The notes under the pieces: model-generated
Seen by the model: only the letters and a program-made list of their open reading frames with translations
The model's database searches: none
Told to the model about the DNA's origin: nothing
Part shown: one piece after another, positions 1-64,000 of the stretch
Layout of the letters: the number at the start of each line of letters is the position of its first letter
Position numbering within the stretch: position 1 is the first letter of the stretch
Program-made: the position numbers and the translations under genes
Origin: Bacteroidota bacterium
Lineage (GTDB): Bacteria; Bacteroidota; Bacteroidia; Flavobacteriales_F; PHOS-HE28
Length of the DNA stretch: 64,000 nt
Assembly (NCBI GenBank): GCA_018266475.1
Contig: JAFEAI010000244.1
Span: forward strand, 8,391 to 72,390
Direction: 5' to 3'

Positions 1-1
1 C

Positions 2-3000
2 ATGCTAACACCACTCGGCAATCGTACAGGAAACATCTTCGACCTCCTTCTCCCGCACCTTCAATCCTCCCCTTCGGCCCCGGCGATCACGGCAGGTGGC
101 ACCACCCTCTCCCGGGCCCAGATTGCCGCACAGGTATCCTGCATGGCCGGGCACCTGCACAAGCACGGTTTGGCACCGGGCCAAACCGTGGCCATCTGTC
201 TGGACCGCTCCCCGGAGCTGATCATCGCCGTGCTGGGCATCGTACAGGCCGGGGCGGCATACGTGCCCATCGACCCCGCATATCCTGTTGAGCGGATCGC
301 CGGCATGCTTGAAGATGCCAAGCCCCCGGTGGTGATCACCAGCAAGGAGCACCGGCACCTCTTCACAGGCACGGCGGCCAAAGTGCTGCTGATCGAGGAT
401 ATCGACCTCCTCACCCTCCCCCCCCTCTCCCAGGGAGAGTGGGCGCCCTGTCCTGCGACACCCGACGACCTGCTGTACGTGCTGTTCACCAGCGGCAGCA
501 CCGGCCGCCCCAAGGGCGTGGCCATGCACCACGCACCGCTCACCAACCTGATCCAATGGCAGCTGCGCACCAGTGTGTGCGGCGAGGGTGATCGCACCCT
601 GCAGTTCGCACCCATCAGTTTTGACGTGAGCTTCCAGGAGATCTTCACCACCTTCGCACAAGGCGGCACGCTGGTGCTGATCACCGATGAGGACCGCCTG
701 AACAGCACCCAGCTCCTGCGGAAGATCATCGCCGAGAAGATCAACCGAATCATCGTTCCCTTCGTGGCGCTGCAGTACTTGGCCGAAGCCGTGGAGCGTA
801 CCGGCGAAGTGCCTTCCACATTGAAAGAGGTTTTCACCAGCGGTGAGCAATTGAAGATCACCCCCGCGATCATCAACCTCTTCAAGCAACTGCCCGGTGT
901 GCGCTTCTGCAACCAGTATGGCCCCACCGAAGGCCACGTGGTGAGCGAGCTTGAGCTAAAAGGCGATCCATCCACCTGGCCCGCGCTGCCCAACATCGGC
1001 AAGGCCATCGACAACGTGAAGCTGCTCGTGCTTGATGAGCAGATGAAGCCGGTGAAGAAGGGTGAGGAAGGCGAGCTCTACCTCGGTGGTGCGTGCGTGG
1101 CCAAAGGCTACATCGGCCGTGATGACCTGACGGCGGAACGCTTCCTGGCGGATCCGTTCGTAAAGCCACCCTTCGGCTCCGCTCAGGGCAGGCTTTACAA
1201 GACCGGCGACCGCGCGGCGGAGCTGCCCAACGGCGAGATCGACTACAAGGGCCGCATCGATGGCCAAGTGAAGGTGCGCGGCTACCGCATTGAGCTGGGC
1301 GAAGTGGAAGTAGCCATGGAGAAACACCGTGCGGTGGAACAAGCCGTGGCCAACGTGCGGGAGGACCGTCCCGGATTGAAACGGCTGATCGGCTACTATG
1401 TGGCGAAGCAGGACGTGAGCGTGAACGAGCTGCGCAAGCACCTCGCTTCCCTCCTACCCGACTACATGGTGCCCTCGGCCTTCGTGGCGGTGAAAGAACT
1501 ACCGCGCACGCCAAGCGGCAAGATCGATCGCAAGGCCCTGCCCGCCCCCGATGTAAAACGCCCTGAATTGGACGTTGCGTTCGCCGCACCGCAAAGCGCC
1601 GTGCAGAAGACGCTCGCCAACGTGTGGGCCGATCTGCTCGGCATCGACCGCGTGGGCATCGACGACAACTTCTTCGACCTCGGCGGCAACTCACTGCTGA
1701 GCATCCAATGCGTGGCGCAGCTGGAAGGCCATGGTCTGAAACTGCCGATCGTGAAACTGTACCAGCATCCGACGGTGCGCGCGTGCGCGGCGTTCTTGGA
1801 AGACGATACGAACGCCGTATCGCCCGCCGAGATGGCGAAAGCCCGCGTAGGGGCGAGACATGTCTCGCCCGAAAAGCGGGACATCGCCATCATCGGCATG
1901 AGCGGCCGCTTCCCCGGTGCTGCCAACGTAGAGGAGCTATGGCTGAACCTGCTGGCCAAGAAGAACAGCATCAGCCGCTGGACGGCCGACGAGATCGACC
2001 CGAGCGTGCCCGCCGAGCTGCGCAACGACCCCGATTACGTGAAGGCGCGCGGCGTGATCGCCGACGCCGACAAGTTCGACGCGGGCTTTTTCGGCGTGAA
2101 CCCCAAGGTGGCCGCACTGATGGATCCACAACAGCGGGTATTCCTCGAAACGGCCTGGGCCGCGCTGGAGGATGCCGCATACGATCCCGCGCAATTCGCT
2201 GGCCTCATTGGCGTGTACGCCGGCATGGGCAACAACACCTATTACACGCGGAACGTCATCGGCCATCCCGAGCTCATCGAGCAAGTGGGCGATTTCCAGG
2301 TGATGACGGCCAACGAAAAGGACTACATCGCCACTCGGCTTGCGTTCGAGTTCGACCTGCGCGGACCCGCGATCAGCATGAACACCGCGTGCAGCACCTC
2401 GCTGGTAGCGATCGCACAAGCCTTCCAGGCCCTGCGCGCCGGCGAATGCGACATGGCGCTGGCCGGCGGCATCGCCATCACCGCGCCGATCAACAGCGGC
2501 ATCGTGTACAACGAGGGCGGCATGTACAGCCCCGACGGCAGCACGCGCACCTTCGATGCCGAGGGAAAGGGCACCAGCTTCAGCGATGGCGTGGGCATCA
2601 TCGTATTGAAGAGGCTGGATGATGCGATCCGCGACAACGACCACATCTACGCCACGATCAAAGGCGCCGCGCTGAACAACGACGGCAGCGACAAGGCCAG
2701 CTTCACCGCGCCCAGCGTGCGCGGGCAGGCCGAAGTGATCGCTATGGCACAGGCCGATGCAGGGGTGTCGCCGGATCAGATCAGCTACGTGGAAGCGCAC
2801 GGCACGGCCACGCCGCTTGGTGATCCCATTGAGGTGGAGGCGCTGACGTTGGCGTTCCGATCAGAAAATCAGAAAATCAGAAAATCAGAAAATGGAAATG
2901 CGCCACATTGCACCATCGGCTCCATCAAGAGCAACATCGGCCACCTTACCGCCGCCGCCGGTGCCGCAGGGGTGATCAAGACCGCACTCGCATTGCAGCA

Positions 3001-6000
3001 GGAGCAGATCCCTGCGAGCATAGGCTATGAAAAGCCGAACCCCGCGATCGACTTCGCGAACTCGCCGTTCCGCGTGGCGCAGGACAACATCGCCTGGCCG
3101 CGCACCGACGCACCGCGCATGGCGGGGGTGAGCAGCTTCGGCGTGGGCGGCACCAACGCGCACGTGATCATGGCGGAGCCGCCGGTGCTGGCAGCATCCG
3201 GCGCATCGCGCAGCAAGCAACTGTTCTTCCTCAGCGCAAAGAGCAAGACCAGCTTGGATGCCATGACGGAGAATTTCCGCCAGTGGCTTGCAGCGCACCC
3301 TGATGCTTCCCTTGCCGACGCCGCATACACGCTGCAAGTGGGCCGCCGTCACTTCAAACACCGCCGGTTGATCGTAGGTGGAAGTCACGGTGAAGTGATC
3401 GACGCGATCGCGAACAAGGACGCGCAGCTGATCGGCACACGCGAACTGCACGAGGCCGCACCGGGCGTGGTGTTCATGTTCCCCGGCCAAGGCTCGCAGT
3501 ATGTACACATGGGCCGCGACCTCTGCGAAAGCGAGCCGGTCTTCAAGCAGCATTTCGATCACTGCTGCGAGCTCTTCGGCAAGGAACTCGGCACCGATCT
3601 GAAGGCCATCATCTTCCCGAAAGCGGGTGAAGAAGAAAAGGCCGCCGGGCAACTGAAGCAGACCATCTACACGCAGGCTTCGCTTTTCACCATGCACTAC
3701 AGCCTGGCGAAACTGTGGATGTACTGGGGCATCACGCCCGATGCGATGATGGGCCACAGCATCGGCGAGTTCGCTGCGGCTTGTCTCGCTGGTGTGTTCT
3801 CATTGGAAGATGCCGTGAAGCTGGTGGCCAACCGCGGCCGCATGATGCAGGAACTGCCCGGCGGCAGCATGCTCAGCGTGCGCGCGACGGAGGAGGATGT
3901 AGCGAAGAAACTTCCCGCTGGCTGCTCGATCGCCGCCAACAATGGCACGCAATTGTGCGTGGCCAGCGGTCCGCATGAGGCGATCGCGAAGCTGCAAGCC
4001 GAACTGGAGAAAGAGGGCATCACGTGCAAGCTGCTCGTGACCAGCCACGCCTTCCACAGCCCGATGATGGACGCCATGGTGGCGCCGTACAAGAAGGTGG
4101 TGGAAAGCGTGAAGCTGAATGCGCCGCGCATTCCGATCATCAGCACGGTGACCGCCCAATGGCTGAAGGACGACGAGGCCGTATCACCCAAATACTGGAG
4201 CGACCACCTGCGTGCCACCGTGCGATTTGCACAAGCGGTGAAGTTCGCGTGGGACGATGCGAACAGGGTAATGCTGGAGGTAGGCCCGCGCACCACGGCC
4301 ACCACGCTGGCCCGCCAGCAAAGCAGCGATGCAAAGAAGCAAGCGGCGGTCCCTTCATTGGGCGATTCCGCAGGCAACGGCAACGAACTGGCGCAACTGC
4401 TGAAAGCCGTGGGCGGCCTGTGGCAGAGCGGCGTGCTGATCGACTGGAAGAAATTCCATGAGCGCGAGGAGCGCAGGCGGATCAGCTTGCCGACCTATGC
4501 TTTTGAACGGGTACGGCATTGGGTGGAACCGGTGGCCTTGCAGGGCGTAAATAGACATGATGGACGCGAATTGCCGTCCATCGCGTCCATTCCAGCGCCG
4601 CACACAGATGCGGGCCTTTCTCCCAAGGACCAACTGATCGCGCAGATCAAACATCTTCTGGAGGAAAGCTCCGGCCTGGAACTCGCCGAAGCCAGCAACG
4701 AGGAGACTTTCCTGGAGATGGGCCTCGACTCGCTCTTCCTCACGCAGGTGGCCACCTCGCTGAGCAAAAAGTTCGGCGTGAAGATCAGCTTTCGGCAGTT
4801 GAACGAGGAGCTGCCGAACCTGGAGAAATTGGCGGAACACTTTTTAGCGAATGGGGTGGGATCAGTTGTCAGTTCACAGTTGTCGGTTGTCAGTGCCCGG
4901 ACAACGGACAACCAACAACCAACAACTGCCTCCGCCCTCGAAGACGCCCCTGAACTGAAGAAAGCCTTCGGTGCCCAGGCGCGCATCAGCAAGGAAAAGG
5001 CGGACGACTTCACGCCGCAACAGCGCGCCTGGTTCACCGACTTCGTGAAGCGCTACACGGCCAAGACCGCCAAGAGCAAGGCTTTCACGCAGGAGAACAG
5101 GAAACCGATGGCCGACCCGCGCGTGGTCACAGGCTTCAAGCCGCAAACCAAGGAACTCACTTACCAGGTGGTGGTGGACCGCAGCAAGGGCTGCCACCTG
5201 TGGGACATCGACGGCAACGAGTATGTGGACATCCTCAGCGGCTTCGGCTCGTCGATGTTCGGCTATATGCCCGACTTCATCAAGGAAGCGTGCCACGACC
5301 AGCTTGAAAAGGGCACGGAGATCGGGCCCATGCACCCGCTTGCAGCGGAAGTATCGAAGTTGCTGTGCGAACTCACCGGAGCCGAGCGCGCGGCCGTTTG
5401 CAACACCGGCAGCGAGGCCGTGCTGGGCGCCATGCGCATGGCCCGCACGGTGACGGGCCGCAGCCTGATCATCTCCTTCAGCGGCAGCTACCACGGCATC
5501 AACGACGAGGTGATCCTCCGCGGCAGCAAAAGCCACAAGAGCTACCCCGGCGCGCCCGGCATCATGCCCGAGGCCGTGCATAACATGCTGGTGCTGGACT
5601 ACGGCACGCCCGAAAGCCTGGAGATCATCAAGCAGCACTGCCACGAAGCCGCCGCCGTGCTGGTGGAACCCGTGCAGAGCCGCCGCATGGAGTTCCGCCC
5701 CGTTGATTTCCTGCGCGAGGTGCGCCGCATCACGAAAGAGCACGGCACCGCGTTGATCTTCGATGAAGTGATCACCGGCTTCCGCATGCACCCGAACGGC
5801 GCACAGGGCCTCTTCGGCATCAAAGCCGACATCGGCACCTACGGCAAGGTGATCGGCGGTGGCATGCCCATCGGCGCCATGATCGGCAGCCGCCCGTGGA
5901 TGGACGCGCTGGACGGCGGCGATTGGCGCTTCGGCGACGACAGCGTGCCCGAAGCCGGAGTGACCTACTTCGCAGGCACGTTCGTGCGCCATCCGTTGAC

Positions 6001-6547
6001 GCTCGCCGCCATGAAGGCCTCACTGCTGTACATGAAACGTGAAGGCCCCGCCTTGCAGGAACGGCTCAACGGGCTCACCCAAGGCATGGTGGAACGCGCC
6101 AATGCGCTCTTCGACCGCTACCAGCTTCCGTACCGCTGGGTACACTTCGGCAGCGCATTCAAGACCAAGTACGACGAAAGCGTCAACTACACCGAGTTCT
6201 TCTTCATGCTGATGCGCCTGCATGGCGTGCATGTGCTGGACTTCCCGCACTTCCTCACCACGGCGCACACGGAAGCGGACGTGGAATTCATCCTCACCGC
6301 CCTGGAGAACACCTGCAAGGAATTGCGCAACAGCGGCTTCATGCCGGAGCGCACCTATCCCCTGGCCGTGGTCAACAGCACCTTGAACGGGCACGCCTTC
6401 AAGCCAAGTGAACTGGTGGTAGAGGCCAGTGAACCGCCCGTGCCCGGCGCCCGCCTGGGCCGTACGCAGGAAGGCGAGCCCGGCTGGTTTGTTCCCGACC
6501 GTGAGCGGCCGGGAAAATTCATTCAACTCGTGGAGCACGGACAATGA
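2..6547 (+). CDS. Hybrid NRPS-PKS megasynthase, 5'-truncated at window start. Domain order: A (partial) - PCP - KS - AT - ACP - class III PLP aminotransferase (AMT). No KR/DH/ER seen.
   Basis: ORF has no start codon at the window edge. A-domain cores LYVLFTSGSTGRPKGV (A3), NQYGPTE (A5), YKTGDRAAELPNGEIDYKGRIDGQVKVRGYRIELGEVE (A7/A8). PCP FFDLGGNSL (~nt 1665-1697). KS DIAIIGMSGRFPG, DTACSTSL (Cys codon ~2391), HGTATPLGDP. AT GHSIGEF (~3751-3771). ACP LGLDSLFLTQV (~4722-4742). C-terminal ~530 aa aminotransferase-III-like (DGNEYVDILSGFGSSMFGY, YGKVIGGGMPIGA with PLP-Lys candidate ~5845). Confidence 0.9.
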   Translation: MLTPLGNRTGNIFDLLLPHLQSSPSAPAITAGGTTLSRAQIAAQVSCMAGHLHKHGLAPGQTVAICLDRSPELIIAVLGIVQAGAAYVPIDPAYPVERIAGMLEDAKPPVVITSKEHRHLFTGTAAKVLLIEDIDLLTLPPLSQGEWAPCPATPDDLLYVLFTSGSTGRPKGVAMHHAPLTNLIQWQLRTSVCGEGDRTLQFAPISFDVSFQEIFTTFAQGGTLVLITDEDRLNSTQLLRKIIAEKINRIIVPFVALQYLAEAVERTGEVPSTLKEVFTSGEQLKITPAIINLFKQLPGVRFCNQYGPTEGHVVSELELKGDPSTWPALPNIGKAIDNVKLLVLDEQMKPVKKGEEGELYLGGACVAKGYIGRDDLTAERFLADPFVKPPFGSAQGRLYKTGDRAAELPNGEIDYKGRIDGQVKVRGYRIELGEVEVAMEKHRAVEQAVANVREDRPGLKRLIGYYVAKQDVSVNELRKHLASLLPDYMVPSAFVAVKELPRTPSGKIDRKALPAPDVKRPELDVAFAAPQSAVQKTLANVWADLLGIDRVGIDDNFFDLGGNSLLSIQCVAQLEGHGLKLPIVKLYQHPTVRACAAFLEDDTNAVSPAEMAKARVGARHVSPEKRDIAIIGMSGRFPGAANVEELWLNLLAKKNSISRWTADEIDPSVPAELRNDPDYVKARGVIADADKFDAGFFGVNPKVAALMDPQQRVFLETAWAALEDAAYDPAQFAGLIGVYAGMGNNTYYTRNVIGHPELIEQVGDFQVMTANEKDYIATRLAFEFDLRGPAISMNTACSTSLVAIAQAFQALRAGECDMALAGGIAITAPINSGIVYNEGGMYSPDGSTRTFDAEGKGTSFSDGVGIIVLKRLDDAIRDNDHIYATIKGAALNNDGSDKASFTAPSVRGQAEVIAMAQADAGVSPDQISYVEAHGTATPLGDPIEVEALTLAFRSENQKIRKSENGNAPHCTIGSIKSNIGHLTAAAGAAGVIKTALALQQEQIPASIGYEKPNPAIDFANSPFRVAQDNIAWPRTDAPRMAGVSSFGVGGTNAHVIMAEPPVLAASGASRSKQLFFLSAKSKTSLDAMTENFRQWLAAHPDASLADAAYTLQVGRRHFKHRRLIVGGSHGEVIDAIANKDAQLIGTRELHEAAPGVVFMFPGQGSQYVHMGRDLCESEPVFKQHFDHCCELFGKELGTDLKAIIFPKAGEEEKAAGQLKQTIYTQASLFTMHYSLAKLWMYWGITPDAMMGHSIGEFAAACLAGVFSLEDAVKLVANRGRMMQELPGGSMLSVRATEEDVAKKLPAGCSIAANNGTQLCVASGPHEAIAKLQAELEKEGITCKLLVTSHAFHSPMMDAMVAPYKKVVESVKLNAPRIPIISTVTAQWLKDDEAVSPKYWSDHLRATVRFAQAVKFAWDDANRVMLEVGPRTTATTLARQQSSDAKKQAAVPSLGDSAGNGNELAQLLKAVGGLWQSGVLIDWKKFHEREERRRISLPTYAFERVRHWVEPVALQGVNRHDGRELPSIASIPAPHTDAGLSPKDQLIAQIKHLLEESSGLELAEASNEETFLEMGLDSLFLTQVATSLSKKFGVKISFRQLNEELPNLEKLAEHFLANGVGSVVSSQLSVVSARTTDNQQPTTASALEDAPELKKAFGAQARISKEKADDFTPQQRAWFTDFVKRYTAKTAKSKAFTQENRKPMADPRVVTGFKPQTKELTYQVVVDRSKGCHLWDIDGNEYVDILSGFGSSMFGYMPDFIKEACHDQLEKGTEIGPMHPLAAEVSKLLCELTGAERAAVCNTGSEAVLGAMRMARTVTGRSLIISFSGSYHGINDEVILRGSKSHKSYPGAPGIMPEAVHNMLVLDYGTPESLEIIKQHCHEAAAVLVEPVQSRRMEFRPVDFLREVRRITKEHGTALIFDEVITGFRMHPNGAQGLFGIKADIGTYGKVIGGGMPIGAMIGSRPWMDALDGGDWRFGDDSVPEAGVTYFAGTFVRHPLTLAAMKASLLYMKREGPALQERLNGLTQGMVERANALFDRYQLPYRWVHFGSAFKTKYDESVNYTEFFFMLMRLHGVHVLDFPHFLTTAHTEADVEFILTALENTCKELRNSGFMPERTYPLAVVNSTLNGHAFKPSELVVEASEPPVPGARLGRTQEGEPGWFVPDRERPGKFIQLVEHGQ
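4862..4928. repeat. In-frame palindromic heptamer-repeat block (AGTTGTC/GGTTGTC units then reverse complement GACAACGGACAACCAACAACCAACAACTG) inside the NRPS-PKS ACP-AMT linker; encodes SQLSVVSARTTDNQQPTT.
   Basis: Direct reading: cagttgtcagttcacagttgtcggttgtcagtgcccggacaacggacaaccaacaaccaacaactg. Same heptamer family as the arrays at 32796-32892 and 35461-35480. Confidence 0.7.
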
Positions 6548-6584
6548 CCCCGGGCTTCCGTTTTACTCCCACCGCAGCGTGACC

Positions 6585-9500
6585 ATGGAAAAGTTCATCC
6601 CGGAAACCACCGCCGTGCCTGTTGCCCATGATCCGTTCAGCGGCCCCGCCATCCAGCGGACCATCCCCACCACGGAATCGCAGATGGAGGTGTTTGCCGC
6701 CTCGGAGATGGGCAACGAGGCCAATTGCGCATACGTGGAAAGCATTTCGCTGGTGCTCACGGGCAAGCTGGTACAACCGGCCCTGGAAACGGCGCTTCAG
6801 GACCTGACCGCGCGCCACGAAAGCCTGCGCAGCACCATCAGTCCCAACGGCATGCGCATGGTGGTGCTCGAACGGATGACCCTCCCCACCCCGTTCGAAG
6901 ACCTCTCCGGCATTGATGAACCGGCCCGGCGCTCGCGCATGGAGCAGCTTGCCGAAGAGGACATGCGCCGGCCTTTCGACCTGGTGAGCGGCCCATTGTT
7001 CAGGGTATCCCTCACCAAGATCGCACCCGACCGGCACGTGCTGCGCCTGAGCGGCCACCACGCCGTGCTGGACGGGTGGAGCCTCGGCATCCTGATGGCC
7101 GAGATCAGCGCCCTCTACAATGCGCGCTTGGCCGGCACCGCACCGGCCCTTCCTGCGGCGGATCCGTTCAGCCGCTACGTGCGGGAAACCATTGCGTTTT
7201 CCAAGAGCAGTGCGCAGGCCGCCGTAGAGCAATACTGGACCGGACTGTACAGGGATTCCGTGCCGCGCCTGGACCTGCCCACGGACCGGCCGCGGCCGGT
7301 GCCCAAAACCTTCAACGGCCACCGCCTGGACCTTGCGATGGACCGGGAACTTGTGCGCGGCCTGAGATCCGTGGCCACGCGCAACGGCGCAAGCTTCGTC
7401 ACCACCCTGCTTTGCGCATTCGAACTGCTGCTGCACAAGCTCACCGGCCAGCACGAAATTGTGACCGGGCTGCCTGCGGCAGGCCAAAGCGACCTGGGCA
7501 TGAAGCACCTGGTGGGGCACTGTGTAAACCTGCTCGCCCTGCGCAGCCGGATCGATGACGAAGAATCCTTCGACCAATACCTGAAGCAGCGCCGCACCGA
7601 GGTGCTCGATGCCTTCGACCACCAGAAGTACACCTTCGGGACGCTGCTGCAAAAACTGAAGGTGCCGCGGGAGCCGGGCCGCATTCCACTGGTGCCCGCC
7701 GTGTTCAACATCGACATGAACATGGACGACGGGGTGTCCTTCACCGGGCTGGCACACCGCTTCGTGAGCAACCCCAGGCACTACGAAAACTTCGAGCTTT
7801 TCCTGAACGCCACCGGGCAGGGCGACGACCTGGTGCTGGAATGGAGCTATAACACGGACCTCTTCGACAAAGCGACCATCCGCAGTTGGATGGACCAGCT
7901 ATCCACCCTGGTGCGGCGGATCGGCGGCAACAGCGCCCTGCCGATCGGCGCCCTGTTGGGCGAGGAAGAACCTTCCGCCCATAAAATGCCTTTGCCCGAA
8001 TGGCACGGCACCGCCACGGACATCCCGCGCGGAACCAGCATCGGCGCATTGTTCGACGAAGTGGCCGCCGCACACCTCGCAAGCCCCGCGCTAGTAGCAC
8101 CGGACGGCGAATGGAGCTACGCGAAATTGCACGACCGTACACTGTCCATGGCATCGGCACTGCTGGCGGCAGGCGTAAAACCCGGCGACCCGGTGGGCCT
8201 GTGCACCGACCGTTGCGCGGACATGGTTGCGGCCATGCTTGCCATCCTGCGCTGCGGTGCCGCCTTTGTGCCCTTCGACCCCGCCTACCCCGCCGACCGC
8301 CTGGAGTACATGTTGCAGGACACGGGCATCCGCGTGCTGATCACGCAACGGCACCTTTCGGCGGCCTTGCCCAGGCATGATGCACGCACCTTGTTCGTGG
8401 AAGACCTGCACGGTGCCGAAGCCCCGCAGCCCGCCGCCGGCGGCCCTGATTCACCGGCGTACATCATGTACACCTCCGGTTCCACGGGCAAGCCCAAGGG
8501 CGTGGTGGTGCCGCACCGCGCCGTGATCCGCCTGGTGCGCAACCAGAACTTCCTGCCCTTCGGACCCGACCTCACCTTTCTGCAACTTTCCAATATCTCC
8601 TTTGACGCCTCCACACTGGAGCTATGGGGAGCGCTCCTGAACGGGGCACGGCTTGTGCTGCAACCCCAGCAGAAGCCAACCCTGCAGGAGGTCATCGACA
8701 CCATCCACAAGCACCGTGTGACCACGGTATGGTTCACCGCGGGCCTGTTCAACCTGATGGTGGACGAGCACCTGGAACAATTGCACGGCCTCAGGCACAT
8801 CCTGGCCGGCGGCGATGCGCTCAGCGTGCCCCACGTAAAGCGTGCCCTGCGCACCTTGGGGCCAGGCATACTGATCAACGGGTACGGCCCCACAGAGAAC
8901 ACCACCTTCACCTGCTGCCATGCCATAAATGATTTGCAGGCCCTGCAAACCCGCGTGCCCATCGGCAAACCCATCGCGAACACCACGGCCTACATCCTGG
9001 GCCCCGACATGCAGCCGGTGGCCATAGGGGAGAAAGGCGAACTGTACACCGGTGGCGAAGGCGTTGCCCTGGGGTACTGGCAGCAGCCGGAACTGACCGC
9101 CGCGCAATTCATTCCGGACCCGTTCAGCAAGCATCCGAACGCCAAGCTCTACCGCACGGGCGACCAGGTGCGGTGGCTGCCCGACGGCACCATCGACTTC
9201 CTGGGCCGCGGCGACGGCCAGGTGAAGGTGCGCGGATTCCGCGTGGAGCTCGGCGAGATCGAGAACGCCATCAGCGCGGTGGCTGGCGTGAAGGACCGCG
9301 TGGTGGTTGCGCGCAACGACGGGCCCGGGGAAAAACAACTGGCGGCCTACTTGGTGCCGGCACAGCATGCGGGCGACGGTGACGCCCAGGAAGCACTGAT
9401 CAAGCAAGTGCGCGACCACCTGCGCCAAACCTTGCCGGACCACATGGTGCCTTCGGCCTTCGTGATCCTTGCCGAGCTGCCGCTTACCGCAAACGGAAAG

Positions 9501-10535
9501 GTGGACAAACGGGCATTGCCGATTCCTGAACACCGGTCGCAGACCTTGGCGGCGGGCCATGTGGCACCGCGGAACGACAAGGAGGAACGCATCGCGGAGA
9601 TCTGGGGCCAGCTGCTGAACGCACCCGGAATCGGCGTACACGACAACTTCTTCGACCTTGGCGGCCATTCCCTGATCGGCATCCAGCTGCTGGCGCGCGT
9701 GGAGGAGCAGTTCGGCAAACGCCTGCCACTGAACTCCCTGTTCCAGGCGCCCACCGTGGCGGCATTCGCCAAATTGGTACACAGCAAGAACGCCGCCAGC
9801 GGCCTGAAAAACCTGGCCGCCCTGCAACCTGAAGGCACGCGCACGGCCTTCTTCTGCGTGCATGGCGATGAACTGAACCACCACATCATGCGCCACCTCG
9901 GCAAGGACCAGCCCTTCTTCGCCTTCTTCCACCAAGGAGAGAACGGGCAGCGGTTTGAGCACTTCACGGTGGAGGACATTGCCGCGCACTACATGCACGA
10001 ACTGCTTACGGTGCAGCCCGAAGGGCCTTTCCTGCTCGGCGGATATTCCTTCGGCGGGATCGTGGCGTACGAAATGGCCCAGCAGCTCACCAAGGCCGGG
10101 CATGAAGTGCCCTTCCTTGCCTTGTTCGACATGCCCGCGCCGGAATTGTTCGTGCAGAGCATGCGCAGCGAGCGCAAACTGCACGAACCCGTACGGGACG
10201 TGGTGGTCCGCTGGCTCGCAAAACGCGCGTTCGCCAAGGGGCGCATCCGCTCGCCGCGCCTGCAGCACTACTACATCATCGACAACTACAACAAGGCCAT
10301 CCAGGCGTACCGGCCAAAGCCGTACGGCGGGCCTGTCACGGTGTTCAAGGCCTCGGGAACCACAGGCCCGGACGACCTCGGCTGGGCCAAGCTGGTAACA
10401 GGCCCGTTGGACGCCCGCGTATTGCCGGGCGACCACTACAGCCTGATCAGGGAACCCGGGGTTGCGCGCTTAGTGAAGGAACTGGGCGCAGCCATCGACC
10501 GCTCCACCCTGCGGCATGCGGTGGAGGCCGTATAA
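6585..10535 (+). CDS. NRPS termination module: C - A - PCP - TE.
   Basis: ATG at 6585 (MEKFIPETT...), 38 nt after the upstream stop. The ORF-track start at 6429 lies inside the previous gene. C-domain HHAVLDGWS (~7058). A-domain [74 protein letters not shown] (~9647). TE GYSFGG (~10040). Confidence 0.9.
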   Translation: [1316 protein letters not shown]

Positions 10536-10537
10536 CC

Positions 10538-11287
10538 ATGCCCAGCCCCCGGACGCTCACCATACACTGCGCAGCTGCCGTACACGCCCGCACTGAACAC
10601 CCGCCACCGGGCGCGCCGGACAGCGCAGAAGCGTGGGTGTACTTCGGCAGCATCAGCTCCCTGGCGGCAAGAAGCGCGCACTTCCTTTCCCTGCTCGATG
10701 CCGAGGAGCTGGCACGCGCGGACCGCTTCCGGTTTGCCCAGGACCGTGAGCGCTTCATTGCGGGGCACGGGCTGCTGCGGGAGCTTCTGGGCCAACAACT
10801 TCACCGGCACCCCAAGGACCTGGTGCTGCTGCGCGGGGAATTCGGAAAACCCTTTCTGGAAGGAGGCCCGCTGCACTTCAACCTCAGCGACACCAAGGAT
10901 GCCGTCCTGGTGGCCTTCTCGCGGCAACCGATCGGTGCGGACATTGAAACGATCAACCGCCACACGGACCATGCCGCCGTGGCCAACCATTACTTCACGC
11001 CGGCGGAAGTGCGCAGCATCGCCACCGCCGTGGATGCCAAACGCAGGTTCCTGGAACTGTGGACGCGCAAGGAAGCCGTGCTGAAGGCCTGCGGCGTGGG
11101 CCTGATGGACGACCTGCAGAGCTTGGAGGTGAACGGGCCAACGAACTTGATGACGATCACCCACCCCGAATTCGTGCGGATGGCGGCGCCTGCATACTAC
11201 GTGCGGACCCTGCTGGCCGGCACGGACCACTTCATCAGCGTGGCCACGGCACAGGCGGTCCACTCGGTGCGGCTTTTCACCGCATAG
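10538..11287 (+). CDS. Sfp-type 4'-phosphopantetheinyl transferase.
   Basis: ATG 3 nt after the NRPS stop. Motifs GKPFL, FNLSDTKDAVLVAFSRQPIGADIE, WTRKEAVLKACGVG (W/FxxKEA..K PPTase signature). Position immediately downstream of the TE-ending NRPS. Confidence 0.8.
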   Translation: MPSPRTLTIHCAAAVHARTEHPPPGAPDSAEAWVYFGSISSLAARSAHFLSLLDAEELARADRFRFAQDRERFIAGHGLLRELLGQQLHRHPKDLVLLRGEFGKPFLEGGPLHFNLSDTKDAVLVAFSRQPIGADIETINRHTDHAAVANHYFTPAEVRSIATAVDAKRRFLELWTRKEAVLKACGVGLMDDLQSLEVNGPTNLMTITHPEFVRMAAPAYYVRTLLAGTDHFISVATAQAVHSVRLFTA

Positions 11288-11297
11288 GACGGCGGGC

Positions 11298-12794
11298 CTA
11301 CTCCTCCGCGCCAAAGAAGCGCGGGTGGAAATTCAGCAGATAGAGCTTTTCGCTGGCCCGCGTCACGGCGGTGTACAACCACCGCACGTATTCGCGGCCG
11401 ATCATTTCCTCCGTGACGTAGCCTTGGTCCACGAACACGCTTTTCCATTGGCCGCCCTGTGCCTTGTGGCACGTGACGGCATAGGCGTACTTCACCTGCA
11501 GCGCATTGATGTACGGGTCCTTCCTGAACAGCCTGAACCGCTCGCTCCTGGCCTGCGCGCCAAGATCGGCGAGCACATCCTGCGCCAACTGCTTCATGCG
11601 GGCGCCGGGCAGTGCAGGGCCTTCACCCGCCAGCACGTCGAGGATCACCTTCACCTCCAGTTCGCGGTCCGCAAGGCCGTCCCACCATCCGATGGAAAGG
11701 TCCGCAAACCGCAATCCGTACCGCTCCTCGGTGCGCCGCACGCGCAACACGGTGACCTGCTCCCCGTTTGCGATCAGGGAAAACGGCCCGGCCCCTGCAT
11801 CCTGTTCCTGCGCGGCCCAGAAGTAATTGTTCTTCACCACCATCAGCCGGTCGTTGGCCTCCAGCTCCTCCTCGAAGCCGTGGATCCTTGCGCGCACCTG
11901 CTGGCTGTACTGGTAAGCGCGCTTGTTGCTGCGGCAGATCAGGCACACCTCCTCGTCGCCATGCCTGGCGTACGCTTCCTCCAGGGCGTCCTGCAGGTCG
12001 GCGCCCTCCACGCGCACCACATCCCTATAACCCGTGATGAACTGCGGCACCACCGCCCCCGCCGCTGGTGCATGCCCCTCCTCCTCCTCCGGCATCAGGG
12101 CCAACGTTTCCCGCAGTGCGGTAGCGTTCGCCAGGATGCCCGATGCCTCCGCCTGGCGCACCACATCGGTAAGTTCCACGCTGCCGGCCAGCAGGCCCTG
12201 CGCCGCCAGGTCCTTCAGGTCCAGCGCCGGGCTGTGCGCGCTGCCCACGGGCGGCAGCTGGGCCGGGTCGCCGATCAACAGCAGCTTGTTTCCCGCAGCC
12301 GAGAACACATGCTCGAAAAGGTCGGCGAGAAGGTCCCGCTCAAACGCTCCGGTCCCCTTGCCGATCATGCTGGCCTCATCCACCACGAACAGGGCGCCCT
12401 TGTCGCGGTTGGGCGCCACCGACATGCCCGCGAAGCCGTCCCCGGCCTCCGCCGCCATGCGGTAGATGCGGCGGTGTACGGTGCTTGCCGCGGCACCGGC
12501 GTATGCACTGAGCACCTTGGCGGCGCGCCCGGTGGGGGCCAGCAGCACCACCGGGCGGCGCGCTTCCTTCAGCACCTTCACCAAGGCCCCCACCAAGGTG
12601 GTCTTGCCCGTGCCGGCATATCCCTTCAGCACCAGCGTGGCATTGGCTTTTTCCGTGGAAAGCAACCGCACCAGGGCGTGTATGGCACGCTGCTGGCCTG
12701 CGGTTGGGGCATGCCCCAACCGTTCGGTGAGGCGGGCTGCGAGGTCGTGCATGGCGCGAAGTTCGGCTGCATTGGCGCACGGCATGCCCGCCAT
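11298..12794 (-). CDS. RecD/TraA-family superfamily-1 DNA helicase (AAA_30 + UvrD_C_2 type).
   Basis: Walker A LKGYAGTGKTTL. C-terminal AYAVTCHKAQGGQWKSVFVD motif typical of RecD-like helicases. Start taken at the ATG giving MAGMPCANAAELRAM. The longer ORF (to 12959) overlaps the divergent neighbour. Confidence 0.75.
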   Translation of the reverse strand: MAGMPCANAAELRAMHDLAARLTERLGHAPTAGQQRAIHALVRLLSTEKANATLVLKGYAGTGKTTLVGALVKVLKEARRPVVLLAPTGRAAKVLSAYAGAAASTVHRRIYRMAAEAGDGFAGMSVAPNRDKGALFVVDEASMIGKGTGAFERDLLADLFEHVFSAAGNKLLLIGDPAQLPPVGSAHSPALDLKDLAAQGLLAGSVELTDVVRQAEASGILANATALRETLALMPEEEEGHAPAAGAVVPQFITGYRDVVRVEGADLQDALEEAYARHGDEEVCLICRSNKRAYQYSQQVRARIHGFEEELEANDRLMVVKNNYFWAAQEQDAGAGPFSLIANGEQVTVLRVRRTEERYGLRFADLSIGWWDGLADRELEVKVILDVLAGEGPALPGARMKQLAQDVLADLGAQARSERFRLFRKDPYINALQVKYAYAVTCHKAQGGQWKSVFVDQGYVTEEMIGREYVRWLYTAVTRASEKLYLLNFHPRFFGAEE

Positions 12795-12820
12795 GCCGTC
12801 TTTCGGTAGTTCCTTTGCAG

Positions 12821-13630
12821 ATGGCCATGACGAAGACCGAGCTTTTTCATCCGCGCTACACGCCCGGGGCCGAGCGCACCTGGCATTTGGCCTGCTGGCT
12901 GGCGCCCGGCCTGCAGGCGTGGTGCGTGCATGAGCGCTCCAGCGGCCTGCTGATGGCATTGGTCGCGGGGGATGGCGACCTGTTGCCCTTGGCCGACAAA
13001 CTGCCCGCCGTGCCGGCCAGCACCTCCTTCACCGCCATGCCCGAAGTGAGCACATTGGTGCCGCAAAGCGCATTGGAGCCCGGCACGGAGATGCAGCACT
13101 TGAAGCTGGTACACGGCACCGTGCCCACGGGCCTGCTTCGCGACGAGCCCATCGGCACCCTGGGCGCACAGTGCATCTACCTGCATGATGAGCTCGTGGA
13201 ACGCAAGCTCCTTGAACGTTTTCCGGGGGCGCGCCCGCTACCGCTGCAGGCCACCCTGGTACACCATGCGCTTTCGCATGCAACTACCGGCGCACTGGCG
13301 GTGGTGTTCCGCACCTCCACCCGGCTGGACCTGGTGATCGCGGACCAGGGGCGGCTGCTGCTGAGCAACACCTTTTTCGCCACCACGCCGGAGGATGTGC
13401 TCTACTATACGCTCTTCTGCGTGAAGCAGTGCGGCCTGCGCCCCGACGGGATGGTGCTGCGCGCCGGCGGCACACACCTCACCGCCACCGAGGAGCATGT
13501 GCTTTCCTCCTATTTCCCCAATGGGCCCGTGCCCACCACCGGTTCCAAGGACCCGGCACTGGCGGAGCTGCGCATACCCGACGCGCACCACTGGACGGGC
13601 CTGACCGAACAATTCCGATGCGCATCGTAG
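12821..13630 (+). CDS. Hypothetical protein, length and context consistent with Bacteroidota DUF3822 family (unverified).
   Basis: ATG at 12821 (MAMTKTELF...); the track start at 12815 is TTG. ~270 aa, sits immediately upstream of rsmD-coaD. Family call is from memory of gene neighbourhoods only. Confidence 0.4.
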   Translation: MAMTKTELFHPRYTPGAERTWHLACWLAPGLQAWCVHERSSGLLMALVAGDGDLLPLADKLPAVPASTSFTAMPEVSTLVPQSALEPGTEMQHLKLVHGTVPTGLLRDEPIGTLGAQCIYLHDELVERKLLERFPGARPLPLQATLVHHALSHATTGALAVVFRTSTRLDLVIADQGRLLLSNTFFATTPEDVLYYTLFCVKQCGLRPDGMVLRAGGTHLTATEEHVLSSYFPNGPVPTTGSKDPALAELRIPDAHHWTGLTEQFRCAS

Positions 13631-14166
13631 CCGGCCGCTTCAAGGGCAAGCGGATCCATCCGCCCAAGGAGATCACGGCGCGGCCTACCACCGATTTCGC
13701 CAAGGAGGCCCTGTTCAACATCCTGCAACATTCCATCCCCTTGGAGGACATCCGCGTGCTCGACCTGTTCGCAGGGGCCGGCGGCATCTCCCTGGAATTC
13801 ATCAGCCGCGGCGCCGCGGAGGTGATCGGCGTGGAGCAGGACGGCACGCTGCACAAGCACCTGCAGCGCACGGCCCGCGAACTGGGCATCACCAATTGGC
13901 ACTTGGTGAAGGCGGATGTCTTCCAGTACATGGCCGCCGCCCGCGGCCCCTTCGACGTGGTGTTCGCAGACCCGCCCTTCCACATGCCCGGCACCGAACG
14001 ACTGCCGGCGCTGGTGCGCGAGGCCGGATTGCTCGCGCCCGGGGGGCTGCTGGTGATCGAGCACTACAAGGCCCTCGACCTCAGCGCGGATCCCTGGTTC
14101 GATAGTTGCCGCAAGTACAGCAACATCCATTTCAGCTTCTTCACACCAAGCACGGAAACAACATGA
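13618..14166 (+). CDS. rsmD: 16S rRNA (guanine966-N2)-methyltransferase RsmD.
   Basis: MRIVAGRFKGKRIHPPKEITARPTTDFAKEALFNIL matches the RsmD N-terminus. DLFAGAGGISLEF SAM-binding motif, DPPF motif (VVFADPPFH). Internal ATG at 13618 of the track ORF 13429..14166. Confidence 0.8.
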   Translation: MRIVAGRFKGKRIHPPKEITARPTTDFAKEALFNILQHSIPLEDIRVLDLFAGAGGISLEFISRGAAEVIGVEQDGTLHKHLQRTARELGITNWHLVKADVFQYMAAARGPFDVVFADPPFHMPGTERLPALVREAGLLAPGGLLVIEHYKALDLSADPWFDSCRKYSNIHFSFFTPSTETT

Positions 14167-14633
14167 ACAGCACAGCCAGCGCCAAGGTTGCCGTCTTCCC
14201 CGGTTCATTCGACCCGGTGACCGCAGGCCACGTGAGCATTGTGGAACGCGCCCTGCCCCTGTTCCACCGCGTGGTGGTGGCCGTGGGCGTGAACAGCAGC
14301 AAGCGCTACATGTTCCCGCTGGAGCAGCGCCTGGAGTGGCTGCGCAGCACCTTCCGGGATGAACCCAAGGTGGAGGTGATCGCCTTTGAGGGCCTCACCG
14401 CGGACCTCTGCCTGAGGCTCTCGGCACACTACATCGTGCGCGGGCTGCGCAACAGCACCGACCACGGCTTCGAACGCAGCATCGCCCTGATGAACCATGC
14501 CTTGCGCGGCGTGGAGACCATCTTCCTCCCCGCCCTGCCCGAACATGCACACATCAGCAGCACCATCGTGCGCGAACTGATGGCCAATAACGCCGACGTT
14601 TCCGCGTTCGTGCCTGCGGCGGTGCGCCCATGA
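14163..14633 (+). CDS. coaD: Pantetheine-phosphate adenylyltransferase.
   Basis: KVAVFPGSFDPVTAGHVSIVERA (PPAT T/HxGH motif). ATGA overlap with the rsmD stop. Confidence 0.9.
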   Translation: MNSTASAKVAVFPGSFDPVTAGHVSIVERALPLFHRVVVAVGVNSSKRYMFPLEQRLEWLRSTFRDEPKVEVIAFEGLTADLCLRLSAHYIVRGLRNSTDHGFERSIALMNHALRGVETIFLPALPEHAHISSTIVRELMANNADVSAFVPAAVRP

Positions 14634-16150
14634 TCCGAGCTATCCTTTCCTGCCTTGCCGCACTCTCCGGCATGCTGCTGGGCGCGGCCCCCGTGCAATT
14701 GCACATCAAGGCGACAGCCTACCCCCGGCAGCAGGCCACCCTGTACCGGTACATGGACCTGTTCACCCAGCGGACGGAAGCCATTGCCGAAGGATGGACC
14801 GACGCGAACGGCGCGGTGCAGCTCACCGCCGAGGTGGACGGCACCCAAAAAGCCCGCCTCCGCATCGGGAAGGTGGCGGCCGACCTGTGGTTGCGCGAAG
14901 GAGCCTACCACATTGAAATGCCTGCGGCCCCAACGGACCAGCCGCCCGGCATCAACGGCACAGCCCGCGTGCAGCCCACCTTCACCGACCTTGATCCGCT
15001 GGACATAAACGCCCTGGTCGCCGACCTGAACACCCGGCTGGACGCCTTTCTGGCCGCCGGCCTTGCCACGGACCGCAATACCGGCATGGACGCCCTGGCC
15101 AAGGCCCGCAAGGACGGCACCGCGCTAAAGCCGGACACTTCAAAAACAGCAGACCGGCCCCTGCTCTCCCCCACCTGGAACGAAGCCCGCACCGACACCT
15201 TCGCCCGGAAGCTGCGCAAGTTCTATGCAGCCGTGCCCGATCCCTGGTTCCAGGCCGACCTGGAATACGGTATCGCCGGGCTGTACTTAGGCCCCCAGAC
15301 CAGGGACCGCGACCTGTACGACCATTTCCTCAAGGGCAAGCCCGTGCTGTACGGCGTACCTGAATACGTCCGCTTCTTCACCTCCCTGTTCAAGGACCCG
15401 TTGCTGGGCGGCCCCTTCCGCACCCGTCCGGACGACGTGCTGCGCTTCATCCGGGAAGGCAGCACCGACAGCCTGAAAGCACTTTTGGCCGCGAACGACC
15501 TGCTGAAGGAAGACCGGCTGAACGAGCTCGCCCTGCTCTACGACCTGTACACCAACCAGGGCAATGCCCTTTTCGACCGCGACGGGATCATCCGGGTGAT
15601 CGGCGATGTGCAGGACCGCTCGCGCTACCCCGAACACCGGTTGATCGCCGCCGACATGCTGTGGGACCTCACCGCCATGATGGGCGGCACACTGCTGCCC
15701 CCAATGGAACTCACCCGGCCCGACGGAAATGCCATGCACCTGGACAGCCTGCTGCAAGGCCCTTCCTGCCTGCTGGTGGTAAAACCCGGAAACCCCTACA
15801 CGGACCAGGAACTCGCCGCCCTGGCCCAGCTCCGCAAGGACTACGGCGGCCATGTGCGCTTTCTGTGCATCGCCCTGGACCGCAGCCCGCAGGAGCTGGG
15901 GGCATGGTTGAAGGCCAACCCCCAATATGGCGGCAGCTGGGCCGTGCCCGCCAACCCGCGCGCACTGCTGGATGATTGGCGCATAAGCAGCGTACCCGCC
16001 GCCTTCCTGCTGGATGGTCGGATCCTGGCCCGCGCGCCCGCGCCCCTGCCCGGCAACGGCCTGGCCGCCGAACTGCACAAGCTGAAAGTGGCCGGCCAGC
16101 GCGCGGACCAGCTCAAGCCGGATCGCGGACAGCCTCCTCCCAGGCGGTGA
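14630..16150 (+). CDS. Hypothetical exported protein with C-terminal thioredoxin/TlpA-like region lacking a CxxC motif.
   Basis: N-terminal signal-like segment MIRAILSCLAALSGMLLGAAPVQL. C-terminal region (LLVVKPGNPYTDQELAALAQLRKDYGGHVRFLCIALDRS...VPAAFLLDGRIL) resembles redoxin/TlpA domains, but no CxxC was found by eye. ATGA overlap with coaD. Confidence 0.5.
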   Translation: MIRAILSCLAALSGMLLGAAPVQLHIKATAYPRQQATLYRYMDLFTQRTEAIAEGWTDANGAVQLTAEVDGTQKARLRIGKVAADLWLREGAYHIEMPAAPTDQPPGINGTARVQPTFTDLDPLDINALVADLNTRLDAFLAAGLATDRNTGMDALAKARKDGTALKPDTSKTADRPLLSPTWNEARTDTFARKLRKFYAAVPDPWFQADLEYGIAGLYLGPQTRDRDLYDHFLKGKPVLYGVPEYVRFFTSLFKDPLLGGPFRTRPDDVLRFIREGSTDSLKALLAANDLLKEDRLNELALLYDLYTNQGNALFDRDGIIRVIGDVQDRSRYPEHRLIAADMLWDLTAMMGGTLLPPMELTRPDGNAMHLDSLLQGPSCLLVVKPGNPYTDQELAALAQLRKDYGGHVRFLCIALDRSPQELGAWLKANPQYGGSWAVPANPRALLDDWRISSVPAAFLLDGRILARAPAPLPGNGLAAELHKLKVAGQRADQLKPDRGQPPPRR

Positions 16151-16751
16151 TCACCGGCAGCAGCGACGGATAGGTGTCCCTGCGCAGCCGGCTGCGGCCT
16201 TCCGCATCCAGCCACTGCACGGCATCAATATCCTCCTCCGCCTGCGCCACCAGCGGCTCCAAGGCATCGCCGTGCATCAGGAACCAGTACGTACACTTCA
16301 GGTGTTGCGCGCCATTGCGCCGGTAGGTGTGCCAGGTTTCACACAGCGGCCCGGCCACCTGAAGGTGCCGCAGCCCGCACTCCTCCCCCACCTCGCGCAG
16401 GGCCGCCTCCTCCCTGCCCTCGCCCGCCTCCATCTTCCCCTTGGGCAGGTCCCAACGGCCCAGGCGGTGGATGCCCAGCAGCCTGCCCGCGCCGTCGGCC
16501 ACCGCCCCGCCCGCCGCCTGCACAAGCAGGTAACCGGCGCGGAACCATGCCCACAGCCGCTCCGGATCTGCCCCGAAGGCATAAAGCCCCCGTAGATCAG
16601 CTTCCTTCACCAGCGTATCACAGGCCAACGCCAGTTCCCCGGGCGATTCCACGCGCAAGGCCAACCAGTTGGCGGGCAATGCGCCAAAATCCGGGATAAA
16701 CCCGATGACCAACTCCTTCCCCTCGATGAACACGGTGTATTTTTGCGGCAT
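16113..16751 (-). CDS. NUDIX hydrolase.
   Basis: Nudix box GKMEAGEGREEAALREVGEECGL. Start ATG giving MPQKYTVFIEG. Upstream part of the track ORF overlaps pyrE on the other strand and is rejected. Confidence 0.75.
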   Translation of the reverse strand: MPQKYTVFIEGKELVIGFIPDFGALPANWLALRVESPGELALACDTLVKEADLRGLYAFGADPERLWAWFRAGYLLVQAAGGAVADGAGRLLGIHRLGRWDLPKGKMEAGEGREEAALREVGEECGLRHLQVAGPLCETWHTYRRNGAQHLKCTYWFLMHGDALEPLVAQAEEDIDAVQWLDAEGRSRLRRDTYPSLLPVITAWEEAVRDPA

Positions 16752-17451
16752 GGACCCCAAGCTTGATCCGGCGCTGAAGATCGCGGAATTTCTATTACGG
16801 ATCAAGGCGGTGCGGCTCGATCCCAAAAACCCCTTCACCTGGGCCAGCGGCTGGAAGAGCCCGATCTACTGCGACAACCGCAAGATCCTCGGCCACCCGG
16901 TGATGCGCACCTACATCCGCCAGCAATTCGTGGAAACCATCACCCGCGAGTTCGGCAAGCCCGACATGATCGCAGGGGTGGCCACCGGCGGCATTGCCCA
17001 CGGCGTACTGGTGGCCCAGGAAATGGGCATTCCCTTCGCCTACGTCCGCAGCTCGGTAAAAGGGCACGGCATGAAGAACACCGTGGAGGGCGACCTTACG
17101 CAAGGGCGCAATGCCGTAGTGGTGGAGGACCTTGTGAGCACCGGCAAGAGCAGCCTGATGGCCGTGGCCTCGCTGCGCGAAGCCGACATTGAGGTAAAGG
17201 GCATGGTGAGCATCTTCACCTACGGGCTGAAGGAAGCCACCGAGGCCTTCGGCAAGGCCAAGGTGCGCCTGCACGCCCTCACCAACTACAACATCCTGCT
17301 GCAGCAGGCCATCGCCGACGGCTACATCGCCGAAAAGGATTTAACCTCGCTGAAGAAGTGGCGCGAAGACCCAGCCAACTGGGCGCCCGAAGCACCTATC
17401 GGAAACGGCACCGCCGCCAAAAAGGCCGCAGTTGAAAAAGCCGCCAAGTGA
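16750..17451 (+). CDS. pyrE: Orotate phosphoribosyltransferase.
   Basis: MDPKLDPALKIAEFLLRIKAVRL... N-terminus aligns with PyrE. PRPP-binding VVVEDLVSTGKS. Start codon shares its AT with the divergent NUDIX start (CATG). Confidence 0.9.
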   Translation: MDPKLDPALKIAEFLLRIKAVRLDPKNPFTWASGWKSPIYCDNRKILGHPVMRTYIRQQFVETITREFGKPDMIAGVATGGIAHGVLVAQEMGIPFAYVRSSVKGHGMKNTVEGDLTQGRNAVVVEDLVSTGKSSLMAVASLREADIEVKGMVSIFTYGLKEATEAFGKAKVRLHALTNYNILLQQAIADGYIAEKDLTSLKKWREDPANWAPEAPIGNGTAAKKAAVEKAAK

Positions 17452-17453
17452 GC

Positions 17454-17855
17454 ATGACCACCATCCAAAGCAAGACCGTGGCCATTGCGCGGCAACCTGC
17501 CGACCTGTATGCCTTCCTGCAGGACATGAACAACTTCCGGCAGCTGCTGCCGGAAGACCGCATCAGCGAATGGAAGAGCGACGGAAAGTCCTGCTCCTTC
17601 AAGGTGCAGGGCGCGGCCACCATCGGGCTGCAACTGGACGGCGGCACGCCCGGCAGCCTAGTGAAGATGAAGAGCACCGACCGCGCGCCCTTCCCCTTCA
17701 CCCTGGATGTACACCTGGAGGAAATGGACGGCCGCACGCAGGCCTACCAGCTTTTCCAGGCCGACCTGAACCCCATTCTGAAAATGATGGTGGAGAAACC
17801 GCTGAAAAACCTCTTCGACCACATCGCGGACAAGATGGTGGCGCTGCACGGATGA
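17454..17855 (+). CDS. Small SRPBCC (START/Bet v1-like) family protein.
   Basis: ~134 aa. ATG at 17454; alternative GTG at 17448 overlaps the pyrE stop. Fold call by sequence character only. Confidence 0.45.
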   Translation: MTTIQSKTVAIARQPADLYAFLQDMNNFRQLLPEDRISEWKSDGKSCSFKVQGAATIGLQLDGGTPGSLVKMKSTDRAPFPFTLDVHLEEMDGRTQAYQLFQADLNPILKMMVEKPLKNLFDHIADKMVALHG

Positions 17856-17874
17856 TGCCGACGGCGTGCGGCAT
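17855..17874 (+). terminator. Stem-loop ATGCCG-acggcgtg-CGGCAT immediately after the stop codon; no U tract.
   Basis: Perfect 6-bp inverted repeat read directly. Confidence 0.3.
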
Positions 17875-17910
17875 GCGCAAATGCCAAATCGATCAATGGG
17901 CCGCAGAGCG

Positions 17911-17924
17911 CTGAACGTGTTCAG
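17911..17924. promoter_or_regulatory. Perfect 14-bp palindrome CTGAACgtGTTCAG, 29 bp upstream of the ABC exporter start; candidate dimeric repressor operator.
   Basis: Read directly; 6-2-6 dyad geometry typical of HTH-dimer operators. Confidence 0.35.
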
Positions 17925-17952
17925 GTGATCTTCACGGTCCAGCACCCGCCAG

Positions 17953-19767
17953 ATGGCATCCGGAAGAAAAGCGGAAAACGAGGCCAAGCCGGCCAAGCTC
18001 TCCAAGGCCGCGCTGCGCAAGTTTTTCCGCGTATTCCGCTACATGCGGCAGCAGCGCGGCCTTTTTGCCCTGGGCATGGGCTGCCTGCTGATGACCAGCC
18101 TGCTCAGCGCCGCCTTTCCCTGGCTCATCGGCAAGCTGATCGATGCCAAGGCCACCACCACCTTTTGGCAGGCGCCCTTGTACGACATGGGCAACGTGCA
18201 TTCCATCCTGAAGCTGCTGCTGGTGGTGTTCGCCGCGCAGGCCTTCTTCGGGTTCTGGCGCATCTGGAGCTTCGGCTCGGTGACCGAGAACGCGCTGACG
18301 CATTTGCGCCGCGACACCTACGCGCACGTGCTGCGGTTGCCGATGAGCTTCTTCGCACAGCGCCGCGTGGGCGAGCTCAACAGCCGCATCAGCGCGGACG
18401 TGGCCCTGCTGCAGGACACCTTCACCACCGTGCTGGCCGAGTTCCTGCGGCAGTTCGTGGTGATCACGGTGTGCATTGCCGCACTGGCCTACCTGAGCCC
18501 GCAACTGATGCTCACCATGCTGGCCACACTGCCCGTGGTGATGCTGGTGGCCGTGTTCTTCGGCCGCTTCATCCGCCGCCTCAGCAAGCAGGTGCAGGAC
18601 CGCATCGCCGAAAGCAACGTGATCGTGGACGAAACCCTGCAGGGCATCCAGAGCGTGAAGGCCTTCAGCAACGAAGGCTACGAGACGCACCGCTACGGCA
18701 ACGCCGTGCTCGCCGCGCGCAAGCTGGCACTCACCGCACTGCGCTGGCGCGGCGGCTTCGTCAGCTTCATCATCTTCGGCATGTTCAGCGTGATCGTGTT
18801 CGTGGTGTACCGCGCGGCACTGCTGAAGGATGCCGGGCTGATGACCATGGGCGGCATCACCTCCTTCGTGGCCTTCAGCATCATGATCGGCGCCAGCATC
18901 GCCGGCATTCCCGAGCAGGTGACCTCCCTGCTGAAAGCCGTGGGCGCCACCGAACGCCTGATGGACCTGCACGACGAGGCCGTGGAACCCATCCACCTCG
19001 GCCCCAAGCTGGAGCCGCTGGACCTGCGCGGCAGGATCGAATTCCGCGACGTGGAGTTCCACTATGCCTCGCGCCCCGACCTCACCGTGCTGCACCACGT
19101 GGCATTCACTGCGGAACCGGGCCAGCGCATCGCCCTGGTGGGGCCCAGCGGCGCGGGCAAGAGCACCATTGCCTCATTGGTGCTGCGCTTTTACGACCCC
19201 GTGGGCGGCACCGTGCTGATCGATGGCAAGGATGCCCGCGACTACCCGCTCACGGCCTTGCGCGACCGCATGGCCATCGTGCCGCAGGAGGTGCTGCTGT
19301 TCGGCGGCTCCATCCAGGAGAACATCGCCTACGGCAAGCCCGATGCCACCCTGCAACAGATCGAGGAGGCCGCCCGCAAGGCCAATGCGCATGAGTTCAT
19401 CGCCCGCTTCCCGCAAGGGTACGGCACCGTGGTGGGCGAGCGCGGCGTGCAGCTCAGCGGCGGCCAGCGCCAACGCATCGCCATTGCACGGGCCGTGCTG
19501 AAAAACCCCGCCATCCTGATCCTGGACGAAGCCACCAGCGCGCTGGACAGCGAAAGCGAGCGCCTGGTGCAGGAAGCACTGGACCAGCTGATGAAGGGCC
19601 GCACCAGCATTGTGATCGCACACCGCCTGAGCACCATCCGCAACGCCGACCGCATTCTGGTGCTGGACAAGGGCACCGTGGTGGAAAGCGGCACCCACGA
19701 CGAGCTGATCGCGGACGCCCATGGGCTGTACCACAGCCTGAGCAGCCTGCAGTTGGAGCGCGCGTGA
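17953..19767 (+). CDS. ABC transporter, fused permease/ATP-binding protein (MsbA/lipid-exporter type).
   Basis: Six-TM N-terminal half. Walker A GPSGAGKSTI, signature LSGGQRQRIAIARAVL, Walker B ILILDEATSALD. Confidence 0.85.
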   Translation: MASGRKAENEAKPAKLSKAALRKFFRVFRYMRQQRGLFALGMGCLLMTSLLSAAFPWLIGKLIDAKATTTFWQAPLYDMGNVHSILKLLLVVFAAQAFFGFWRIWSFGSVTENALTHLRRDTYAHVLRLPMSFFAQRRVGELNSRISADVALLQDTFTTVLAEFLRQFVVITVCIAALAYLSPQLMLTMLATLPVVMLVAVFFGRFIRRLSKQVQDRIAESNVIVDETLQGIQSVKAFSNEGYETHRYGNAVLAARKLALTALRWRGGFVSFIIFGMFSVIVFVVYRAALLKDAGLMTMGGITSFVAFSIMIGASIAGIPEQVTSLLKAVGATERLMDLHDEAVEPIHLGPKLEPLDLRGRIEFRDVEFHYASRPDLTVLHHVAFTAEPGQRIALVGPSGAGKSTIASLVLRFYDPVGGTVLIDGKDARDYPLTALRDRMAIVPQEVLLFGGSIQENIAYGKPDATLQQIEEAARKANAHEFIARFPQGYGTVVGERGVQLSGGQRQRIAIARAVLKNPAILILDEATSALDSESERLVQEALDQLMKGRTSIVIAHRLSTIRNADRILVLDKGTVVESGTHDELIADAHGLYHSLSSLQLERA

Positions 19768-19846
19768 ACAGGGGTGCTGCGCCATCGGGGGGCAGGGCAG
19801 ACGCATCAAAAACCAAGCGATCAAAACATCGGCGTGAAAATCAAGG

Positions 19847-19955
19847 ATTTGAAGTTGGCCCTTCGGCTCCGCTCAGGGCAGTTCATGTTTATCATCCAGT
19901 CACTAACGAAACATTGCCCTGCGAAGCCGCTCCTCGGCCTCGCCCGAAGGGCCAA
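19847..19955. repeat. Intergenic inverted-repeat element: outer 10-bp IR GGCCCTTCGG / CCGAAGGGCC, inner CAGGGCA / TGCCCTG, AT-rich 45-nt loop, T6 run 19 nt downstream (19974-19979). Contains the 23-mer also found in the NRPS CDS.
   Basis: Direct reading of both arms. Lies in the 340-bp gap between the ABC exporter and the next gene. Confidence 0.45.
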
Positions 19956-20108
19956 CCAAGTACAGCATCGTGTTTTTTCAAGCATGGTGGGCATTCCTGT
20001 CCGTGATGCTATACTGGCTTGGCCAATTTGATGCGTTTGCCCTGCATCCGAGGTACAACCAATCGGCAAGTCGGCTTATGTTTAGGACCTTCCCCCAGCA
20101 CCGTATCC

Positions 20109-20651
20109 ATGAGGTCCTTGTTCCTTCCTGCCGCCCTCTCCATGCTGGTATCGTCCTTCACGTGCCAGGCACAGAACACGCCAACTTCCCAGGCGCATGG
20201 CTCTGACCTGTACGTCTATGGAACGGTAAAAACCTATGAAGAGCGCGATTCATTGCCCGGCGCTTCCATAGCAGTGTGCATTCCTGGCACAGATGGCAAC
20301 CTTGTGGTGATGAACACCAATCATCGCGGCCGGTACGCGATCGAGCTCAACAGGGACCATGTCTACCGCTTGTCCTTTTCGGCACCCGGGCGCGTGGGAA
20401 AATCCGTACTGATCGACGCGACCAACATCCCTGATTCCATTTGGGGCGAAGGATTTGCCATGAGCATCGATATCACCCTGTTCAAGGAAGACCCACGCAT
20501 TGATTTTTCAATCCTGAAGGAGGACATCGGCCGCGCACGCTACGATGCCGCGCAGGGTATGATCGCCTGGGACCTGGCATATACCGAACGGATCCGGCAG
20601 CAATTCGCGGAGTTGATGGACCGCTACAATGCCTCCCGCGGCGACAGGTGA
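20109..20651 (+). CDS. Secreted protein with carboxypeptidase-regulatory-like (CarbopepD_reg-type) beta-sandwich region.
   Basis: Signal peptide MRSLFLPAALSMLVSSFTCQAQ. VYGTVKTYEERDSLPGASIAV...NTNHRGRYAIEL pattern. Confidence 0.5.
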   Translation: MRSLFLPAALSMLVSSFTCQAQNTPTSQAHGSDLYVYGTVKTYEERDSLPGASIAVCIPGTDGNLVVMNTNHRGRYAIELNRDHVYRLSFSAPGRVGKSVLIDATNIPDSIWGEGFAMSIDITLFKEDPRIDFSILKEDIGRARYDAAQGMIAWDLAYTERIRQQFAELMDRYNASRGDR

Positions 20652-20658
20652 ACACGGT

Positions 20659-21273
20659 TCAGCATTCCACCTCCACCACCTTCTTGGTGGCAAAGAACTC
20701 CTCGGTGAAAAAGGCGGCCAGTGCATTCACCTGGTAGCGCTGCCGCACGGGCCGCAGCTCATCGGCAAGGTCGCCGCCCTTCAGGTAGAACAGCTTGCCA
20801 TGGCCTTTCGGCACCAGGTGCCCGGCCATGCGCAAAAACTCCGGCAGCGTGGTAACGGCCCGGCTGACCATGTGATCGTACTTCTGCTTGTGGTCTTCGC
20901 TGCGCACCTGCTCCGCCGTGCAGTTCGCGAGGCCCAGCGCACCGGCCACGTTGCGCACGGCGGCGATCTTCTTGCCGATGCTGTCGATGCCGTGGAACTT
21001 GCTATCGGGAAACAGGATGGCCAGCGGCACCAGTGGGAATCCGCCGCCCGTGCCCACGTCCACGATGCGTGAGCCGCGCGGGAATGAGACCACTTTGGCG
21101 ATGCCAAGTGAGTGCAGCACATGCCGCTCGTACAGGTGTTCGATGTCCTTGCGGGAGATGAGGTTCACCCGTTCGTTCTGTTCGCGGTAGAGCGCGCCCA
21201 ACGCGGCAAAGCGCTCAAGCTGTTGCGGCGACAATTCCGGAAAGTACCGGAGGATCAGGTCCACGCCTTCCAT
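20659..21273 (-). CDS. rsmG: 16S rRNA (guanine527-N7)-methyltransferase RsmG (GidB).
   Basis: IVDVGTGGGFPLVPLAILFPDSKFHGIDSIGKK and full-length RsmG-like sequence. Confidence 0.85.
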   Translation of the reverse strand: MEGVDLILRYFPELSPQQLERFAALGALYREQNERVNLISRKDIEHLYERHVLHSLGIAKVVSFPRGSRIVDVGTGGGFPLVPLAILFPDSKFHGIDSIGKKIAAVRNVAGALGLANCTAEQVRSEDHKQKYDHMVSRAVTTLPEFLRMAGHLVPKGHGKLFYLKGGDLADELRPVRQRYQVNALAAFFTEEFFATKKVVEVEC

Positions 21274-21312
21274 GGCAGCAGGTGCGTTCACGCGTGTTGC
21301 CCTGCACGTTGG

Positions 21313-21924
21313 TCAGATGTGGTCCTTGCGCGTGTCCAGCAGGTTCTCCAGGAACTCCCGCGCGCGGAACAGCTGTGCCTTCACGGTGCCCAGCGGCAGG
21401 TTCAGCTCGTCGGCGATCTCCTCGTAGCTGTACTCCTTGTAGTAGCGCAGCTCCACCAGCGTCCTGTACCGGGGCTTGAGCTTGTCCACCACTTCGCGCA
21501 TCACCTCGCTCTTCTGGTCCTTGATCACGGCTTCCGAGGGATCCAATCCGTGGCCCTTGAGCTCGATGTGCATCTCATCGCCATCCTGCATGCCGATGGG
21601 ATTGTCGATGCTGAGCATCTTCTTCTTCTTCTGCTTGCGGATCCAATCGATGCAGTTGTTGGATGCGATCTTGAACAGCCACGTGCTGAAGGCGTAATTG
21701 GGCGTGTACTGGTGCAGCCGATGGAAGGCCTTGCCGAAGGCCTCGATGGTGAGGTCGTCGGCATCGTCCTTGTTGTTGATCATCTTCAGCAGCATGAAGT
21801 AGACCGAATCGCGGTAGCGGGACATCAGCTCGGCGTAGGCCTTCTGGTCCTTCTTGTCCACCGCGCGCCGCACGAGGTTGAGGTCGTACACGGCCTTCTC
21901 GGACAGGTTTTGGTTCACTTCCAT
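21313..21924 (-). CDS. RNA polymerase sigma-70 family factor (ECF-type).
   Basis: Region 2 (DDADDLTIEAFGKAFHRLHQY, FSTWLFKIASNNCIDWIRKQ) and region 4 (YSYEEIADELNLPLGTVKAQLFRAREFLEN). Start ATG giving MEVNQNL. Confidence 0.8.
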   Translation of the reverse strand: MEVNQNLSEKAVYDLNLVRRAVDKKDQKAYAELMSRYRDSVYFMLLKMINNKDDADDLTIEAFGKAFHRLHQYTPNYAFSTWLFKIASNNCIDWIRKQKKKKMLSIDNPIGMQDGDEMHIELKGHGLDPSEAVIKDQKSEVMREVVDKLKPRYRTLVELRYYKEYSYEEIADELNLPLGTVKAQLFRAREFLENLLDTRKDHI

Positions 21925-23018
21925 CGGGAGGGCTTGATGATGAGCGTGCTGAGGTAAATGCAGGGGTCCAAAAATAGGAACAGCCATTCCAGGGGCAGGG
22001 CCAGCCACACGATGCCGCCTGCGCCCAGCCTGCGCATGGCCAGCATGCCGATGGGCAGGAAGAGCAGCAGCTCCAGGGCAAGGCCGATGCACGCGGCCTC
22101 CATGCGCCCGGTGAGGAGCAGGAACACGATGGCCGCCCAGAGCACGATGCGCGCCGCAGGCAGCAACGTAAGCAGCAGCTGGTGGCCGAAGCGGTAGAAG
22201 CGGGCCGTGGTGTAATGCCTGCGCTTGCGGCGGAACCAGGTGCCCAGGTCGGGCGTGGCGCGGGTGGTCATGTAGCTGCGGGGATCGGCCACGGCGGCCG
22301 TGTTGCCCGCACGCGCCACCTCGTTGATGAACAGGTCATCGTCGCCGCTCATCAGCTGCCGGTGCCGGTGCTGGCCCTTGGCCCCGAAAAAGAGGTCGTT
22401 TGTGAATGCCATGTTGCGCCCCACGCCCATGTAGGGGAAGCCGGCCTGCGCGAAGCTGACGTACTGCACCGCCTTGGTGTAGCCGTCGTAGCGTTCCAGC
22501 AGGTTGGTGAGCCCGGGCTTGTGCGCGTAGGGGCTGTGGCCGATCACGATCTGCTTGCCGTTATTGAAGCCTGCGGCCATCAGGCTAAGCCAATCACTGC
22601 CCGCCGGCAGGCAATCGGCATCGGTGACCAGCACGTGGGGATACTTGGCGCTGCGCACGCCCACGCCCAGGGCCAGCTTCTTGCCGTAGCTGAACTTCTC
22701 GTCCGCCTGGATGTTCACCGGCTTCAACCGCGGGTGCAACGGCTTCATCCATTGCAGCACCTCCCAGGTATCGTCCTCGCTGCGGTCGTTCACCACCACC
22801 AGCTCAAACTCGCGGTGGTCCTGCTCCAGCAACAGCGGGATCAACCGTTGCAGCGCGGCGCTCTCATTGCGGGCGCACACCACCACGCTTACCGGCAGCT
22901 CGCGATCGGGCGCGGATTCCTGCTTGCGGAAGGCAAGCCTGCTGAAGATGGCGAAATGGAAGAAGGCCAGCACCAGCAGGGCGGCGGCCATGAGGTAAAT
23001 GACAAGGGAAGCGATCAA
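21915..23018 (-). CDS. Membrane-anchored family-2 glycosyltransferase.
   Basis: PVSVVVCARNESAALQRLIPLLLEQDHREFELVVVNDRSED plus D-x-D region (VLVTDADC) and flanking TM segments. Track start 23018 is TTG; first ATG at 22991. Confidence 0.7.
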   Translation of the reverse strand: MIASLVIYLMAAALLVLAFFHFAIFSRLAFRKQESAPDRELPVSVVVCARNESAALQRLIPLLLEQDHREFELVVVNDRSEDDTWEVLQWMKPLHPRLKPVNIQADEKFSYGKKLALGVGVRSAKYPHVLVTDADCLPAGSDWLSLMAAGFNNGKQIVIGHSPYAHKPGLTNLLERYDGYTKAVQYVSFAQAGFPYMGVGRNMAFTNDLFFGAKGQHRHRQLMSGDDDLFINEVARAGNTAAVADPRSYMTTRATPDLGTWFRRKRRHYTTARFYRFGHQLLLTLLPAARIVLWAAIVFLLLTGRMEAACIGLALELLLFLPIGMLAMRRLGAGGIVWLALPLEWLFLFLDPCIYLSTLIIKPSRWK

Positions 23019-23158
23019 AGCCGGAGCGCCGCAGCGCGGAAATGGTACGGGGCGAAGCTATCCGGAGGCCGGGATCCGGAAGCCGGTGCCTATGGCCAGT
23101 TATGAACAACGCCGGGGTGGATGCCGGGCCGCGCGCGGATGGCGATCTTCGCGCCCCG

Positions 23159-24295
23159 ATGGAATTCAAGCTGCTGACCACCGACCCCAAGAGCAAGGCC
23201 CGCGCAGGCGAGTTGCACACCGCGCACGGCGTGGTACCCACCCCCATCTTCATGCCCGTTGGGACGCTTGGCGGGGTGAAGGCCGTGCATGTGCGTGAAC
23301 TGAAGCAGGACGTGAAGGCCTCCATCATGCTCAGCAACACCTACCACCTGTACCTGCGCCCCGGCACCGAGGTGCTCGAGCACGCCGGCGGGCTCCACAA
23401 GTTCAACGGGTGGAGCGGGCCAATCCTCACCGACAGCGGCGGCTTCCAGGTGCATTCGCTCAGCGACATCCGCAAGATCACCGAGGAAGGCGTGAAGTTC
23501 CAAAGCCATATCGACGGCAGCCGCCACCTCTTTACCCCCGAAGGCGTGATGGACATCCAGCGCAGCATCGGTGCCGACATCATCATGGCCTTCGACGAGT
23601 GTACGCCCTGGCCATGCCCGGTGGAGTATGCCACGGACAGCATGCACCGCACCCACCGCTGGCTGGACCGCTGCCTGGGCCGATTCAACGCCACGGAGCC
23701 GAAGTACGGATATGCGCAGGCCCTCTTTCCCATCGTGCAGGGCAGCACCTTCCCCGAGCTCCGCAGGCAGAGCGCGGAGTATATCGCGCAGAAAGGCACG
23801 TACGGCAATGCCATCGGCGGCCTGAGCGTGGGCGAACCTGAGGAGGAGATGTACGCCATGGCCGATCTCTGTTGCGACATCCTGCCCAAGGACCGCCCCC
23901 GCTACCTGATGGGCGTGGGCACCCCGTGGAACTTGCTGGAGAACATGGCCGTGGGCGTGGACATGTTCGACTGCGTGATGCCCACACGCAACGGCCGCAA
24001 CGGCATGCTCTTCACCCGGGAAGGCGTGGTTCAGATCAAGAACAAGGTGTGGGCCGACGAACACTCGCCGCTGGACCCGCACGGCACCAGCTTCGTGGAC
24101 AGTGCATACAGCAAGGCCTTCGTGCGCCACCTGTTCGTTACCAACGAGCTGCTCGGCCTGCAGATCGCCAGCCTGCACAACCTCGCTTTCTATGTAGCAC
24201 TGATGACCGAGGCACGCGAGCATATCCTGGAGGGCACATTTTCCGAATGGAAAGCCAAGATGCTGCCGAAGTTGAAGACGCGGATCACCGGGTAG
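23159..24295 (+). CDS. tgt: Queuine tRNA-ribosyltransferase.
   Basis: MEFKLLTTDPKSKARAGELHTAHGVVPTPIFMPVGTLGGVK; zinc-site CxCxxC region (DCVMPTRNGRNG). Confidence 0.9.
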   Translation: MEFKLLTTDPKSKARAGELHTAHGVVPTPIFMPVGTLGGVKAVHVRELKQDVKASIMLSNTYHLYLRPGTEVLEHAGGLHKFNGWSGPILTDSGGFQVHSLSDIRKITEEGVKFQSHIDGSRHLFTPEGVMDIQRSIGADIIMAFDECTPWPCPVEYATDSMHRTHRWLDRCLGRFNATEPKYGYAQALFPIVQGSTFPELRRQSAEYIAQKGTYGNAIGGLSVGEPEEEMYAMADLCCDILPKDRPRYLMGVGTPWNLLENMAVGVDMFDCVMPTRNGRNGMLFTREGVVQIKNKVWADEHSPLDPHGTSFVDSAYSKAFVRHLFVTNELLGLQIASLHNLAFYVALMTEAREHILEGTFSEWKAKMLPKLKTRITG

Positions 24296-24460
24296 TTGCG
24301 AGTGTGGGAGTCGGGAGTGCGGGGAGTCGGCAGTCGGGAGCTGGGAGTTGGAAGTCGGCAGTCCGGCAGTCCGGCAGTCTGCAGTCGGCAGTCGGCAGTC
24401 GGCAGTCGGCAGTCGGCAGTCCGGGGAGTCGGCAGTCCGGGAGTCGAACTCACGACTCAA
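24296..24460. repeat. ~18 tandem copies of heptamer GGCAGTC/GGGAGTC (GGNNGTC family), ending in hairpin GAGTCG-aactca-CGACTC (24443-24460).
   Basis: Read directly in the tgt-to-lptF/G intergenic region; produces the artefactual SRQSAVG / PTADCRL repeat ORFs on both strands. Confidence 0.8.
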
Positions 24461-24501
24461 AACTCGGAACGCACGTCCATAAAGAGCGACCTTTGCACCG
24501 C

Positions 24502-25647
24502 ATGCTCAAGACCCTCGACCGGTACATCATCGGGCAGTTCCTGAAGACATTCTTCCTGATCCTTGCGCTGATCATGAGCATCGCCGTGGTGTTCGACATC
24601 AGCGAGAAGACGGAGGATTTCGCCAAGACCTCGGCCAGCCTGCACGAGATCGTGGTGGACTACTACCTCAACTTCATCATTTACTACAGCAACCTGTTCA
24701 GCGGGCTGTTGATCTTCATCGCCGTGCTGCTCTTCACCAGCAAACTTGCCGGGCGCAGCGAAGTGATCGCGGCACTGAGCAGCGGCGTAAGCTTTCCGCG
24801 GTTCGTGCGGCCCTTCTTCATCACCGCCACTATTCTCACCGCACTTTCGCTCTACGTGAACATCTTCCTGCTGCCTTATGCCAACAAGACCAGGCTGGCC
24901 TTTGAGAAGGCGCATATCTGGAGCACCTACAACCTGGAGGAGAAGAACGTGCTGCGCGAGATCGCCCCCGGGGAGATCGTCTATTTCGAGGCGGTGGACA
25001 TGCCGCGGAAGACCGGCTACCGCTTCAGCTTGGAGAAGTGGGAGAACGGCCAGCTGCGCCGCAAGCTGATGAGCGACCGGGCCGTATATGATTCCGTGGC
25101 CGGCCATTGGCAGGTGTTCGATTACATGATCCGCGATATCCCGCCGGAACCCGGCTTCAGGCAACTGGACCAAGGGCTGGACCAGCACGCCATGCCACAA
25201 GGCGAGGTGGTGCAGGAGGAACACCTGGTCCGTGGCACACGGTTGGACACGGTGATCCCGCTGAAGCCTTCCGACCTGGGCCAGCGCTTGGAGGCTGCCG
25301 GGGCACTGGGCCGCACGGAGATCGCCGAGTTCATCCGGGCGGAGAAGGCACGCGGGGGTAGCACCACCGCCTACTACGAGGTGGAGCAGCAGCAGCGCAC
25401 CTCCTACCCCTTCGCCACCTACGTGTTCACGTTGATGGGCGTGGGCATCGCCAGCCGCAAGGTGCGCGGCGGCACCGGCGTACACCTGGTGCTGGGGGTG
25501 CTGCTCTGCCTGCTGTACATCTTCACCATGAAGATGACCACCGTGGCCGCCACCAATTCCGCCTTCAACCCCACGCTTGCCGTGTGGATGCCCAACCTGA
25601 TCTTCGGCCTGATCGGCGTGTGGATCTACTGGAAGGCGCCCAAGTGA
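24502..25647 (+). CDS. LptF/LptG-family (YjgP/YjgQ) LPS export permease.
   Basis: MLKTLDRYIIGQFLKTFFLILALIMSIAVVFDISEKTEDF N-terminus typical of YjgP/YjgQ; six TM segments with a central periplasmic domain. Start is the internal ATG of track ORF 23872..25647. Confidence 0.8.
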   Translation: MLKTLDRYIIGQFLKTFFLILALIMSIAVVFDISEKTEDFAKTSASLHEIVVDYYLNFIIYYSNLFSGLLIFIAVLLFTSKLAGRSEVIAALSSGVSFPRFVRPFFITATILTALSLYVNIFLLPYANKTRLAFEKAHIWSTYNLEEKNVLREIAPGEIVYFEAVDMPRKTGYRFSLEKWENGQLRRKLMSDRAVYDSVAGHWQVFDYMIRDIPPEPGFRQLDQGLDQHAMPQGEVVQEEHLVRGTRLDTVIPLKPSDLGQRLEAAGALGRTEIAEFIRAEKARGGSTTAYYEVEQQQRTSYPFATYVFTLMGVGIASRKVRGGTGVHLVLGVLLCLLYIFTMKMTTVAATNSAFNPTLAVWMPNLIFGLIGVWIYWKAPK

Positions 25648-25854
25648 TACCAACGTGACAAGCAGATCCGTACAACGGACGATCTGCCTGCCTACCGTAG
25701 TGCATGCCGTGCGTACAAGCAAATGGGCGGACATGGGGATGCCTATGTGGCTTCCGGCATTGCCGCCCTGCATGATGAAAGGCCACAGTGCCACCTGCCG
25801 CAGCGCCGCGAAACCGCTATCGGACCAAGTTGCCCGCCACTACGGCATGGGGGC

Positions 25855-26772
25855 CTACCACGCGAACTTTCCGGCGATCGCGCGCAAATCCGCCACAAGG
25901 TTCGCCGGGCGCACGGGTTGCAGGCCCGCCAAGCGCGGATCCCGGGCCACTTCCATGCCCAGCAGGTCCAGGTGCTGGTCCACGAACAGGATCTCCATCC
26001 CCGGATACAGTTCGCGCAGCGCCTCCACCAATTGCAGCACGGACCAAGACTGCTCCACCAGGTCGTAGGTGCCCGCGAGCTCTTGCGGGTTCAACCAGGC
26101 GGCCAGGGCGCCCACCACGCTGTCCACATGGATGAAGGGCCGCTTTTGCTCCCCGCTGCCGCGCACGGTGATGCGGTCCTGGAAGTGCGCCTGGAACACG
26201 AACCGGTTGATCACGGCATCAAACCGCATGCTGCGCCCGTGGCCATATACGTTGCCCGAGCGCAGCACCAGCACCTGCTGGCCGTCCCCCAGGCGCTGCA
26301 TGTGCGCCTCGCCGCGCAACTTGGAATGGCCGTAGGCCGAACGCGGCGAGGGCTTGGTTCCCGAAAGCGCGCTTCCCGCGCCTTGCCCGTACACCGATGC
26401 GCTGCTGAGGTAGGCCACGCGCGCCTTGGGCGCCGCCTCCTCAATGGCGTACACCACTTCGGCGGTGCCCCAGTGGTTCACCTGTTCAAACTGGCTGTGC
26501 CCCGCCTCGGCGAACGGCGTGGTGACCTTCGCCGCCAGGTGGTACACCATGTCGCAACCGGCCAGTTCCTGCAGCAGGCGCCGCGAATCCAGCACATCGC
26601 CTTGCACAAAGCGCACCTTGGCACGCCCCAGCTTAGGCCCGGTGAAGATGCCGGTGTGCCCGCGGTCCAGCAGGTCGTACACCACCAGCTCGCCCACCCG
26701 TTCATCATGCGCAAGGGCTGCACATAGCTCCGCCCCAATGTAGCCGGCACCGCCGGTCACCAGTACTTTCAT
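25855..26772 (-). CDS. NAD-dependent epimerase/dehydratase family protein (SDR).
   Basis: MKVLVTGGAGYIGAEL Rossmann motif; YGHSK catalytic Tyr/Lys pattern. Confidence 0.8.
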   Translation of the reverse strand: MKVLVTGGAGYIGAELCAALAHDERVGELVVYDLLDRGHTGIFTGPKLGRAKVRFVQGDVLDSRRLLQELAGCDMVYHLAAKVTTPFAEAGHSQFEQVNHWGTAEVVYAIEEAAPKARVAYLSSASVYGQGAGSALSGTKPSPRSAYGHSKLRGEAHMQRLGDGQQVLVLRSGNVYGHGRSMRFDAVINRFVFQAHFQDRITVRGSGEQKRPFIHVDSVVGALAAWLNPQELAGTYDLVEQSWSVLQLVEALRELYPGMEILFVDQHLDLLGMEVARDPRLAGLQPVRPANLVADLRAIAGKFAW

Positions 26773-27443
26773 GGTTGCTTGGTCTTTTCCCCGCCCAGGT
26801 CCGTGTTCAGCCCGCACTCGGTCTTCTTCAATCCGTACCAGCGGCTGGTGCGCGGATCGAAGCCTTCCATGGCCTTGCGCGTGTAGGGCATGTCGCCGAT
26901 GCTGATGTAGCCCTCGGCATCCAACGGGTGCGGCGGCAGGTGGTGTTCCTTGATGTAGGCGTGGATCATCTTCGGCGTCCAATCCAGCATGGGGTGGTAG
27001 CGCAGGCACCCGAAGGCCGCGGGCTGCTCCACCTGCATGGCCTTGCGCACCGCGCTCTGGTCCGCCCGCACGCCGTTGATCCATACGTCGTGCCCCGCCA
27101 GCACCCGCTCCATGGGCTGCACCTTGTTCAGGTACGAATCCCGGTCGGGGTCCCAGCTGTACATCAGCATGCCCTCGGCGTTCAGTTGCTGGCTCTTGGG
27201 CACCAGCGGCCTCAGCTGCACAAAGTTCAACCCCAGCAGCTGCTTCAGCGTGTCCCGGTACCGCAGCGTTTCGGGGAAGAGATAACCGGTGTTCACATAG
27301 TACACGGGCACTGCGGGGTCGATGCGCATGAGCATGTGCAGCATCGGAATGCTGTGGCTCTGGAAGCTGGTGCTGGCGAAAAGTTTCTTCCCTTCCGCGC
27401 GGAAGGACAGCACCCGGTCGCGGAACTGCTCGAAGGAGGGCAT
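26769..27443 (-). CDS. cysH: Phosphoadenosine phosphosulfate reductase (thioredoxin-dependent CysH type).
   Basis: PVYYVNTGYLFPETLRYRD (cf. E. coli DTGYLFPETYRF), C-terminal ECGL motif, overall colinearity with CysH. Confidence 0.8.
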   Translation of the reverse strand: MPSFEQFRDRVLSFRAEGKKLFASTSFQSHSIPMLHMLMRIDPAVPVYYVNTGYLFPETLRYRDTLKQLLGLNFVQLRPLVPKSQQLNAEGMLMYSWDPDRDSYLNKVQPMERVLAGHDVWINGVRADQSAVRKAMQVEQPAAFGCLRYHPMLDWTPKMIHAYIKEHHLPPHPLDAEGYISIGDMPYTRKAMEGFDPRTSRWYGLKKTECGLNTDLGGEKTKQP

Positions 27444-27533
27444 GCCGCGAAATAGCGCATCATGCGGCCAGCGGCGACTGACGTTTGGCAGAATTTCACG
27501 GCATGCCCGCACGATGCCGGTACTTTTGCACGC

Positions 27534-28244
27534 ATGTTGGCGGACCGTTTGCTGCACGAGGTGTTCTCGTTCGACCTTTCCAAGGCCAAATTGCCCAAGC
27601 GCATCGGCGTGCTGGACCCTTTCAATGGCGAAGCCAGCGGGCAGGTGCGCCGGAACGTGGAGCGCTTCCACCGCCAGTACTATGCGGACGAACGCTCGCG
27701 CATGCTCATGCTGGGCATCAACCCCGGGCGGTTCGGCGCGGGCAGCACCGGCATCTGCTTTACGGACACCAAGCGCTGCCAGGCGGACCTCGGCATTGCG
27801 GTGGAAGGCCCGCAGACGCACGAGCCCAGCAGCGATTTCTTCTACCGCATGGTGCGCGCCGCCGGCGGACCGGAGGCGTTCTATGGCCGCGTGTACGTGC
27901 AGTCGCTATGCCCGCTGGGCTTCACCGCGAAGGGGAAGAACGGCACCTGGGTGAACCTCAACTACTATGATGACCCCGTGCTGCAGAAGAAGATCACCCC
28001 GCTGATCACAACCTGGGTGCGCGCGCTGATCGCCACCGGCATGCGCACCGACGTGGCCGCCTGCATCGGCGCGGGAAAGAACCTGGCCTTCTTCACCAAG
28101 CTCAACGACAAGCACGGCTTCTTCAAGCGGATCATCCCCCTGGCCCACCCGCGCTTTGTGATGCAGTACAAGTACAAGCAGCTGGACGCCTACGTGGACA
28201 GCTACTTGGCCGCGCTGGAGGAAGCCGCCCCCACGGCCCTGTAA
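27534..28244 (+). CDS. Uracil-DNA glycosylase superfamily protein (Mug/TDG-like GINPG motif).
   Basis: GINPGRFGAGSTGICFTD resembles the Mug active-site motif GINPG. Start ATG at 27534; alternative 27462. Confidence 0.5.
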   Translation: MLADRLLHEVFSFDLSKAKLPKRIGVLDPFNGEASGQVRRNVERFHRQYYADERSRMLMLGINPGRFGAGSTGICFTDTKRCQADLGIAVEGPQTHEPSSDFFYRMVRAAGGPEAFYGRVYVQSLCPLGFTAKGKNGTWVNLNYYDDPVLQKKITPLITTWVRALIATGMRTDVAACIGAGKNLAFFTKLNDKHGFFKRIIPLAHPRFVMQYKYKQLDAYVDSYLAALEEAAPTAL

Positions 28245-28326
28245 CCTGCCCGCCCCCGGTACGGCATTCCAAGGGCCGTGCATCACACCACCCGCACGCT
28301 TCGGCGTACTTCGCCGGGCACCGCGC

Positions 28327-28716
28327 CTATACCGGCTTCCGGAACAGATAGCGCGTAAGGAAGATGCCCGCCTTGTCGTTGCTCTGCACGCCCGTGGTCA
28401 CTTGGTAAAGCTCCCAGCCGTCCGCCGTGTACTTGTTGATGTTGTCCACGATCAGGCGGTCGTTGCTGGCCACGTTCTTGAAGTTGATGCCCGTGAGGCT
28501 GTAAAAGTTCAGCAGGTCCTTGCCCACCTCCTGGCTCTCATCATCGCTCACGATGATGCGCGAGCGCCCCAGGCCGCCGGGCACCACGCTCTCGATGGTG
28601 GAGAACTGGCGGTAGGTGAACTGCGCAGGCTGCGGCATGGGCCGGAAGCTGTAGCCCGCGAAGAGCGCGACCGCGAAACCGGCGCCCAGGAGGGCCGAAC
28701 GAAAATTGGGATTCAT
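28327..28716 (-). CDS. Hypothetical small exported protein.
   Basis: Signal-like N-terminus MNPNFRSALLGAGFAVALFAG; 129 aa; codon usage consistent with neighbours. Confidence 0.4.
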   Translation of the reverse strand: MNPNFRSALLGAGFAVALFAGYSFRPMPQPAQFTYRQFSTIESVVPGGLGRSRIIVSDDESQEVGKDLLNFYSLTGINFKNVASNDRLIVDNINKYTADGWELYQVTTGVQSNDKAGIFLTRYLFRKPV

Positions 28717-28767
28717 CTGTTGGTGTTATTTTGCGTTGGTAACGCGAATTTGCAACAACCATCCAAA

Positions 28768-29208
28768 ATGCACATGAAAATCCGGTTCCTCCCCATGCTC
28801 GCAGCGCTGCTGCTGGGCTTAGGCACTTCCGCCCAGACCAAAGTATCCATCACCCAGGTGCAGGCCGCGGACGGGCAGCACACGCTGCAAGGCAATGATG
28901 CCGTGATCCAGCTGGCCGGTGCCGAAGGCGCGGGCAATACGGCCATCCTGTCCTCGGGCGACGTTTCGGCCACCGTGCATGCCAAGGTGTCCTCCCACAA
29001 CGTGCGCCGCAGCAGCCTGAAGGATTCCGCCGTGAACCTGATCCTGGAGATCAACCTGAAGGCCGGCAAGGACAAGGACAACAAGCGCGTGGAGAAGATC
29101 TTCTACATGGACCAGGCGCGCACCGCCACGGTAAGCCAGAAGTTCAATTTCAAGCAGGGCATCACCATGCGGCCCATCACGCTCACGTTCAACATCGCCA
29201 TTGAATGA
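28768..29208 (+). CDS. Hypothetical small exported protein, translationally coupled to the downstream acyl-CoA ligase.
   Basis: Signal peptide MHMKIRFLPMLAALLLGLGTSAQT; ATGA overlap with the next gene. Confidence 0.45.
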   Translation: MHMKIRFLPMLAALLLGLGTSAQTKVSITQVQAADGQHTLQGNDAVIQLAGAEGAGNTAILSSGDVSATVHAKVSSHNVRRSSLKDSAVNLILEINLKAGKDKDNKRVEKIFYMDQARTATVSQKFNFKQGITMRPITLTFNIAIE

Positions 29209-30971
29209 AGCCCCGCCCTTCGCGCCTGTTCGACCTGCTGGACCTGCAGCTCGCCGAGTTCCCGCAGGAAGTGTGCATCGCCACCAAGGAGCAGGACACC
29301 TGGCGCAACCATTCCACGGCGGACGTGGTGGAGGCCGCCGAACGGCTCGCCATGGGGCTGATGGCACTTGGCGTGAAGCCGGGCGACCGCGTGGCCCTGG
29401 CCAGCGGCAACCGCAGCGAGTGGTGCATCGTGGACCAGGCGGTCCTGCGCATGGGCGCCATCAGCGTGCCCATCTACCCCACCAGCAGCGTGGAGGACTA
29501 CGCCTACATCCTCAACCATGCCGGGGCGCGCGTATTCTTCGCCGGCAACCAGGAGCTTTACGGCAAGGCCGAGGCCGCCGCCGCCAGCGTGCCCGCCCTC
29601 AAGCACATCTACACCTTCGACCGGCTGGACGGGCTGCCCCACTGGACCATGCTCCTTTCACGGGATGAAAGCCTGCGCCCCCTGCTGGAGCAGCACAAGG
29701 CCGCCGTGCGCCAGGGCGACCTGGCCACCATCATCTACACCAGCGGCACCACCGGCAAGCCCAAGGGCGTAATGCTCAGCCATGCCAACATCCTCAGCAA
29801 CGTGGAGGCCAGCGCGGAGCGCCTGCCCGTGGAGCGCGGCTCGCGCTGCATCAGCTTCCTGCCGCTGTGCCACATCTACGAGCGCATGCTGATGTACCTC
29901 TACCAGCGCACCGGCATGAACATCCACTTCGTGGAAACCCTGGACGACCTGGGCGCCAAGATCAAGGAAGTGCGGCCGCACGTGTTCACCGCCGTGCCCC
30001 GCCTGCTGGAGAAGATCTATGAATCCATCCTCACCAAGGGCGAGGCGCTCACCGGCATCAAACGCCAGCTCTTCCTGCTCTCCCTGCAGGTGGGCGAGCA
30101 GTACGACGTGCGCGGAAAAGGCCCCTGGTACGCCTTGAAGCTCGCCTTGATGCGCAAGCTGGTCTTCAGCAAATGGCGCGAGGCCTTGGGCAACGAGGTG
30201 CGCTGCGTGGCCAGCGGCAGCGCCGCGCTCAACCAGCGCCTGTGCCGCATCTACAACGCCGCCGGCGTGCCCGTGATGGAAGGCTACGGCCTTACGGAGA
30301 CCAGCCCCGTGGTGAGCGTGAACGACGCCCGCAACAACGGCCTCCGCTTCGGCAGCGTGGGAAAGCCCATCAGCAACGTGCAGGTGAAGATCGCCGACGA
30401 CGGCGAGATCCTCCTGAAGGGTCCCAACGTGATGATGGGCTACTACAACGACCCGGAGCAGACCGCGCAGGTGCTGGACCCCGACGGATGGCTGCACTCC
30501 GGCGACATCGGCAAGGTGGATGCCGACGGCTTCCTCTTCATCACCGACCGCAAAAAGGAGATCTTCAAGACCAGCGGGGGCAAATACATCGCCCCGCAAG
30601 CCGTGGAAAACCTGCTGCGCTCCTCCCGCTTCATTGAGCAGGCCATGGTGATCGGCGAAAACCACAAGTTCCCCGCTGCGCTCATCGTGCCCAACTTCAC
30701 CTTCCTGAAGGATTATTGCGCCTTGAAGGGGATCCCCTTCAACAACCAAGGCCAAGTGGTGAAGGAAACCCAAGTGGTTGCGCGCATCCAGCAGGAGGTG
30801 GACCGCATCAACCTGGCGCTCGGCCATTGGGAGCAGGTGAAAAAGGTCGCGCTGCTGCCCACGGACTGGAGCATTGACGGCGGCGAATTCACCCCCTCGC
30901 TGAAGCTGCGCCGCAAGCCCATCCTGGCCAAGTACGCGGCCTATGTGGACGCGATCTACAACGAAGCCTGA
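29205..30971 (+). CDS. Long-chain fatty acid--CoA ligase (AMP-dependent synthetase, FadD-like).
   Basis: IIYTSGTTGKPKGVMLSH, GYGLTETSP, C-terminal KTSGGKYIAPQ motif. Confidence 0.8.
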   Translation: MKPRPSRLFDLLDLQLAEFPQEVCIATKEQDTWRNHSTADVVEAAERLAMGLMALGVKPGDRVALASGNRSEWCIVDQAVLRMGAISVPIYPTSSVEDYAYILNHAGARVFFAGNQELYGKAEAAAASVPALKHIYTFDRLDGLPHWTMLLSRDESLRPLLEQHKAAVRQGDLATIIYTSGTTGKPKGVMLSHANILSNVEASAERLPVERGSRCISFLPLCHIYERMLMYLYQRTGMNIHFVETLDDLGAKIKEVRPHVFTAVPRLLEKIYESILTKGEALTGIKRQLFLLSLQVGEQYDVRGKGPWYALKLALMRKLVFSKWREALGNEVRCVASGSAALNQRLCRIYNAAGVPVMEGYGLTETSPVVSVNDARNNGLRFGSVGKPISNVQVKIADDGEILLKGPNVMMGYYNDPEQTAQVLDPDGWLHSGDIGKVDADGFLFITDRKKEIFKTSGGKYIAPQAVENLLRSSRFIEQAMVIGENHKFPAALIVPNFTFLKDYCALKGIPFNNQGQVVKETQVVARIQQEVDRINLALGHWEQVKKVALLPTDWSIDGGEFTPSLKLRRKPILAKYAAYVDAIYNEA

Positions 30972-31011
30972 CCCGCGAAAAGACCAAAGCGACCCAAACC
31001 CGCACACCACC

Positions 31012-31401
31012 ATGCGCCGATCCCTGCTGCTGCTCACCGCCCTTTCCGCCTTGGCCATTGCCTGCAAGAAAGAACCCGGCATCGGCGGCAAGGCCGAGAT
31101 CCGCGGCGTGGTGCTGCGCCAGGACGTGAACGCCTTGGGCATCCCCGTCGGAAATCCATACCCCTACCAGGACACCCGCGTGTTCATCGTGTACGGCGAC
31201 CACGACTTCTACGACGATGACGTGCGCACCGGCCCCGATGGGCTCTTCGTGTTCCGCTGGCTGCGCAAGGGCGACTACACCGTGTACACCTTCGGCGAAT
31301 GCAACTGCCCCGGCAAGAGCGTGTCCATCACACGTTCCGTGCAGGTAAGCGGCAACAAGGACGTGGTAACGGTGCCCACCCTCATCGCGGACAACTTTTG
31401 A
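31012..31401 (+). CDS. Lipoprotein with transthyretin/CarbopepD_reg-like fold.
   Basis: Lipobox LLTALSALAIAC. IRGVVLRQD...DGLFVFRWLRKGDYTVY. Confidence 0.5.
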   Translation: MRRSLLLLTALSALAIACKKEPGIGGKAEIRGVVLRQDVNALGIPVGNPYPYQDTRVFIVYGDHDFYDDDVRTGPDGLFVFRWLRKGDYTVYTFGECNCPGKSVSITRSVQVSGNKDVVTVPTLIADNF

Positions 31402-32120
31402 GCGGATACCGCCATATCGCGGCGATACTGCTCGCATGCGCGCTGTGGCACGGCGCCGCCGCCCAGGAAGAGCCCCGGTCCAGGCCCTTCAACGATGCCC
31501 AGCTCTGGCTCAGCCTCGGCACCGAGTTCAAGCCCTTCCGCAAAAAGGCAGGGCACCTCGGGCAGGCCCGCTTCTTCCGCAACCTGCGCGCCACGGGCGA
31601 ACTGGAATGGCGGCTCAATGACAACGCCACGCACCTCAAGCAGTTCAACATCGATGCAGGCCTCCGCTACCCGCTTGCCGATTTCCTGCGCGCCGGCGCC
31701 CAGTACCGCTATTCCGTCCGCGACAGCTTCCACCCCAACGTGCAGCGCATCGACCTGCAACTGTGGGCCAAGTGGCGCCCGGGCCGCTTCAAGCTGGAGC
31801 ACCGCGCCGAATACGAGCACAGCTTCACCGATGTGCGGAAGTACCGAACTTTGCTCCGCAACAAGCTCTCCGCCACCTACAACATCCCCAACTGGAAACT
31901 GGACCCCACCGTGAGCGCCGAAGCCTTCACCGCACTGCACTACACCGGCACGCGCCTAGTGGGCATGCGGTACGACATCGGCACTGAGCTGGGCCTCGGC
32001 AAAAAGAAAAAAAGCACCATGGCGCTCACCCTGCGGTACGACCGGGAAATGAACGTGAAGGCGCCCAAGTACGCGTGGATACTGGTGGCGGCCATGGAAC
32101 ATGATTTCAGGAAAAAGTGA
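31398..32120 (+). CDS. Putative outer-membrane protein (DUF2490-like), TTG start.
   Basis: No in-frame ATG before conserved sequence. TTG at 31398 overlaps the upstream stop (TTGA) and gives signal peptide M-SGYRHIAAILLACALWHGAAAQ. Alternating-residue beta-strand pattern. Confidence 0.4.
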   Translation: MSGYRHIAAILLACALWHGAAAQEEPRSRPFNDAQLWLSLGTEFKPFRKKAGHLGQARFFRNLRATGELEWRLNDNATHLKQFNIDAGLRYPLADFLRAGAQYRYSVRDSFHPNVQRIDLQLWAKWRPGRFKLEHRAEYEHSFTDVRKYRTLLRNKLSATYNIPNWKLDPTVSAEAFTALHYTGTRLVGMRYDIGTELGLGKKKKSTMALTLRYDREMNVKAPKYAWILVAAMEHDFRKK

Positions 32121-32782
32121 AAAACGCACCCTTCCTCCGCGCCGCCCTCTTCACCGCCATCTTCGCGGTGGCCGTCGCCATCGGATACTTCATCCTCCGC
32201 CCCTCCGGCGAGCTGCCCGTTTACCACCCCTCACAGCTGGACCCGCGCTTAGTGGACGCAGCGGTGCGCGATGTACGCGGCGAGCACCGCATCAAGCCGT
32301 TCCACCTGATCGACCAGAACGGTGACAGCACGTTCCTTTCCACCGTGCAGGGCAAGGTGCTGCTGGCCGACTTCTTCTTCACCTCCTGCGGCACCATCTG
32401 CCCCAAGATGAGCACGCAGATGCAGCGCGTGCAGGAGGCCTTCAAGGAGGACGACCGCGTGATGCTCCTCTCCCACTCCGTTACGCCGGAAACCGATTCC
32501 GTGCCCGTGCTGCATGCCTATGCGCAAAAGTTCGGCGTGGACCACCGCCGCTGGCGCCTGCTCACCGGCGACCGCAAACAGATCTACGACCTGGCCCGCA
32601 CCAGCTACTTCGCCGCCGTGGACGAGGGCGATGGCGGCCCGGATGATTTCGTACACACCGAGAACTTCGTGCTGGTGGACCCCCAAGGGCGTTTGCGCGG
32701 CTTCTATGACGGCACCAAGGCCAAGGAGGCCGACAGGGCCATGGAGGACATGCGGAAGCTGCTGAAGGAAATGGGGCGGTGA
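32117..32782 (+). CDS. SCO1/SenC family copper chaperone/thiol-disulfide protein.
   Basis: CxxxC motif FFFTSCGTICP; thioredoxin-fold length; N-terminal membrane anchor. GTG start overlapping the upstream stop (GTGA). Confidence 0.7.
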   Translation: MKNAPFLRAALFTAIFAVAVAIGYFILRPSGELPVYHPSQLDPRLVDAAVRDVRGEHRIKPFHLIDQNGDSTFLSTVQGKVLLADFFFTSCGTICPKMSTQMQRVQEAFKEDDRVMLLSHSVTPETDSVPVLHAYAQKFGVDHRRWRLLTGDRKQIYDLARTSYFAAVDEGDGGPDDFVHTENFVLVDPQGRLRGFYDGTKAKEADRAMEDMRKLLKEMGR

Positions 32783-32795
32783 ACGGGGACAGGGG

Positions 32796-32892
32796 TGTTG
32801 GTTGTCAGTTGTCGGTTGTCGGTTGTCGGTTGTTGGTTGTTGGTTGTCAGTTGTTGGTTGTCAGTTGTTGGTTGTCAGTTGTCGGTTGTTGG
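32796..32892. repeat. 13 tandem heptamers GTTGTCA/GTTGTCG/GTTGTTG in the convergent intergenic region; last units encode the DUF488 C-terminus (PPTTDN).
   Basis: Direct reading: gttgtcagttgtcggttgtcggttgtcggttgttggttgttggttgtcagttgttggttgtcagttgttggttgtcagttgtcggttgttggggg. Confidence 0.8.
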
Positions 32893-33462
32893 GGGTGCAG
32901 GGCGATCGGGCGACCGCGCAAAGGGAACGGCTGATTCCAAAGGGCCGTAGAGCAGCTTGCCACCCTTCAGGCGCGCCGCACCGGTCCAGGGGTGTTCCTC
33001 CGCCTTCCCCAGGCCCATGATGTGCCATACCCGCCATCCGTCCGCCTTCAGCCTGTCGGCGATCATGGAGCGGTGGCAGCGCCACCACAGCGCCTCGCTG
33101 CACATGATGCAGGTGCGCTGCCCGGCGGCAAGTTCCTTCAGCTCCGCCAGGCCCTGCCCAAAGGCCGGGTCGTTCATCATATAGTCCGCATAGCTGCGGA
33201 AGGCCGGATGCCGCCACACCGTGTTCACCGAATCCTTCAGCACCTTGCGCCTGCCGCCCAGTGCCCGCAGGTGTACGTAGCCGATGCCCGCCGCGGCCAG
33301 TTCCTTCGGCAGCAGTTCCCTGTGCGCCCAGGGCACGTGGCGCGAGCCCGGAAAGCTGCGCACATCGGCCAGCAGCCCGATCTTGAACGCCTTCAGCCAC
33401 TCCAGGAACTCCGGCAATTCATGCACGGAATGCCCGATCGTCCACAACTCCTTCTTCGCCAT
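32875..33462 (-). CDS. DUF488 family protein.
   Basis: MAKKELWTIGHSVHELPEFLEWLKAFKIGLLADVRSFPGSRHVPW typical DUF488 N-terminus. Confidence 0.7.
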   Translation of the reverse strand: MAKKELWTIGHSVHELPEFLEWLKAFKIGLLADVRSFPGSRHVPWAHRELLPKELAAAGIGYVHLRALGGRRKVLKDSVNTVWRHPAFRSYADYMMNDPAFGQGLAELKELAAGQRTCIMCSEALWWRCHRSMIADRLKADGWRVWHIMGLGKAEEHPWTGAARLKGGKLLYGPLESAVPFARSPDRPAPPTTDN

Positions 33463-33558
33463 GATGCCCCAAAGTTCAGCCGGAAAGCCTCCCGTTTTTC
33501 AGCCCGCCTTGCCCGCACCCTGTACCTTCGCGCCCCGCCTGAAGCCCGCATCATCCGC

Positions 33559-35430
33559 ATGAACTGCCTTTCCGTGGAGCGCATCAGCAAGCGCTACGGC
33601 CCCCGCTTGTTGTTCGAGCACATCTCCTTCGGCCTTGAAAAGGGGCAGAAAACAGCCATCGTGGCGCGCAACGGCACTGGCAAGAGCACCTTGCTGAAGT
33701 GCATTGCCGGCCTGGAAACGCCCGACGAAGGCATCATCACCTTCAACAAGGGCCTGCGCACCGGCTACCTGGACCAGAACGTGAGCATGACCAGCAGCCG
33801 CTCGCTCACCGACGAGATGCTGGACCGCGACGACCCGGTGAGCAATGCCATCCGCGCATACGAGCACTTGGCGGCGCGAAATGCCGAGGGCGAGGACATG
33901 CACGCGGCCATCACCAGGCTCACCGAACTGGATGCTTGGGACCATGAGGCCCGCATCAAGCGCCTGCTCTTCCAGTTCGGCCTGCGCGACCTGGAGCAGC
34001 CCGTGAACACCCTGAGCGGGGGCCAGCAAAAGCGATTGGCCATGGCCAAGGTGCTGATGGACATGCCCGACGTGCTGATCCTTGACGAGCCCACCAACCA
34101 CCTGGACCTGGGGATGATCGAGCAGCTGGAGGCCGAGCTTTCCGCGCCGAACGTCACCCTGCTGCTGGTAACGCACGACCGCTGGTTCCTGGACAATGTG
34201 TGCAACGAGATCATCGAGCTGGAGTTCGGCGCCTTCACGCGCTACAAGGGCAACTACAGCTATTACGTGGAAAAGAAGGCCGAGCTGGAAGAGGTGCGCA
34301 ACGCCACCCAGCAGCACCTGCGCGGCCTTATGCGCAGCGAGCTGGAATGGGTGCGCAAGATGCCCCGCGCCCGGGGCACCAAGAGCAAGAGCCGCCTGCA
34401 GGCCTTCGACACCCTGAAGGACCTCGCCGGGCGCAACTACGACCACGGCTCGGTGTCCATCGACATCAAGAGCAGCCGCCTGGGCGGCAAGGTGATCGAG
34501 GCCCGGAACCTCACCAAGAGCCTTGGCACCAAGAAGATCGTGGAGCACTTCAACTACTCCATCAAGGCCGGGGACCGCATCGGCATCGTGGGCCCCAACG
34601 GCGTGGGCAAAAGCACGCTGGTACACCTGCTCACCAAGGAGCTGGAGCCCGATGCGGGCAAGGTCACCATCGGCGACACCGTGGTGCTGGGCGTGTTCGG
34701 CCAGCAGGGCCTGGAACTGAAGGAGGACATGCGCGTGATCGAGGTGGTGCGCGCCATCGCCGAGGAGATCCCCATGAGCAAGGGCCGCACCCTCTCCGCC
34801 TCGCAGCTCCTGGAACGCTTCCTCTTCGACAAGGAGCAGCAGTACCAGTACGCCAGCACCCTCAGCGGCGGTGAACGGCGGCGCCTGCACCTCTGCACCG
34901 TGCTGATGAAGAACCCCAACGTGCTCGTGCTCGATGAACCCACCAACGACCTGGACATCGCCACGCTGAACGCCCTGGAGGACTTCCTCACCGACCTGGA
35001 CATCTGCCTGCTGATCGTGAGCCACGACCGTTTCTTCATGGACAAGCTCTGCACCAAGCTGCTGGTGTTCGAGGGCGATGGCGTGGTGAAGGAATGGGTG
35101 TACACCTACACCGAACTGCGTGAGATGCAGAAGGAACGCGAACGTTCCGCCAAGGAGGTGAAGGACGTGAAGGACGTGAAGGAAGAGCGGCCACGCGCCA
35201 CTTCCAACAAGATGACCTACGGCGAGCGCCTTGAGCTGAAAAAGATCGACAAGGAACTGCCCGCGCTGGAGAAAAAGAAAGAGCAGCTACTGGCCGAAAT
35301 GGCCGCAAAAGCAGCAGACCACCACGCCGTGATGGAGCTGTCGATACAGCTGGAAAAGACCACCTCGGAGATCGAGCGGATCAGCGACCGTTGGCTGGTG
35401 TTGATGGAGAAGCAGGATGCGGAGGGGTAG
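33559..35430 (+). CDS. ABC-F family ATPase (tandem ABC domains, no TM domain).
   Basis: Two Walker A sites (ARNGTGKSTLL, GPNGVGKSTLV), two signatures (LSGGQQKRLAMA, LSGGERRRLHL), C-terminal coiled-coil. Start at the internal ATG giving MNCLSVERISKRYG. Confidence 0.85.
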   Translation: MNCLSVERISKRYGPRLLFEHISFGLEKGQKTAIVARNGTGKSTLLKCIAGLETPDEGIITFNKGLRTGYLDQNVSMTSSRSLTDEMLDRDDPVSNAIRAYEHLAARNAEGEDMHAAITRLTELDAWDHEARIKRLLFQFGLRDLEQPVNTLSGGQQKRLAMAKVLMDMPDVLILDEPTNHLDLGMIEQLEAELSAPNVTLLLVTHDRWFLDNVCNEIIELEFGAFTRYKGNYSYYVEKKAELEEVRNATQQHLRGLMRSELEWVRKMPRARGTKSKSRLQAFDTLKDLAGRNYDHGSVSIDIKSSRLGGKVIEARNLTKSLGTKKIVEHFNYSIKAGDRIGIVGPNGVGKSTLVHLLTKELEPDAGKVTIGDTVVLGVFGQQGLELKEDMRVIEVVRAIAEEIPMSKGRTLSASQLLERFLFDKEQQYQYASTLSGGERRRLHLCTVLMKNPNVLVLDEPTNDLDIATLNALEDFLTDLDICLLIVSHDRFFMDKLCTKLLVFEGDGVVKEWVYTYTELREMQKERERSAKEVKDVKDVKEERPRATSNKMTYGERLELKKIDKELPALEKKKEQLLAEMAAKAADHHAVMELSIQLEKTTSEIERISDRWLVLMEKQDAEG

Positions 35431-35460
35431 GCTGGTGGCTCGTAGTGCCATCGTCGGCAG

Positions 35461-35480
35461 CCCGACGCCCGGCAACCAAC
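35461..35480. repeat. Single CAACCAACAACTG unit (reverse complement of CAGTTGTTGGTTG) next to hairpin CGTCGG-cagc-CCGACG in the convergent gap between ABC-F and rluD.
   Basis: Read directly at 35440-35480. Confidence 0.5.
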
Positions 35481-35496
35481 AACTGGCATCTACAGC

Positions 35497-36603
35497 CTAC
35501 TTCAACTTGTTCGCCTCCTCGGCATCAAATGCCTCCCCCGGCTCGTCCAGCGGGCGGGCGCTGGTATAGGTGCGCCACCGGGCCAGCACCGCCTGCATGT
35601 CCGCAGGCAGCGGGCTTTCAAACCGCATGCGCTTCCCGGTCGCAGGGTGGTCGATGGCCAGCATGGCCGCATGCAGTGCCTGGCGCGGCAGCAGCCGGAA
35701 GCAATTCTCCACGAACTGCTTGTATTTGGAGAATACCGTGCCCTTCAGCACACGGTCGCCGCCATACGCCGCATCATTGAACAGCGGATGGCCGATGTGC
35801 CTCATGTGCGCACGGATCTGGTGCGTGCGGCCCGTTTCCAGCTTGCACTCCACCAAGGTGACATAGGTGAAGCGCTCCAGCACCTTCCAATGCGTGATGG
35901 CGGTTTTGCCCTGTTCCGGGTCGGCGGGCACCGACATCACGGTACGGTCCTTGGGGGAGCGGTCCAGGTTGCCTTCGATGGTGCCCTCATCGGCATCGAA
36001 ATCGCCCCACACCAGCGCCTGGTAGCGGCGGTCGTTGGTGCGCTCAAAGAACTGGCGTGCCAGGTGGGCCATGGCATCCTCGGTCTTGCCCACCACCATT
36101 ACGCCGCTGGTGTCCTTGTCCAGCCGGTGTACCAGGCCGGGCCTTGGCACGGGCTGGTTGGGCGCCGAGGGCAGCTTGCCGAAATGGAACAGCAAGGCGT
36201 TCACCAGCGTGCCCGTCCAATTGCCGTGGCCCGGGTGTACCACCAGGCCCGCCTGCTTGTTGAGCACCAGGATCTGGTCATCCTCGTACAGCACCTCCAG
36301 GGGAATGTCCTCCGGCAGCAGCTCCACCTCCCGCACGGGATGCGGCAGCACCAGGGTCACCACATCCTTGGGCTTCACCTTGTAGCTGGGCTTTTCGGCC
36401 CTGCCGTTCACCAGTACGTTGCCGTTGCGGGCCGCAGCGGCGATGCGTGAACGCGAGGCGCCGCCGATGTGGTCGAAGAGAAATTTATCCAGCCGCACCA
36501 AGCCTTGCCCGGGATCGGCCACCACGCGGTGATGCTCATAGAGCTCCTGCTCGTCGCCCGCATCCTCCGCGGCCCGGCCGGATGTTCCGTTGTCCTTCAC
36601 CAT
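35497..36603 (-). CDS. rluD: 23S rRNA pseudouridine synthase, RluA/RluD family.
   Basis: S4 domain (RLDKFLFDHIGGASRSRIAAAARNGNVLVNG); catalytic HRLDKDTSGVMVVGK. Confidence 0.85.
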   Translation of the reverse strand: MVKDNGTSGRAAEDAGDEQELYEHHRVVADPGQGLVRLDKFLFDHIGGASRSRIAAAARNGNVLVNGRAEKPSYKVKPKDVVTLVLPHPVREVELLPEDIPLEVLYEDDQILVLNKQAGLVVHPGHGNWTGTLVNALLFHFGKLPSAPNQPVPRPGLVHRLDKDTSGVMVVGKTEDAMAHLARQFFERTNDRRYQALVWGDFDADEGTIEGNLDRSPKDRTVMSVPADPEQGKTAITHWKVLERFTYVTLVECKLETGRTHQIRAHMRHIGHPLFNDAAYGGDRVLKGTVFSKYKQFVENCFRLLPRQALHAAMLAIDHPATGKRMRFESPLPADMQAVLARWRTYTSARPLDEPGEAFDAEEANKLK

Positions 36604-38873
36604 CCGTGCTGCACGATCAACCGGCTTTGCCCCAGGCCGGCCCCGTCCGGCGCCGAAATCCGCACGATGTATGCCCCACCGGCCACATCCTGCACGGACA
36701 TGCGGCCGGCATCAGCCCTCCACTCCCGCACCATGCGGCCCATGGGATCGATCAGTTGCACCTTGGCCCCTGCCGGCAGCGGTGCGTCCGGTTTCAGTTG
36801 GAAGGCATCACCTACCGGGTTTGGCCATACCGCGATCCCGCCCGCCGGGGCCTGCGTTTCCTCCACGCCCGCAAAGGGGTCCACGGCCGCCACCATCACC
36901 GGGCGGATCATCCACGAGGCCTGTTGCCCCGACTGTGACCAGCCTTGCCCAACACTGTAGAACATCTTGTTCTGGTTGTTCCGGTTTTTGTCCATGCCCA
37001 CGTTCATCTGCGTGTTGTTGGTCTGCACCCAGCCCACATAGAAGGTGCCGTTCACGGCGATGGTGCTGTCCAGCGGATATTCCATGAAGTTGTCCGGCCC
37101 CCACAACCGGTACTGGGGGCTGCTGAAGGAGATGTTCTGGAAGAGGACCACTTCCGGGTCGAGGCTCTTCCACACGGTGATCAGGAAGGATCCGTTGGGC
37201 GGGTAGTTGTTGGGGGGAGGATTGTACGTGAAGATGGGCGCGAAGTAGATGCGCAGGGCGCGAAGTGAATCCTGCCCTTGGGTATCGAAGCGATAGGCCT
37301 GCTTGCCCCCTGCCACGTTCAGGCTGTACCCGGCCTCGGCCGTGCCGTCGTCGTAGCTGTAGTAGTTGCTGATCTCCTGCCGGTAGCGCATGGTGTCGTT
37401 GTAGGCGCATACGTCCGGCGTGGCGTTGGTCCAGAACTTCACGTTCACAAAGGCTGCGCCGTTGCATCCCGAAAGGTCGTATACCAGCGGGTTGGCGCCG
37501 CTGTTCACCGGGTTCACGGTGTTGAAGTTGCTGTATGCGTTGTTGCTGATGTTGTTGCCGTAGCCGTTGCGCGCGGCGGTCCACCCGCAGCCGGAGTTCA
37601 CCTCGTAGCCCCAGGTGATGAACTTGTCCTGCGTGTCGTTGTTGCGCTGCACCACGTTCACCTGCTGGGCCATGTAGCTTGCCGGCGATGCGGTGAACTT
37701 GGCGAAGGGCACCGAGGTGAACGTTTGCAGCAGGCCGGCCTCCTGGTACACGAAGGCCACATCCTTCAGCACCGTGTCGGTGTAGGTGCGGTTGCGGTCC
37801 AGCCTGACATAATCCACGTGCCACTGGTCCACCATGCCGCCGAGGGTGGCGTCGTTGGTGAAGCGCATGCGGAAGCCGTCCTTGAGGAACTTGGGGTCCT
37901 TGATGGGCACCATCACCTGCCGGAAGCGGTCCGGCGGCGCGGTGCCGGGAAGGCCCCACACGCGGTACCATGCCTGCTCCTGGGCGGCCCAGAGGTCCAG
38001 GTGCAGGCTGTCCTCGGCATGGGCCAGCACGTCGCCGCTAAGGCCGATGGGCTCGCAGAAGAAGCTCAGGTACACGCTGTCACCCGGCGCATAGGCCAGG
38101 TTGATGGGCACTGAAGTGAGCTTGTCCGCAGGGCCGTTCGTGTTGGGGCTGAGCGGCAGGTAGGGGTAGCCCGTGCGGTCCATGCCGTCGAACGTGACCA
38201 CACCGATGGTGGGCGGCAATACCGGGAAGGTGTTGTTCACGTAGGCATCATCGTCCTCCCAGAGGATCCAGGGCCGCAGGCTGTTGTCCGGGTTGATATA
38301 GCTGCGCGGGTCCGGGTCCACGGTATACACCAGCATGGAATCCTGCCGGATATCGGGGTCCAGTGCCAAGGTGTCGGGCCCGCTTCCGCCCACGGTGTCG
38401 ATGATGGTATAGGGCGGCCACAGGTACCTGCTTTGCTCGGTGGGCGGGTAGTCGGCCAGGTTGCGCACCACCACCACCACCGCAGGATTGGGCACCTGCG
38501 TGATCGTGAGCTCGCCGTTGCTGGTGTCCACCGTGATGTGGTACGAGGTGTCCTGCAGAAAGGCCATGCCGGCCGTGCTGGTGCCGCCCACCACCAACCG
38601 GTAGATGGTTTCGGCGTAGTGAACGTTCGCATCCCCGCTCACGGCGTTCAGGTGGCGGGTGCGGTCCACCGAGAAATCGTCGATCACGGGCAGGGTTTGC
38701 CCCGCGTTCTGGTAGAGGAAGATCTCATTGGGTCCGCCAGCCTTTTCCAGTTTCGGCGGATTGTCCGGCCGGGGCACCATGCCCAGCGGGCTGATGATCT
38801 CCTGCGCGCGAAGCCCCGTGGCCAGCAACATGGCGGGAAGCAGCAGCGCACGGAGGATTCGGATGCTTGGCAT
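36597..38873 (-). CDS. Large T9SS-secreted protein of unknown function (Por C-terminal sorting domain).
   Basis: Signal peptide MPSIRILRALLLPAMLLATGLRAQE. C-terminal WPNPVGDAF...GAYIVRISAPDG...LIVQHGW matches the Por_Secre_tail pattern. 7-bp overlap with the rluD start. Confidence 0.7.
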   Translation of the reverse strand: MPSIRILRALLLPAMLLATGLRAQEIISPLGMVPRPDNPPKLEKAGGPNEIFLYQNAGQTLPVIDDFSVDRTRHLNAVSGDANVHYAETIYRLVVGGTSTAGMAFLQDTSYHITVDTSNGELTITQVPNPAVVVVVRNLADYPPTEQSRYLWPPYTIIDTVGGSGPDTLALDPDIRQDSMLVYTVDPDPRSYINPDNSLRPWILWEDDDAYVNNTFPVLPPTIGVVTFDGMDRTGYPYLPLSPNTNGPADKLTSVPINLAYAPGDSVYLSFFCEPIGLSGDVLAHAEDSLHLDLWAAQEQAWYRVWGLPGTAPPDRFRQVMVPIKDPKFLKDGFRMRFTNDATLGGMVDQWHVDYVRLDRNRTYTDTVLKDVAFVYQEAGLLQTFTSVPFAKFTASPASYMAQQVNVVQRNNDTQDKFITWGYEVNSGCGWTAARNGYGNNISNNAYSNFNTVNPVNSGANPLVYDLSGCNGAAFVNVKFWTNATPDVCAYNDTMRYRQEISNYYSYDDGTAEAGYSLNVAGGKQAYRFDTQGQDSLRALRIYFAPIFTYNPPPNNYPPNGSFLITVWKSLDPEVVLFQNISFSSPQYRLWGPDNFMEYPLDSTIAVNGTFYVGWVQTNNTQMNVGMDKNRNNQNKMFYSVGQGWSQSGQQASWMIRPVMVAAVDPFAGVEETQAPAGGIAVWPNPVGDAFQLKPDAPLPAGAKVQLIDPMGRMVREWRADAGRMSVQDVAGGAYIVRISAPDGAGLGQSRLIVQHGW

Positions 38874-38886
38874 GTGTCGGTTGTTG

Positions 38887-39720
38887 TCAGGGCGCGGTGA
38901 GGGTGCTGTCCATGGTGAGCCACACGTCCACCATGCCGCCGGGCCTGATCGTTTCCGCAGGCCCTGCTTGGGGGAACTGGCGCACCACGGTTGCCAACGC
39001 AGTATCGCAGCCGCTATTGCCGCAGCCCTTCACCTCCACCACCATGCCCAGGTTCAGCGAAGCCATGCCCAGCACAGCTTTCATTTCCGAGAAGCCCATT
39101 CCGCGCAGGTCGGGCACGGGCACGCCTTCGCCCCCTTCCCCCTGGCCCAGCACCAAGGTGATGGATTCCCCTTTGCGGATCCTGCTTTCCGCCGTTATCG
39201 GCTGCCCCTTGTACAACTGGGCCACCACGCAATCCAGGCAGGGATCGGGGCGGTATTCCAGCGCGGCCAGCTTCAGCCCCAGGATCTCCATCACGCTGAT
39301 CGCCTGGCGCTTGCTCAGGTTCACCAGGTCCGGCATGTTCAGCATTTTCGGCTGCGTGGCGTTCATCACCAAGTAGATGGTCCGGTCAGGCTTCACGTAC
39401 TGCCCCGCCTTCGGGTCCTGGTCCACCACGGTGCCCTTGGGCGCCTCATCGGTGTATACCGAATCGATCACCTCGGCCCGAAGGTCCAGTGCTTCCAGTG
39501 CTTGTGCGGCCGCATCAAAGTGCAGGGCCTTCAGCTCGGGCACTTCCACCTTTACATCATGGCGCGTATAGGCGCCCGCCCAAAGCCAGGCCGCCAAGAT
39601 CAGTGCTGCCGCCAGCACCAGCGGTCCCGCGATCAGGAAAAGGCGTCTTCCGGCCGTCATGCGCTGCCTGTGGCCATTGGGGCCGTTTTTTGGCAAGGCG
39701 CGAATATACTCCCCCGCCAT
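38887..39720 (-). CDS. PASTA-domain protein (N-terminal TM anchor, three PASTA-like repeats).
   Basis: Repeated ...VPDLxGM...A...L...GL... PASTA-like units. Alternative ATG start at 39660 (MTAGRRLFLIAG...). Confidence 0.65.
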   Translation of the reverse strand: MAGEYIRALPKNGPNGHRQRMTAGRRLFLIAGPLVLAAALILAAWLWAGAYTRHDVKVEVPELKALHFDAAAQALEALDLRAEVIDSVYTDEAPKGTVVDQDPKAGQYVKPDRTIYLVMNATQPKMLNMPDLVNLSKRQAISVMEILGLKLAALEYRPDPCLDCVVAQLYKGQPITAESRIRKGESITLVLGQGEGGEGVPVPDLRGMGFSEMKAVLGMASLNLGMVVEVKGCGNSGCDTALATVVRQFPQAGPAETIRPGGMVDVWLTMDSTLTAP

Positions 39721-39736
39721 CGGGCATCATCAACAG

Positions 39737-39965
39737 GACAGGGCTATAGCCTCTTAACACTGCGCCTGGCGGCGCATATCCAATACTTGTACGAACCACG
39801 GATCCACACGGATGGACACGGATCGCGAACCTCTCCGGGCATCGGGCTCAAAGTTGTGGCCCACTTCCCCCATCGCGCACTTATCCGTGTTTATCTGCGT
39901 CCATCCGTGGTTGGGAAATCGGAAAAATCGCGACCGCAGGGCGCGCAAGAGGCGATAGCCCTGTC
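39737..39965. repeat. 229-bp nested inverted-repeat element. Outer 19-bp IR GACAGGGCTATAGCCTCTT / AAGAGGCGATAGCCCTGTC (18/19). Inner arms 39796-39825 and 39881-39910 each carry two CACGGAT / ATCCGTG heptamers.
   Basis: Direct reading of both strands. Sits between the divergent PASTA gene and ddl. Confidence 0.5.
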
Positions 39966-40051
39966 AACAGGGTGCCGTTGGCACTTCCGGCGTGATCATT
40001 CCCGCAGTGCCCGCATCCCGCCAAACCTTTGGGCACATTCCTGCTCCCTCC

Positions 40052-41056
40052 ATGCCACTGCCCCTTGTCGCCATTTTCCGCGGCGGATATACCGGCGAGT
40101 CCGTCATCAGCCAAAAAAGCGCGCAGACCATGATGGACGCCATCGACACCTCCCGGTTCGATGCCGCTTTCGTTTCCGTAACCCCGGACGGCTGGGCCTG
40201 CCAGCGGGCCGATGGAGGCAATCTCCCGTTCGACCGCGGCCTCTTCACCGCCGACCGCGGCCACGGACCGGAACCCTTCGCCGCAGCACTGATCGCCATC
40301 CACGGCACCCCGGGCGAAGACGGCAAGCTACAGGGCTATTTGGACATGCTGGGCGTGCCCTACCAGACCGGCGGCGTGCTGAACATGGCCCTCACCATGA
40401 GCAAATACGGCACTACGGCCTTGCTCCGCCAGCTCGGCTTTCCCGTGGCCGCCTCCATCCGCGTACACCGCCACCAGCACGATGCCGCACAGCGCATCCT
40501 GGCGGAAGTGGGCCTGCCCTGCTTCGTGAAGCCGGACAACAGCGGCAGCAGCCTCGGCATCAGCAAGGTGAAAACCGGCGGGGAGCTTGGTCCCGCACTG
40601 GAAAAAGCATTCACGGAAGATACCTTGGTGATGTGCGAACGCGCCGTGAAAGGCCGCGAGCTCACCTGCGGCGTGATGGACCTGGGCGGAAAGACGCGCG
40701 CCCTGCCCGTGTGCGAGATCCGCACCACCCACGAGTTCTTCGACTATGAGGCCAAGTACCACGCCGCCGACACCCAGGAGCTTGTGCCCGCGCCCATTCC
40801 GGATGAGGTGGCCGCGGTGGTGCAGCAGCGTTCCGAGGCCATCTTCCAAGCCCTCAACTGCCATGGCCTGGTGCGCATAGACCACTTTTGGCTGGAAGGA
40901 CAAGGCGACGGCAAGGAGGTGGTCACCATTGAGGTAAACACGGTGCCGGGCTTCACGCCCGTGAGCATCTATCCGCGCATGCTGAAGGCCGCGGGAATGC
41001 CGGTGGAAGAGGCGGTGAACGGGTTGGTGGAGGGGATGGTTCAGCGGCAGGGTTGA
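40052..41056 (+). CDS. ddl: D-alanine--D-alanine ligase.
   Basis: ATP-grasp fold with CFVKPDNSGSSLGISKV and C-terminal NTVPGFTPVSIYPRM motifs. Start at the internal ATG giving MPLPLVAIFRGGYTGE. Confidence 0.9.
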   Translation: MPLPLVAIFRGGYTGESVISQKSAQTMMDAIDTSRFDAAFVSVTPDGWACQRADGGNLPFDRGLFTADRGHGPEPFAAALIAIHGTPGEDGKLQGYLDMLGVPYQTGGVLNMALTMSKYGTTALLRQLGFPVAASIRVHRHQHDAAQRILAEVGLPCFVKPDNSGSSLGISKVKTGGELGPALEKAFTEDTLVMCERAVKGRELTCGVMDLGGKTRALPVCEIRTTHEFFDYEAKYHAADTQELVPAPIPDEVAAVVQQRSEAIFQALNCHGLVRIDHFWLEGQGDGKEVVTIEVNTVPGFTPVSIYPRMLKAAGMPVEEAVNGLVEGMVQRQG

Positions 41057-41327
41057 CCACTGTGGGATGGCCCGGCCAGGCCGTGGCTGTTGCCACCTGT
41101 GTGCGGCAGGCCATCGGCATGCAATCCCCCTATTTCAACTGCGGACAGATGTACAGATGCCCTATCCGTTCAATCGGCCAATTGGGCATGGCCAACCGGT
41201 TCATAGATTTGGCTCCTGCACGCTTTGGCCACGCGGAACCTCCCGGCCATTCACATTGGAGAGGGGTATTGCAGCCAACCCCATGGATTGAGTTCCCTCC
41301 GGCATCGCTTTGAATTTGAACTCGAAA

Positions 41328-42800
41328 ATGAGCAACGAAGCATCCGGCCGCCAGGAGGCACCTGACCATCAAGCTCCGCGTCTCAACCCGTGGTGGCTCG
41401 TCCCGCTGTTCCTTGGGGCCCTGGCCGAGGCCATGCTTTTCTCGCACCTTATTGCCTGCGCCAACCCCGAGCTGCGGCCCGGCATTCTGGCCACTGTGGG
41501 CGGGGACACCCAATCCTATCTGCTGCCCATGGACCACCTGGTCGATGAAGGGCAGTATTACACGCTCAACATGCAGGGCGAAAAGACCTTGGCAGGCCGC
41601 ATGCCGTATTATGCCGTTCCATATCTCCTGCTTCGTTTGGCGGGCCTGCCGGCCGCCGATATCATGGCGGTGCTCCAGGCAGCCCTTTTCGCACTTGCCC
41701 TTTGGGCGCTCGCGGACCTGCTGGTGCGGGAAACACGATCCCGTTGGTGCGGCTATCTGTTCATGCTCGCAGGCGGGCTTTCGGGGCATTTTACGTCCTA
41801 CCTGCCCGCCATACTTCCGGATGCCATTGGCGCATCGCTTGCCGCATTGGCCATGCACCGGTTCTGGCTCACCGAAAAGCGCGACCGTGCAAGCGACCGC
41901 TGGTTGCTCGGCGGCATTTTGGCCGCCCTGATCCTGGTGAAACCCTATTTCGCCCCATTGATCGCACTGATCCCGCTCCGTTGGCTGTACAAAAGCCGCA
42001 ACCTCCGGCAAACTGCGGCCCGGTCGGTCATCCTGGCAACCCCGTTATTGATCATGCTTGCGCCATGGTGGATCCGCAACGCCCTGGTCATGGGCCGCTT
42101 TTTTCCGTTCCAGCAGGACATGTACGCCGGCTATGGCTACTCAAGCACCGAGTTGCGCAGCCGCAGCTTTGCGCAGGCGGCCGGTGAGGATGGCGTGGTC
42201 TGGTGGGATCCATATAGCATGGCCAGCTGCATGCGGCTGGACCCACAACCGCCTTCACGCTATACCTGGCCGGAATACTTCAAGGACGGAACCGTCGCGG
42301 GTTTCAATCAAGTGGTGGCCGCCTACAAGACGTTCCAGGCAGCCCCTACTCCCGAACATGCCGCTACCGCAGAAGCCTTGATGGACTCCGTGCAGAATGC
42401 CTACATACAGCAATATCCCCTGCATTACTATGTTACCAACCACTTCAATGCGCTGCCCCGGCTATTGTTCCATAGCGGATCCGCCAACCTTCCGGTGCAT
42501 GCGTCAAATCCTTGCTACGGCTCTTGGCAGTTCCTGCTCAAGCTAGCCGCCAGCCTGGCCTACTGGGCTTCATTGGCCGGTCTGCTGCTGGGGATTGCAT
42601 GGGCCTTTGCAGACCGCGCCGCCAATCTGTGGTTGTGGCTGGTGGTGCCCTTGTATCTGGCGCTCTTCTTCTCCTTAGTAGTGGTGGCCCCGGAATGGCG
42701 GTATTTCTCGGGCGCCTTCCTGATCGACCTTTGGTTGTTGTTCCGCATCGCACCTCCAGCCCTGCTGAAGGTCAAGGCGCGGCTTGCAAAAAGGACCTGA
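41328..42800 (+). CDS. Polytopic membrane protein resembling GT-C glycosyltransferases (ArnT/PMT/GT39-83-like), uncertain.
   Basis: ~12 predicted TM segments with loops between early helices, 490 aa. Adjacent to the ArnC-like/WecE-like/WecD-like genes. Family not verified. Confidence 0.4.
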   Translation: MSNEASGRQEAPDHQAPRLNPWWLVPLFLGALAEAMLFSHLIACANPELRPGILATVGGDTQSYLLPMDHLVDEGQYYTLNMQGEKTLAGRMPYYAVPYLLLRLAGLPAADIMAVLQAALFALALWALADLLVRETRSRWCGYLFMLAGGLSGHFTSYLPAILPDAIGASLAALAMHRFWLTEKRDRASDRWLLGGILAALILVKPYFAPLIALIPLRWLYKSRNLRQTAARSVILATPLLIMLAPWWIRNALVMGRFFPFQQDMYAGYGYSSTELRSRSFAQAAGEDGVVWWDPYSMASCMRLDPQPPSRYTWPEYFKDGTVAGFNQVVAAYKTFQAAPTPEHAATAEALMDSVQNAYIQQYPLHYYVTNHFNALPRLLFHSGSANLPVHASNPCYGSWQFLLKLAASLAYWASLAGLLLGIAWAFADRAANLWLWLVVPLYLALFFSLVVVAPEWRYFSGAFLIDLWLLFRIAPPALLKVKARLAKRT

Positions 42801-43905
42801 CCGCACCGGTTATTTGTTCCACTTGGCCGGTTTGCAAGGCTGCGAACAGGGGCAGCCGCAACAGGCGGTCGCTGTACAGGTCGCTCATGGGCAGGTCGCG
42901 TCCATCGTGCTTGTGTGCGTAAAACGGTGACTTGTGCAGGGATTGGTAATGGAATACCGCCATGATACCGCGCTCCCGCAGGTATTGCACCAGCGCGGTA
43001 CGTTCCTCCAGCGACCTGCAAAGAATGTGGAAGAGGTGGCCATTGCAGGTGGCATAGCCTGGCAGGAACGGGCCGCCCAATCGGCCTTGGCGGAACAGGT
43101 CCACCAAGCCTTCGGCATAAGCGTTCCAATTGGCGATCCGCCGTGCCTGTATCGCATCGATCCCCTCCAACTGGGCAAGCAGGAAGGCGGCATTGATCTC
43201 CGACGGCAGGTAGGAGGAACCGACGTCCACCCAATTGTACTTGGCCACTTCACCGCGCCAGAAGGCCGCCCTGTTGGTTCCCTTCTCCCAGATCACCTCC
43301 GCCCGCGCAGCCATGGAGGGGTCATTCACCACCAAGGCTCCACCCTCACCGCATTGCACGTTCTTGGTTTCATGGAATGAGAAGGTGCCCAAGTGGCCGA
43401 TCCCGCCCAGCGGCCTTCCCTTATAGCGCGATTCAATGGCTTGTGCCGCATCCTCCACCACCTTCAACCCATGCGCACCGGCAATGGCCATGATCTTGTC
43501 CATGTCGCAGGCCACTCCGGCATAATGTACCGCCACAATGGCCTTGGTGCGCGGTGTGATCAGCTCCTCCACACCTTCTTCATCCATCCCCGGATGGTCC
43601 TTCCGGCTATCGACGAAAATGATCTTGGCCCCGCGCAGCACAAACGCATTTGCCGTGCTTACGAACGTATAGGAGGGCATGATCACTTCATCCCCCGGCT
43701 GTATGTCCAGCAGCAATGCACACATCTCCAAGGCATCGGTGCAGGAGGTGGTGAGCAGCACGCGCTGAAAACCGTACCTCTTCTCCATCCAGGCCTGGCA
43801 CCGTTGCGTGAACTGGCCGTTGCCGGAAAGCTTGTTGCGCTGCACCGCTTCATTTACGTAGCGATACTCATTGCCGGTGAGGTAGGGAACATTGAAGTCG
43901 ATCAT
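42772..43905 (-). CDS. DegT/DnrJ/EryC1/StrS-family sugar aminotransferase (WecE/ArnB-like).
   Basis: MIDFNVPYLTGNEYRYVNEAV N-terminus; PLP-Lys region FSFHETKNVQCGEGGALVVND. Confidence 0.85.
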   Translation of the reverse strand: MIDFNVPYLTGNEYRYVNEAVQRNKLSGNGQFTQRCQAWMEKRYGFQRVLLTTSCTDALEMCALLLDIQPGDEVIMPSYTFVSTANAFVLRGAKIIFVDSRKDHPGMDEEGVEELITPRTKAIVAVHYAGVACDMDKIMAIAGAHGLKVVEDAAQAIESRYKGRPLGGIGHLGTFSFHETKNVQCGEGGALVVNDPSMAARAEVIWEKGTNRAAFWRGEVAKYNWVDVGSSYLPSEINAAFLLAQLEGIDAIQARRIANWNAYAEGLVDLFRQGRLGGPFLPGYATCNGHLFHILCRSLEERTALVQYLRERGIMAVFHYQSLHKSPFYAHKHDGRDLPMSDLYSDRLLRLPLFAALQTGQVEQITGAVRSFLQAAP

Positions 43906-44072
43906 GGAAGTTGCGATGGTCACTTTGCACCGTGCCCGGGGAACCCATCCCCGGCGAAGATCGGAACTGCCACGCCAACACATGGCAGAACGTCGGGCGA
44001 AACCGACAAGCGAAGGTGGCGGATGGCCCTTTCGGCCCACTTCACCGCGCCCGGAGCATGGAAGGGCCCCAT

Positions 44073-44804
44073 CTACCTGCCGTTGGGAAAAAGATGGTAT
44101 ACATCAATTACCTCAATGATGTGAAAACCCTTCTTTCCATAGAAACGCATCGCATCCACATTCTCAGCCTGGGTAGGCACCTGTAATGTCCACACTTCCC
44201 GGCCAGCAAGGTATTGGAACACCTGGCCAAGCAGCTTGCCCCCAATGCCCTCACCCTGATGCCCCGGGGATACTGAAAGCAAGCCGATCCTGCCCACGCC
44301 GTCATTCACTGAAACCGTGATGAGGCCGACCAATGCCCCATCCATCTTGTACACGAACACCTCATCCGCCAATTCACGCTTCACCGACCGCGCCAGCCAG
44401 GTTTCATACATCGCCCGGTATTGCCCATCGCTGATCCCCGGGTCAACCTTGAAGCGTGAGTGCGCGCCACAGATATATGCCAGCTCCATGAGTTCCGTGA
44501 TCCGGGCTTCACCTGTGTACGGCGCAATGCTCGGGTCATGTGCCAGGGGGGCTGGCGGCACCTTCCGTTCAAACAGCACCGTGGAAGGCATCTTACGCCC
44601 ACCATGTCGTTCCAACATCTTCGGGTCCACCAATTCGCCCCCCGGGGCGAACAAATAGATCATGCCATAGCCGTCTTTCACGGCATTGCGCAATCCTGCG
44701 CCCAACCACGCCCGGTCGTGTCCCCCTGGCAGGCGGATGCGGCCTGTCCGGCGACCAAAATGTTCACTGTCCCAAGCCAGATGTTCCACTACGTACATGG
44801 TCAT
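44073..44804 (-). CDS. GNAT-fold acetyltransferase, candidate dTDP-4-amino-4,6-dideoxy-sugar N-acetyltransferase (WecD-like).
   Basis: GNAT motif region GLLSVSPGHQGEGIGGKLLGQ...AENVDAMRFYGKKGF; 243 aa; flanked by the WecE-like and ArnC-like genes. Confidence 0.5.
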   Translation of the reverse strand: MTMYVVEHLAWDSEHFGRRTGRIRLPGGHDRAWLGAGLRNAVKDGYGMIYLFAPGGELVDPKMLERHGGRKMPSTVLFERKVPPAPLAHDPSIAPYTGEARITELMELAYICGAHSRFKVDPGISDGQYRAMYETWLARSVKRELADEVFVYKMDGALVGLITVSVNDGVGRIGLLSVSPGHQGEGIGGKLLGQVFQYLAGREVWTLQVPTQAENVDAMRFYGKKGFHIIEVIDVYHLFPNGR

Positions 44805-45721
44805 TCATTCAGGACCTTGTCCACAATGTACACGGGCCGGCTCTTCACCTTTTCGAATACCTTGCCCAAGTACAACCCCAATACCCCAAGAATGAAAATG
44901 GCCAACCCGCTAAAAAACCAGATGGAAAGAATGAGGCTTGCGTAACCAAGTACAAGTATCTCCCCGCGCAAGTACTTGACCAGGAAGTATCCTCCCATTA
45001 TGAAAGCCGCGGCGGAAATGAACAAGCCCAACCGTACGGTTAGGCGCAATGGCTTATCCGAAAAGGCTATGATATTATTGAAAGCGAGGTCCAACATTTT
45101 TGACCACGTATAAGACGACCCCCCTTCCGGGCGGGCAGCATGCTCCACATCCACCGTGGCCCGCTTGAACCCCACCCATTGGCTCATGGTAGGAAAAAAG
45201 CGGATCTGATCTCCCATGGATAGAATGGCCTGGATCACCCGTTGGTGGTAGATTCCGAAGTTGGCAACGCTGGGATCTTGCGTGCTATCGGTCAAATAGC
45301 TGAACAGGCTGTAAAACACCCTTGAACTTATCCGCTTAAACCAGCCGTCCATTCTTACCGAGCGGCGTGCCAACACAAGGTCATTTCCTTCCAACGCCTT
45401 GGCCAATAGCCCCGGTATCTCTTCCGGCTTGTCTTGAAGATCGCAGTCCATGACCACCACCCAAGCTCCCCTTGCCGCCGCCAGACCTGCCGTGATGGCA
45501 TAATGCTGGCCGAAGTTTCTGCTCAACTTAATTCCCTTTACACGTGGATGTTCCCCACAGATCCGTTCAATTGCCGCCCAAGAACCGTCGGGGCTTCCGT
45601 CCTCCACCAGGATAACCTCATATTCATCGGTTACCAACCTCACACTTCGATTGATCCGCGCCACAAGCTCCGTAACCAAGTTTTCCGCCCGGTATACCGG
45701 GCTCACGACAGATAAGTACAT
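44801..45721 (-). CDS. Polyprenol-phosphate glycosyltransferase (GT2, ArnC/GtrB-like) with C-terminal TM helices.
   Basis: MYLSVVSPVYRAENLV...EVILVEDGSPDGS...DCDLQD and two C-terminal TM segments. Confidence 0.8.
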   Translation of the reverse strand: MYLSVVSPVYRAENLVTELVARINRSVRLVTDEYEVILVEDGSPDGSWAAIERICGEHPRVKGIKLSRNFGQHYAITAGLAAARGAWVVVMDCDLQDKPEEIPGLLAKALEGNDLVLARRSVRMDGWFKRISSRVFYSLFSYLTDSTQDPSVANFGIYHQRVIQAILSMGDQIRFFPTMSQWVGFKRATVDVEHAARPEGGSSYTWSKMLDLAFNNIIAFSDKPLRLTVRLGLFISAAAFIMGGYFLVKYLRGEILVLGYASLILSIWFFSGLAIFILGVLGLYLGKVFEKVKSRPVYIVDKVLNE

Positions 45722-46174
45722 CGAATCAACAGAGTTGGGTGCGTCCTGCGCAGGTGATGACCGTTGTGCTGTTCAGTTACGTGCATGCAGGACAACTGGA
45801 CGGGGAGCGCAATCGCGATTACGAGCCGTCGCCTTCATTTTCCGGGCTGATCGAACATGCTTCACCGTGCCAAACTAAGCCGCTGAACGGAAGTTCCAAC
45901 CAAGCCCCCATGGAATGGCTCCGACAGATTGCCCAATTTCTTCTCCACCGCAACTGCGAGCTGATCCAGGAACCGCCCCCGCCCCACTCGTTCGTGAAGA
46001 TCGGCCACGGGCTTCCATGCCACTCGGCCAAGGGCTGTACACGCTTTGGGGCATGATCGGAAATTACCAACGGGAGCCCCGGAACGAATGGCCTGCCATA
46101 GCAAGCCGCTAGGCATGCCGAACGACTTGTACTTGGCGGATTCGATTCATCTTGCTTGTGGCCTGCAAAGTAAG

Positions 46175-46750
46175 TCACCGCTCCGCCAAAAACCGCACCA
46201 GCTTCCACACCGCATGCCCCCGGTGGCTGATGGCATTCTTATGCACGTTGTCCAGCTCCGCAAAGGTGAGGTCGCTCATTTCCGGAAGAAAAACGGGATC
46301 ATAGCCGAATCCGTTTGTGCCACGAAGCTCCGTGGTGATGGTCCCGCGCACTTCACCCTCGAATACATGCTCGCCACCGCTATCCACATAGGCGATCACC
46401 GTGCGGAAACGGGCACGCCGGTCCGCCGTGCCCTCCAATTCGTGCAGCAGCTTGGCCATGTTGGCCCGGTCATTCTTTTGCGGACCCGCGTAAAATGCCG
46501 TATCCACGCCCGGCGCACCGTTCAGTGCCTGCACCTCCAGTCCCGAATCATCGGCGATGCACGGCAGGCCGGTGCGCGCAAAGGCGAAGCGCGCCTTCTG
46601 CAGGGCGTTCTCCGCAAAGGTGTGGCCGGTTTCGGGAAGGTCGGTGGGAAGGCCCGCGCCCTGCAAGGTGAGCAGCTCCATGCCGGAGGGCAGCAACTTC
46701 CGCAGCTCGGCGAGCTTGCCAGGATTGCCGGTGCAAAGAAGAAGGCGCAT
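46175..46750 (-). CDS. rdgB: Non-canonical purine NTP pyrophosphatase (RdgB/HAM1).
   Basis: MRLLLCTGNPGKLAELRKLL, FGYDPVF, typical Ham1 layout. Confidence 0.85.
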   Translation of the reverse strand: MRLLLCTGNPGKLAELRKLLPSGMELLTLQGAGLPTDLPETGHTFAENALQKARFAFARTGLPCIADDSGLEVQALNGAPGVDTAFYAGPQKNDRANMAKLLHELEGTADRRARFRTVIAYVDSGGEHVFEGEVRGTITTELRGTNGFGYDPVFLPEMSDLTFAELDNVHKNAISHRGHAVWKLVRFLAER

Positions 46751-47110
46751 GCGGCAAAGATGAGGGCCGCATCCGATGCATCCGCTTTTATGCGCCTTCC
46801 CATACGTCGCACACCGCATCTCCTGCCTTGGCCGCAGGTCATGTGAGTTGCGAAGACCCTCAATTCATAAAATGATGCAACGCAGATTCCGCTTGCCAAC
46901 ATCCAAGGCCGCCATGTACATTTGCGGGGCCGTTGCCTCCAGGTATTGAAAATAGAGAGGCGCGTGCAACCCGTGAGGAACTCCTGCAACCAGCTGTGCC
47001 GCATGTCGAAGGCCGACTCCATCAAGGGTTTGGCGGACGCCTCAGGCACCGTGTTGCGGTAGCGCGCCAGCCAGCAAGGCCGCCCCTCCACCGTAACATC
47101 CCAAAACTCC

Positions 47111-48889
47111 ATGCCGAACAGCGCGCGGAAGAGGATACTGTATATAGCCGAAGGGCAACTGCCCGCAAGCGACCCGTTCAATAAGCAGATCCAAGCTGCC
47201 GGCGGGGTGAACGACTTCTTCTTCATTTCCATGGGAGACCGCTCCATCACAGGGCCGGGAGCGGATGCAGGGCCTGCCGGCGCCGGCCCTTCGCGCCGTG
47301 CTTCACTCCAGCTCCCGCCCAACGCCGCCCAAGGAAAAGTGGATGCCATGCTGCACCGCCAATTGCGGCTGTGGGGAGCCCCTTTTGACCTGGTACACCT
47401 GCAGGACCTCACGCCGGCCACACTGGCCATTGCCACAAGCAAGCACTTGCAAGGCATTCCTAAGGTGCTTTCGGTTCATGGCGCACCAGCAGGCCCGGTG
47501 ATGCCCATGTTGCCTCAGCACGCTGGGTCCTTCAACCTGGAACCCTGGCTGAAGGCGGCCGGGATCGTTCACGTGCTTGCCGCATCGCCTCAACTAAAGG
47601 AACTTCTGATCGCCAAATTCGGGGTTCCGGCGGAAAAACTTCGCACCATGCCCGGAACCGCCACCGGGGACCAGGCCGGCTGGTTGCCGGGAATCTATCT
47701 TGAAACCTTGATGACCAGCGGAAAACTCCCCGGGGAAAGGCCGTACCGCCAATGCACCCATTGCGTACTGGACACCAACGATGACAAGTTCATCCAGTTT
47801 GATGAGGCCGGAGTGTGTACCTACTGTCACTGGTACCAACGTGAGGACCCGCGCAACATGTTCAAGGGAAAGGACCGGGAAAAGATGCTTGCCGACCTGG
47901 TGGCCCGCATCAAACGGGAACGCAAGCACCCCAAATACGACTGCATTGCCGGCGTGAGCGGCGGCGTGGACAGTTCCTACACTGCGCTGAAACTGAAGGA
48001 GCTCGGCCTTACCCCGTTGCTGGTACACTTGGACAACGGCTACAATTCGGAGGTCTCCAACAGCAACGTGCAACGCATGGTGGAGCACCTCGGGTTCGAC
48101 CTGCACAACCATGCCCCCGACTGGGAAGAATTCAAGAACATCCAACTGGCTTTCCTGCGCGCCTCGGTGATGGACATTGAACTGGTGACCGACCATGCCA
48201 TGGTGGCCTACCTCTTCAACCTTGCGGCCAAGCTCGACATCAAGTTCATCATCTCCGGGCACAACTTCGCTACCGAAGGCATCCTTCCCGAAGGCTGGTA
48301 CCAGGACAAAATGGACCTGCTGAACATCCGCGCCATTGCCCGCCGCTTCGGTGGTGTCCGCTTGCACCACCTGCCCCGCCTCAGCTACTGGCGGCGCCAA
48401 TACCTCTATCTTTTCAAGGGCTTCGAAGGGGTGAAGTTGCTGAACTATCTGGATTACGACACCGTGAAGGCCAAAGAGGAGATCATCGCCAAATTGGGTT
48501 GGAAGGACTACGGTGCCAAGCATACCGAATCCATCTTCACCCGGTTCTACCAGAACTACATCCTGCCCACCAAGTTCCACATCGACAAACGCAAGGCGCA
48601 CCTGGCCACGCTGATCTGCTCGGGCACCATGGACCGCCAAACGGCCCTCAACGAACTGGCCAAGCCGCCATACACACCGGAGGAATTCAAGGCCGACCTC
48701 GAATTTGTGACCGGAAAGCTCGGGATCACGGTGGACGAGTTCAACGCCATGATGAAGGCGCCCATCCGTGACCACCTGGAGTTCCCCTCGTACATCACGC
48801 GGCACTACCGCTGGGAAAGGGAATGGGCGCCGCGCCTGAGGCCGCTGACCCGCCTGGTAAAGCGCGTGGTGATCAGGCAGCAGGCATAA
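47111..48889 (+). CDS. N-acetyl-sugar amidotransferase (WbpG/WbuX-type PP-loop ATPase; domain from ~47711) fused in-frame to an N-terminal GT4-N-like domain (47111-47710).
   Basis: Amidotransferase part: zinc-ribbon CTHCVLDTNDDKFIQFDEAGVCTYCHWY and PP-loop GVSGGVDSSY. N-terminal part: KRILYIAEGQL..., SVHGAPAG..., VHVLAASPQLKELLIAKFGVPAEKL resemble the N-terminal half of GT1/GT4 enzymes without the C-terminal EX7E half. An internal ATG at 47711 could be the true amidotransferase start. Confidence 0.65.
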   Translation: MPNSARKRILYIAEGQLPASDPFNKQIQAAGGVNDFFFISMGDRSITGPGADAGPAGAGPSRRASLQLPPNAAQGKVDAMLHRQLRLWGAPFDLVHLQDLTPATLAIATSKHLQGIPKVLSVHGAPAGPVMPMLPQHAGSFNLEPWLKAAGIVHVLAASPQLKELLIAKFGVPAEKLRTMPGTATGDQAGWLPGIYLETLMTSGKLPGERPYRQCTHCVLDTNDDKFIQFDEAGVCTYCHWYQREDPRNMFKGKDREKMLADLVARIKRERKHPKYDCIAGVSGGVDSSYTALKLKELGLTPLLVHLDNGYNSEVSNSNVQRMVEHLGFDLHNHAPDWEEFKNIQLAFLRASVMDIELVTDHAMVAYLFNLAAKLDIKFIISGHNFATEGILPEGWYQDKMDLLNIRAIARRFGGVRLHHLPRLSYWRRQYLYLFKGFEGVKLLNYLDYDTVKAKEEIIAKLGWKDYGAKHTESIFTRFYQNYILPTKFHIDKRKAHLATLICSGTMDRQTALNELAKPPYTPEEFKADLEFVTGKLGITVDEFNAMMKAPIRDHLEFPSYITRHYRWEREWAPRLRPLTRLVKRVVIRQQA

Positions 48890-48939
48890 CCGGTTCCAGG
48901 CCTTTGGAGCCTATCGCGCCAAATGGGCGCGGCATCCAC

Positions 48940-49079
48940 TATTGAGTCGGCACAAAATGATTGACGATTCGACCTTGTGAAATTTCCTTGATGATCTGGC
49001 GAGGGGCTTCGGCTCCGCTCAGCCCAGTGTATCTGATTACTTTGCAGACAACCGTCAACTATTCAAGGCCGACTCAATA
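48940..49079. repeat. Intergenic IR element: 12-bp IR TATTGAGTCGGC / GCCGACTCAATA flanking a 16-nt core CTTCGGCTCCGCTCAG (49007-49022) shared with 1169-1191 and 19849-19871. Followed by GNRA hairpin ATGCGCC-gcaa-GGCGCAT (49199-49216).
   Basis: Direct reading; in the 393-bp gap upstream of the FkbM gene. Confidence 0.4.
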
Positions 49080-49282
49080 TCCACAACCGCAGATGCCCCC
49101 CGGTGCCTGCCGGAGGAACGCAGATGGCCTGGCTGAAAAACCGGGATGAAGCACTTTTCCTTGATCCGTATGGATCCGTGGTTCAAGTCCGTTTGCGAAT
49201 GCGCCGCAAGGCGCATGCATAAAACCCGATTGCCCTGACCTGGTTTTACTGCCACGCCTGGTGGCGAGGTAACTTTGCCCGG

Positions 49283-50176
49283 ATGGCCACCTCCCCCGCC
49301 CGGTCCGCCGCCCGCAGCTTGTACGCGGCCTTGCCCTTCAAGCAGCCCTTGTTCCAATTGGTCCGCCGCCTGGTCCCGCCGTTGCCGGAACGCCTCTACC
49401 GCCACCTCCACTTCAAAGGCGTGATCACCGTGGACATCTCTCCTGCGGAGCGCTTCCGCATCCGCCACCACGGCTATATGATCGAGAACGAGCTGTTCTG
49501 GCGGGGGCTTTCGGGCTGGGAAAAGATCTCCATGGAACTGTGGATCCGTCTTTGCCGCCGGTCAAAGGTAATCCTGGACATCGGCGCAAACACCGGCGTG
49601 TACGCCTTGGCCGCTAAGGCCGTAAACCCCGGCGCGGAGGTAATTGCCGTGGAACCCGTGGCCCGGATCTACGACAAGCTGGTCGACAACATCGGGCTCA
49701 ACGAAGGCACCGTGAAGGCCGTACATGCCGCCGCCACCAGCCACACCGGCACGGTGGTCCTGTATGACCAGCCCCAAAGCGAACACGTGCTCTCGGTTTC
49801 GCTGAACCCCGAATGGAACAAGGAAAGCCCGGCGCTAAGGCCCGTGGAAGTTCCCGCGTACACCGTGGCCGACCTCTTGGCCAAGCACGGCAACACCTTC
49901 GTGGACCTGCTGAAGATCGATGTGGAAACGCACGAGGCCGAGGTGCTGCGGGGGTTCCGCGAGATCCTGCTGCGGGACAAGCCCGCCATGCTCATCGAAC
50001 TGCTTAACGGGCAGGTGGCTGCCGAGGTGGGCACCCTGCTGGAGGGCCTGGGCTATGAATACTACAACATTGACGATGTGTCCTGGCCGCCTGCACGGGC
50101 CAATGTACTGGCCCAAAGCGGGCATTTCAACTTCCTCGTGTGCCAGCCCGCAACCGCGCGGGCCATCGGCCTGTGA
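49283..50176 (+). CDS. FkbM-family SAM-dependent methyltransferase.
   Basis: ILDIGANTGVYAL motif and downstream LKIDVETHE motif typical of FkbM methyltransferases. Confidence 0.75.
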   Translation: MATSPARSAARSLYAALPFKQPLFQLVRRLVPPLPERLYRHLHFKGVITVDISPAERFRIRHHGYMIENELFWRGLSGWEKISMELWIRLCRRSKVILDIGANTGVYALAAKAVNPGAEVIAVEPVARIYDKLVDNIGLNEGTVKAVHAAATSHTGTVVLYDQPQSEHVLSVSLNPEWNKESPALRPVEVPAYTVADLLAKHGNTFVDLLKIDVETHEAEVLRGFREILLRDKPAMLIELLNGQVAAEVGTLLEGLGYEYYNIDDVSWPPARANVLAQSGHFNFLVCQPATARAIGL

Positions 50177-50197
50177 CCAGTTGCCGCATTCCGCTCC

Positions 50198-51289
50198 ATG
50201 CGCCTGGAAAATCGGACCATCCTCATTACCTCCAACGAACCCTGGGGCGATGTGTGGTATTCCAAACACAACTATGCGAACGAGCTCGCGAAGGACAACG
50301 ATGTGATCTTCATTGACCCACCCGGGCGCTGGCGCCCCGCAGCGTTGGCCGGTGCGGCGCCAGTGCTCCTGCCCATCTCACCGCAGCTCCATGTACTCCG
50401 GTACCGCAATGTGCTGCCGGCGTTGAACATGGCCTTGTTCCGGCTGAACAACCGCATTGTATCCAGGGCCATACGCATGCTACTGCGTAGCACGGGCCGC
50501 AAAGAAAACCTGCTGCTCGCATTCGACCCCTTCCGGCTTGTTGACCCCGCGCAGCTGGACGCGGAGCGCTCCGCGTTCTTCGCTGTGGATGCCCACGTAA
50601 TGACCACCCTGGGCGAGCGGTGCATCTATCGCAACGTGGACAAGATCATCAACATCTCCCCCGCACTCAACGAACGGTACCTACCCTTTGGCAAACCCAT
50701 GCTCACCCTGGACCATGCCATACCCGCAGACCAGTTCGGCACCAAGCCCAAACCTACGGGCCATGCGGGCCACGGCCTGTTTGTGGGCAACCTGGACGCA
50801 CGCCTGGACCTTCCCTTCATCCGGCGCATGGCGGAAACGTTCCCCAACGTGCCCTTTGTCTTTATCGGCCCCTATGCGCTGCATGGCCGGCCGGAGGCCG
50901 ACCTCCTCTTCCGGAGCGGTGCTTTCAGGAACGTACACCACCACGATTCCGTTCCCTTTAAGGAACTGGGCGGGTACATCGCCGATGCCAGCTTCTGCCT
51001 GGCACCCTTGAATGTCCAGGACCCGCGCAATGCCATCTCGCACCACAAGATCTTCCACTACCTGGCGTTGGGAAAGCCCGTCTTCAGCCCTGTTTTCTCA
51101 GCATACCTCCCCATCGCCGATCTGCTGTACATGAACAACGATGCGGATGCGCTGCTGGCGCAGTTGGCGGAATTCCTGCGGCAGGGGGAAGCACCGGAGC
51201 TTACCGCCAAGCGCATTTCCTTTGCGCGCACCCGGACGTACGACCATAACCTAGCGGCGATCGCCAACTTCCTGCTCGCGCCGAAATGA
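50198..51289 (+). CDS. Glycosyltransferase, TuaH-like (GT1/GT4 fold), paralog 1.
   Basis: N-terminus ILITSNEPWGDVWYSKHNYANELAK. ~45% identical by eye to the downstream paralog. Confidence 0.5.
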   Translation: MRLENRTILITSNEPWGDVWYSKHNYANELAKDNDVIFIDPPGRWRPAALAGAAPVLLPISPQLHVLRYRNVLPALNMALFRLNNRIVSRAIRMLLRSTGRKENLLLAFDPFRLVDPAQLDAERSAFFAVDAHVMTTLGERCIYRNVDKIINISPALNERYLPFGKPMLTLDHAIPADQFGTKPKPTGHAGHGLFVGNLDARLDLPFIRRMAETFPNVPFVFIGPYALHGRPEADLLFRSGAFRNVHHHDSVPFKELGGYIADASFCLAPLNVQDPRNAISHHKIFHYLALGKPVFSPVFSAYLPIADLLYMNNDADALLAQLAEFLRQGEAPELTAKRISFARTRTYDHNLAAIANFLLAPK

Positions 51290-51353
51290 GGCACTCCGAC
51301 CCATCCATGCGCCGCACCAGTGCATGGCATTGCCCCCCGAACTGCCCCCGCGC

Positions 51354-52445
51354 ATGAAGCTCGAGGGCTTGAACATCCTGATCACCTCCAACGAACCTTG
51401 GGGTGAAGTGTGGTTCTCCAAGCACCATTACGCCAATGAGCTGGCCAAGCACAACCAGGTGGTGTTCGTAAACCCTACGGCACCTTGGAGGCCGGGCATG
51501 ATCGGAGGGGCGGGCGTTTCCCTGCAGCGCGTGCAGCAAAACCTGCATGTGCTCAACTACCGCAACCTGCTGCCGGCCTTTCATGACCTGCCCTTCTCCC
51601 TGAACAACGCCTTTGTCTCCCGTGCCATCCGGAATGCGCTGCACACCAAGAACCTGGTGCCGGACATTTACATAGCCTTCGACCCTTCACGCCTGTACAA
51701 CCCGAAGCTGTTGGGGGCCAAGCGTTCCGTGTTCTTCGCCGTGGATGATTACGCCATGACCATCCGGGGAGAATGCTTCATCTTCCCCAACGTGGACCGC
51801 TTCATCACCTTGTCGGAATCGTTCAACCGCACGTACGCCCCATACAACAAGCCCATCCTCACCATCAGCCATGCCATCGCCGCTGAGGCGTTCCAGGCCG
51901 AACCTGCACGTTTCGGTGTTACCGAATACGGACTGTACATCGGCACCATGGACCGCAGGCTTGACCTGGAGCTGATCCGCAGCCTGGTCACAGACCAACC
52001 ACACACCCCCTTCGTGTTCGTGGGCCCGTATGCGCTCGAAGGCAGCCAGGCCGCAAATGAACTCTTCCGGCAAGGGAAGTACCCCAACGTACACCTTGTG
52101 GGCACCGTACCCTCGCGCAACTTGGCGGCCTACATTGCCGGTGCCCGCTTCTGCCTGGCCCCCATGGACATCAAGTTGCACGGAAACAGCATATCGCACC
52201 ACAAGATCTTCCAGTACCTCGCCTTAGGCAAGCCCGTGTTCTCCACCACCTTCACTGAATATGCGCCCATAGCGCAATTGCTGTACATGAGCAACGATGA
52301 GGCCACCACCCGCGCACGCCTTGGCCGATTCCTTGCCGCAGGAGAACCGGAAGATCTTCCAACGGATCGCATCGCCTTCGCCCGTACCAAAACGTATGAT
52401 GCGCTACTGGTTGAAATAGGTGATTTCCTGGACGTGCGGGCCTGA
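51354..52445 (+). CDS. Glycosyltransferase, TuaH-like, paralog 2 (tandem duplicate).
   Basis: ILITSNEPWGEVWFSKHHYANELAK; colinear with 50198..51289. Start chosen by alignment with the paralog (MKLEGLN). Confidence 0.5.
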   Translation: MKLEGLNILITSNEPWGEVWFSKHHYANELAKHNQVVFVNPTAPWRPGMIGGAGVSLQRVQQNLHVLNYRNLLPAFHDLPFSLNNAFVSRAIRNALHTKNLVPDIYIAFDPSRLYNPKLLGAKRSVFFAVDDYAMTIRGECFIFPNVDRFITLSESFNRTYAPYNKPILTISHAIAAEAFQAEPARFGVTEYGLYIGTMDRRLDLELIRSLVTDQPHTPFVFVGPYALEGSQAANELFRQGKYPNVHLVGTVPSRNLAAYIAGARFCLAPMDIKLHGNSISHHKIFQYLALGKPVFSTTFTEYAPIAQLLYMSNDEATTRARLGRFLAAGEPEDLPTDRIAFARTKTYDALLVEIGDFLDVRA

Positions 52446-52562
52446 CCATGCGGCTATCTTTGGCACTGGCCGTTTCCTCGGGTGCAGGATGGGTCCGCAA
52501 CCACCATTCCCTTCCACGCCAGGCCCGTAAAACTGCGTTCAAATAGGCCACCGCCCAAGCTG

Positions 52563-53699
52563 ATGCAAAAGCAGATCCACGTGATGCACACCTTCGCCAA
52601 TAACGACGGCGTGCCCTACATCACTTGGTTCATGGAGCGTGCGCAGCGCGAACAGACCGTGCGCTTTTCCTTCCTGCTCCTGTGTCCGCAGCGCCCAAAA
52701 ATGCTGGAGGAGATCGAACGCTTCGGATTTTCCGGCACCTGGGTGCGGTTTGACCACCGCAAACGCAAGCGCAGCATGCTGCTGGCCCTGCCCCAAATGT
52801 GGTGGCACATGGTGAAGCACCGCCCCGACATTGTGCATGGCCATCTCTTTGACGACAGCCTGCCGGCCATGCTGGCCGCCCGGTTGGCCGGAATCCGTGC
52901 GCGCTTCATCACCCGGCAGGACACCGGGTACCACCTTTACTACGCGCCCAAATGGATTTTCCTGGACCGCTTGATCACCCGCTTGGCCACGCGCGTGGTG
53001 GCGGTTTCAGGCCAGGCCAAGCAACTGATGGTGCAGCACGAGCACGCCCCGCAGGACAAGATCGCCGTGGTACACCACGGCATCAGCACCGCGCCCTACG
53101 CTACGGACCACGCCGCCGAAGTGGACGCGTTGAAAAAGAAGTATGCCCTCCAACATGCCTTTCCCATTGTAGGAACCGTGGCACGGCTGATCGAGTGGAA
53201 GGGATACCGGCACATCATAGAGGCAGCAAGCATTTTGGTGAAAAACCATCCCCGCATCCACTTGCTGTTCTGCGGCACGGGCCCGCAGGAAGCTGAGCTG
53301 CGGGCACTGGTGGCCACGCATCGCCTTGAGGCCCATATCACATTTACCGGTTGGGTGGAACGGTCATCCATGCCCGCACTGCACAGCACCTTCGATGTTT
53401 ACCTGCACGCAGCGGACCACGAACCATTCGGCTTTGTGCTCGCAGAGGCCATGATGGCAGGCACACCGGTAGTGTCCACCCGTACGGGAGGCATTGCGGA
53501 CGTTGCGGAGGACGGGCGGTCGGTGATCTTCGTACCGGAGCGCAGCGGGCCTGCCCTGGCGGAAGGCGTGATACGGGCACTGCGCACCGGCCTTGAAGGC
53601 ATCGGTGCCAAAGGGAAGGAGGTTGCCCTCCGCGCATTTACGTTTGACACCATGTGGAAGGGCTACCTGCACGAATATGAAAAGGCCATCACCGGTTGA
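52563..53699 (+). CDS. Family-4 (GT1 clan) glycosyltransferase.
   Basis: C-terminal EX7E-type region (DVYLHAADHEPFGFVLAEAMMAGTPVVST). Confidence 0.8.
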   Translation: MQKQIHVMHTFANNDGVPYITWFMERAQREQTVRFSFLLLCPQRPKMLEEIERFGFSGTWVRFDHRKRKRSMLLALPQMWWHMVKHRPDIVHGHLFDDSLPAMLAARLAGIRARFITRQDTGYHLYYAPKWIFLDRLITRLATRVVAVSGQAKQLMVQHEHAPQDKIAVVHHGISTAPYATDHAAEVDALKKKYALQHAFPIVGTVARLIEWKGYRHIIEAASILVKNHPRIHLLFCGTGPQEAELRALVATHRLEAHITFTGWVERSSMPALHSTFDVYLHAADHEPFGFVLAEAMMAGTPVVSTRTGGIADVAEDGRSVIFVPERSGPALAEGVIRALRTGLEGIGAKGKEVALRAFTFDTMWKGYLHEYEKAITG

Positions 53700-53851
53700 C
53701 CTGCTTTGGCAATGACCCGCACGGCAATCAACCGGCGCACAGCCGGACAACACGCCAGTCTGGCCCGCGCCCTTGGCATACACTGGGCGGCGGCACACCC
53801 CCGCCCAGCAGCCTGGACCTGCCTATCCATGCACACGCAACCACCAAGCGC

Positions 53852-54775
53852 ATGAACCCGCCCGAGGTCAGCGTGATCATCCCCGCCTACAATGCGGAAC
53901 CGTGGCTCGCCGCTGCCGTGGCCTCCGTGCAGGCCCAAACGTTCACCAACTGGGAACTGATCATCGTGAACGACGGCTCGACGGACGGAACCATCCTTGC
54001 GGCACACACCTTCGGGGATCCGCGCATCCGCGTGGTGGACCAGGCCAACGCCGGGGTGAGCGCAGCGCGCAATGCGGGGATCGCCGCCGCACGCGGGCAC
54101 TTCGTCGCCTTTCTGGATGCCGACGATGCCCTTGGCAGCAACAACTTGGAGGTCATGCTGGCCTGCCTGAGGGAACAAGGCGGCGAATGGGTGTTCGGCG
54201 ACATCCTCCATTGCGACGAGCACCTGCAGCCCACTGGGCAAGTTGCGGCCGGAGCCGACCACGACCACCTGCGCATCCTGCTGCTCCAAGAACGCCATGC
54301 GGTGCCCGGCGCGGGCAGCAACATGCTGGTTTCGCGCAACTGCCTCGGCTCCGATGTGCGCTTCGATGAGCACCTTTCCAACGCCGCAGACCAGGATTTC
54401 ACCATGCAGCTCGCCATGCGCTATCCCGGGCGACGCGTCCCCAATGCCTTCACCTTGTACCGCAACGCGCCCGCCAGCATGAGCAAAAGCGTACCGCTCT
54501 TCCAGCGGGACCATCTGCGGTTGTTCCGCAATGCCCGCGAGCGCGGATTGCTGGACAACCCTCTGCTGCGCAGAAGATGCATGGCCAACGTGTACTGGTC
54601 CATCGGGGGCAGCTGGTGGCTTTTGGCCGGTGAGCACCTGCGCGCGCTGCCCTGGTTTTTCCGGGCTTTCCTGCTCGCCCCGAGGGTGATTGTCCGCCCG
54701 GTGCGCAAGCGGATCGGGCCCATGGCCAAGCACAAAGCCACCTCAACCACCAAACCGGCGCCCGCAGCCCAATAG
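53852..54775 (+). CDS. Family-2 glycosyltransferase.
   Basis: VSVIIPAYNAEPWLAAAVASVQAQTFTNWELIIVNDGSTDGT; DxD motif FLDADD. Confidence 0.8.
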   Translation: MNPPEVSVIIPAYNAEPWLAAAVASVQAQTFTNWELIIVNDGSTDGTILAAHTFGDPRIRVVDQANAGVSAARNAGIAAARGHFVAFLDADDALGSNNLEVMLACLREQGGEWVFGDILHCDEHLQPTGQVAAGADHDHLRILLLQERHAVPGAGSNMLVSRNCLGSDVRFDEHLSNAADQDFTMQLAMRYPGRRVPNAFTLYRNAPASMSKSVPLFQRDHLRLFRNARERGLLDNPLLRRRCMANVYWSIGGSWWLLAGEHLRALPWFFRAFLLAPRVIVRPVRKRIGPMAKHKATSTTKPAPAAQ

Positions 54776-54785
54776 CCCTGTCACC

Positions 54786-56129
54786 GTGAGCCTCAAACGC
54801 GGCATCATCTCCACCTTCTTCGTCCAGGCCCCCACCTTGATGATGTACTTCGTGTCCAGCATGTGCATGACGCGCATCCTGGGCAATGAGGGCCGGGGTG
54901 CCTACGCATTGCTGCAGAACCAGGTGTCGCTGCTGGCCATGCTCTTCGGGCTTAGCCTTTCATTGGGCATCACTTATTTCACCACCAGGAACAATGGCGA
55001 CCCCTCGCAGGTTGTGCGCGTGGCCGCAACCGGCTTCCTCTTCAACCTGGTCGGCGTAGGCGCCGCATTGCTGTTCATCTTCCACAGCTCCGGCGCAAGC
55101 GCGGTCTTCCTGCCTGCGGAGGGCCGCCATTGGGGATACCTGCTCTACCTGTTGCTCTGCATTCTGGCCGGGCAGGTGAACGGCTGGATCAGCGCGATAC
55201 TGCTGAGCCTGAAGAAATTCCGCACCTTGAACCAACTGGGGTTTCTTGCGTCGGCACTGAATGCCGTTGGCTTCTCCATCCTCTATTTTGCACGGGCGCA
55301 CATCGGCCCCGGCCACGGGCTGCCCATGGTGCTCGCCATCAGCCTGGGGGCCATCCTGCTTATGACCACCGTATGGTGCATGGTGTATGTGCGCGTGGTG
55401 GGCATCATGCCCGTGCCTACCTGGGACTGGGCCGTGCTGCGCCCTTTTCTGGCCTTTGTGCTGATCAGTTACGTAAGCGACTTGATCAACCTGATCAACT
55501 ACCGCTTTGACGTGTGGGTGGTGGGCACCAGTGCCGGCACGGCGCAGCTCGGGCTGTATGCCGTGGCCGTGGGCCTTGGCCAGTTGTTCTTCTACATCCC
55601 CGAGCCCTTCTCCCGGGTGGTACAGCCTTACCTGTACGGTGATTCAGGGCCTGCCATGATCGAAAAATACAAGGTGATCACCCGCCTGAACTTTACTACC
55701 GTGGCCGTGCTGTGCCTGGCGCTGGGCCTTACCGCCTCATGGGTGATCCCGCTGCTGTACGGCAATGCCTTCCTGGATGCTGCGGCACCACTGTATTGGC
55801 TCCTGCCCGGCATTGTGTTTGTGAGCAGTTCAAAGCTGGTAACCCCGTTAGTGGTGCAAGGCGGCCTGATCCGGTATTACCTCTATGCCACCAGCGCGGC
55901 CGCGGTCATTACCGTGGTGCTGGACCTGCTCCTGGTGCCTGCCTGGGGAATCCGGGGGGCAGCCTTGGCCAGCACCATCGCCTATGCCGCATTGTTGATC
56001 TTCCAATCTGCCGCCGTTCGCTACAAAATGGGGATCAAGGTGAGCGACATGTTCCTGATCAAGAATTCCGATGCGGTTAAGTTGCGTCTCTTCCTCAAAG
56101 ACCGGTTGTCCGCTCTCCGATCAGTATGA
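54786..56129 (+). CDS. wzx: Wzx-type oligosaccharide flippase (polysaccharide biosynthesis protein family), GTG start.
   Basis: 12+ TM helices; N-terminus SLKRGIISTFFVQAPTLMMYFVSSMCMTRILGNEGRGAYAL typical of Wzx/RfbX. GTG at 54786 is the first start after the upstream stop. Confidence 0.65.
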   Translation: MSLKRGIISTFFVQAPTLMMYFVSSMCMTRILGNEGRGAYALLQNQVSLLAMLFGLSLSLGITYFTTRNNGDPSQVVRVAATGFLFNLVGVGAALLFIFHSSGASAVFLPAEGRHWGYLLYLLLCILAGQVNGWISAILLSLKKFRTLNQLGFLASALNAVGFSILYFARAHIGPGHGLPMVLAISLGAILLMTTVWCMVYVRVVGIMPVPTWDWAVLRPFLAFVLISYVSDLINLINYRFDVWVVGTSAGTAQLGLYAVAVGLGQLFFYIPEPFSRVVQPYLYGDSGPAMIEKYKVITRLNFTTVAVLCLALGLTASWVIPLLYGNAFLDAAAPLYWLLPGIVFVSSSKLVTPLVVQGGLIRYYLYATSAAAVITVVLDLLLVPAWGIRGAALASTIAYAALLIFQSAAVRYKMGIKVSDMFLIKNSDAVKLRLFLKDRLSALRSV

Positions 56130-56986
56130 ACTATCCGAGCAACAGCTTTCCACCTCCCCTGTCCATTGGGCGGCCGCTGGTTTCCATCATCATGCCGTGC
56201 CGCAATGCCGCGCCTTTTGTGGAGGCCTGCATCCGCTCGGTGCTCGCACAATCTTGGGACAACTGGGAATTGCTGGTCATCGACAACGGATCCTCCGACG
56301 GAAGCAGGGCGATCATTGCCGCCTTCAACGACCCTAGGATAATTGTGCTGGATGAGCCTGAAAAGGGCGTTTCCCGCGCACGCAACCGGGGGCTGGAGCG
56401 CATGCGCGGGGAGTACTTCTGCTTTCTTGATGCGGATGACATCCTTCCGGTCCATTCGATCCGCCTGCGGCTCGGCCTGTTCCGGCGATACCCCGACGCA
56501 CGATTTGCCGACGGTGCCATGCAGTCCTTCAACACGCATACGGGCGCAGTGGAATGGGTACGGTCACCCTGGCTGAACGGGATGCCGTTCGATGCACTGA
56601 TGCGCATGGACGGATCGTGCTTCGTGGGCAATACGTGGATGGTGAAGCGCATGCCTGGCAAGCAATACCGCTTGCCGGAGCACATGGACCATTCGGAGGA
56701 CCATGCGTTCTACTTCAGCATCAGCCGGGAAGGGCGCTATGCGAGCACCGCCCGCGTAGTGCTCCAATACAGGAAGGGCCATACCTCTGCAAACAGCGAC
56801 CCGCTGGACGGCCATAAGGGGTACATCGCGCTTTTCAGGCATATCCGCGCGTTGTCACCGCCCCCCTCCGATGCCCAATTGGCCAACGCCTGGGCGCATT
56901 TGCGGCGCATCATGTTCAAGGACCTCGTGAAGGCCGGCCGCCCGTGGCGCGCCCTGGCCATGTGGGCCAAGCGACAGCCCGCGTAG
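56126..56986 (+). CDS. Family-2 glycosyltransferase.
   Basis: VSIIMPCRNAAPFVEACIRSVLAQSWDNWELLVIDNGSSDGS; FLDADD. ATGA overlap with wzx. Confidence 0.8.
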   Translation: MNYPSNSFPPPLSIGRPLVSIIMPCRNAAPFVEACIRSVLAQSWDNWELLVIDNGSSDGSRAIIAAFNDPRIIVLDEPEKGVSRARNRGLERMRGEYFCFLDADDILPVHSIRLRLGLFRRYPDARFADGAMQSFNTHTGAVEWVRSPWLNGMPFDALMRMDGSCFVGNTWMVKRMPGKQYRLPEHMDHSEDHAFYFSISREGRYASTARVVLQYRKGHTSANSDPLDGHKGYIALFRHIRALSPPPSDAQLANAWAHLRRIMFKDLVKAGRPWRALAMWAKRQPA

Positions 56987-56989
56987 CGC

Positions 56990-58246
56990 CTACCCCGCTG
57001 CGCCATAAAGGTCACGATACACTTGTTCCGCAATGCGGAAGCTGCGGTACCGCTCCGCTATCGCACGGATCCGGGCCTGCAATTGCGGCCGGTCCTCGTT
57101 CTTCAGCACCTGGTCCATGTCATGCACGGCCTGTTCATAGCCTGCCCGGTCCAAGGTGTGGATCACGCTCCCGATCGCATGGGAAGCGATCAGGTCCGAA
57201 TCATCGGAAATGCCTGGCGTGATCATTACGGGCAGGCCCGCCGCCCAATACTCCCCGTCCTTGATGGGCGTGCAAAAGCGCTTGGTGGGCACGGGCTTCA
57301 CCGGTGTGATGGCCCAATCGGCCATGGCCAGGAATTCCGGTACCTCCTGCGGCTTCGCCCATTGCACGGTGAACATGCCCGGGGGCAGGCCGGCCCCCAG
57401 CATGTAAGGGGCAAGTTCCTCCGCCGTGTGCGAGGTGAGCAGCAACACATGGAACTTTTCTCCCCAATGGTCGCGCGCCGCACGGAACAGGTCGAACACT
57501 TCCTGGCCGAGGTAGATGCCGCCGAACTTGCCCGCGTAAACGGCCACCAGCTTACCCTGCAAGCCCGGCGGCCTGGATGCCCCCCCTTCGCCATTCCGCT
57601 GAGCGGCAAACCTGGCCAGGTCCACGCATGCAGGCTTTACGTAAAAGTGCTGCGGCACCATGCCGTAACGCTGCTTGGCGTATTCGCGCATGCCGCTGGC
57701 TGCTGCCACCACTGCGGCGGCCCGCCGCGTTTGCAGGCGTTCAAAGAGGAACAATATCCGGAAGGCAACACCACCCTTGCGCCAGGTACCGTTCTCCACC
57801 ATGGCCTCGGCATGCGGCTCATAGCTGTCCACCACCAAGGGCCGGCGGCTGAGAACGGACACCAAATAACCCAGCATGCCCGCCGGTGTACACCACGCAT
57901 GCACCACATCGATCCGGTGCTTCTCCACGATGCCGCGCAAGGCCATCACCAGTGATGGCAGCGCGACCATGCCCCGCATGCCGAACGGCCGGTACGGGAA
58001 GGAATGGTGCAAAATGCCGGCCTCCCCATCAATTGTACTTCCTTTCCGCTGCTCCTTGTCCAGGGTAACCAAGTGTATGCGGCTGCCCCGCGGCAATATC
58101 CCCAAGATCTGGCGCAGGTACGGCAAGGTGTAGTTCACCACCAAGGGATCCCCCTGGTCCCAGTACGTGATCACCAGCAATTTGAGCGCTCCTCCTCCGT
58201 AGCCGCCCTTTTGCCAAGGCAACTTGTCCGCCACCTTCCCGCTCAT
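56990..58246 (-). CDS. Family-4/GT1 glycosyltransferase (inverted relative to the surrounding cluster).
   Basis: GT-B layout with C-terminal motif region (ITPVKPVPTKRFCTPIKDGEYWAAGLPVMITPG). Confidence 0.7.
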   Translation of the reverse strand: MSGKVADKLPWQKGGYGGGALKLLVITYWDQGDPLVVNYTLPYLRQILGILPRGSRIHLVTLDKEQRKGSTIDGEAGILHHSFPYRPFGMRGMVALPSLVMALRGIVEKHRIDVVHAWCTPAGMLGYLVSVLSRRPLVVDSYEPHAEAMVENGTWRKGGVAFRILFLFERLQTRRAAAVVAAASGMREYAKQRYGMVPQHFYVKPACVDLARFAAQRNGEGGASRPPGLQGKLVAVYAGKFGGIYLGQEVFDLFRAARDHWGEKFHVLLLTSHTAEELAPYMLGAGLPPGMFTVQWAKPQEVPEFLAMADWAITPVKPVPTKRFCTPIKDGEYWAAGLPVMITPGISDDSDLIASHAIGSVIHTLDRAGYEQAVHDMDQVLKNEDRPQLQARIRAIAERYRSFRIAEQVYRDLYGAAG

Positions 58247-59703
58247 CCGTTGCCTGCCTTGTGCCCTTGCTGCCCCGCTGCCATGGCAGCCGGGGGCACC
58301 CTGTACTTCGTAAGATCAAAATGCACACCCTTCCGGCGCGCCTGCTCCCGCTCCTTGTGCAGGTACAACACGATGAAAAGGCTGCTGATGTAGAATGGCA
58401 CCATCGGTATCTTGAACCTGACCAGCGCACCGAAATTCGGCGTGGTAATGCCTACCACGAAGGCGAAGAGCAGGGCAAAGGTCATGGACATCATCAGCAA
58501 GGGGTTCGATGCGATCGCGCGGAAAAAGAACCGCAGCCCCGCCTTTGCCAGTACATAGATGGTAAGGACCAGCACAAAAAGATTCTCCAATCCGCTTAAC
58601 GCAGTAACCGCATTTCTCGTCTCCCACAGGTAGGGCCTGAAGAGCGCCGCATTTGTGGCGATGGGGAACTTGCCAAGCACTCCGGTCCATGTCCCGTCAA
58701 ATTCACCGATATCGAACTTGTTTGACCCGTATGCGTCATTGGATGAAAGATCACTCTGAATGTTCTGAATGTTGCCCAGGGCATCATCCAGGGCGAATTT
58801 GTCAAACATGTCGCCCATGCGGGAAAGAATGAAAATGGAGAGCGACACCAGCACAAGGGCGAGCAATGGAATGAGCACGAACCGCACCAGTATGTTCCGC
58901 AAGCGCACCACGCGCATGTACAGCAGCCAGAGCAGCGTGGCGGGTAAGAGCACCATGAAGATGTAGGGTTTGATCTTGATCATCACCGCAGCACAGAACA
59001 CGATGAGCACGGTGCGGCTTACAACGTTTCTGCGCTTGAAGAACACCTCATCCACCGCATATACCCAACCACATGCGGCGCTGAAAGTGAAGGTGTCCTT
59101 CATGATCCCGGACCCCCAGAATATCGCTGACGGCATGAAGAGGAACCCGATGGCCAACTGGCCCGTCAATTGTGGAAAATAACTGACAAATGTCCGGTAG
59201 CACGCCCAGATTCCCGCAAAGGAGAACGTCGCCATGATCAAGGAACTCAACAAATAACTATTGAAGGTCACCGTCGATAGCAGCGCACTGATTCGCACCG
59301 CCTGGAATGTCCTCCCGTCCGTGAACACATAGGACCAAGGCAGAATGCTCTGTGCAGAGTACTGGTTCAGGGCCCGCGCCGAATTATCCCCAAGGAATAC
59401 CTGCCTGAAGTATTCCACTGGATCAATGAGCAGCATTTTATTCATGGCAACGCCCGAATAAAAATAGGAAATCGTATCACCATTTTTATAGTAATAAAAA
59501 TAAATCAACGCAAAGAAAACAGCTCCAACTATTTTGGCCAAAAATCCAGATATAAAATATTTATATTCAGGATGCAACTTTATATTCATTTTCTTCTTCC
59601 TTCCATAATACAAATACATAGCCATTACATACAATACGCCCAGCATATACTCCCATGGCTCAATGCCCACCTCACCGTGATATTCCAACAGGATCAGCAG
59701 CAT
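58243..59703 (-). CDS. Polytopic membrane protein, Wzy-like O-antigen polymerase candidate; 5' third strongly AT-rich.
   Basis: ~10-12 TM helices with a large periplasmic loop (SRMGDMFDKFALDDALGNIQNIQSDLSSNDAYGSNKFDIGEFDG...). GC ~28% over 59461-59640 versus ~65% locally. Confidence 0.45.
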   Translation of the reverse strand: MLLILLEYHGEVGIEPWEYMLGVLYVMAMYLYYGRKKKMNIKLHPEYKYFISGFLAKIVGAVFFALIYFYYYKNGDTISYFYSGVAMNKMLLIDPVEYFRQVFLGDNSARALNQYSAQSILPWSYVFTDGRTFQAVRISALLSTVTFNSYLLSSLIMATFSFAGIWACYRTFVSYFPQLTGQLAIGFLFMPSAIFWGSGIMKDTFTFSAACGWVYAVDEVFFKRRNVVSRTVLIVFCAAVMIKIKPYIFMVLLPATLLWLLYMRVVRLRNILVRFVLIPLLALVLVSLSIFILSRMGDMFDKFALDDALGNIQNIQSDLSSNDAYGSNKFDIGEFDGTWTGVLGKFPIATNAALFRPYLWETRNAVTALSGLENLFVLVLTIYVLAKAGLRFFFRAIASNPLLMMSMTFALLFAFVVGITTPNFGALVRFKIPMVPFYISSLFIVLYLHKEREQARRKGVHFDLTKYRVPPAAMAAGQQGHKAGNG

Positions 59704-59932
59704 TACACCTCCGGCATCAATTTCCCGTACCTCATACCTTCCGCGTCATTTGCCATTGGCATCCCAAAACTACAGCTCAGCAAGAAACGGGCGTTTTGAC
59801 CGGCCACGTGGCAAACCCCGCCTCCCTGCACTTCCCCGGTCTGGTGGAACGCCATCCTGACCCCGCCTGATCCCTGGAAGATTCCCCGAACCCCGGCTGC
59901 CATGCAGGGATGCACCGCTACCTTCGCAGGCC

Positions 59933-60811
59933 ATGCCAGCCACCACCGCCCGACCGTGCCCGCTTTGCGGTGCATCCAGCCATTCCCAAGTCCGGCATTT
60001 TGCGAGGCATCACCTGGTGGAATGCCGACGGTGCCGCATGGTGTACACGGCCTGGGAACCCACGGCCGGCGAGCTGCAAGCCTACTACAACAACTATCCG
60101 GTTACTTCGGAAACATCGCCCATCACGCTGCTCCGCTACGATGAGCTGCTGGCGCGGTTCGCCAAGTACAGGAAGGCCGGCCATCTGCTGGACGCCGGAT
60201 GCGGCAGCGGGCACTTCCTGGCCCGTGCAATGGCACGCGGATGGAAGGTGCATGGCACCGAGTTCGGTGATGCGCAAATTGCGGAATGCCGTGCAAAAGG
60301 CATCCCCATGTCGAAGGCCCAGGTGGACCCGTCGGCCATACCGCCCGGCGGCTTTGACGTCGTTTGCTCCTTCGAGGTGATCGAGCATGTAACCCACCCG
60401 CAAAAGGAACTTGACCAGTTGCTGGCGGTGCTCCGGCCCGGCGGACTGCTGTACATGACCACCCCGAATTTCAACTGCCTGGCCCGGCGATGGGCCCCGG
60501 AAACCTGGAACGTGGTGAGCTACCCCGAGCACTTGAACTACTTCACGCCCCGCACACTGCACAAGCTGCTGCGCTCCAAAGGCATGCGACGGGCATGGTT
60601 GGAGACCACAGGGTTCAGCGTTTCACGCTGGAAGACCGGCACAAGTGAATCCGCAGCGGTGCGCATGAACGCACAGCAAAGCCAGGAAGCACTGCGTGAA
60701 AAGATGGAACGCTCCTGGTACTTGAACAAGGGCAAGCACATGGCCAATGCCCTGTTGACCGCCAGCGGCCTGGGCGATAGCATGAAGGCCGCGTATGCGA
60801 AGCCGTCCTGA
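59933..60811 (+). CDS. Class I SAM-dependent methyltransferase with N-terminal Cys4 zinc ribbon.
   Basis: CPLCG...CRRC. SAM motif LLDAGCGSGHFL; VVCSFEVIEHV. Confidence 0.7.
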   Translation: MPATTARPCPLCGASSHSQVRHFARHHLVECRRCRMVYTAWEPTAGELQAYYNNYPVTSETSPITLLRYDELLARFAKYRKAGHLLDAGCGSGHFLARAMARGWKVHGTEFGDAQIAECRAKGIPMSKAQVDPSAIPPGGFDVVCSFEVIEHVTHPQKELDQLLAVLRPGGLLYMTTPNFNCLARRWAPETWNVVSYPEHLNYFTPRTLHKLLRSKGMRRAWLETTGFSVSRWKTGTSESAAVRMNAQQSQEALREKMERSWYLNKGKHMANALLTASGLGDSMKAAYAKPS

Positions 60812-60892
60812 AGACCGCCAAATGATGCTCCTGCTTTCTCGTCCCTGATCATGGAGGCACCTCACGGAACCACGGTTGCCCAAGGGCCGGCA

Positions 60893-61849
60893 ATGACATC
60901 CGCCGCCAAGCGCATTCTGACCTTCCTGCTCCTGGCGGCCGCCGTGTACATCGCCGCAGTGGCCGCATTGGCCAACATAAAGCCCAACGGCAGCCCGTTG
61001 ATCTACCGTACGGCCAGCTACTACATCTGGCCCGGCGGCACCACGTGGATGCAATTCCATGAATTTGCCCCGCACCGGCGGTATGATGCGGTGATCGTGG
61101 GTTCATCACACGCCTACCGCGGCTATGACCCGGCCGTGTTCGCCCAACGCGGCTTCCGCGTGTTCAACCTGGGTTCCAGCTCGCAAACGCCGCTGAACAG
61201 CTATTGGCTGATCCGCGCATTCTTGGACAGCACGAACGCCCCGCTGGTGATCTTCGATGCCTACGATACCGCCGCTGCCATCTCCGGCTTTGAGAGCACC
61301 ATGGACCTTGGCCAAAACCAGCCCAGCAACGAGGCGGCCATCGGCATGGCCTGGTCGCAACGCGACCTCCGCATGGTGAACATGTTGGCCGTGCGTTTCC
61401 TGGCCGACCGGTCCACGCCATTTTCCACCAACCCAGAATACATGGGTTCGGGATTCACCCCGCACTTGGACAGTATAAAGACCGATGCGCCGCCGGATGG
61501 CGGTGTGCCTGCCCACCTGCTGGCCAGGCAGAAATACTTCATCGGGCAGTGCATCGACCTCTGCGAAGAGCGTGGCATAGCGCTGGTATTCACCTCACAC
61601 TTTGCCCGGGCCAACCTGCGCGGGCGGTTCCACGACCCGATGGTACACTTCATGGACAGCCTGCACACCGCGCGGGGAATCCGCTTCCTGGATTTCACCC
61701 GCTTGCCCGGCATCGACGACCGCAACTGGTTTGCGGACGCCAACCACCTGAACCTCGCCGGCGCACGGATCTTTACAGGGCAATTGGTGGATTCACTGGT
61801 TTCCCTGGGCTATCTCCATCCCGGCACCTCCGCGGAACCCTTCAAATAG
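60893..61849 (+). CDS. Membrane-anchored SGNH/DltD/AlgX-like protein (possible polysaccharide O-acylation accessory), uncertain.
   Basis: N-terminal TM anchor (ILTFLLLAAAVYIAAVAALA). VIVGSSHAYRG and FNLGSSSQTP blocks reminiscent of SGNH/DltD-type proteins. Not verified. Confidence 0.35.
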   Translation: MTSAAKRILTFLLLAAAVYIAAVAALANIKPNGSPLIYRTASYYIWPGGTTWMQFHEFAPHRRYDAVIVGSSHAYRGYDPAVFAQRGFRVFNLGSSSQTPLNSYWLIRAFLDSTNAPLVIFDAYDTAAAISGFESTMDLGQNQPSNEAAIGMAWSQRDLRMVNMLAVRFLADRSTPFSTNPEYMGSGFTPHLDSIKTDAPPDGGVPAHLLARQKYFIGQCIDLCEERGIALVFTSHFARANLRGRFHDPMVHFMDSLHTARGIRFLDFTRLPGIDDRNWFADANHLNLAGARIFTGQLVDSLVSLGYLHPGTSAEPFK

Positions 61850-61871
61850 CCCGTTCCGCAGAAGCCCCCCA

Positions 61872-62336
61872 TCACCCATGATGGTACCCCGTCCCCTTCA
61901 AAATAGCCTCCGCCCGGTACAGCTGCTCAGCAAAGAGCACGCGGACCAACTGGTGCGGAAACACCATCGGTGAAAGGGACAACACCAGATCGGCACGGTG
62001 GCGCACGGCATCCGTAAGGCCGTAGGCACCTCCAATGATGAAGGCGAGGTCGCGCACGCCCTGGTCACGCCAGCTGCCAAGCTGTGCGGCGAAGGCGGGG
62101 CTGGTGAGGAGCTTGCCGCGCTCATCAAGCACCACCACCTTTTCGCCGGGTTTCAGCGCGGCCAGGATGCGGTCGCTTTCGGTGCGTTGCTGCCATCCGG
62201 GTTCCCCGCGCCCGGCATCGGGCAGCACCACCTCCTCCACCGGCACCGTGCGCCGGATGCGGGCCAGGTAATGCACCAGGCCTTCGGCCACGAATCCGCG
62301 CTCGGTGCGCCCTACCAGGATCAACCGGTACCTCAT
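61872..62336 (-). CDS. rlmH: 23S rRNA (pseudouridine1915-N3)-methyltransferase RlmH.
   Basis: MRYRLILVGRTERGFVAEG...FIIGGAYGLTDAV...HQLVRVLFAEQLYRA colinear with E. coli RlmH. Confidence 0.85.
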   Translation of the reverse strand: MRYRLILVGRTERGFVAEGLVHYLARIRRTVPVEEVVLPDAGRGEPGWQQRTESDRILAALKPGEKVVVLDERGKLLTSPAFAAQLGSWRDQGVRDLAFIIGGAYGLTDAVRHRADLVLSLSPMVFPHQLVRVLFAEQLYRAEAILKGTGYHHG

Positions 62337-62494
62337 GCCCCTGCGGCTTTCTGAAGGCGCACCCGGCCACGGCGGCCATCCGCGACCGGGGCGCGCAGCG
62401 CCCGCGCCCCCAGTTCTTCGCTTTGTCCGCTTGTTGGTAACTCCCGCAGCATCACCGTGCAAATGTGGCCCGTTCTTTGCAAACTTGCATTCCC

Positions 62495-62908
62495 ATGCGA
62501 CACACGTTCCTCATCAGGCTTCTTTTTCCCTTGGCCGCCCTGCTGGCCTTTACCGGTGCCAAGGCACAAAGCGAAGTGAAGGCCCAGGTGGTTTCCGCCA
62601 TCGGCGCGGGCAATTCCGCAGCGCTTGCGAAGTACCTCGTGCCCAATGTGGACATGACCCTGCCCTCGGCAAGCGATTACTACAGCAAGGCACAGGCCGA
62701 GCAGATGCTCCGCAAGTTCTTTGATGAGCACCCGCCCAAGGGGCTGGCCATTGAGCACGAAGGGAACAACCGGGGCGGCGACAGCTACTACATCGGCAAC
62801 CTGGCCACCGCCAACGGCGATTTCAGGGTCACCTTCTTCCTGAAGAAGTCCGACGACGGCTTCCAGGTGAAGCAACTGCGCATTGAACCCGGAAAAGCCG
62901 ACCGCTGA
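62495..62908 (+). CDS. Hypothetical small secreted protein (possibly DUF4783-like).
   Basis: Signal peptide MRHTFLIRLLFPLAALLAFTGAKAQ. 1-nt overlap of its stop with the nadC start. Confidence 0.4.
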   Translation: MRHTFLIRLLFPLAALLAFTGAKAQSEVKAQVVSAIGAGNSAALAKYLVPNVDMTLPSASDYYSKAQAEQMLRKFFDEHPPKGLAIEHEGNNRGGDSYYIGNLATANGDFRVTFFLKKSDDGFQVKQLRIEPGKADR

Positions 62909-63753
62909 TGCTGCCAGAGGGGACCGGAGAGCTCATCCAGCGCGCCTTTGCCGAGGACGTGGGCAGCGGCGACCACACCTCGTTGGCCACCATTCCCGCC
63001 GATGCCAAGGGGGCCGCGCACCTGCTGGTGAAGGCCCCCGGCATACTGGCCGGCGTGGAACTGGCTGCGGCCGTATGCGGCCAGGTGGACGAACGCCTGC
63101 ATTTGCGCCCCCTGCTGATGGATGGCGCACATGTGGCCCCCAGCGATGTGGCCTTCACCCTCACCGGCCCTTCGCGAAGCATCCTGCTGGCCGAGCGGGT
63201 GCTGCTGAACTTCATGCAGCGCATGAGCGGCATCGCCACGCTGACGCGCGCCTTCGTGGATGCCGTGGAAGGCACCAAATGCCGCGTGCTGGACACCCGC
63301 AAGACCACGCCGGGGCTGCGCACCATCGAAAAGTGGGCCGTGCGCATCGGCGGCGGCATGAACCACCGCATGGGGTTGTACGACATGATGATGATAAAGG
63401 ACAACCACGCGGATTTCGCGGGCGGCATTCCCCAAGCCATCCAGCGGGCCCTGGCCTACCAGCAGGCGCACGCCATGGCCATCCCCATCGAGGTGGAAAC
63501 GCGCAACCTCGCTGAAGTGGAGCAAGTGCTCACCACCGGCGGCGTGCAGCGCATCATGCTGGACAACTTCAGCACCACCGAGCTCCGCCAGGCCGTGCAG
63601 CTGATCCAAGGCCGCTACGAAACCGAGGCCAGCGGCGGCATCACGCTGGATACCGCCAGGTCCTACGCGGCCTGCGGCGTGGATTTCATCTCCGTGGGCG
63701 CATTGACGCATTCCGTGCCCGGCCTGGACCTCAGCCTTAAAGCCATGGGCTGA
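62908..63753 (+). CDS. nadC: Nicotinate-nucleotide pyrophosphorylase (quinolinate phosphoribosyltransferase).
   Basis: Full-length colinearity with NadC (LDTRKTTPGLR, MIKDNH, SGGI). Confidence 0.9.
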   Translation: MLPEGTGELIQRAFAEDVGSGDHTSLATIPADAKGAAHLLVKAPGILAGVELAAAVCGQVDERLHLRPLLMDGAHVAPSDVAFTLTGPSRSILLAERVLLNFMQRMSGIATLTRAFVDAVEGTKCRVLDTRKTTPGLRTIEKWAVRIGGGMNHRMGLYDMMMIKDNHADFAGGIPQAIQRALAYQQAHAMAIPIEVETRNLAEVEQVLTTGGVQRIMLDNFSTTELRQAVQLIQGRYETEASGGITLDTARSYAACGVDFISVGALTHSVPGLDLSLKAMG

Positions 63754-64000
63754 TGGCCGCGCGGCTACTGCGGAAGATCCTGTTCTCACGCACGGTCCGC
63801 AGGACCATCGGGGCGTTGCAACGCATCGTGCTGCCGGGCTTCGGCGGGTTCAGCGTGTACCACATCTCCCGCTTCTTTTTCCACGCCCTCTTCAACGGCA
63901 ACCTGGTGGACCGCGCCGCCGCCATCAGCTTCCGCCTGTTCACCGCCCTCTTCCCCGCGATCATCGTGCTGCTCACCCTGATCCCCTTCATCCCCGTGCC
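63753..64000 (+). CDS. YihY/BrkB-family membrane protein, 3'-truncated at window end.
   Basis: MAARLLRKILFSRTVRRTIGALQRIVLPGFGGFSVYHISRFFFHALFNGNLVDRAAAISFRLFTALFPAIIVLLTLIPF matches the YihY N-terminus. ATG overlaps the nadC stop (TGATG). Confidence 0.6.
   Translation, partial: MAARLLRKILFSRTVRRTIGALQRIVLPGFGGFSVYHISRFFFHALFNGNLVDRAAAISFRLFTALFPAIIVLLTLIPFIPV

Follow-up and report, generated by a model that had tools for sequence, protein, structure and literature searches.

A palindromic 225-bp element between a PASTA-domain gene and ddl in a Bacteroidota genome is very probably a MITE with ISAs1-type ends

Results

The locus and the anatomy of the element

We analysed a 64-kb window, that is, the whole stretch of 64,000 nucleotides taken from one contig of a Bacteroidota assembly, whose gene set at the locus studied suggests a Bacteroidota genome with a G+C content of about 63%. 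A palindrome had been placed between a divergent PASTA gene and ddl by a sequence-only reading of this DNA, and this was confirmed: a long, imperfect palindrome occupies positions 39737-39965, within a 391-bp spacer between the two divergent genes. The start codon of the PASTA gene lies 78 bp from the element and that of ddl 88 bp from it. Farther along, the PASTA operon contains a gene for an RluD-type pseudouridine synthase, as well as a protein with a weak match, below the Pfam cut-off, to a type-IX-secretion C-terminal sorting domain. The features of the locus are as follows.

38887-39660, minus strand: gene for a PASTA-domain protein (Pfam PF03793, E = 2.5e-26)
39730-39738, no strand: left target-site duplication, 9 bp, TCAACAGGA; its final base is unlike the target, and the junction is common to all filled alleles
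39739-39755, plus strand: left terminal inverted repeat, 17 bp, CAGGGCTATAGCCTCTT, which also ends 13 other short elements
39761-39776, plus strand: small subterminal G+C hairpin, TGCGCC-TGGC-GGCGCA, read off the sequence
39797-39823, plus strand: left CACGGAT array, three units spaced 10 bp apart (motif search and TRF)
39824-39882, no strand: central non-palindromic spacer, the loop of the predicted hairpin
39883-39909, minus strand: right array mirroring the left, ATCCGTG, degenerate ATCTGCG and ATCCGTG (sequence comparison)
39947-39963, minus strand: right terminal inverted repeat, AAGAGGCGATAGCCCTG, reverse complement CAGGGCTATCGCCTCTT
39964-39972, no strand: right target-site duplication, TCAACAGGG, same as the unoccupied target
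40052-41056, plus strand: ddl, D-alanine-D-alanine ligase (Pfam PF07478, E = 3.1e-52, plus PF01820)

The element proper runs from 39739 to 39963 (225 bp). It had been described as bounded by a 19-bp terminal inverted repeat, and the 19-nt arms at 39737-39755 and 39947-39965 are indeed complementary at 18/19 positions, but the true repeat is 17 bp long, begins CAGGGC and is complementary at 16/17 positions; the outer GA...TC of the 19-mer is part of the target-site duplication, as shown by other copies. The inner inverted arms said to be enclosed by this repeat are present (39794-39823 and 39883-39912, 30 nt, 80% complementary), and the identity of the two arms over their whole length is about 64%. 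A lower-GC interior had also been reported; the dip exists but is only mild, at 0.55-0.60 against 0.61-0.68 in the flanks. Stop-free open frames in the copies of the element reach 66-79 codons in a frame that differs between copies, and no Pfam-scale gene fits in 225 bp. The 19-mer, searched with up to three mismatches, had no further match in the 64-kb window (shuffles expect 0), and there was no second intact copy with these ends in the same window.

Filled and empty alleles

A search of public assemblies for exact matches to the PASTA and Ddl proteins recovered two kinds of metagenome contig. In five independent contigs (L004, L005, L006, L012 and L013) the spacer between ddl and the PASTA gene was 157 bp, not 391 bp. 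These empty alleles encode an identical PASTA protein, several of them an identical Ddl too, and their flanks are 98-100% identical to the window. The empty site reads CATCA-TCAACAGGG-TGCC, with the target present once, whereas the filled site reads CATCA-TCAACAGGA-[225 bp]-TCAACAGGG-TGCC; the difference in spacer length, 234 bp, is thus the 225-bp element plus a 9-bp target duplication. Both the flanking direct duplications and the relatives had been put forward as checks on a MITE, and the outcome was positive on each count: a 9-bp duplication (TCAACAGGA / TCAACAGGG) flanks the element, and near-identical strains carry empty sites. The left copy of the duplication is one base off the target (A for G) in all filled haplotypes, most simply a later substitution, or else an 8-bp duplication with one added base.

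The filled alleles (L001-L003 and L007-L011) were 99.3-100% identical to the window, and all of these contigs break off inside the element, at 39778, 39815 or 39934, which is how assembly graphs are expected to behave at a sequence that the sample also contains elsewhere. Since filled and empty alleles are both near-identical to the window, the insertion is polymorphic within one species-level population. From the assembly breaks, together with a degenerate solo arm at 49160-49237, we infer that the genome of the window holds multiple copies of the element.

Other copies and subfamilies

Further copies of the terminal repeat, which had been proposed as a check for a MITE, were found in related genomes and in metagenomes. 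When genomes, one for each species, were scanned with the 19-mer, which is biased towards 'TC' flanks, nine loci came up, of which four were real (L014, L015, L016 and L018); all four are Flavobacteriales/Bacteroidetes MAGs and appear to come from activated sludge. The others (L017 and L019-L022) were chance matches inside genes or in unrelated sequence, with no partner repeat. Metagenomes were scanned with the corrected 17-mer, CAGGGCTATMGCCTCTT. Most of the metagenome matches (112/134) had no partner and were chance matches or truncated ends, and two apparent pairs, L118 and L132, were discarded for want of a duplication.

There were 13 further distinct short elements of 157-553 bp with the same 17-bp ends, carried by Flavobacteriales/Bacteroidota contigs that appear to derive from activated sludge. 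The complete elements with partner repeats, the window's included, numbered 15 (157-553 bp), and 14 of these have perfect or one-mismatch flanking duplications of 8-10 bp, L096 having a partial one only. The duplication is GTGTACAGGA on both sides in L016 and TCCAGGACC in L018, and further examples among the short elements are GATCCTCACA, GTTCGGCA and CGACTGATCA. A Tn3- or Tn7-like interpretation, with the 19-bp repeat and a 5-bp duplication (AACAG), was rejected on these data: the other copies start with CAGGGC and their duplications are 8-10 bp long. The Tn3 family, parent of the TIMEs considered below, has 38-bp ends and makes 5-bp duplications. An apparent CAGGR target preference was seen only in loci from the biased 19-mer and in none of the unbiased set, and we make no claim for it.

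The interiors of the elements fall into about five unrelated groups, A to E. Group A is the type found in the window and comprises L018 4975-5199 (83% identity to the window element), L029 (86%) and L077 (76-78%), with truncated copies in L106 (90%, partial) and L028 (82%, partial); no homologue of ddl or of the PASTA gene is encoded at the loci of the type-A copies. Besides these three full and two partial copies, ten distinct elements with the same ends lie on other contigs. Groups B, C and E have interiors built on hairpins of the form TGCGACCC-n-GGGTCG, while group D (L096 and L138) has one arm in common with A, consisting of the terminal repeat, the G+C mini-hairpin and CACGGAT repeats. 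The mini-hairpin module after the terminal repeat is also present in L029, L106, L096, L138 and the solo arm at 49160-49237. The central spacer (39824-39882) is the most variable part between copies, save for a conserved ATCG..CAAAG core.

In the other subfamilies the hairpins, TGCGACCC-(4-6 nt)-GGGTCG, usually stand 20-65 nt from each end (L014 2604-3156, L016 347-593, L018 4722-4965, L025, L051, L057, L061 and L079). A REP-like hairpin of the form GCGACCC-n-GGGTCG had no match in the 64-kb window.

Three different MITEs stand head to tail in L018 (4476-5208), belonging respectively to a second end family, to subfamily B and to subfamily A. They are separated by the same 9 bp, TCCAGGACC, which points to repeated insertion into one and the same target beside an existing end, and arrays like this one could be the source of chimeric subfamilies such as D.

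The probable parent insertion sequence

We found the same 17-bp end on a second kind of repeat. In the sample Ga0209573, and in the MAG contig L015, a repeat that begins with it is cut off by the contig end after 75-157 nt (L055, L056, L059, L065, L069, L072, L081, L083, L092, L093, L122, L128 and L129 from Ga0209573, and L015 1-142). One kind of end, X, leads into ATG ACA GTC TTC GCG CAG TTC TCC GAG ATC CAA, the start of an ORF (MTVFAQFSEIQ). The other, Y, read on the inward strand, encodes ADQNMAIVRRTALNMCRKHHDPAKSLSRKRMTAARRNDYLDLLLGIKRR followed by a stop codon (C-terminus ...RKRMTAARRNDYLDLLLGIKRR*). When X and Y contigs are matched by their outer flanks, 9-10 bp duplications emerge at no fewer than four sites (AGACCGGAGC, GGCGGTTCCC, CAGCGCATG and CTGGGGGCGG), so X and Y are the two ends of one multi-copy insertion sequence. 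The 17-mer of the MITE's left end (with A/C at position 10) forms both ends of this insertion sequence, and the 17-bp ends of MITE and insertion sequence are identical. Past the end the two share nothing, and their unrelated subterminal sequences indicate that the interior of the MITE is no deletion remnant of that insertion sequence.

The family of the parent was approached through its 49-residue C-terminus. A tblastn search against plasmids gave six weak matches (E = 0.08-0.2 for those annotated), and all five annotated matches are to an 'ISAs1 family transposase', aligned at its extreme C-terminus. Compared pairwise with the Stanieria protein, the fragment aligned at E 1e-8 with residues 330-375 of 375, and the F-S-x-I-x-D pattern at the parent's N-terminus resembles HFSKLTDPR of the same ISAs1 protein. 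Hallmarks of the ISAs1 family (ISfinder) are ends of CAGGG and target duplications of 8-10 bp. Two annotated ISAs1 elements begin CAGGGCAAACGC (L143) and CAGGGCTCCGAA (L144), both starting CAGGGC, and the first bases of the window element are CAGGGCT; of the short elements, 14/15 are flanked by 8-, 9- or 10-bp duplications, as are 4/4 of the paired insertion-sequence sites. On the strength of 49 C-terminal and 12 N-terminal residues, the parent is probably a member of the ISAs1 family.

Other searches for the parent gave less. The 49-residue fragment had no Pfam or NCBIfam match and no match in a collection of 5.8 billion proteins, blastn searches of plasmids with the insertion-sequence end and with the MITE gave no match, and no full-length copy was present among the loci fetched. 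A scan of viral contigs returned chance matches only.

These data bear on whether the element could be a palindrome of the REP/BIME type, spread by a RAYT (an IS200/IS605-like tyrosine transposase), or some other non-DDE repeat. Such an origin would suit the palindromic build, the intergenic site and the small G+C hairpins of other subfamilies (TGCGACCC-n-GGGTCG, for example). REPs, however, create neither target duplications nor terminal inverted repeats, and here 14/15 elements have clear 8-10 bp duplications together with 17-bp terminal inverted repeats; moreover, the same ends flank a transposase-like ORF the C-terminus of which matches ISAs1-family DDE transposases. We consider a REP-like origin extremely unlikely.

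The CACGGAT units

The sequence-only reading had counted four CACGGAT iterons, two per arm and in alternating orientation. The layout is different, with three direct units on the left arm and three inverted ones on the right. The left units start at 39797, 39807 and 39817 and are tandem (TRF period 10, 2.8 copies), and the right arm has exact ATCCGTG at 39883 and 39903 and a degenerate ATCTGCG at 39893. Five exact copies thus lie within 116 bp, against 0.018 expected from the window background.

Between copies of the element the units are not constant. The left array is identical in L029 and L106, degenerate in L018 (CTACGGAT / CACCGAA / CACGAAT) and broken by a 15-bp insertion in L077. The inner two units of the right arm differ between copies (ATCAGTG, ATCGGTG and ATCCGTG), and with the exception of L018 these changes occur without matching changes on the left arm. 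The motif is missing from three of the five subfamilies and from the ends of the parent insertion sequence. We therefore treat the CACGGAT repeats as probable passenger sequence of one or two subfamilies, decaying between copies.

An operator or iteron array had been offered as one reading of the palindrome, in which a protein bound to the helically phased CACGGAT units would co-regulate the PASTA-rluD operon and ddl. Three left-arm units at exactly 10-bp spacing, mirrored on the right, strongly enriched and situated between two divergent promoters, are what such a reading would predict. Nevertheless, the array came with a mobile element, strains with the same genes and an identical PASTA protein do without it, and the same array occurs in copies that have no ddl or PASTA gene nearby; its units are unconserved (degenerate in L018 and freely varying on the right arm), and three of the five subfamilies and the parent's ends lack the motif altogether. 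An operator for these genes is thus very unlikely.

Predicted fold and promoter signals

The 243 nt around the element were predicted to fold as one long imperfect hairpin on either strand, with energies of -115.7 kcal/mol (z = -7.95) for the plus strand and -116 kcal/mol (z = -7.05) for the minus strand. A consensus fold of four copies keeps the hairpin, mainly by conservation of sequence: the covariation term is only -0.81 kcal/mol, with double changes in 4/70 pairs. No Rfam covariance model matched at gathering score anywhere in the 64-kb window. A scan of the element found no sigma-70-like promoter or terminator in it, and the Bacteroidota promoter box TAnnTTTG is absent from it.

The very stable folding of both strands and the retention of the hairpin in four copies could be expected of a structured regulatory RNA, as had also been proposed, whether a small RNA or a cis-regulatory one, with ddl or the PASTA operon carrying a long hairpin in its 5' leader. 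Yet the two strands fold equally well, as a DNA palindrome would, with almost no covariation, no matching Rfam family and no promoter-like or terminator-like signal, and the element is missing in strains with the same genes while its copies lie in unrelated places. We regard a regulatory RNA as exceedingly improbable; the long hairpin is best explained as a result of the palindromic build and not as a selected RNA fold.

Related elements elsewhere in the window

A second ISAs1-type MITE, of 252 bp and with a different end family, occupies 19793-20044 of the window, between an ABC-transporter gene and the ORF that comes next. It is bounded by CAGGGCAGACGCATCAAA and, as reverse complement, CAGGGCAAACGCATCAAAT, one end being nearly identical to that of the annotated ISAs1 element on the Stanieria plasmid NC_019765, and its 10-bp duplication is degenerate (CATCGGGGGG / CATCCGAGGT). 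A homologue lies at L018 4476-4712. The second MITE is also present in a strain 98.6% identical to the window (L243 2369-2858 against window 19768-20257), in which the similarity extends precisely as far as the right boundary of the MITE (20045) and gives way there to different DNA, a sign that a rearrangement may have taken place, or that gene content may differ, at the edge of the element.

A 23-nt stretch of its interior (19851-19873, CCCTTCGGCTCCGCTCAGGGCAG) is repeated exactly at 1163-1185, where it encodes ..PFGSAQGR.. in a 2181-codon ORF (2-6547) that around this point resembles an AMP-binding enzyme, and 16 nt of it recur at 49007-49022. So long a recurrence is well beyond what chance would give.

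The solo arm at 49160-49237 is a degenerate arm of the CACGGAT-type element and lies in a 393-bp spacer (48890-49282). It reads GATCCGTATGGATCCGTGGTT, then a hairpin, ATGCGCC-GCAA-GGCGCAT, then ...CCCGATTGCCCTG, and is 74% identical to the left arm of the element over 82 nt. A partner end was looked for and none was found.

Discussion

We conclude that positions 39739-39963 are, with high probability, a 225-bp non-autonomous transposable element (MITE) with the ends of an ISAs1-type insertion sequence. Other copies, flanking duplications and empty sites bear out the MITE option among those first proposed. The element is shorter than 600 bp and has no transposase gene, it has terminal repeats, a target duplication and an empty site, it exists in multiple copies, and its ends are those of an insertion sequence.

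In the mechanism that we propose, an ISAs1-family DDE transposase, supplied in trans, would recognise the two 17-bp ends (CAGGGCTATMGCCTCTT) and insert the element through staggered cuts 8-10 bp apart. The element entered the 157 bp that separate the PASTA gene from ddl and duplicated the 9-bp target TCAACAGGG, which lies 78 bp upstream of the PASTA start codon and 80-88 bp upstream of that of ddl. The transposase of the parent insertion sequence presumably moves the MITE, judging from the ends that they share. The interior (the G+C mini-hairpin, the three 10-bp CACGGAT units and their mirror image) would be a passenger, and would define one subfamily in a larger group of MITEs with only the ends in common. 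Because both alleles are common beside ddl, presumed to be an essential gene, the insertion is probably neutral or nearly so for the expression of ddl and the PASTA gene.

Bacterial MITEs are well known and include Correia/NEMIS in Neisseria, Nezha in cyanobacteria, RUP in Streptococcus pneumoniae and the MaeMITEs of Microcystis (PMC2779907). Like these, the window element is short, non-coding, intergenic and multi-copy, with terminal repeats, target duplications and ends in common with an autonomous insertion sequence. Unlike them, it belongs to another sequence family and has a probable parent of the ISAs1 type (CAGGGC, 8-10 bp duplication), and one 17-bp end serves about five subfamilies with unrelated interiors. 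BrickBuilt, a MITE of Porphyromonas gingivalis, holds an internal minisatellite (PMC4596501). The two are alike in being Bacteroidota MITEs with short tandem repeats in the interior, whereas the tandem unit here is 10 bp long, is present in only three copies and is mirrored on the other arm. The TIMEs, which derive from Tn3, are non-autonomous, keep nothing of the transposon except its terminal repeats and are able to build mosaics (PMC4133298), and the window element resembles them in being non-autonomous and in having only the terminal repeats in common with a transposon.

The ISAs1 family comprises ISAs1, IS1358 and the H-repeat of E. coli, and members are annotated on plasmids of Stanieria (NC_019765) and Azospirillum (NZ_CP029358). 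The window element has in common with this family the CAGGGC ends and the 8-10 bp duplications, and the C-terminus of the putative parent aligns with the last 46 residues of an annotated ISAs1 transposase. Unlike ISAs1 elements, the window element has no transposase, and past CAGGGC the repeats of the two annotated examples are not the same as its own. In the literature that we searched we found no paper describing an ISAs1-derived MITE, although such an absence is weak evidence. The element works like a bacterial MITE, a known kind. Three features lift it slightly above the routine: a population polymorphism at the promoter of cell-wall genes, one end serving about five interiors, and the triple tandem insertion in L018.

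A further possibility concerns the elements themselves. The mirrored, helically phased CACGGAT arrays are candidate sites for a DNA-binding protein encoded by the host or by a transposon, and MITEs of types A and D might then serve as portable operators, or the hairpin as a portable RNA element. We think this very unlikely. If it were true, strains of a single natural population would differ heritably in how they express cell-wall genes, owing to the insertion polymorphism at the divergent promoter of ddl and the PASTA gene.

In genome annotations this region should be described as an inserted mobile element, and not as a regulatory site for ddl or the PASTA operon. The insertion accounts for the assembly breaks at this spot in many metagenomes. 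To our knowledge the ISAs1 family has been poorly studied mechanistically, and the short, defined substrates described here, for which filled and empty sites exist in nature, would lend themselves to ISAs1 assays. In the population sampled, the insertion is so recent that strains at least 99% identical still differ in its presence, and it adds 234 bp between the upstream regions of two cell-wall genes, a natural test of its effect on their expression.

Follow-up and report, generated by a model that had tools for sequence, protein, structure and literature searches.

The module and its four proteins

Four genes, all with intact reading frames, make up a module that spans exactly positions 41328..45721 of the window, the 64-kb stretch of DNA from an uncultured member of the Bacteroidota analysed here. 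A polytopic membrane protein of 490 aa (MP; 41328..42800) is encoded on the plus strand and is convergent to a minus-strand operon. In the latter a GT2 glycosyltransferase gene of GtrB/ArnC type (44801..45721, 306 aa) comes first, followed by those for a two-domain WecD-like GNAT (44073..44804, 243 aa) and a WecE-type aminotransferase (42772..43905, 377 aa). The stop codon of the GT2 gene and the start codon of the GNAT gene overlap as ATGA, and the 3′ ends of the MP and aminotransferase genes overlap by 29 nt. (A preliminary description of this DNA mentions neither the convergent strand of MP nor these two overlaps.) The GC content of the GT2 gene, 0.52, and of the GNAT gene, 0.57, is below the 0.62 of the window. 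Public contigs of the same species have the same four-gene order, and the family assignments of the module genes are far beyond chance.

The aminotransferase passes the NCBIfam WecE equivalog PRK11706 (557 bits, cut-off 375), scores 506 bits against TIGR02379 (cut-off 435) and has a DegT Pfam match with an E-value of 1.2e-87. Its alignment with E. coli WecE (4PIW; E 2.9e-126) runs from residue 1 at an identity of, by eye, about 60%, and the SFHETKN lysine motif is kept. Because the WecE alignment begins at MIDFN, the start at 43905 is preferred to that at 43983 in some public gene calls (403 aa). Identity as ArnB was considered and is ruled against (220 bits, cut-off 631). The enzyme is predicted to convert dTDP-4-keto-6-deoxy-D-glucose to a dTDP-4-amino-4,6-dideoxyhexose, and the WecE match makes the galacto form, Fuc4N, the most likely product.

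The GNAT is a sugar acetyltransferase of WecD type. Its best NCBIfam match is WecD, PRK10975 (E 2.1e-22, model positions 6-223 of 232), although at 80 bits it is below the equivalog cut-off of 219. The best PDB match of its AF2 model (pLDDT 83) is WecD 2FS5, with an E-value of 1.5e-12 and TM-scores of 0.75/0.81. Two further lineages (homologous loci L015 and L022) have a GNAT in the same position, with a GT2 and an aminotransferase of WecE type as its neighbours. The L015 protein is 37% identical to that of the window, that of L022 has no detectable pairwise similarity to it, and for each the best match is again WecD. The predicted activity is acetyl-CoA-dependent N-acetylation yielding dTDP-Fuc4NAc.

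The GT2 is a full-length polyprenyl-phosphate glycosyltransferase of GtrB/ArnC type. The most similar structure is GtrB 5EKP (E 2.5e-53, residues 3-301), ArnC 9HWJ also matches over its full length (E 7.6e-47), the motifs EDGSPD and DCDLQD are present, and two C-terminal TM helices are at 225-243 and 263-281. The best NCBIfam matches, PgfS with 217 bits and ArnC with 175 bits, are both below equivalog cut-off. A role as Und-P-Fuc4NAc synthase is predicted. The preliminary description had already named the aminotransferase WecE-like, the GNAT WecD-like and the GT2 ArnC-like, and all three names are borne out.

It had also called MP a GT-C-like membrane transferase, with a transporter as the outcome that would speak against this, and the family classification that it proposed favours GT-C. 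A Pfam search with the window MP itself gave no match, and relatives have a weak precomputed match to DUF8201. However, among 100 members of the MP family 40 match PMT_2 (a Pfam family of GT39/GT83 type), 11 Glyco_transf_22, three PMT and three GT87. When the family is aligned by hhalign with a bona fide PMT_2 protein, the probability is 99.3% (E 4e-20, 380 columns) and the GDTxxY motif of loop 1 is in register. A homologue of about 38-40% identity carries the NCBI name 'glycosyltransferase family 39 protein'. The AF2 model (pLDDT 82, pTM 0.80) has about 10 TM helices, and its best 15 Foldseek matches in the PDB are all of GT-C fold. They include ArnT, PglB, STT3 and Pmt structures, the best being ArnT 5f15 at an E-value of 5.6e-3 with the others weaker. 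Near-invariant in the family are three residues of the loop that follows TM1, G59, D60 and Y64, together with R91, P206, W247, R250, N251, K405, E456 and R458. MP is, then, a divergent, PMT_2-related GT-C glycosyltransferase and not a transporter. It has no match to ArnT models, its predicted structure lacks an ArnT-type C-terminal periplasmic domain, and it is outside ArnT (GT83). Its GT-C family is uncharacterised and other than the Gtr GT-Cs; we know of no member with established enzyme activity or glycan structure. Its predicted role is that of a periplasmic transferase using an Und-P-linked sugar. That MP is instead no glycosyltransferase but a membrane protein syntenic by chance, for example a polymerase or a ligase, as its lack of a Pfam match and modest Foldseek E-values might allow, is scarcely credible given the hhalign alignment with its loop-1 GDT motif, the PMT_2 matches of 40 relatives, and the near-invariant Asp of the first external loop and Arg/Lys residues.

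Conserved linkage and cassette exchange

In relatives whose MP is 26-57% identical to that of the window, its neighbours still include a GT2 and an aminotransferase of WecE type. At nine loci (L005, L008, L009, L011, L013, L019, L021, L022 and L023) homologues of MP adjoin a DegT aminotransferase and a GT2 resembling GtrB, and L020 has fragmented copies of the neighbourhood. The loci with the conserved link are from Bacteroidota and Acidobacteriota, with MP identity from 57% down to about 27%, and in L022, where MP is only 27-28% identical, the four-gene order is as in the window. The functional link of MP, aminotransferase and GT2 is conserved. There are exceptions to adjacency. L007 has MP without the cassette on its 9-kb contig, and L015 has the aminotransferase-GNAT-GT2 trio as a compact operon without adjacent MP or surrounding polysaccharide cluster. 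At the sensitivity of the search used no phage relatives of the module were found; the module is chromosomal.

While the WecE type stays, the slot for the amine-modifying gene is exchanged between loci. It is filled by a GNAT in the window and L022, an LbH acetyltransferase of NeuD/VioB type in L008, a formyltransferase in L009 and L011 (that of L011 being ArnA-N-like: PRK06988 1.2e-48, ArnA 7.5e-43) and a SAM methyltransferase in L023. A further variant, L005, has an FdtA-acetyltransferase fusion. Comparison of the window with L009 shows an exchanged cassette with conserved flanks on either side. Similarity of the GT2 follows cassette type rather than MP phylogeny: compared with the window, the GT2 of L023 is 56% identical and its MP 29%, whereas for L009 the values are 27% and 57%. 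Such a distribution would be expected of a GT2 acting on the sugar that its cassette produces.

Proposed pathway and acceptor

Between the module and a polysaccharide cluster is, as previously described, the gene rdgB (Ham1, E 6e-65; 46175/46244..46819, minus strand). That cluster (47111..58246) has a GT4-WbuX fusion, an FkbM methyltransferase, GT4 and GT2 genes and a Wzx-like flippase; it may build the acceptor polymer, its tie to the module being one that we infer. In relatives, modules are inside or beside polysaccharide clusters at several loci. The L022 module is contiguous with a GT2/GT4 cluster, that of L013 is within a GT4/GT2/PMT_2 cluster, and the modules of L019 and L023 are immediately next to Wzm/Wzt genes, which in L023 come straight after MP. 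At L005 the module has hldD as its SDR neighbour. Because of these locations a polysaccharide acceptor is favoured. The preliminary description had proposed a synteny comparison. The grouping of MP, aminotransferase and GT2 is indeed kept in relatives, but the acceptors then listed, lipid A, LPS core or a protein, omit the O-antigen-like polysaccharide that synteny favours.

The reading that we consider rather probable is Gtr/Arn-style extracytoplasmic glycosylation for an N-acylated 4-amino-4,6-dideoxyhexose, with an O-antigen-like polysaccharide as the most likely acceptor. Homology and synteny suggest the donor, lipid carrier, topology of transfer and acceptor as follows. RmlA and RmlB, encoded outside the window, would supply dTDP-4-keto-6-deoxyglucose, which the WecE orthologue would aminate at C4 and the GNAT acetylate at the amine to give dTDP-Fuc4NAc. 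GT2 would then move the sugar onto undecaprenyl phosphate at the cytoplasmic face, and a flippase encoded elsewhere than in the module would flip it. In the periplasm MP would use the Und-P-sugar, and D60, in its first external loop, would probably serve as catalytic acid/base. The acceptor would most likely be a lipid-linked O-antigen-like polysaccharide, with the sugar as a side branch or cap. Several observations count against this reading: the intervening rdgB, the weak database matches of MP noted above, GNAT and GT2 scores below equivalog cut-offs, the separation of MP from the cassette in L007 and L015, and the finding of neither rmlA nor rmlB, nor an ORF for GtrA, SMR or another small multi-TM flippase, in the 64-kb window.

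In enterobacterial common antigen (ECA) synthesis WecE and WecD normally supply the cytoplasmic transferase WecF. By analogy, WecE and the GNAT here could feed cytoplasmic transferases of the Wzx-dependent cluster only 1.4 kb away, leaving GT2 and MP to move an ordinary hexose, such as Glc, the usual donors of GtrB-family enzymes being UDP-Glc or UDP-GlcNAc. Such a division into two pathways is unlikely: GT2 similarity goes with the type of sugar cassette and not with the phylogeny of MP, translation of the GNAT is coupled to that of GT2, and the trio forms its compact operon in L015 in an unrelated setting away from any polysaccharide cluster.

Modification of lipid A or the inner core, with MP as an ArnT analogue that adds the aminosugar to lipid A phosphate, is distinctly unlikely. 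ArnT is the single best Foldseek match of MP, the module combines aminotransferase and N-acyltransferase with an ArnC-like GT2 and a GT-C by the same logic as Arn, one variant has the ArnA-N-like formyltransferase, and at L005, the locus tested, the SDR gene next to the module is the LPS core heptose gene hldD. However, at none of the loci seen is a deacylase of ArnD/NaxD/LgmC type linked, and therefore the sugar would stay neutral, without charge benefit. The aminotransferase is also a dTDP-6-deoxyhexose WecE and not ArnB, MP differs from ArnT as detailed above, and the cassette is hypervariable, as in serotype loci, and embedded in O-polysaccharide clusters with Wzm/Wzt.

Transfer by a PMT/PglB-like MP to periplasmic or secreted proteins, for instance T9SS cargo, is very doubtful. 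PMT_2 and PMT models match members of the family, oligosaccharyltransferases and Pmt are among its fold matches, and a protein with a T9SS tail is near the window module, with another adjoining that of L022. But PMT_2 also includes GT-Cs acting on lipids and glycans, the MP family recurs within O-polysaccharide clusters with Wzm/Wzt, and the T9SS neighbours are part of the conserved flanks and not of the cassette.

Relation to known systems

The preferred reading, extracytoplasmic decoration of a polysaccharide, has counterparts. The parallel to Arn logic drawn in the preliminary description is a partial one. As in Arn (ArnB, ArnA, ArnC, ArnD, ArnE/F and ArnT, which put L-Ara4N on lipid A), amination would be followed by N-acylation, Und-P loading and transfer by a periplasmic GT-C. 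However, the donor here would be a dTDP-6-deoxyhexose and not UDP-Ara4N, no deacylase (deformylase) or flippase gene was found linked to the module, MP is outside GT83/ArnT, and the genomic context favours O-polysaccharide over lipid A. With O-antigen glucosylation by Gtr (GtrA, GtrB, Gtr*) the module shares a predicted polyprenyl-phosphate sugar synthase and a GT-C that would act in the periplasm after polymerisation, but its GT-C is from another family, it lacks a linked flippase gene, and it includes the genes to make its own donor, which would be a tailored aminodeoxy sugar. (Another three-component system adds a pentofuranose in Citrobacter youngae, with a GT136 enzyme; PMC11127046.) The Fuc4NAc branch of ECA (WecE, WecD, WecF) has in common with the module a WecE orthologue and an acetyltransferase of WecD fold. 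Its WecF is cytoplasmic and acts on lipid II, whereas the module has a polyprenyl-phosphate GT2 and a GT-C instead.

Region 3 of Xanthomonas campestris wxc comprises wxcK (aminotransferase), wxcL (GT2), wxcM, wxcN (small membrane protein) and wxcO, and in wxcK and wxcN mutants the FucNAc branches are missing but the rhamnan backbone is kept (PMC4878081; PMC13133917). There too genes that tailor a dTDP-6-deoxy-aminosugar lie together with those for a GT2 and for membrane proteins, and the whole set serves to add N-acetylfucosamine branches to O-antigen. The window module differs in its C4 (WecE) aminotransferase and WecD-like GNAT, and in lacking a WxcN/GtrA-like gene. The wxc sugar is the 3-acetamido isomer, and the FdtA-acetyltransferase fusion of L005 presumably resembles WxcM. 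The module is most likely a divergent example of an established strategy, as in Gtr, Arn and wxc, and not a new mechanism.

Gene arrangement and the three soluble-side enzymes

The four genes that the preliminary description had placed at 41328–45721 are present there as long intact open reading frames, at exactly those coordinates. The polytopic membrane protein (MP, 490 aa) is encoded on the plus strand at 41328..42800. The other three form a minus-strand operon whose order, absent from that description, is GT2 (44801..45721, 306 aa), GNAT (44073..44804, 243 aa) and aminotransferase (42772..43905, 377 aa). The GNAT start overlaps the GT2 stop as ATGA, and the operon converges with MP, which shares 29 nt at its 3′ end with the aminotransferase gene. 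Genes for ddl, a PASTA protein and a T9SS sorting-domain protein are all upstream of MP and mark the host as belonging to Bacteroidota. On the other side rdgB (Ham1; minus strand, 46175/46244..46819, E 6e-65) lies, as described, between the module and a polysaccharide cluster at 47111..58246 that holds a GT4-WbuX fusion, FkbM, several GT4/GT2 genes and a Wzx-like flippase. A protein identical to MP is on record in uncultured ‘Bacteroidetes bacterium’ assemblies. A promoter and terminator scan of 41000..47200 was set aside, since shuffled sequence yielded at least as many sites.

The fusion that opens the polysaccharide cluster (47111..48889, plus strand) is a 592-aa protein in which a GT4-like segment at the N-terminus is joined to an N-acetyl sugar amidotransferase of the WbuX type (above the TIGR03573 cut-off, E 2.7e-81), a combination that suggests an acetamidino sugar in that cluster. 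The window itself opens with two very long plus-strand ORFs, 2..6547 (2181 aa) and 6429..10535 (1368 aa).

The aminotransferase is of the WecE type, with dTDP-Fuc4N as its predicted product. It passes the NCBIfam WecE equivalog cut-off (PRK11706, 557 bits for a cut-off of 375) and scores 506 bits with TIGR02379 (cut-off 435). From its first residue on, the window protein aligns with E. coli WecE (4PIW; E 2.9e-126), and the SFHETKN motif with the PLP lysine is common to the two proteins. With the models for ArnB, PseC and DesI it is far under the cut-offs.

The GNAT is WecD-like in fold and context, without strict equivalog status, since WecD is its best match in profile, fold and position but the scores are below cut-off. 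The best family is WecD PRK10975 (E 2e-22, model positions 6–223 of 232), and the alignment spans the two-domain WecD architecture of N-terminal domain and GNAT core; the equivalog cut-offs are missed, with 80 bits for 219 in PRK10975 and 50 for 195 in TIGR02382. In a PDB comparison of its AF2 model (pLDDT 83), WecD 2FS5 is clearly the best match (E 1.5e-12, TM-scores 0.75/0.81, 236 columns), and the next-best matches have a TM-score of 0.64 or less. WecD is again the best match of very divergent GNATs that hold this place in two further lineages (related loci L015 and L022). The assignment to the WecD type in the preliminary description thus holds for profile and fold.

The designation of GT2 as an ArnC-like Und-P glycosyltransferase stands as a matter of full-length homology. 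The Und-P glucosyltransferase GtrB (5EKP) matches residues 3–301, TM region included (E 2.5e-53), and ArnC is homologous over the whole length (E 7.6e-47). The DxD region reads DCDLQD and two C-terminal TM helices follow at 225–243 and 263–281. GT2 scores under the equivalog cut-offs of ArnC (175 bits, cut-off 529) and PgfS (217, cut-off 500).

The membrane protein as a predicted GT-C enzyme

The window MP itself has no Pfam match, and none of the ArnT, PMT and PMT_2 models matches it, yet the family to which it belongs is homologous to PMT_2. A word-indexed search gave only eight close relatives, and repeating it with a 100-sequence profile added no further close relative and one weak PMT_2-positive match. 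The exhaustive profile search was far more productive: it collected 1,511 cluster representatives at E<1e-3, of which 174 remain at E<1e-30. When family members were scanned singly, PMT_2 was matched by 40 of 100 (best E 1.3e-10), Glyco_transf_22 by 11, and PMT and GT87 by three each. By hhalign, the family aligns with a protein scoring above the PMT_2 threshold (L013:3084-4424, from a related locus) at 99.3% probability (E 4e-20, 380 columns), and the motifs G-D-T-x-x-Y, K-P, P-W-x-x-R-N and E-x-R-Y are brought into register. A homologue ~38–40% identical to MP bears the NCBI name ‘glycosyltransferase family 39 protein’, and some relatives have a weak precomputed match to Pfam DUF8201. The MP profile found nothing relevant among PDB sequences.

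The AF2 model (pLDDT 82, pTM 0.80) has ~10 TM helices (a sequence scan gives nine hydrophobic segments), of which TM1 comprises residues 21–45 and is followed by a structured loop, 46–95. The best 15 Foldseek matches in the PDB are all GT-C-fold proteins, ArnT first, at E 5.6e-3 or weaker. D60, within G-D-x-x-S-Y in the first external loop, is kept in at least 90% of 100–135 family members, and its motif aligns with the GDT motif of the PMT_2 protein. R91, R250, N251, K405, E456 and R458 are also near-invariant. From Pfam matches of the relatives, profile comparison, fold of the model and residue conservation, MP is classed as a GT-C enzyme; that MP, for all its lack of a Pfam match, should be something other than a glycosyltransferase is most improbable. 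Of the earlier claim of a GT-C-like transferase in an Arn-like scheme, the GT-C part is upheld by fold and profile, and ArnT (GT83) membership is rejected: no ArnT model matches, and the structural model ends in TM helices, without a C-terminal periplasmic domain.

A further minus-strand ORF (58243..59703, 486 aa, ~10 hydrophobic segments) has a GC content of 0.505 against 0.623 window-wide and gave no match when searched against Pfam and NCBIfam. It carries ‘NGDTISY’ (GDTxSY) and ‘IKPY’ motifs resembling those of the MP family, with which hhalign aligns it at 19% probability only. It may encode either another GT-C-like enzyme or the adjoining cluster's Wzy.

Related loci and exchange of the donor cassette

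In nine of 14 distinct related loci compared (L005, L008, L009, L011, L013, L019, L021, L022 and L023), the MP homologue has a DegT aminotransferase and a GtrB-like GT2 as neighbours, at MP identities from 57% down to ~27%. The MP-linked loci span Bacteroidota and Acidobacteriota. A polyprenyl-phosphate-sugar synthase and a GT-C protein are thus encoded together in the window and at least nine related loci; that the aminosugar genes and the GT2–MP pair serve two unrelated pathways is unlikely. A polyprenyl-phosphate-linked donor for MP is predicted, the one ground being this conserved adjacency to a GtrB/ArnC-type GT2. L022 has exactly the window architecture, MP converging on GT2, GNAT and WecE, at an MP identity of only 27–28%. 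The aminotransferases of the window, L008, L009 and L011 pass the WecE equivalog, and those of L013, L019, L021, L022 and L023 are WecE-type by similarity.

What occupies the amine-modifying slot varies. It is a WecD-like GNAT in the window and L022, a NeuD/VioB-type LbH acetyltransferase with WbqC in L008, a hexapeptide-repeat (LbH) protein with WbqC in L019 and L021, a formyltransferase with WbqC in L009, an ArnA-N-like formyltransferase in L011, a SAM methyltransferase (7986..8753) in L023, and an FdtA-hexapeptide fusion, accompanied by a non-WecE DegT protein, in L005. L021 has in addition a PhyH dioxygenase and a methyltransferase (7854..9496); these and the L023 methyltransferase imply further modifications of the aminosugar. 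The WbqC-family protein (PF08889, without NCBIfam match) is found alongside WecE at four loci (L008 6808..7503; L009 11392..12102; L019 3160..3858; L021 11313..12002). In three of the four (L008, L009 and L019) GT2 is a distinct subtype, and WbqC probably helps to define a second type of donor sugar.

GT2 similarity follows the type of cassette (the donor-sugar genes near MP) and not the MP tree. The window GT2 is 56% identical to that of L023 and 44% to that of L022, where MP identity is 29% and 28%; with L009 the figures are reversed, 27% for GT2 and 57% for MP. Among L008, L009 and L019, all with WbqC, the GT2 proteins are 44–67% identical. This is the pattern expected if GT2 were a donor-specific cassette enzyme and MP a retained enzyme of the acceptor side.

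The window and L009 have the ddl...rdgB neighbourhood in common. Their nucleotide identity is 76–79% in the flanks, falls to 68% across WecE and the 3′ half of MP, and is absent over GNAT-GT2, which shows cassette replacement between the two. The GC content of GT2 (0.52) and GNAT (0.57) is under that of the window (0.62). In L009 a 62-aa rdgB fragment (6691..6981), adjoining an Acyl_transf_3 gene, lies upstream of MP and an intact rdgB (12324..12902) closes the cassette; together with the identity pattern against window 35000..47500, these traces mark an exchange of the cassette through recombination. No such rdgB remnant or flanking repeat was found around the window cassette.

Two other loci differ. 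In L020, from a Flavobacteriales MAG, WecE and GT2 occur beside an MP homologue only as fragments in different frames (11445..14162), either pseudogenes or assembly errors. L015 (6857..9709) is a compact operon with aminotransferase, GNAT and GT2 51%, 37% and 35% identical to those of the window; its contig looks proteobacterial, with EAL, GST, OpuAC, BolA and glutaredoxin genes as neighbours, and no MP homologue lies in the 16.7 kb of contig covered. A metagenome scan with an 8-sequence profile gave four loci. A scan of viral contigs found no relatives and so lends, at that sensitivity, no support to phage-borne seroconversion.

The probable acceptor, the proposed pathway and its significance

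The preliminary description had offered lipid A, LPS core or a protein as acceptor. Cluster context favours a refinement, with an O-antigen-like polysaccharide as the probable acceptor. In L019, which comes from a cultured organism, Paraflavisolibacter sp. H34 / Huijunlia imazamoxiresistens (GCA_037132455.1), the module (WbqC, GT2, LbH, DegT and MP) shares one co-directional cluster with an RmlA-like gene, Gmd, Wzm, a Wzt that carries a Wzt_C domain, and additional glycosyltransferases. Wzm and Wzt directly follow MP in L023, a GT2/GT4 cluster is contiguous with the module in L022, the module of L013 is inside a GT4/GT2/PMT_2/methyltransferase cluster, and hldD adjoins the cassette of L005 (372 bits, cut-off 275). 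The serotype-like exchange of cassettes fits a surface polysaccharide. (The L005 gene, annotated ‘Epimerase’, was considered as a module dehydratase and ruled out as being hldD; an SDR gene holds its position in L008, L011 and L021.)

Lipid A as the target is quite unlikely. None of the loci compared comes with a polysaccharide-deacetylase or ArnD-like gene, so the sugar would stay N-acylated and neutral, which speaks against lipid A being altered in charge as in the Arn system. A protein target, for all that a T9SS sorting-domain protein is encoded nearby, is very unlikely. There is a small chance that lipid A or inner core, or a secreted (T9SS) protein, is the acceptor in place of O-polysaccharide. 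If so, this would be the first case in Bacteroidota of a neutral N-acyl-4-amino-4,6-dideoxyhexose being attached there from an Und-P donor, by a GT-C family without a characterised member and with an N-substituent (acetyl, formyl, methyl) swapped between strains.

For the polysaccharide acceptor, the proposed pathway is as follows. WecE would convert dTDP-4-keto-6-deoxyglucose to dTDP-Fuc4N, which GNAT would acetylate to dTDP-Fuc4NAc, and GT2 would place the sugar on Und-P. A flippase encoded outside the window would carry Und-P-Fuc4NAc across the membrane, and MP, with D60 as its likely catalytic residue, would add Fuc4NAc in the periplasm, where the sugar would branch from or cap the O-antigen-like polymer. 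No 90–200-aa ORF with three or more hydrophobic segments, as sought for a linked GtrA, SMR or MATE flippase, occurs in the 64-kb window, and neither rmlA nor rmlB was found there; flippase and rmlA/rmlB are accordingly placed elsewhere in the genome. The short ORFs on either side of the module lack both hydrophobic character and a Pfam match, and the GtrA family is absent from every related locus listed. Confidence is high in the logic of an Und-P-aminosugar plus GT-C, and moderate in the whole statement with its polysaccharide acceptor. The earlier interpretation as a whole is sustained, with that probable acceptor and a GT-C that is not ArnT as its two refinements.

Three-component glycosylation outside the cytoplasm, in which a GT-C enzyme works with a polyprenyl-phosphate sugar, is well known, for instance from Gtr and Arn. 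A recently described pentofuranose system is another example (PMC11127046). The nearest functional precedent for the window module is wxc region 3 of Xanthomonas campestris, where the wxcK aminotransferase and the small membrane protein wxcN are needed for N-acetylfucosamine branches on a rhamnan O-antigen, and which also encodes wxcL (GT2) and wxcO, a large variable membrane protein (PMC4878081, PMC13133917). The window module differs in its WecE/WecD 4-amino route, in a GT-C family without characterised member, in having no linked flippase and in its interchangeable N-modifier slot. A literature search for an Und-P-Fuc4NAc/GT-C system, or for the function of WbqC, found no direct precedent.

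The module reveals no new mechanism. To our knowledge, the described systems for decoration from Und-P-monosaccharides use Glc, Gal, GlcNAc, L-Ara4N, GalN, GalA or pentofuranoses, and Und-P-linked N-modified 4-amino-4,6-dideoxyhexoses would extend that list. The retention of one GT-C while the donor cassette is exchanged is a natural experiment that may account for the serotype-like diversity of environmental Bacteroidota and Acidobacteriota. Swappable donor cassettes are also parts for glycoengineering. The MP family, with its ~1,500 cluster representatives and a Pfam DUF on some members only, gains a testable function, hypothesised to be that of a GT-C using such Und-P-linked sugars. The module matters chiefly because it offers an unannotated GT-C family a hypothetical function and exemplifies donor-cassette swapping.

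Follow-up and report, generated by a model that had tools for sequence, protein, structure and literature searches.

The window analysed here, a stretch of DNA of 64,000 nt, carries a complete gene for a 592-aa protein that joins half of a glycosyltransferase (GT) to an N-acetyl-sugar amidotransferase (NASAT) (Table 1). The reading frame begins at the first start codon past an upstream stop, and in the alignment the N-termini of the homologs share its start residues, MP(N/T/A)(S/T)ARK(R/K). Besides GTs, its neighbors encode an FkbM methyltransferase and a Wzx flippase. Acetamidino sugars shape O-antigens, capsules and flagellar glycans. To our knowledge, neither the true substrate of the NASATs nor their point of action in the pathway has been established. 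The structure and function of these enzymes are little understood (PMC10607449).

Table 1 Features of the half-GT4/WbuX locus (nucleotide positions in the window, residues of the 592-aa protein)
Feature	Position	Strand	Basis or remark
Promoter-like motif GCTTGCC-N19-TACATTTG	46891..46924	+	~185 nt upstream of the start codon; conserved block
Half-GT4/WbuX-type N-acetyl-sugar amidotransferase, complete gene	47111..48889	+	592 aa plus stop; ORF, Pfam, NCBIfam
GT-B (GT4) N-terminal Rossmann-like domain, aa 1–196	47111..47698	+	PF13439, predicted secondary structure, Foldseek
Low-complexity Gly/Pro/Ala-rich insert GDRSITGPGADAGPAGAGP, aa 42–60, predicted disordered	47234..47290	+	pLDDT 55–59 in residue blocks 41–60
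Divergent patch inside the N-module relative to the near-identical strain L001	47320..47686	+	42 of the gene's 54 differences
Putative deletion junction or short linker GTATGDQAG, aa 182–190	47654..47680	+	Alignment columns 217–395
Retained last helix of the GT module GWLPGIYLETLM, aa 191–202	47681..47716	+	Alignment; L192, Y196 and E198 conserved
WbuX/WbpG-type NASAT module, aa 213–592	47747..48886	+	TIGR03573, Foldseek 8wex
Zinc-ribbon tetracysteine motif C215-x2-C218 ... G234-x-C236-x2-C239	47753..47827	+	Read off the sequence
PP-loop SGGVDS, aa 283–288, ATP pyrophosphatase signature	47957..47974	+	Invariant S283, G284, G285, D287 and S288

The non-coding stretch from 46751 to 47110 is a divergent intergenic region between the gene and rdgB/Ham1 on the minus strand, where a Ham1 domain was found in the ORF at 46175–46819. 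A preliminary description of this DNA had seen in the 360-bp gap a sign of local rearrangement. This reading does not hold up: L001 has the gap at 98.3% identity, the distant locus L088 has one of equal length, and a conserved promoter-like motif lies within it. The motif, the only conserved block in an upstream alignment of five loci, matches the window just once, where chance would give 0.01 matches, and we tentatively take it to be a Bacteroidota-type promoter (−33 TTG/−7 TAnnTTTG). No Rfam family matched across 46600–47300. The gap thus reads as a conserved promoter/5′-UTR region, judging from these comparisons.

Domain architecture of the 592-aa protein

Inspection of the protein indicated a Glyco_transf_4 N-terminal half (residues ~1–196) followed by an entire WbuX/WbpG-type amidotransferase. 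The TIGR03573 (WbuX, NCBIfam) profile is matched at residues 214–549 over positions 3–344 of 344 (E = 2.7e-81, 273.7 bits), which is a full-length match above the curated cut-off of 203.2 bits that sets family membership. The motifs that define NASATs, a zinc-binding tetracysteine CXXCXn[GN]XCXXC and a PP-loop SGGXDS (PMC10607449), are both present, as are the residues of all 33 columns that are invariant over 102 homologs. The fold is predicted to be like that of the solved Legionella NASAT 8wex (Foldseek E = 1.5e-15, TMt 0.64–0.67, 385–396 aligned columns, ~19% identity). The AF2 model of the whole chain has a mean pLDDT of 90.6 and a pTM of 0.90, the latter of which suggests a fixed arrangement between the domains.

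The N-terminal region matches PF13439 (Glyco_transf_4) at residues 80–181 over profile positions 63–163 of 170, with E = 5.4e-12 and 46.5 bits (cut-off 28.5). No C-terminal GT1/GT4 domain (PF00534/PF13692) was found in the protein by Pfam. The profile matches and the two motifs bear out what the preliminary description had read from the letters, namely half a GT4, lacking its C-terminal partner half, in front of a zinc-ribbon/PP-loop acetamidino-sugar amidotransferase, and the profile-HMM annotation that it proposed as a check does place the N-terminal region among GTs. Strands are predicted at residues 7–14, 34–41, 61–66, 94–98, 118–122, 152–157 and 177–179, and conserved positions include F92-D-L-V-H96, P117 and G171-V-x-A-E175-x-x-R178-x-x-P181. 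The module is predicted to fold confidently both alone and within the whole chain (pLDDT 83–91).

Structurally, the N-module is closest to retaining GT4 enzymes such as MshA (3c48/3c4q) and the Rickettsia GT 7mi0, with TMq 0.52–0.58. For the module alone, 7mi0 was found at E = 1.2e-5 with TMq 0.57 and TMt 0.34, and these enzymes are covered over only about half their length (TMt ~0.3). Of the two parts of a GT4, the N-terminal Rossmann-like domain is therefore present and the C-terminal donor-binding domain with its E-x7-E motif is absent. Because the donor-binding domain is missing, the 592-aa protein is not a functional GT4, and with the E-x7-E motif also absent the N-module alone cannot be a glycosyltransferase. 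Annotators should not take such proteins for glycosyltransferases on the strength of their Glyco_transf_4 match. The idea that the half-GT and the PP-loop Rossmann domain together mimic a GT-B was rejected, since the matches of the whole chain to 6eji and 1f6d in Foldseek have an rmsd above 20 Å and TM scores of 0.2–0.3.

Conservation and origin of the half-GT

The preliminary description had proposed to look for the same fusion in related genomes, and we found the half-GT/WbuX architecture in at least 12 protein clusters at 47–97% identity and 95–99% coverage (84% for the P0007 group of ~553–610 aa, which carries the same deletion). The short architecture is common to proteins that are just 47–60% identical. 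The 97%-identical protein P0001 occurs on 15 contigs, independently assembled from different sequencing runs. DNA was compared for three of the 15 (L001–L003), and these gene copies have the same 1779-nt length and differ by substitutions only, with no indel across the junction. An assembly error had been an early concern, and the unusual architecture and a nearby 5.1-kb indel, but nothing else, would speak for a recent deletion scar, a frameshift-repaired pseudogene or a mis-assembly peculiar to this genome. The 15 contigs, the three indel-free copies and the conservation at 47–60% identity rule this out. The ORF is moreover intact with every catalytic motif present, and we give such an explanation practically no weight.

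At the same chromosomal position, next to rdgB, relatives encode GT4–WbuX fusions of 780–790 aa with both GT halves, carrying PF00534 and the E-x7-E motif in addition to PF13439 (for example P0009, P0011, P0012 and P0017, from Flavobacteriales/Cryomorphaceae-like MAGs). Their WbuX module is 57–63% identical to that of the 592-aa protein, their N-domain is homologous (35–38% identity over residues ~80–185) and their zinc ribbon is preceded by the same last helix. What the short forms lack in the alignment is one contiguous block of ~180 aa, the whole GT-B C-terminal domain (PF00534, E-x7-E), with the last helix kept. This helix, residues 191–202, aligns with the long forms' last helix ahead of the zinc ribbon, is predicted at a pLDDT of ~95 in both the whole chain and the N-module alone, and is probably the GT-B C-terminal helix that packs back onto the N-domain. 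The insert at residues 42–60 stands in place of a longer strand–loop segment of the long forms (alignment columns 50–95). All forms share the slot order pseudoU synthase/750-aa protein/PASTA/Ddl/(Ham1), with short forms in L001, L088 and L089, long forms in L006 and L007, and WbuX only in L090.

As the short forms sit inside the clade of long forms in the trees (bootstrap 90–91), the half-GT appears to have arisen by an old, domain-precise in-frame deletion within a pre-existing fusion. The branching order of the three subclades has a bootstrap of only 44%, so that one deletion event and two are not separable. With a homologous N-domain, a homologous WbuX module and the same locus, the 592-aa protein is a C-domain-deleted derivative inside the GT4–WbuX fusion clade. 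The preliminary description had offered a choice between a genuine fusion and a deletion scar, and the two appear instead as successive steps of one history, in which the ancestor was already a single GT4–WbuX fusion, whose 780–790 aa forms still hold the same locus in relatives, and the C-domain was then removed in frame. The part that falls is the recent scar joining a decayed neighboring GT gene, given the short architecture at 47–60% identity, the purifying selection on the N-module and the long-fusion N-domains as the module's sole detectable relatives. Nor do the related loci show orthologs as two separate full-length genes, one for a GT and one for an amidotransferase, the arrangement that had been named as evidence against a fusion. 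The gene is an intact, conserved N-acetyl-sugar amidotransferase descended from a GT–amidotransferase fusion whose sugar-donor half is cleanly gone.

The N-module evolves far faster than WbuX, with identities of 23–34% versus 59–74% in the same protein pairs, and the conserved "AG" that follows strand 1 in the long forms has lost its Gly in the clade of the 592-aa protein. A search with the N-module alone in 1.84 billion (1.84e9) representatives gave the N-domains of long fusions as the sole detectable relatives. Compared with L001, the divergent patch differs by ~11% versus ~1.4% over the remaining locus. Residues 1–196 contain 25 synonymous and 17 non-synonymous substitutions against L001, and their dN/dS of 0.21 with a synonymous excess (p = 2.8e-6) points to purifying selection on the N-module. 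The sister lineage P0015/L090 has no N-module, and tblastn upstream of this stand-alone relative detected no remnant at E < 0.5. The module is wholly lost there and is thus dispensable at least in P0015/L090.

Relation to known NASAT systems

The stand-alone NASATs WbpG (P. aeruginosa O5), WbuX (E. coli O145) and LpNASAT (Legionella pneumophila, 8WEX) share with the 592-aa protein the full TIGR03573 profile, SGGxDS, the zinc tetracysteine and the 8wex fold, and like them it sits in a surface-polysaccharide gene cluster. None of the three has the ~200-aa N-terminal half-GT4 module. Adjacent HisH/HisF-like genes are typical of WbpG and WbuX loci and do not define the family. WbpG is proposed to get its ammonia from HisH2/HisF2 (PMC11445079). 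Unlike WbpG, the gene of the 592-aa protein has no adjacent HisH2/HisF2-like (WbuY/WbuZ-like) genes (compare the gene list in PMC11340318), and we found no HisH/HisF-like ammonia-delivery genes (PF00117/PF00977) among the scanned ORFs of the window or in six related loci. In the Tannerella cluster an AsnB-type enzyme is used instead of a NASAT. The core cluster showed no recognizable sugar-nucleotide pathway from which the substrate could be told, and a literature search returned no described GT–NASAT fusion.

Proposed function of the enzyme and its N-module

We consider it probable that the protein is an active ATP-dependent NASAT in a Wzx-type locus, with a non-catalytic N-module left after the in-frame loss of the GT-B C-domain. 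The enzyme would act in the surface-polysaccharide locus of its host, an uncultured Flavobacteriales-like Bacteroidota. If it works like other PP-loop enzymes, the WbuX module would activate a sugar N-acetyl group by adenylating its acetamido carbonyl, whose oxygen would then be replaced by ammonia to yield an acetamidino sugar, AMP and PPi. Free ammonia or a distant partner would be required as the ammonia source, because no HisH/HisF-type partner that delivers it is encoded nearby. The ~200-residue N-module would be the leftover of a bifunctional GT4–WbuX ancestor, in which the deletion took the GT-B C-terminal domain for the nucleotide-sugar donor and spared the acceptor-side N-domain and the last helix into the zinc ribbon. 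It would have been kept as a folded domain without catalytic activity that packs against the amidotransferase. The N-module would most likely be a docking module or scaffold that brings the enzyme to a lipid-linked glycan substrate, the membrane or partner glycosyltransferases, and it may also stabilize the WbuX fold.

A more specific role seems rather unlikely, namely that the GT-B N-half still binds an undecaprenyl-diphosphate-linked glycan, so that amidination takes place on a lipid-linked intermediate and not on a nucleotide sugar, with the recurrent GT fusions reflecting an obligatory coupling to a particular glycosyl-transfer step. We are equally doubtful that the N-module is a functionless remnant on its way out, kept since its removal would harm the expression or folding of the amidotransferase. 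Its fast divergence relative to WbuX, the lost Gly after strand 1, the disordered low-complexity insert and the absence of the entire module from the sister lineage P0015 would all suit such decay. However, a dN/dS of 0.21 with a significant synonymous excess argues for constraint, and the fold and core motifs (FDLVH, GVxAExxRxxP and the last helix) persist at just 23–34% identity. At least 12 clusters, or two subclades, also retain the architecture, and the folded model is confident.

Isolated GT-B N-halves do occur as non-catalytic membrane or recruitment modules in Alg14/EpsE-type subunits, which belong to split GT-B enzymes with the partners Alg13 and EpsF (PMC8993221). Together with the retained core motifs of the N-domain, this might suggest that a GT C-half from another gene complements the N-half in trans and that the protein is still bifunctional, as in Alg14–Alg13 or EpsE–EpsF. 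We regard this as highly improbable. No free-standing GT C-half gene is present in the cluster, where all neighbors are full-size GT-B or GT-A and the gaps are below ~450 bp, nor in the L001, L004, L088 and L089 loci, and this clade no longer has the Gly after strand 1. Alg14 and EpsE belong to another GT family (GT1/GT28-like, not GT4), the 592-aa protein has no PF08660 (Alg14) match at E ≤ 1, and its GT half is covalently fused to an unrelated enzyme.

The protein is a variant of the GT–NASAT fusions, neither a gene wreck nor a new system. It appears to be a clean case of domain-precise loss in a multidomain enzyme, with the leftover half held under selection. One chromosomal slot offers a natural series of full GT4–WbuX, half-GT–WbuX and WbuX alone. 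With it, one can test whether there is a physical coupling between amidination and a glycosyl-transfer step, and what a GT-B N-domain is capable of once its donor-binding partner is gone.

Databases label the full GT4–WbuX fusions merely "N-acetyl sugar amidotransferase". Fusions of WbuX to GT modules recur, with a full GT4, a half GT4 or, in a 669-aa class, a GT2-like module.

Domain content of the fusion protein

The 592-codon ORF is intact. Pfam matched Glyco_transf_4 at aa 80-181 (E=5.4e-12, score above the gathering cut-off) and found no Glycos_transf_1 C-terminal half in the protein, the GT4 part being the N-terminal half only. The WbuX-type profile of N-acetyl-sugar amidotransferases (NASAT), TIGR03573 of NCBIfam, was matched over its whole length at aa 214-549 (273.7 bits against a cut-off of 203.2). 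Two motifs define NASAT according to the study of the Legionella enzyme, the PP-loop SGGXDS and the zinc tetracysteine CXXCXn[GN]XCXXC (PMC10607449). The window protein carries both, as S283-GGVDS288 and C215/C218/G234/C236/C239, together with 33/33 of the residues invariant among 102 homologues. The preliminary description, which had read half a glycosyltransferase (GT) joined to a complete amidotransferase with zinc ribbon and PP-loop, was accurate in this respect. As all testable defining features were found, the protein is a genuine member of the NASAT family. It is neither a GT4 enzyme, since the C-domain was looked for and is absent, nor an Alg14-type subunit.

Among 5.8 billion proteins searched, at least 12 clusters have this short architecture (553-610 aa). 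Their identity to the window protein is 47-97% and their coverage of it 95-99% (84% for the P0007 group), which rules out a local accident. The 97%-identical protein P0001 is found on 15 contigs that come from assemblies of different sequencing runs, and the window gene differs from the copies on the three contigs with fetched DNA by substitutions only, with zero indels. An assembly artefact at the junction, a concern raised earlier, is thereby excluded.

Origin of the half-glycosyltransferase

The same search yielded about 25 long forms, 750-810 aa in length, in which a complete GT4 (PF13439 + PF00534) precedes WbuX. Alignment revealed one contiguous block of ~180 residues that is missing from every short form, corresponding to the entire C-terminal Rossmann domain of the GT-B fold, in which the long forms carry the E-x7-E segment 'AENLPCVIIES'. 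The N-domain terminates at the canonical 'GVxAExIRxxP' strand, and the last helix ahead of the zinc ribbon ('LxxIYxETL', aa 191-202 of the window protein) is retained in the short forms and leads straight into 'RPYxQCxxC'.

Genomic context shows that long, short and stand-alone forms are positional orthologues. They share a slot after pseudouridine synthase / ~750-aa protein / PASTA protein / Ddl / (Ham1-RdgB), where a variable polysaccharide locus begins; the ~750-aa protein has a weak Por_Secre_tail match. The long-form loci L006/L007 end with Methyltransf_23 / SPOUT / DUF4783 / NadC, and Methyltransf_23 and NadC genes also lie at the far end of the window. In a tree of the WbuX module, all short forms fall within a clade having long forms as outgroups (bootstrap 90-91); the order of its three inner subclades reaches a bootstrap of only 44%, therefore we count at least one deletion. 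A HMMER pass with the N-module only, over 1.84 billion representatives, matched only two proteins, and each is a long GT4-WbuX fusion with 35-38% identity over aa ~80-185. Taken from alignment, shared slot, tree and N-module search, the history starts with a bifunctional fused gene, from which the donor-binding domain was then lost in frame and with domain precision. The same four lines rule out that a deletion joined the amidotransferase to a decayed GT gene from its neighbourhood. The earlier choice between genuine fusion and deletion scar is thus answered by parts of each, an ancestral fusion and an in-frame deletion, with the joining of a decayed neighbour discarded.

State and role of the N-module

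The AlphaFold2 model of the whole chain (102-sequence alignment) has a mean pLDDT of 90.6 and a pTM of 0.90. Modelled alone, aa 1-212 (pLDDT 82.6, pTM 0.83) keep the seven-stranded alpha/beta layout of the whole chain with a confident terminal helix, and only a Gly/Pro/Ala-rich insert (aa ~42-60) and a loop at ~130-140 are weak. Foldseek placed Legionella NASAT first for the whole chain (8wex, E=1.5e-15), ahead of other PP-loop enzymes, and GT4 enzymes first for the N-module (7mi0, E=1.2e-5, and MshA). The latter gave TMq 0.52-0.58 but TMt of only ~0.3, therefore the module spans half of a GT-B.

Codons 1-196 differ from the 97%-identical allele by 25 synonymous and 17 non-synonymous changes (dN/dS 0.21; synonymous excess p=2.8e-6), against a dN/dS of 0.10 for the WbuX module, and judged by these counts the N-module is under purifying selection. 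Evidence of weaker constraint comes from its much faster divergence (23-34% identity, against 59-74% for WbuX in the same protein pairs), from the loss, in the window clade, of the Gly of the 'AG' motif that long forms carry after strand 1, and from the stand-alone P0015, nested inside the window's short clade (bootstrap 92%), in which the N-module is entirely gone with no detectable remnant at the locus. The most divergent stretch of the 12.7 kb that the window and L001 have in common lies in this module, peaking at 35 mismatches per 300 bp (at most 14 elsewhere). Since synonymous changes dominate, it is probably a patch recombined from a more distant allele rather than a product of positive selection.

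From the analogy to PP-loop ATP pyrophosphatases, and in line with the proposal in PMC10607449 on the acetamidino-forming chemistry of NASAT, we infer that ATP would activate the acetamido carbonyl with release of AMP and PPi, and ammonia would attack it to yield an acetamidino sugar. HisH2/HisF2 are proposed to supply ammonia to Pseudomonas WbpG (PMC11445079). No HisH2/HisF2-like genes were found in the scanned parts of the window or in six related loci, which implies free ammonia or a distant partner.

Established GT-B enzymology dictates that the N-module cannot be a glycosyltransferase alone, as the donor-binding domain is absent. It could pair in trans with a separate C-half, as Alg14 does with Alg13 (PMC8993221), but this is unlikely because the cluster has neither a free-standing C-half gene nor room for one. 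Through the retained helix, WbuX is connected to the N-domain, the acceptor side of the ancestral GT, and the whole-chain pTM is high enough to suggest that the two pack in a fixed manner; on both grounds the N-domain-WbuX pair looks like the conserved structural unit. The module most likely serves as a dock or scaffold that would attach the enzyme to the membrane, to partner GTs or to a lipid-linked glycan. Foremost among the alternatives is a purely vestigial domain that stabilises the protein, which seems to us improbable.

Genomic surroundings and related fusions

Features of the window and of related loci
Feature	Position	Strand	Remark
Hybrid PKS-NRPS system	2-11287	+	
5.1 kb block	41049-46178		between Ddl and rdgB
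Unknown ORF	within 41049-46178		293 aa
WecE-type dTDP-4-amino-4,6-dideoxyhexose transaminase	within 41049-46178		556 bits, cut-off 375
WecD-like GNAT acyltransferase	within 41049-46178		
PgfS/ArnC-like polyprenyl-phosphate GT2	within 41049-46178		
GCTTGCC-N19-TACATTTG	46891-46924	+	sole conserved upstream block
Window gene	47111-48889	+	first of polysaccharide gene run
Divergent stretch	47320-47686		peak 47379-47679
FkbM methyltransferase	after window gene	+	
TuaH-like GT paralogues	50198-51289, 51324-52445	+	tandem, ~365 aa each
GT4, GT2, Wzx-type flippase, another GT2	same run	+	
GT4-like gene, 486-aa gene	after the run	-	
Methyltransf_23 gene	after the run	+	
Long form P0009	L006/L007, shared slot		
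Short form P0001	L001, shared slot		
Short form P0007	L088, shared slot		
Short form P0016	L089, shared slot		
Stand-alone WbuX P0015	L090, shared slot		

The 360 bp upstream of the start, previously said to fit local rearrangement, is a divergent intergenic region common to the window gene and rdgB. It is 98.3% identical in L001, equal in length in the distant L088, and contains a conserved motif; the earlier reading is not supported. The motif recurs in the distant loci L088 and L004. It is a candidate promoter of the Bacteroidota type, and we take it to fit the -33/-7 consensus. It leaves a 5' UTR of ~185 nt, in which no Rfam match was found.

The TuaH-like pair, kept beside the fusion gene in L001, L089 and L090, shows weak TuaH-like / Glyco_trans_1_4 similarity limited to the C-halves, and probably encodes divergent GT-B glycosyltransferases. 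The 5.1 kb block is missing from the otherwise 98-99.7% identical L001, has a GC content of 0.55-0.59, below the ~0.62 typical for most of the window, and looks like a horizontally acquired glycan-decoration module. In L090 (7006-8000), a gap of ~570 bp precedes the stand-alone WbuX gene, and a 142-aa plus-strand ORF is called where other loci carry minus-strand rdgB. Its forward-frame translation resembles the antisense-rdgB ORF of the window, so rdgB is probably present there and mis-called.

In databases, the long and the short fusions alike are named just 'N-acetyl sugar amidotransferase', and our literature search found no description of either form. The window protein is not a new system, and as a domain-loss variant of the NASAT family we grade its interest moderate to low. 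It is a tidy example of domain loss with a half-fold retained, and may help to find out at which stage amidination takes place. A separate WbuX clade of 669-686 aa (P0074, P0076, P0077, P0091, P0107, P0111) has a different N-terminal extension of ~295 aa; P0074 gave a weak GT2 (GT-A) signal ahead of WbuX (PF00535, E=0.0025, below the Pfam cut-off), and a scan of P0111 gave none. If the signal is real, this class may represent another kind of GT-WbuX fusion, independent of the first.

The PKS-NRPS system comprises a 2181-aa ORF with fatty-acyl-AMP-ligase-like AMP-binding, carrier protein, KS, AT and class-III aminotransferase domains, then a 1368-aa C-A-T-TE NRPS module and a 4'-phosphopantetheinyl transferase, a domain order that recalls the starter modules of beta-amino-fatty-acid lipopeptides.
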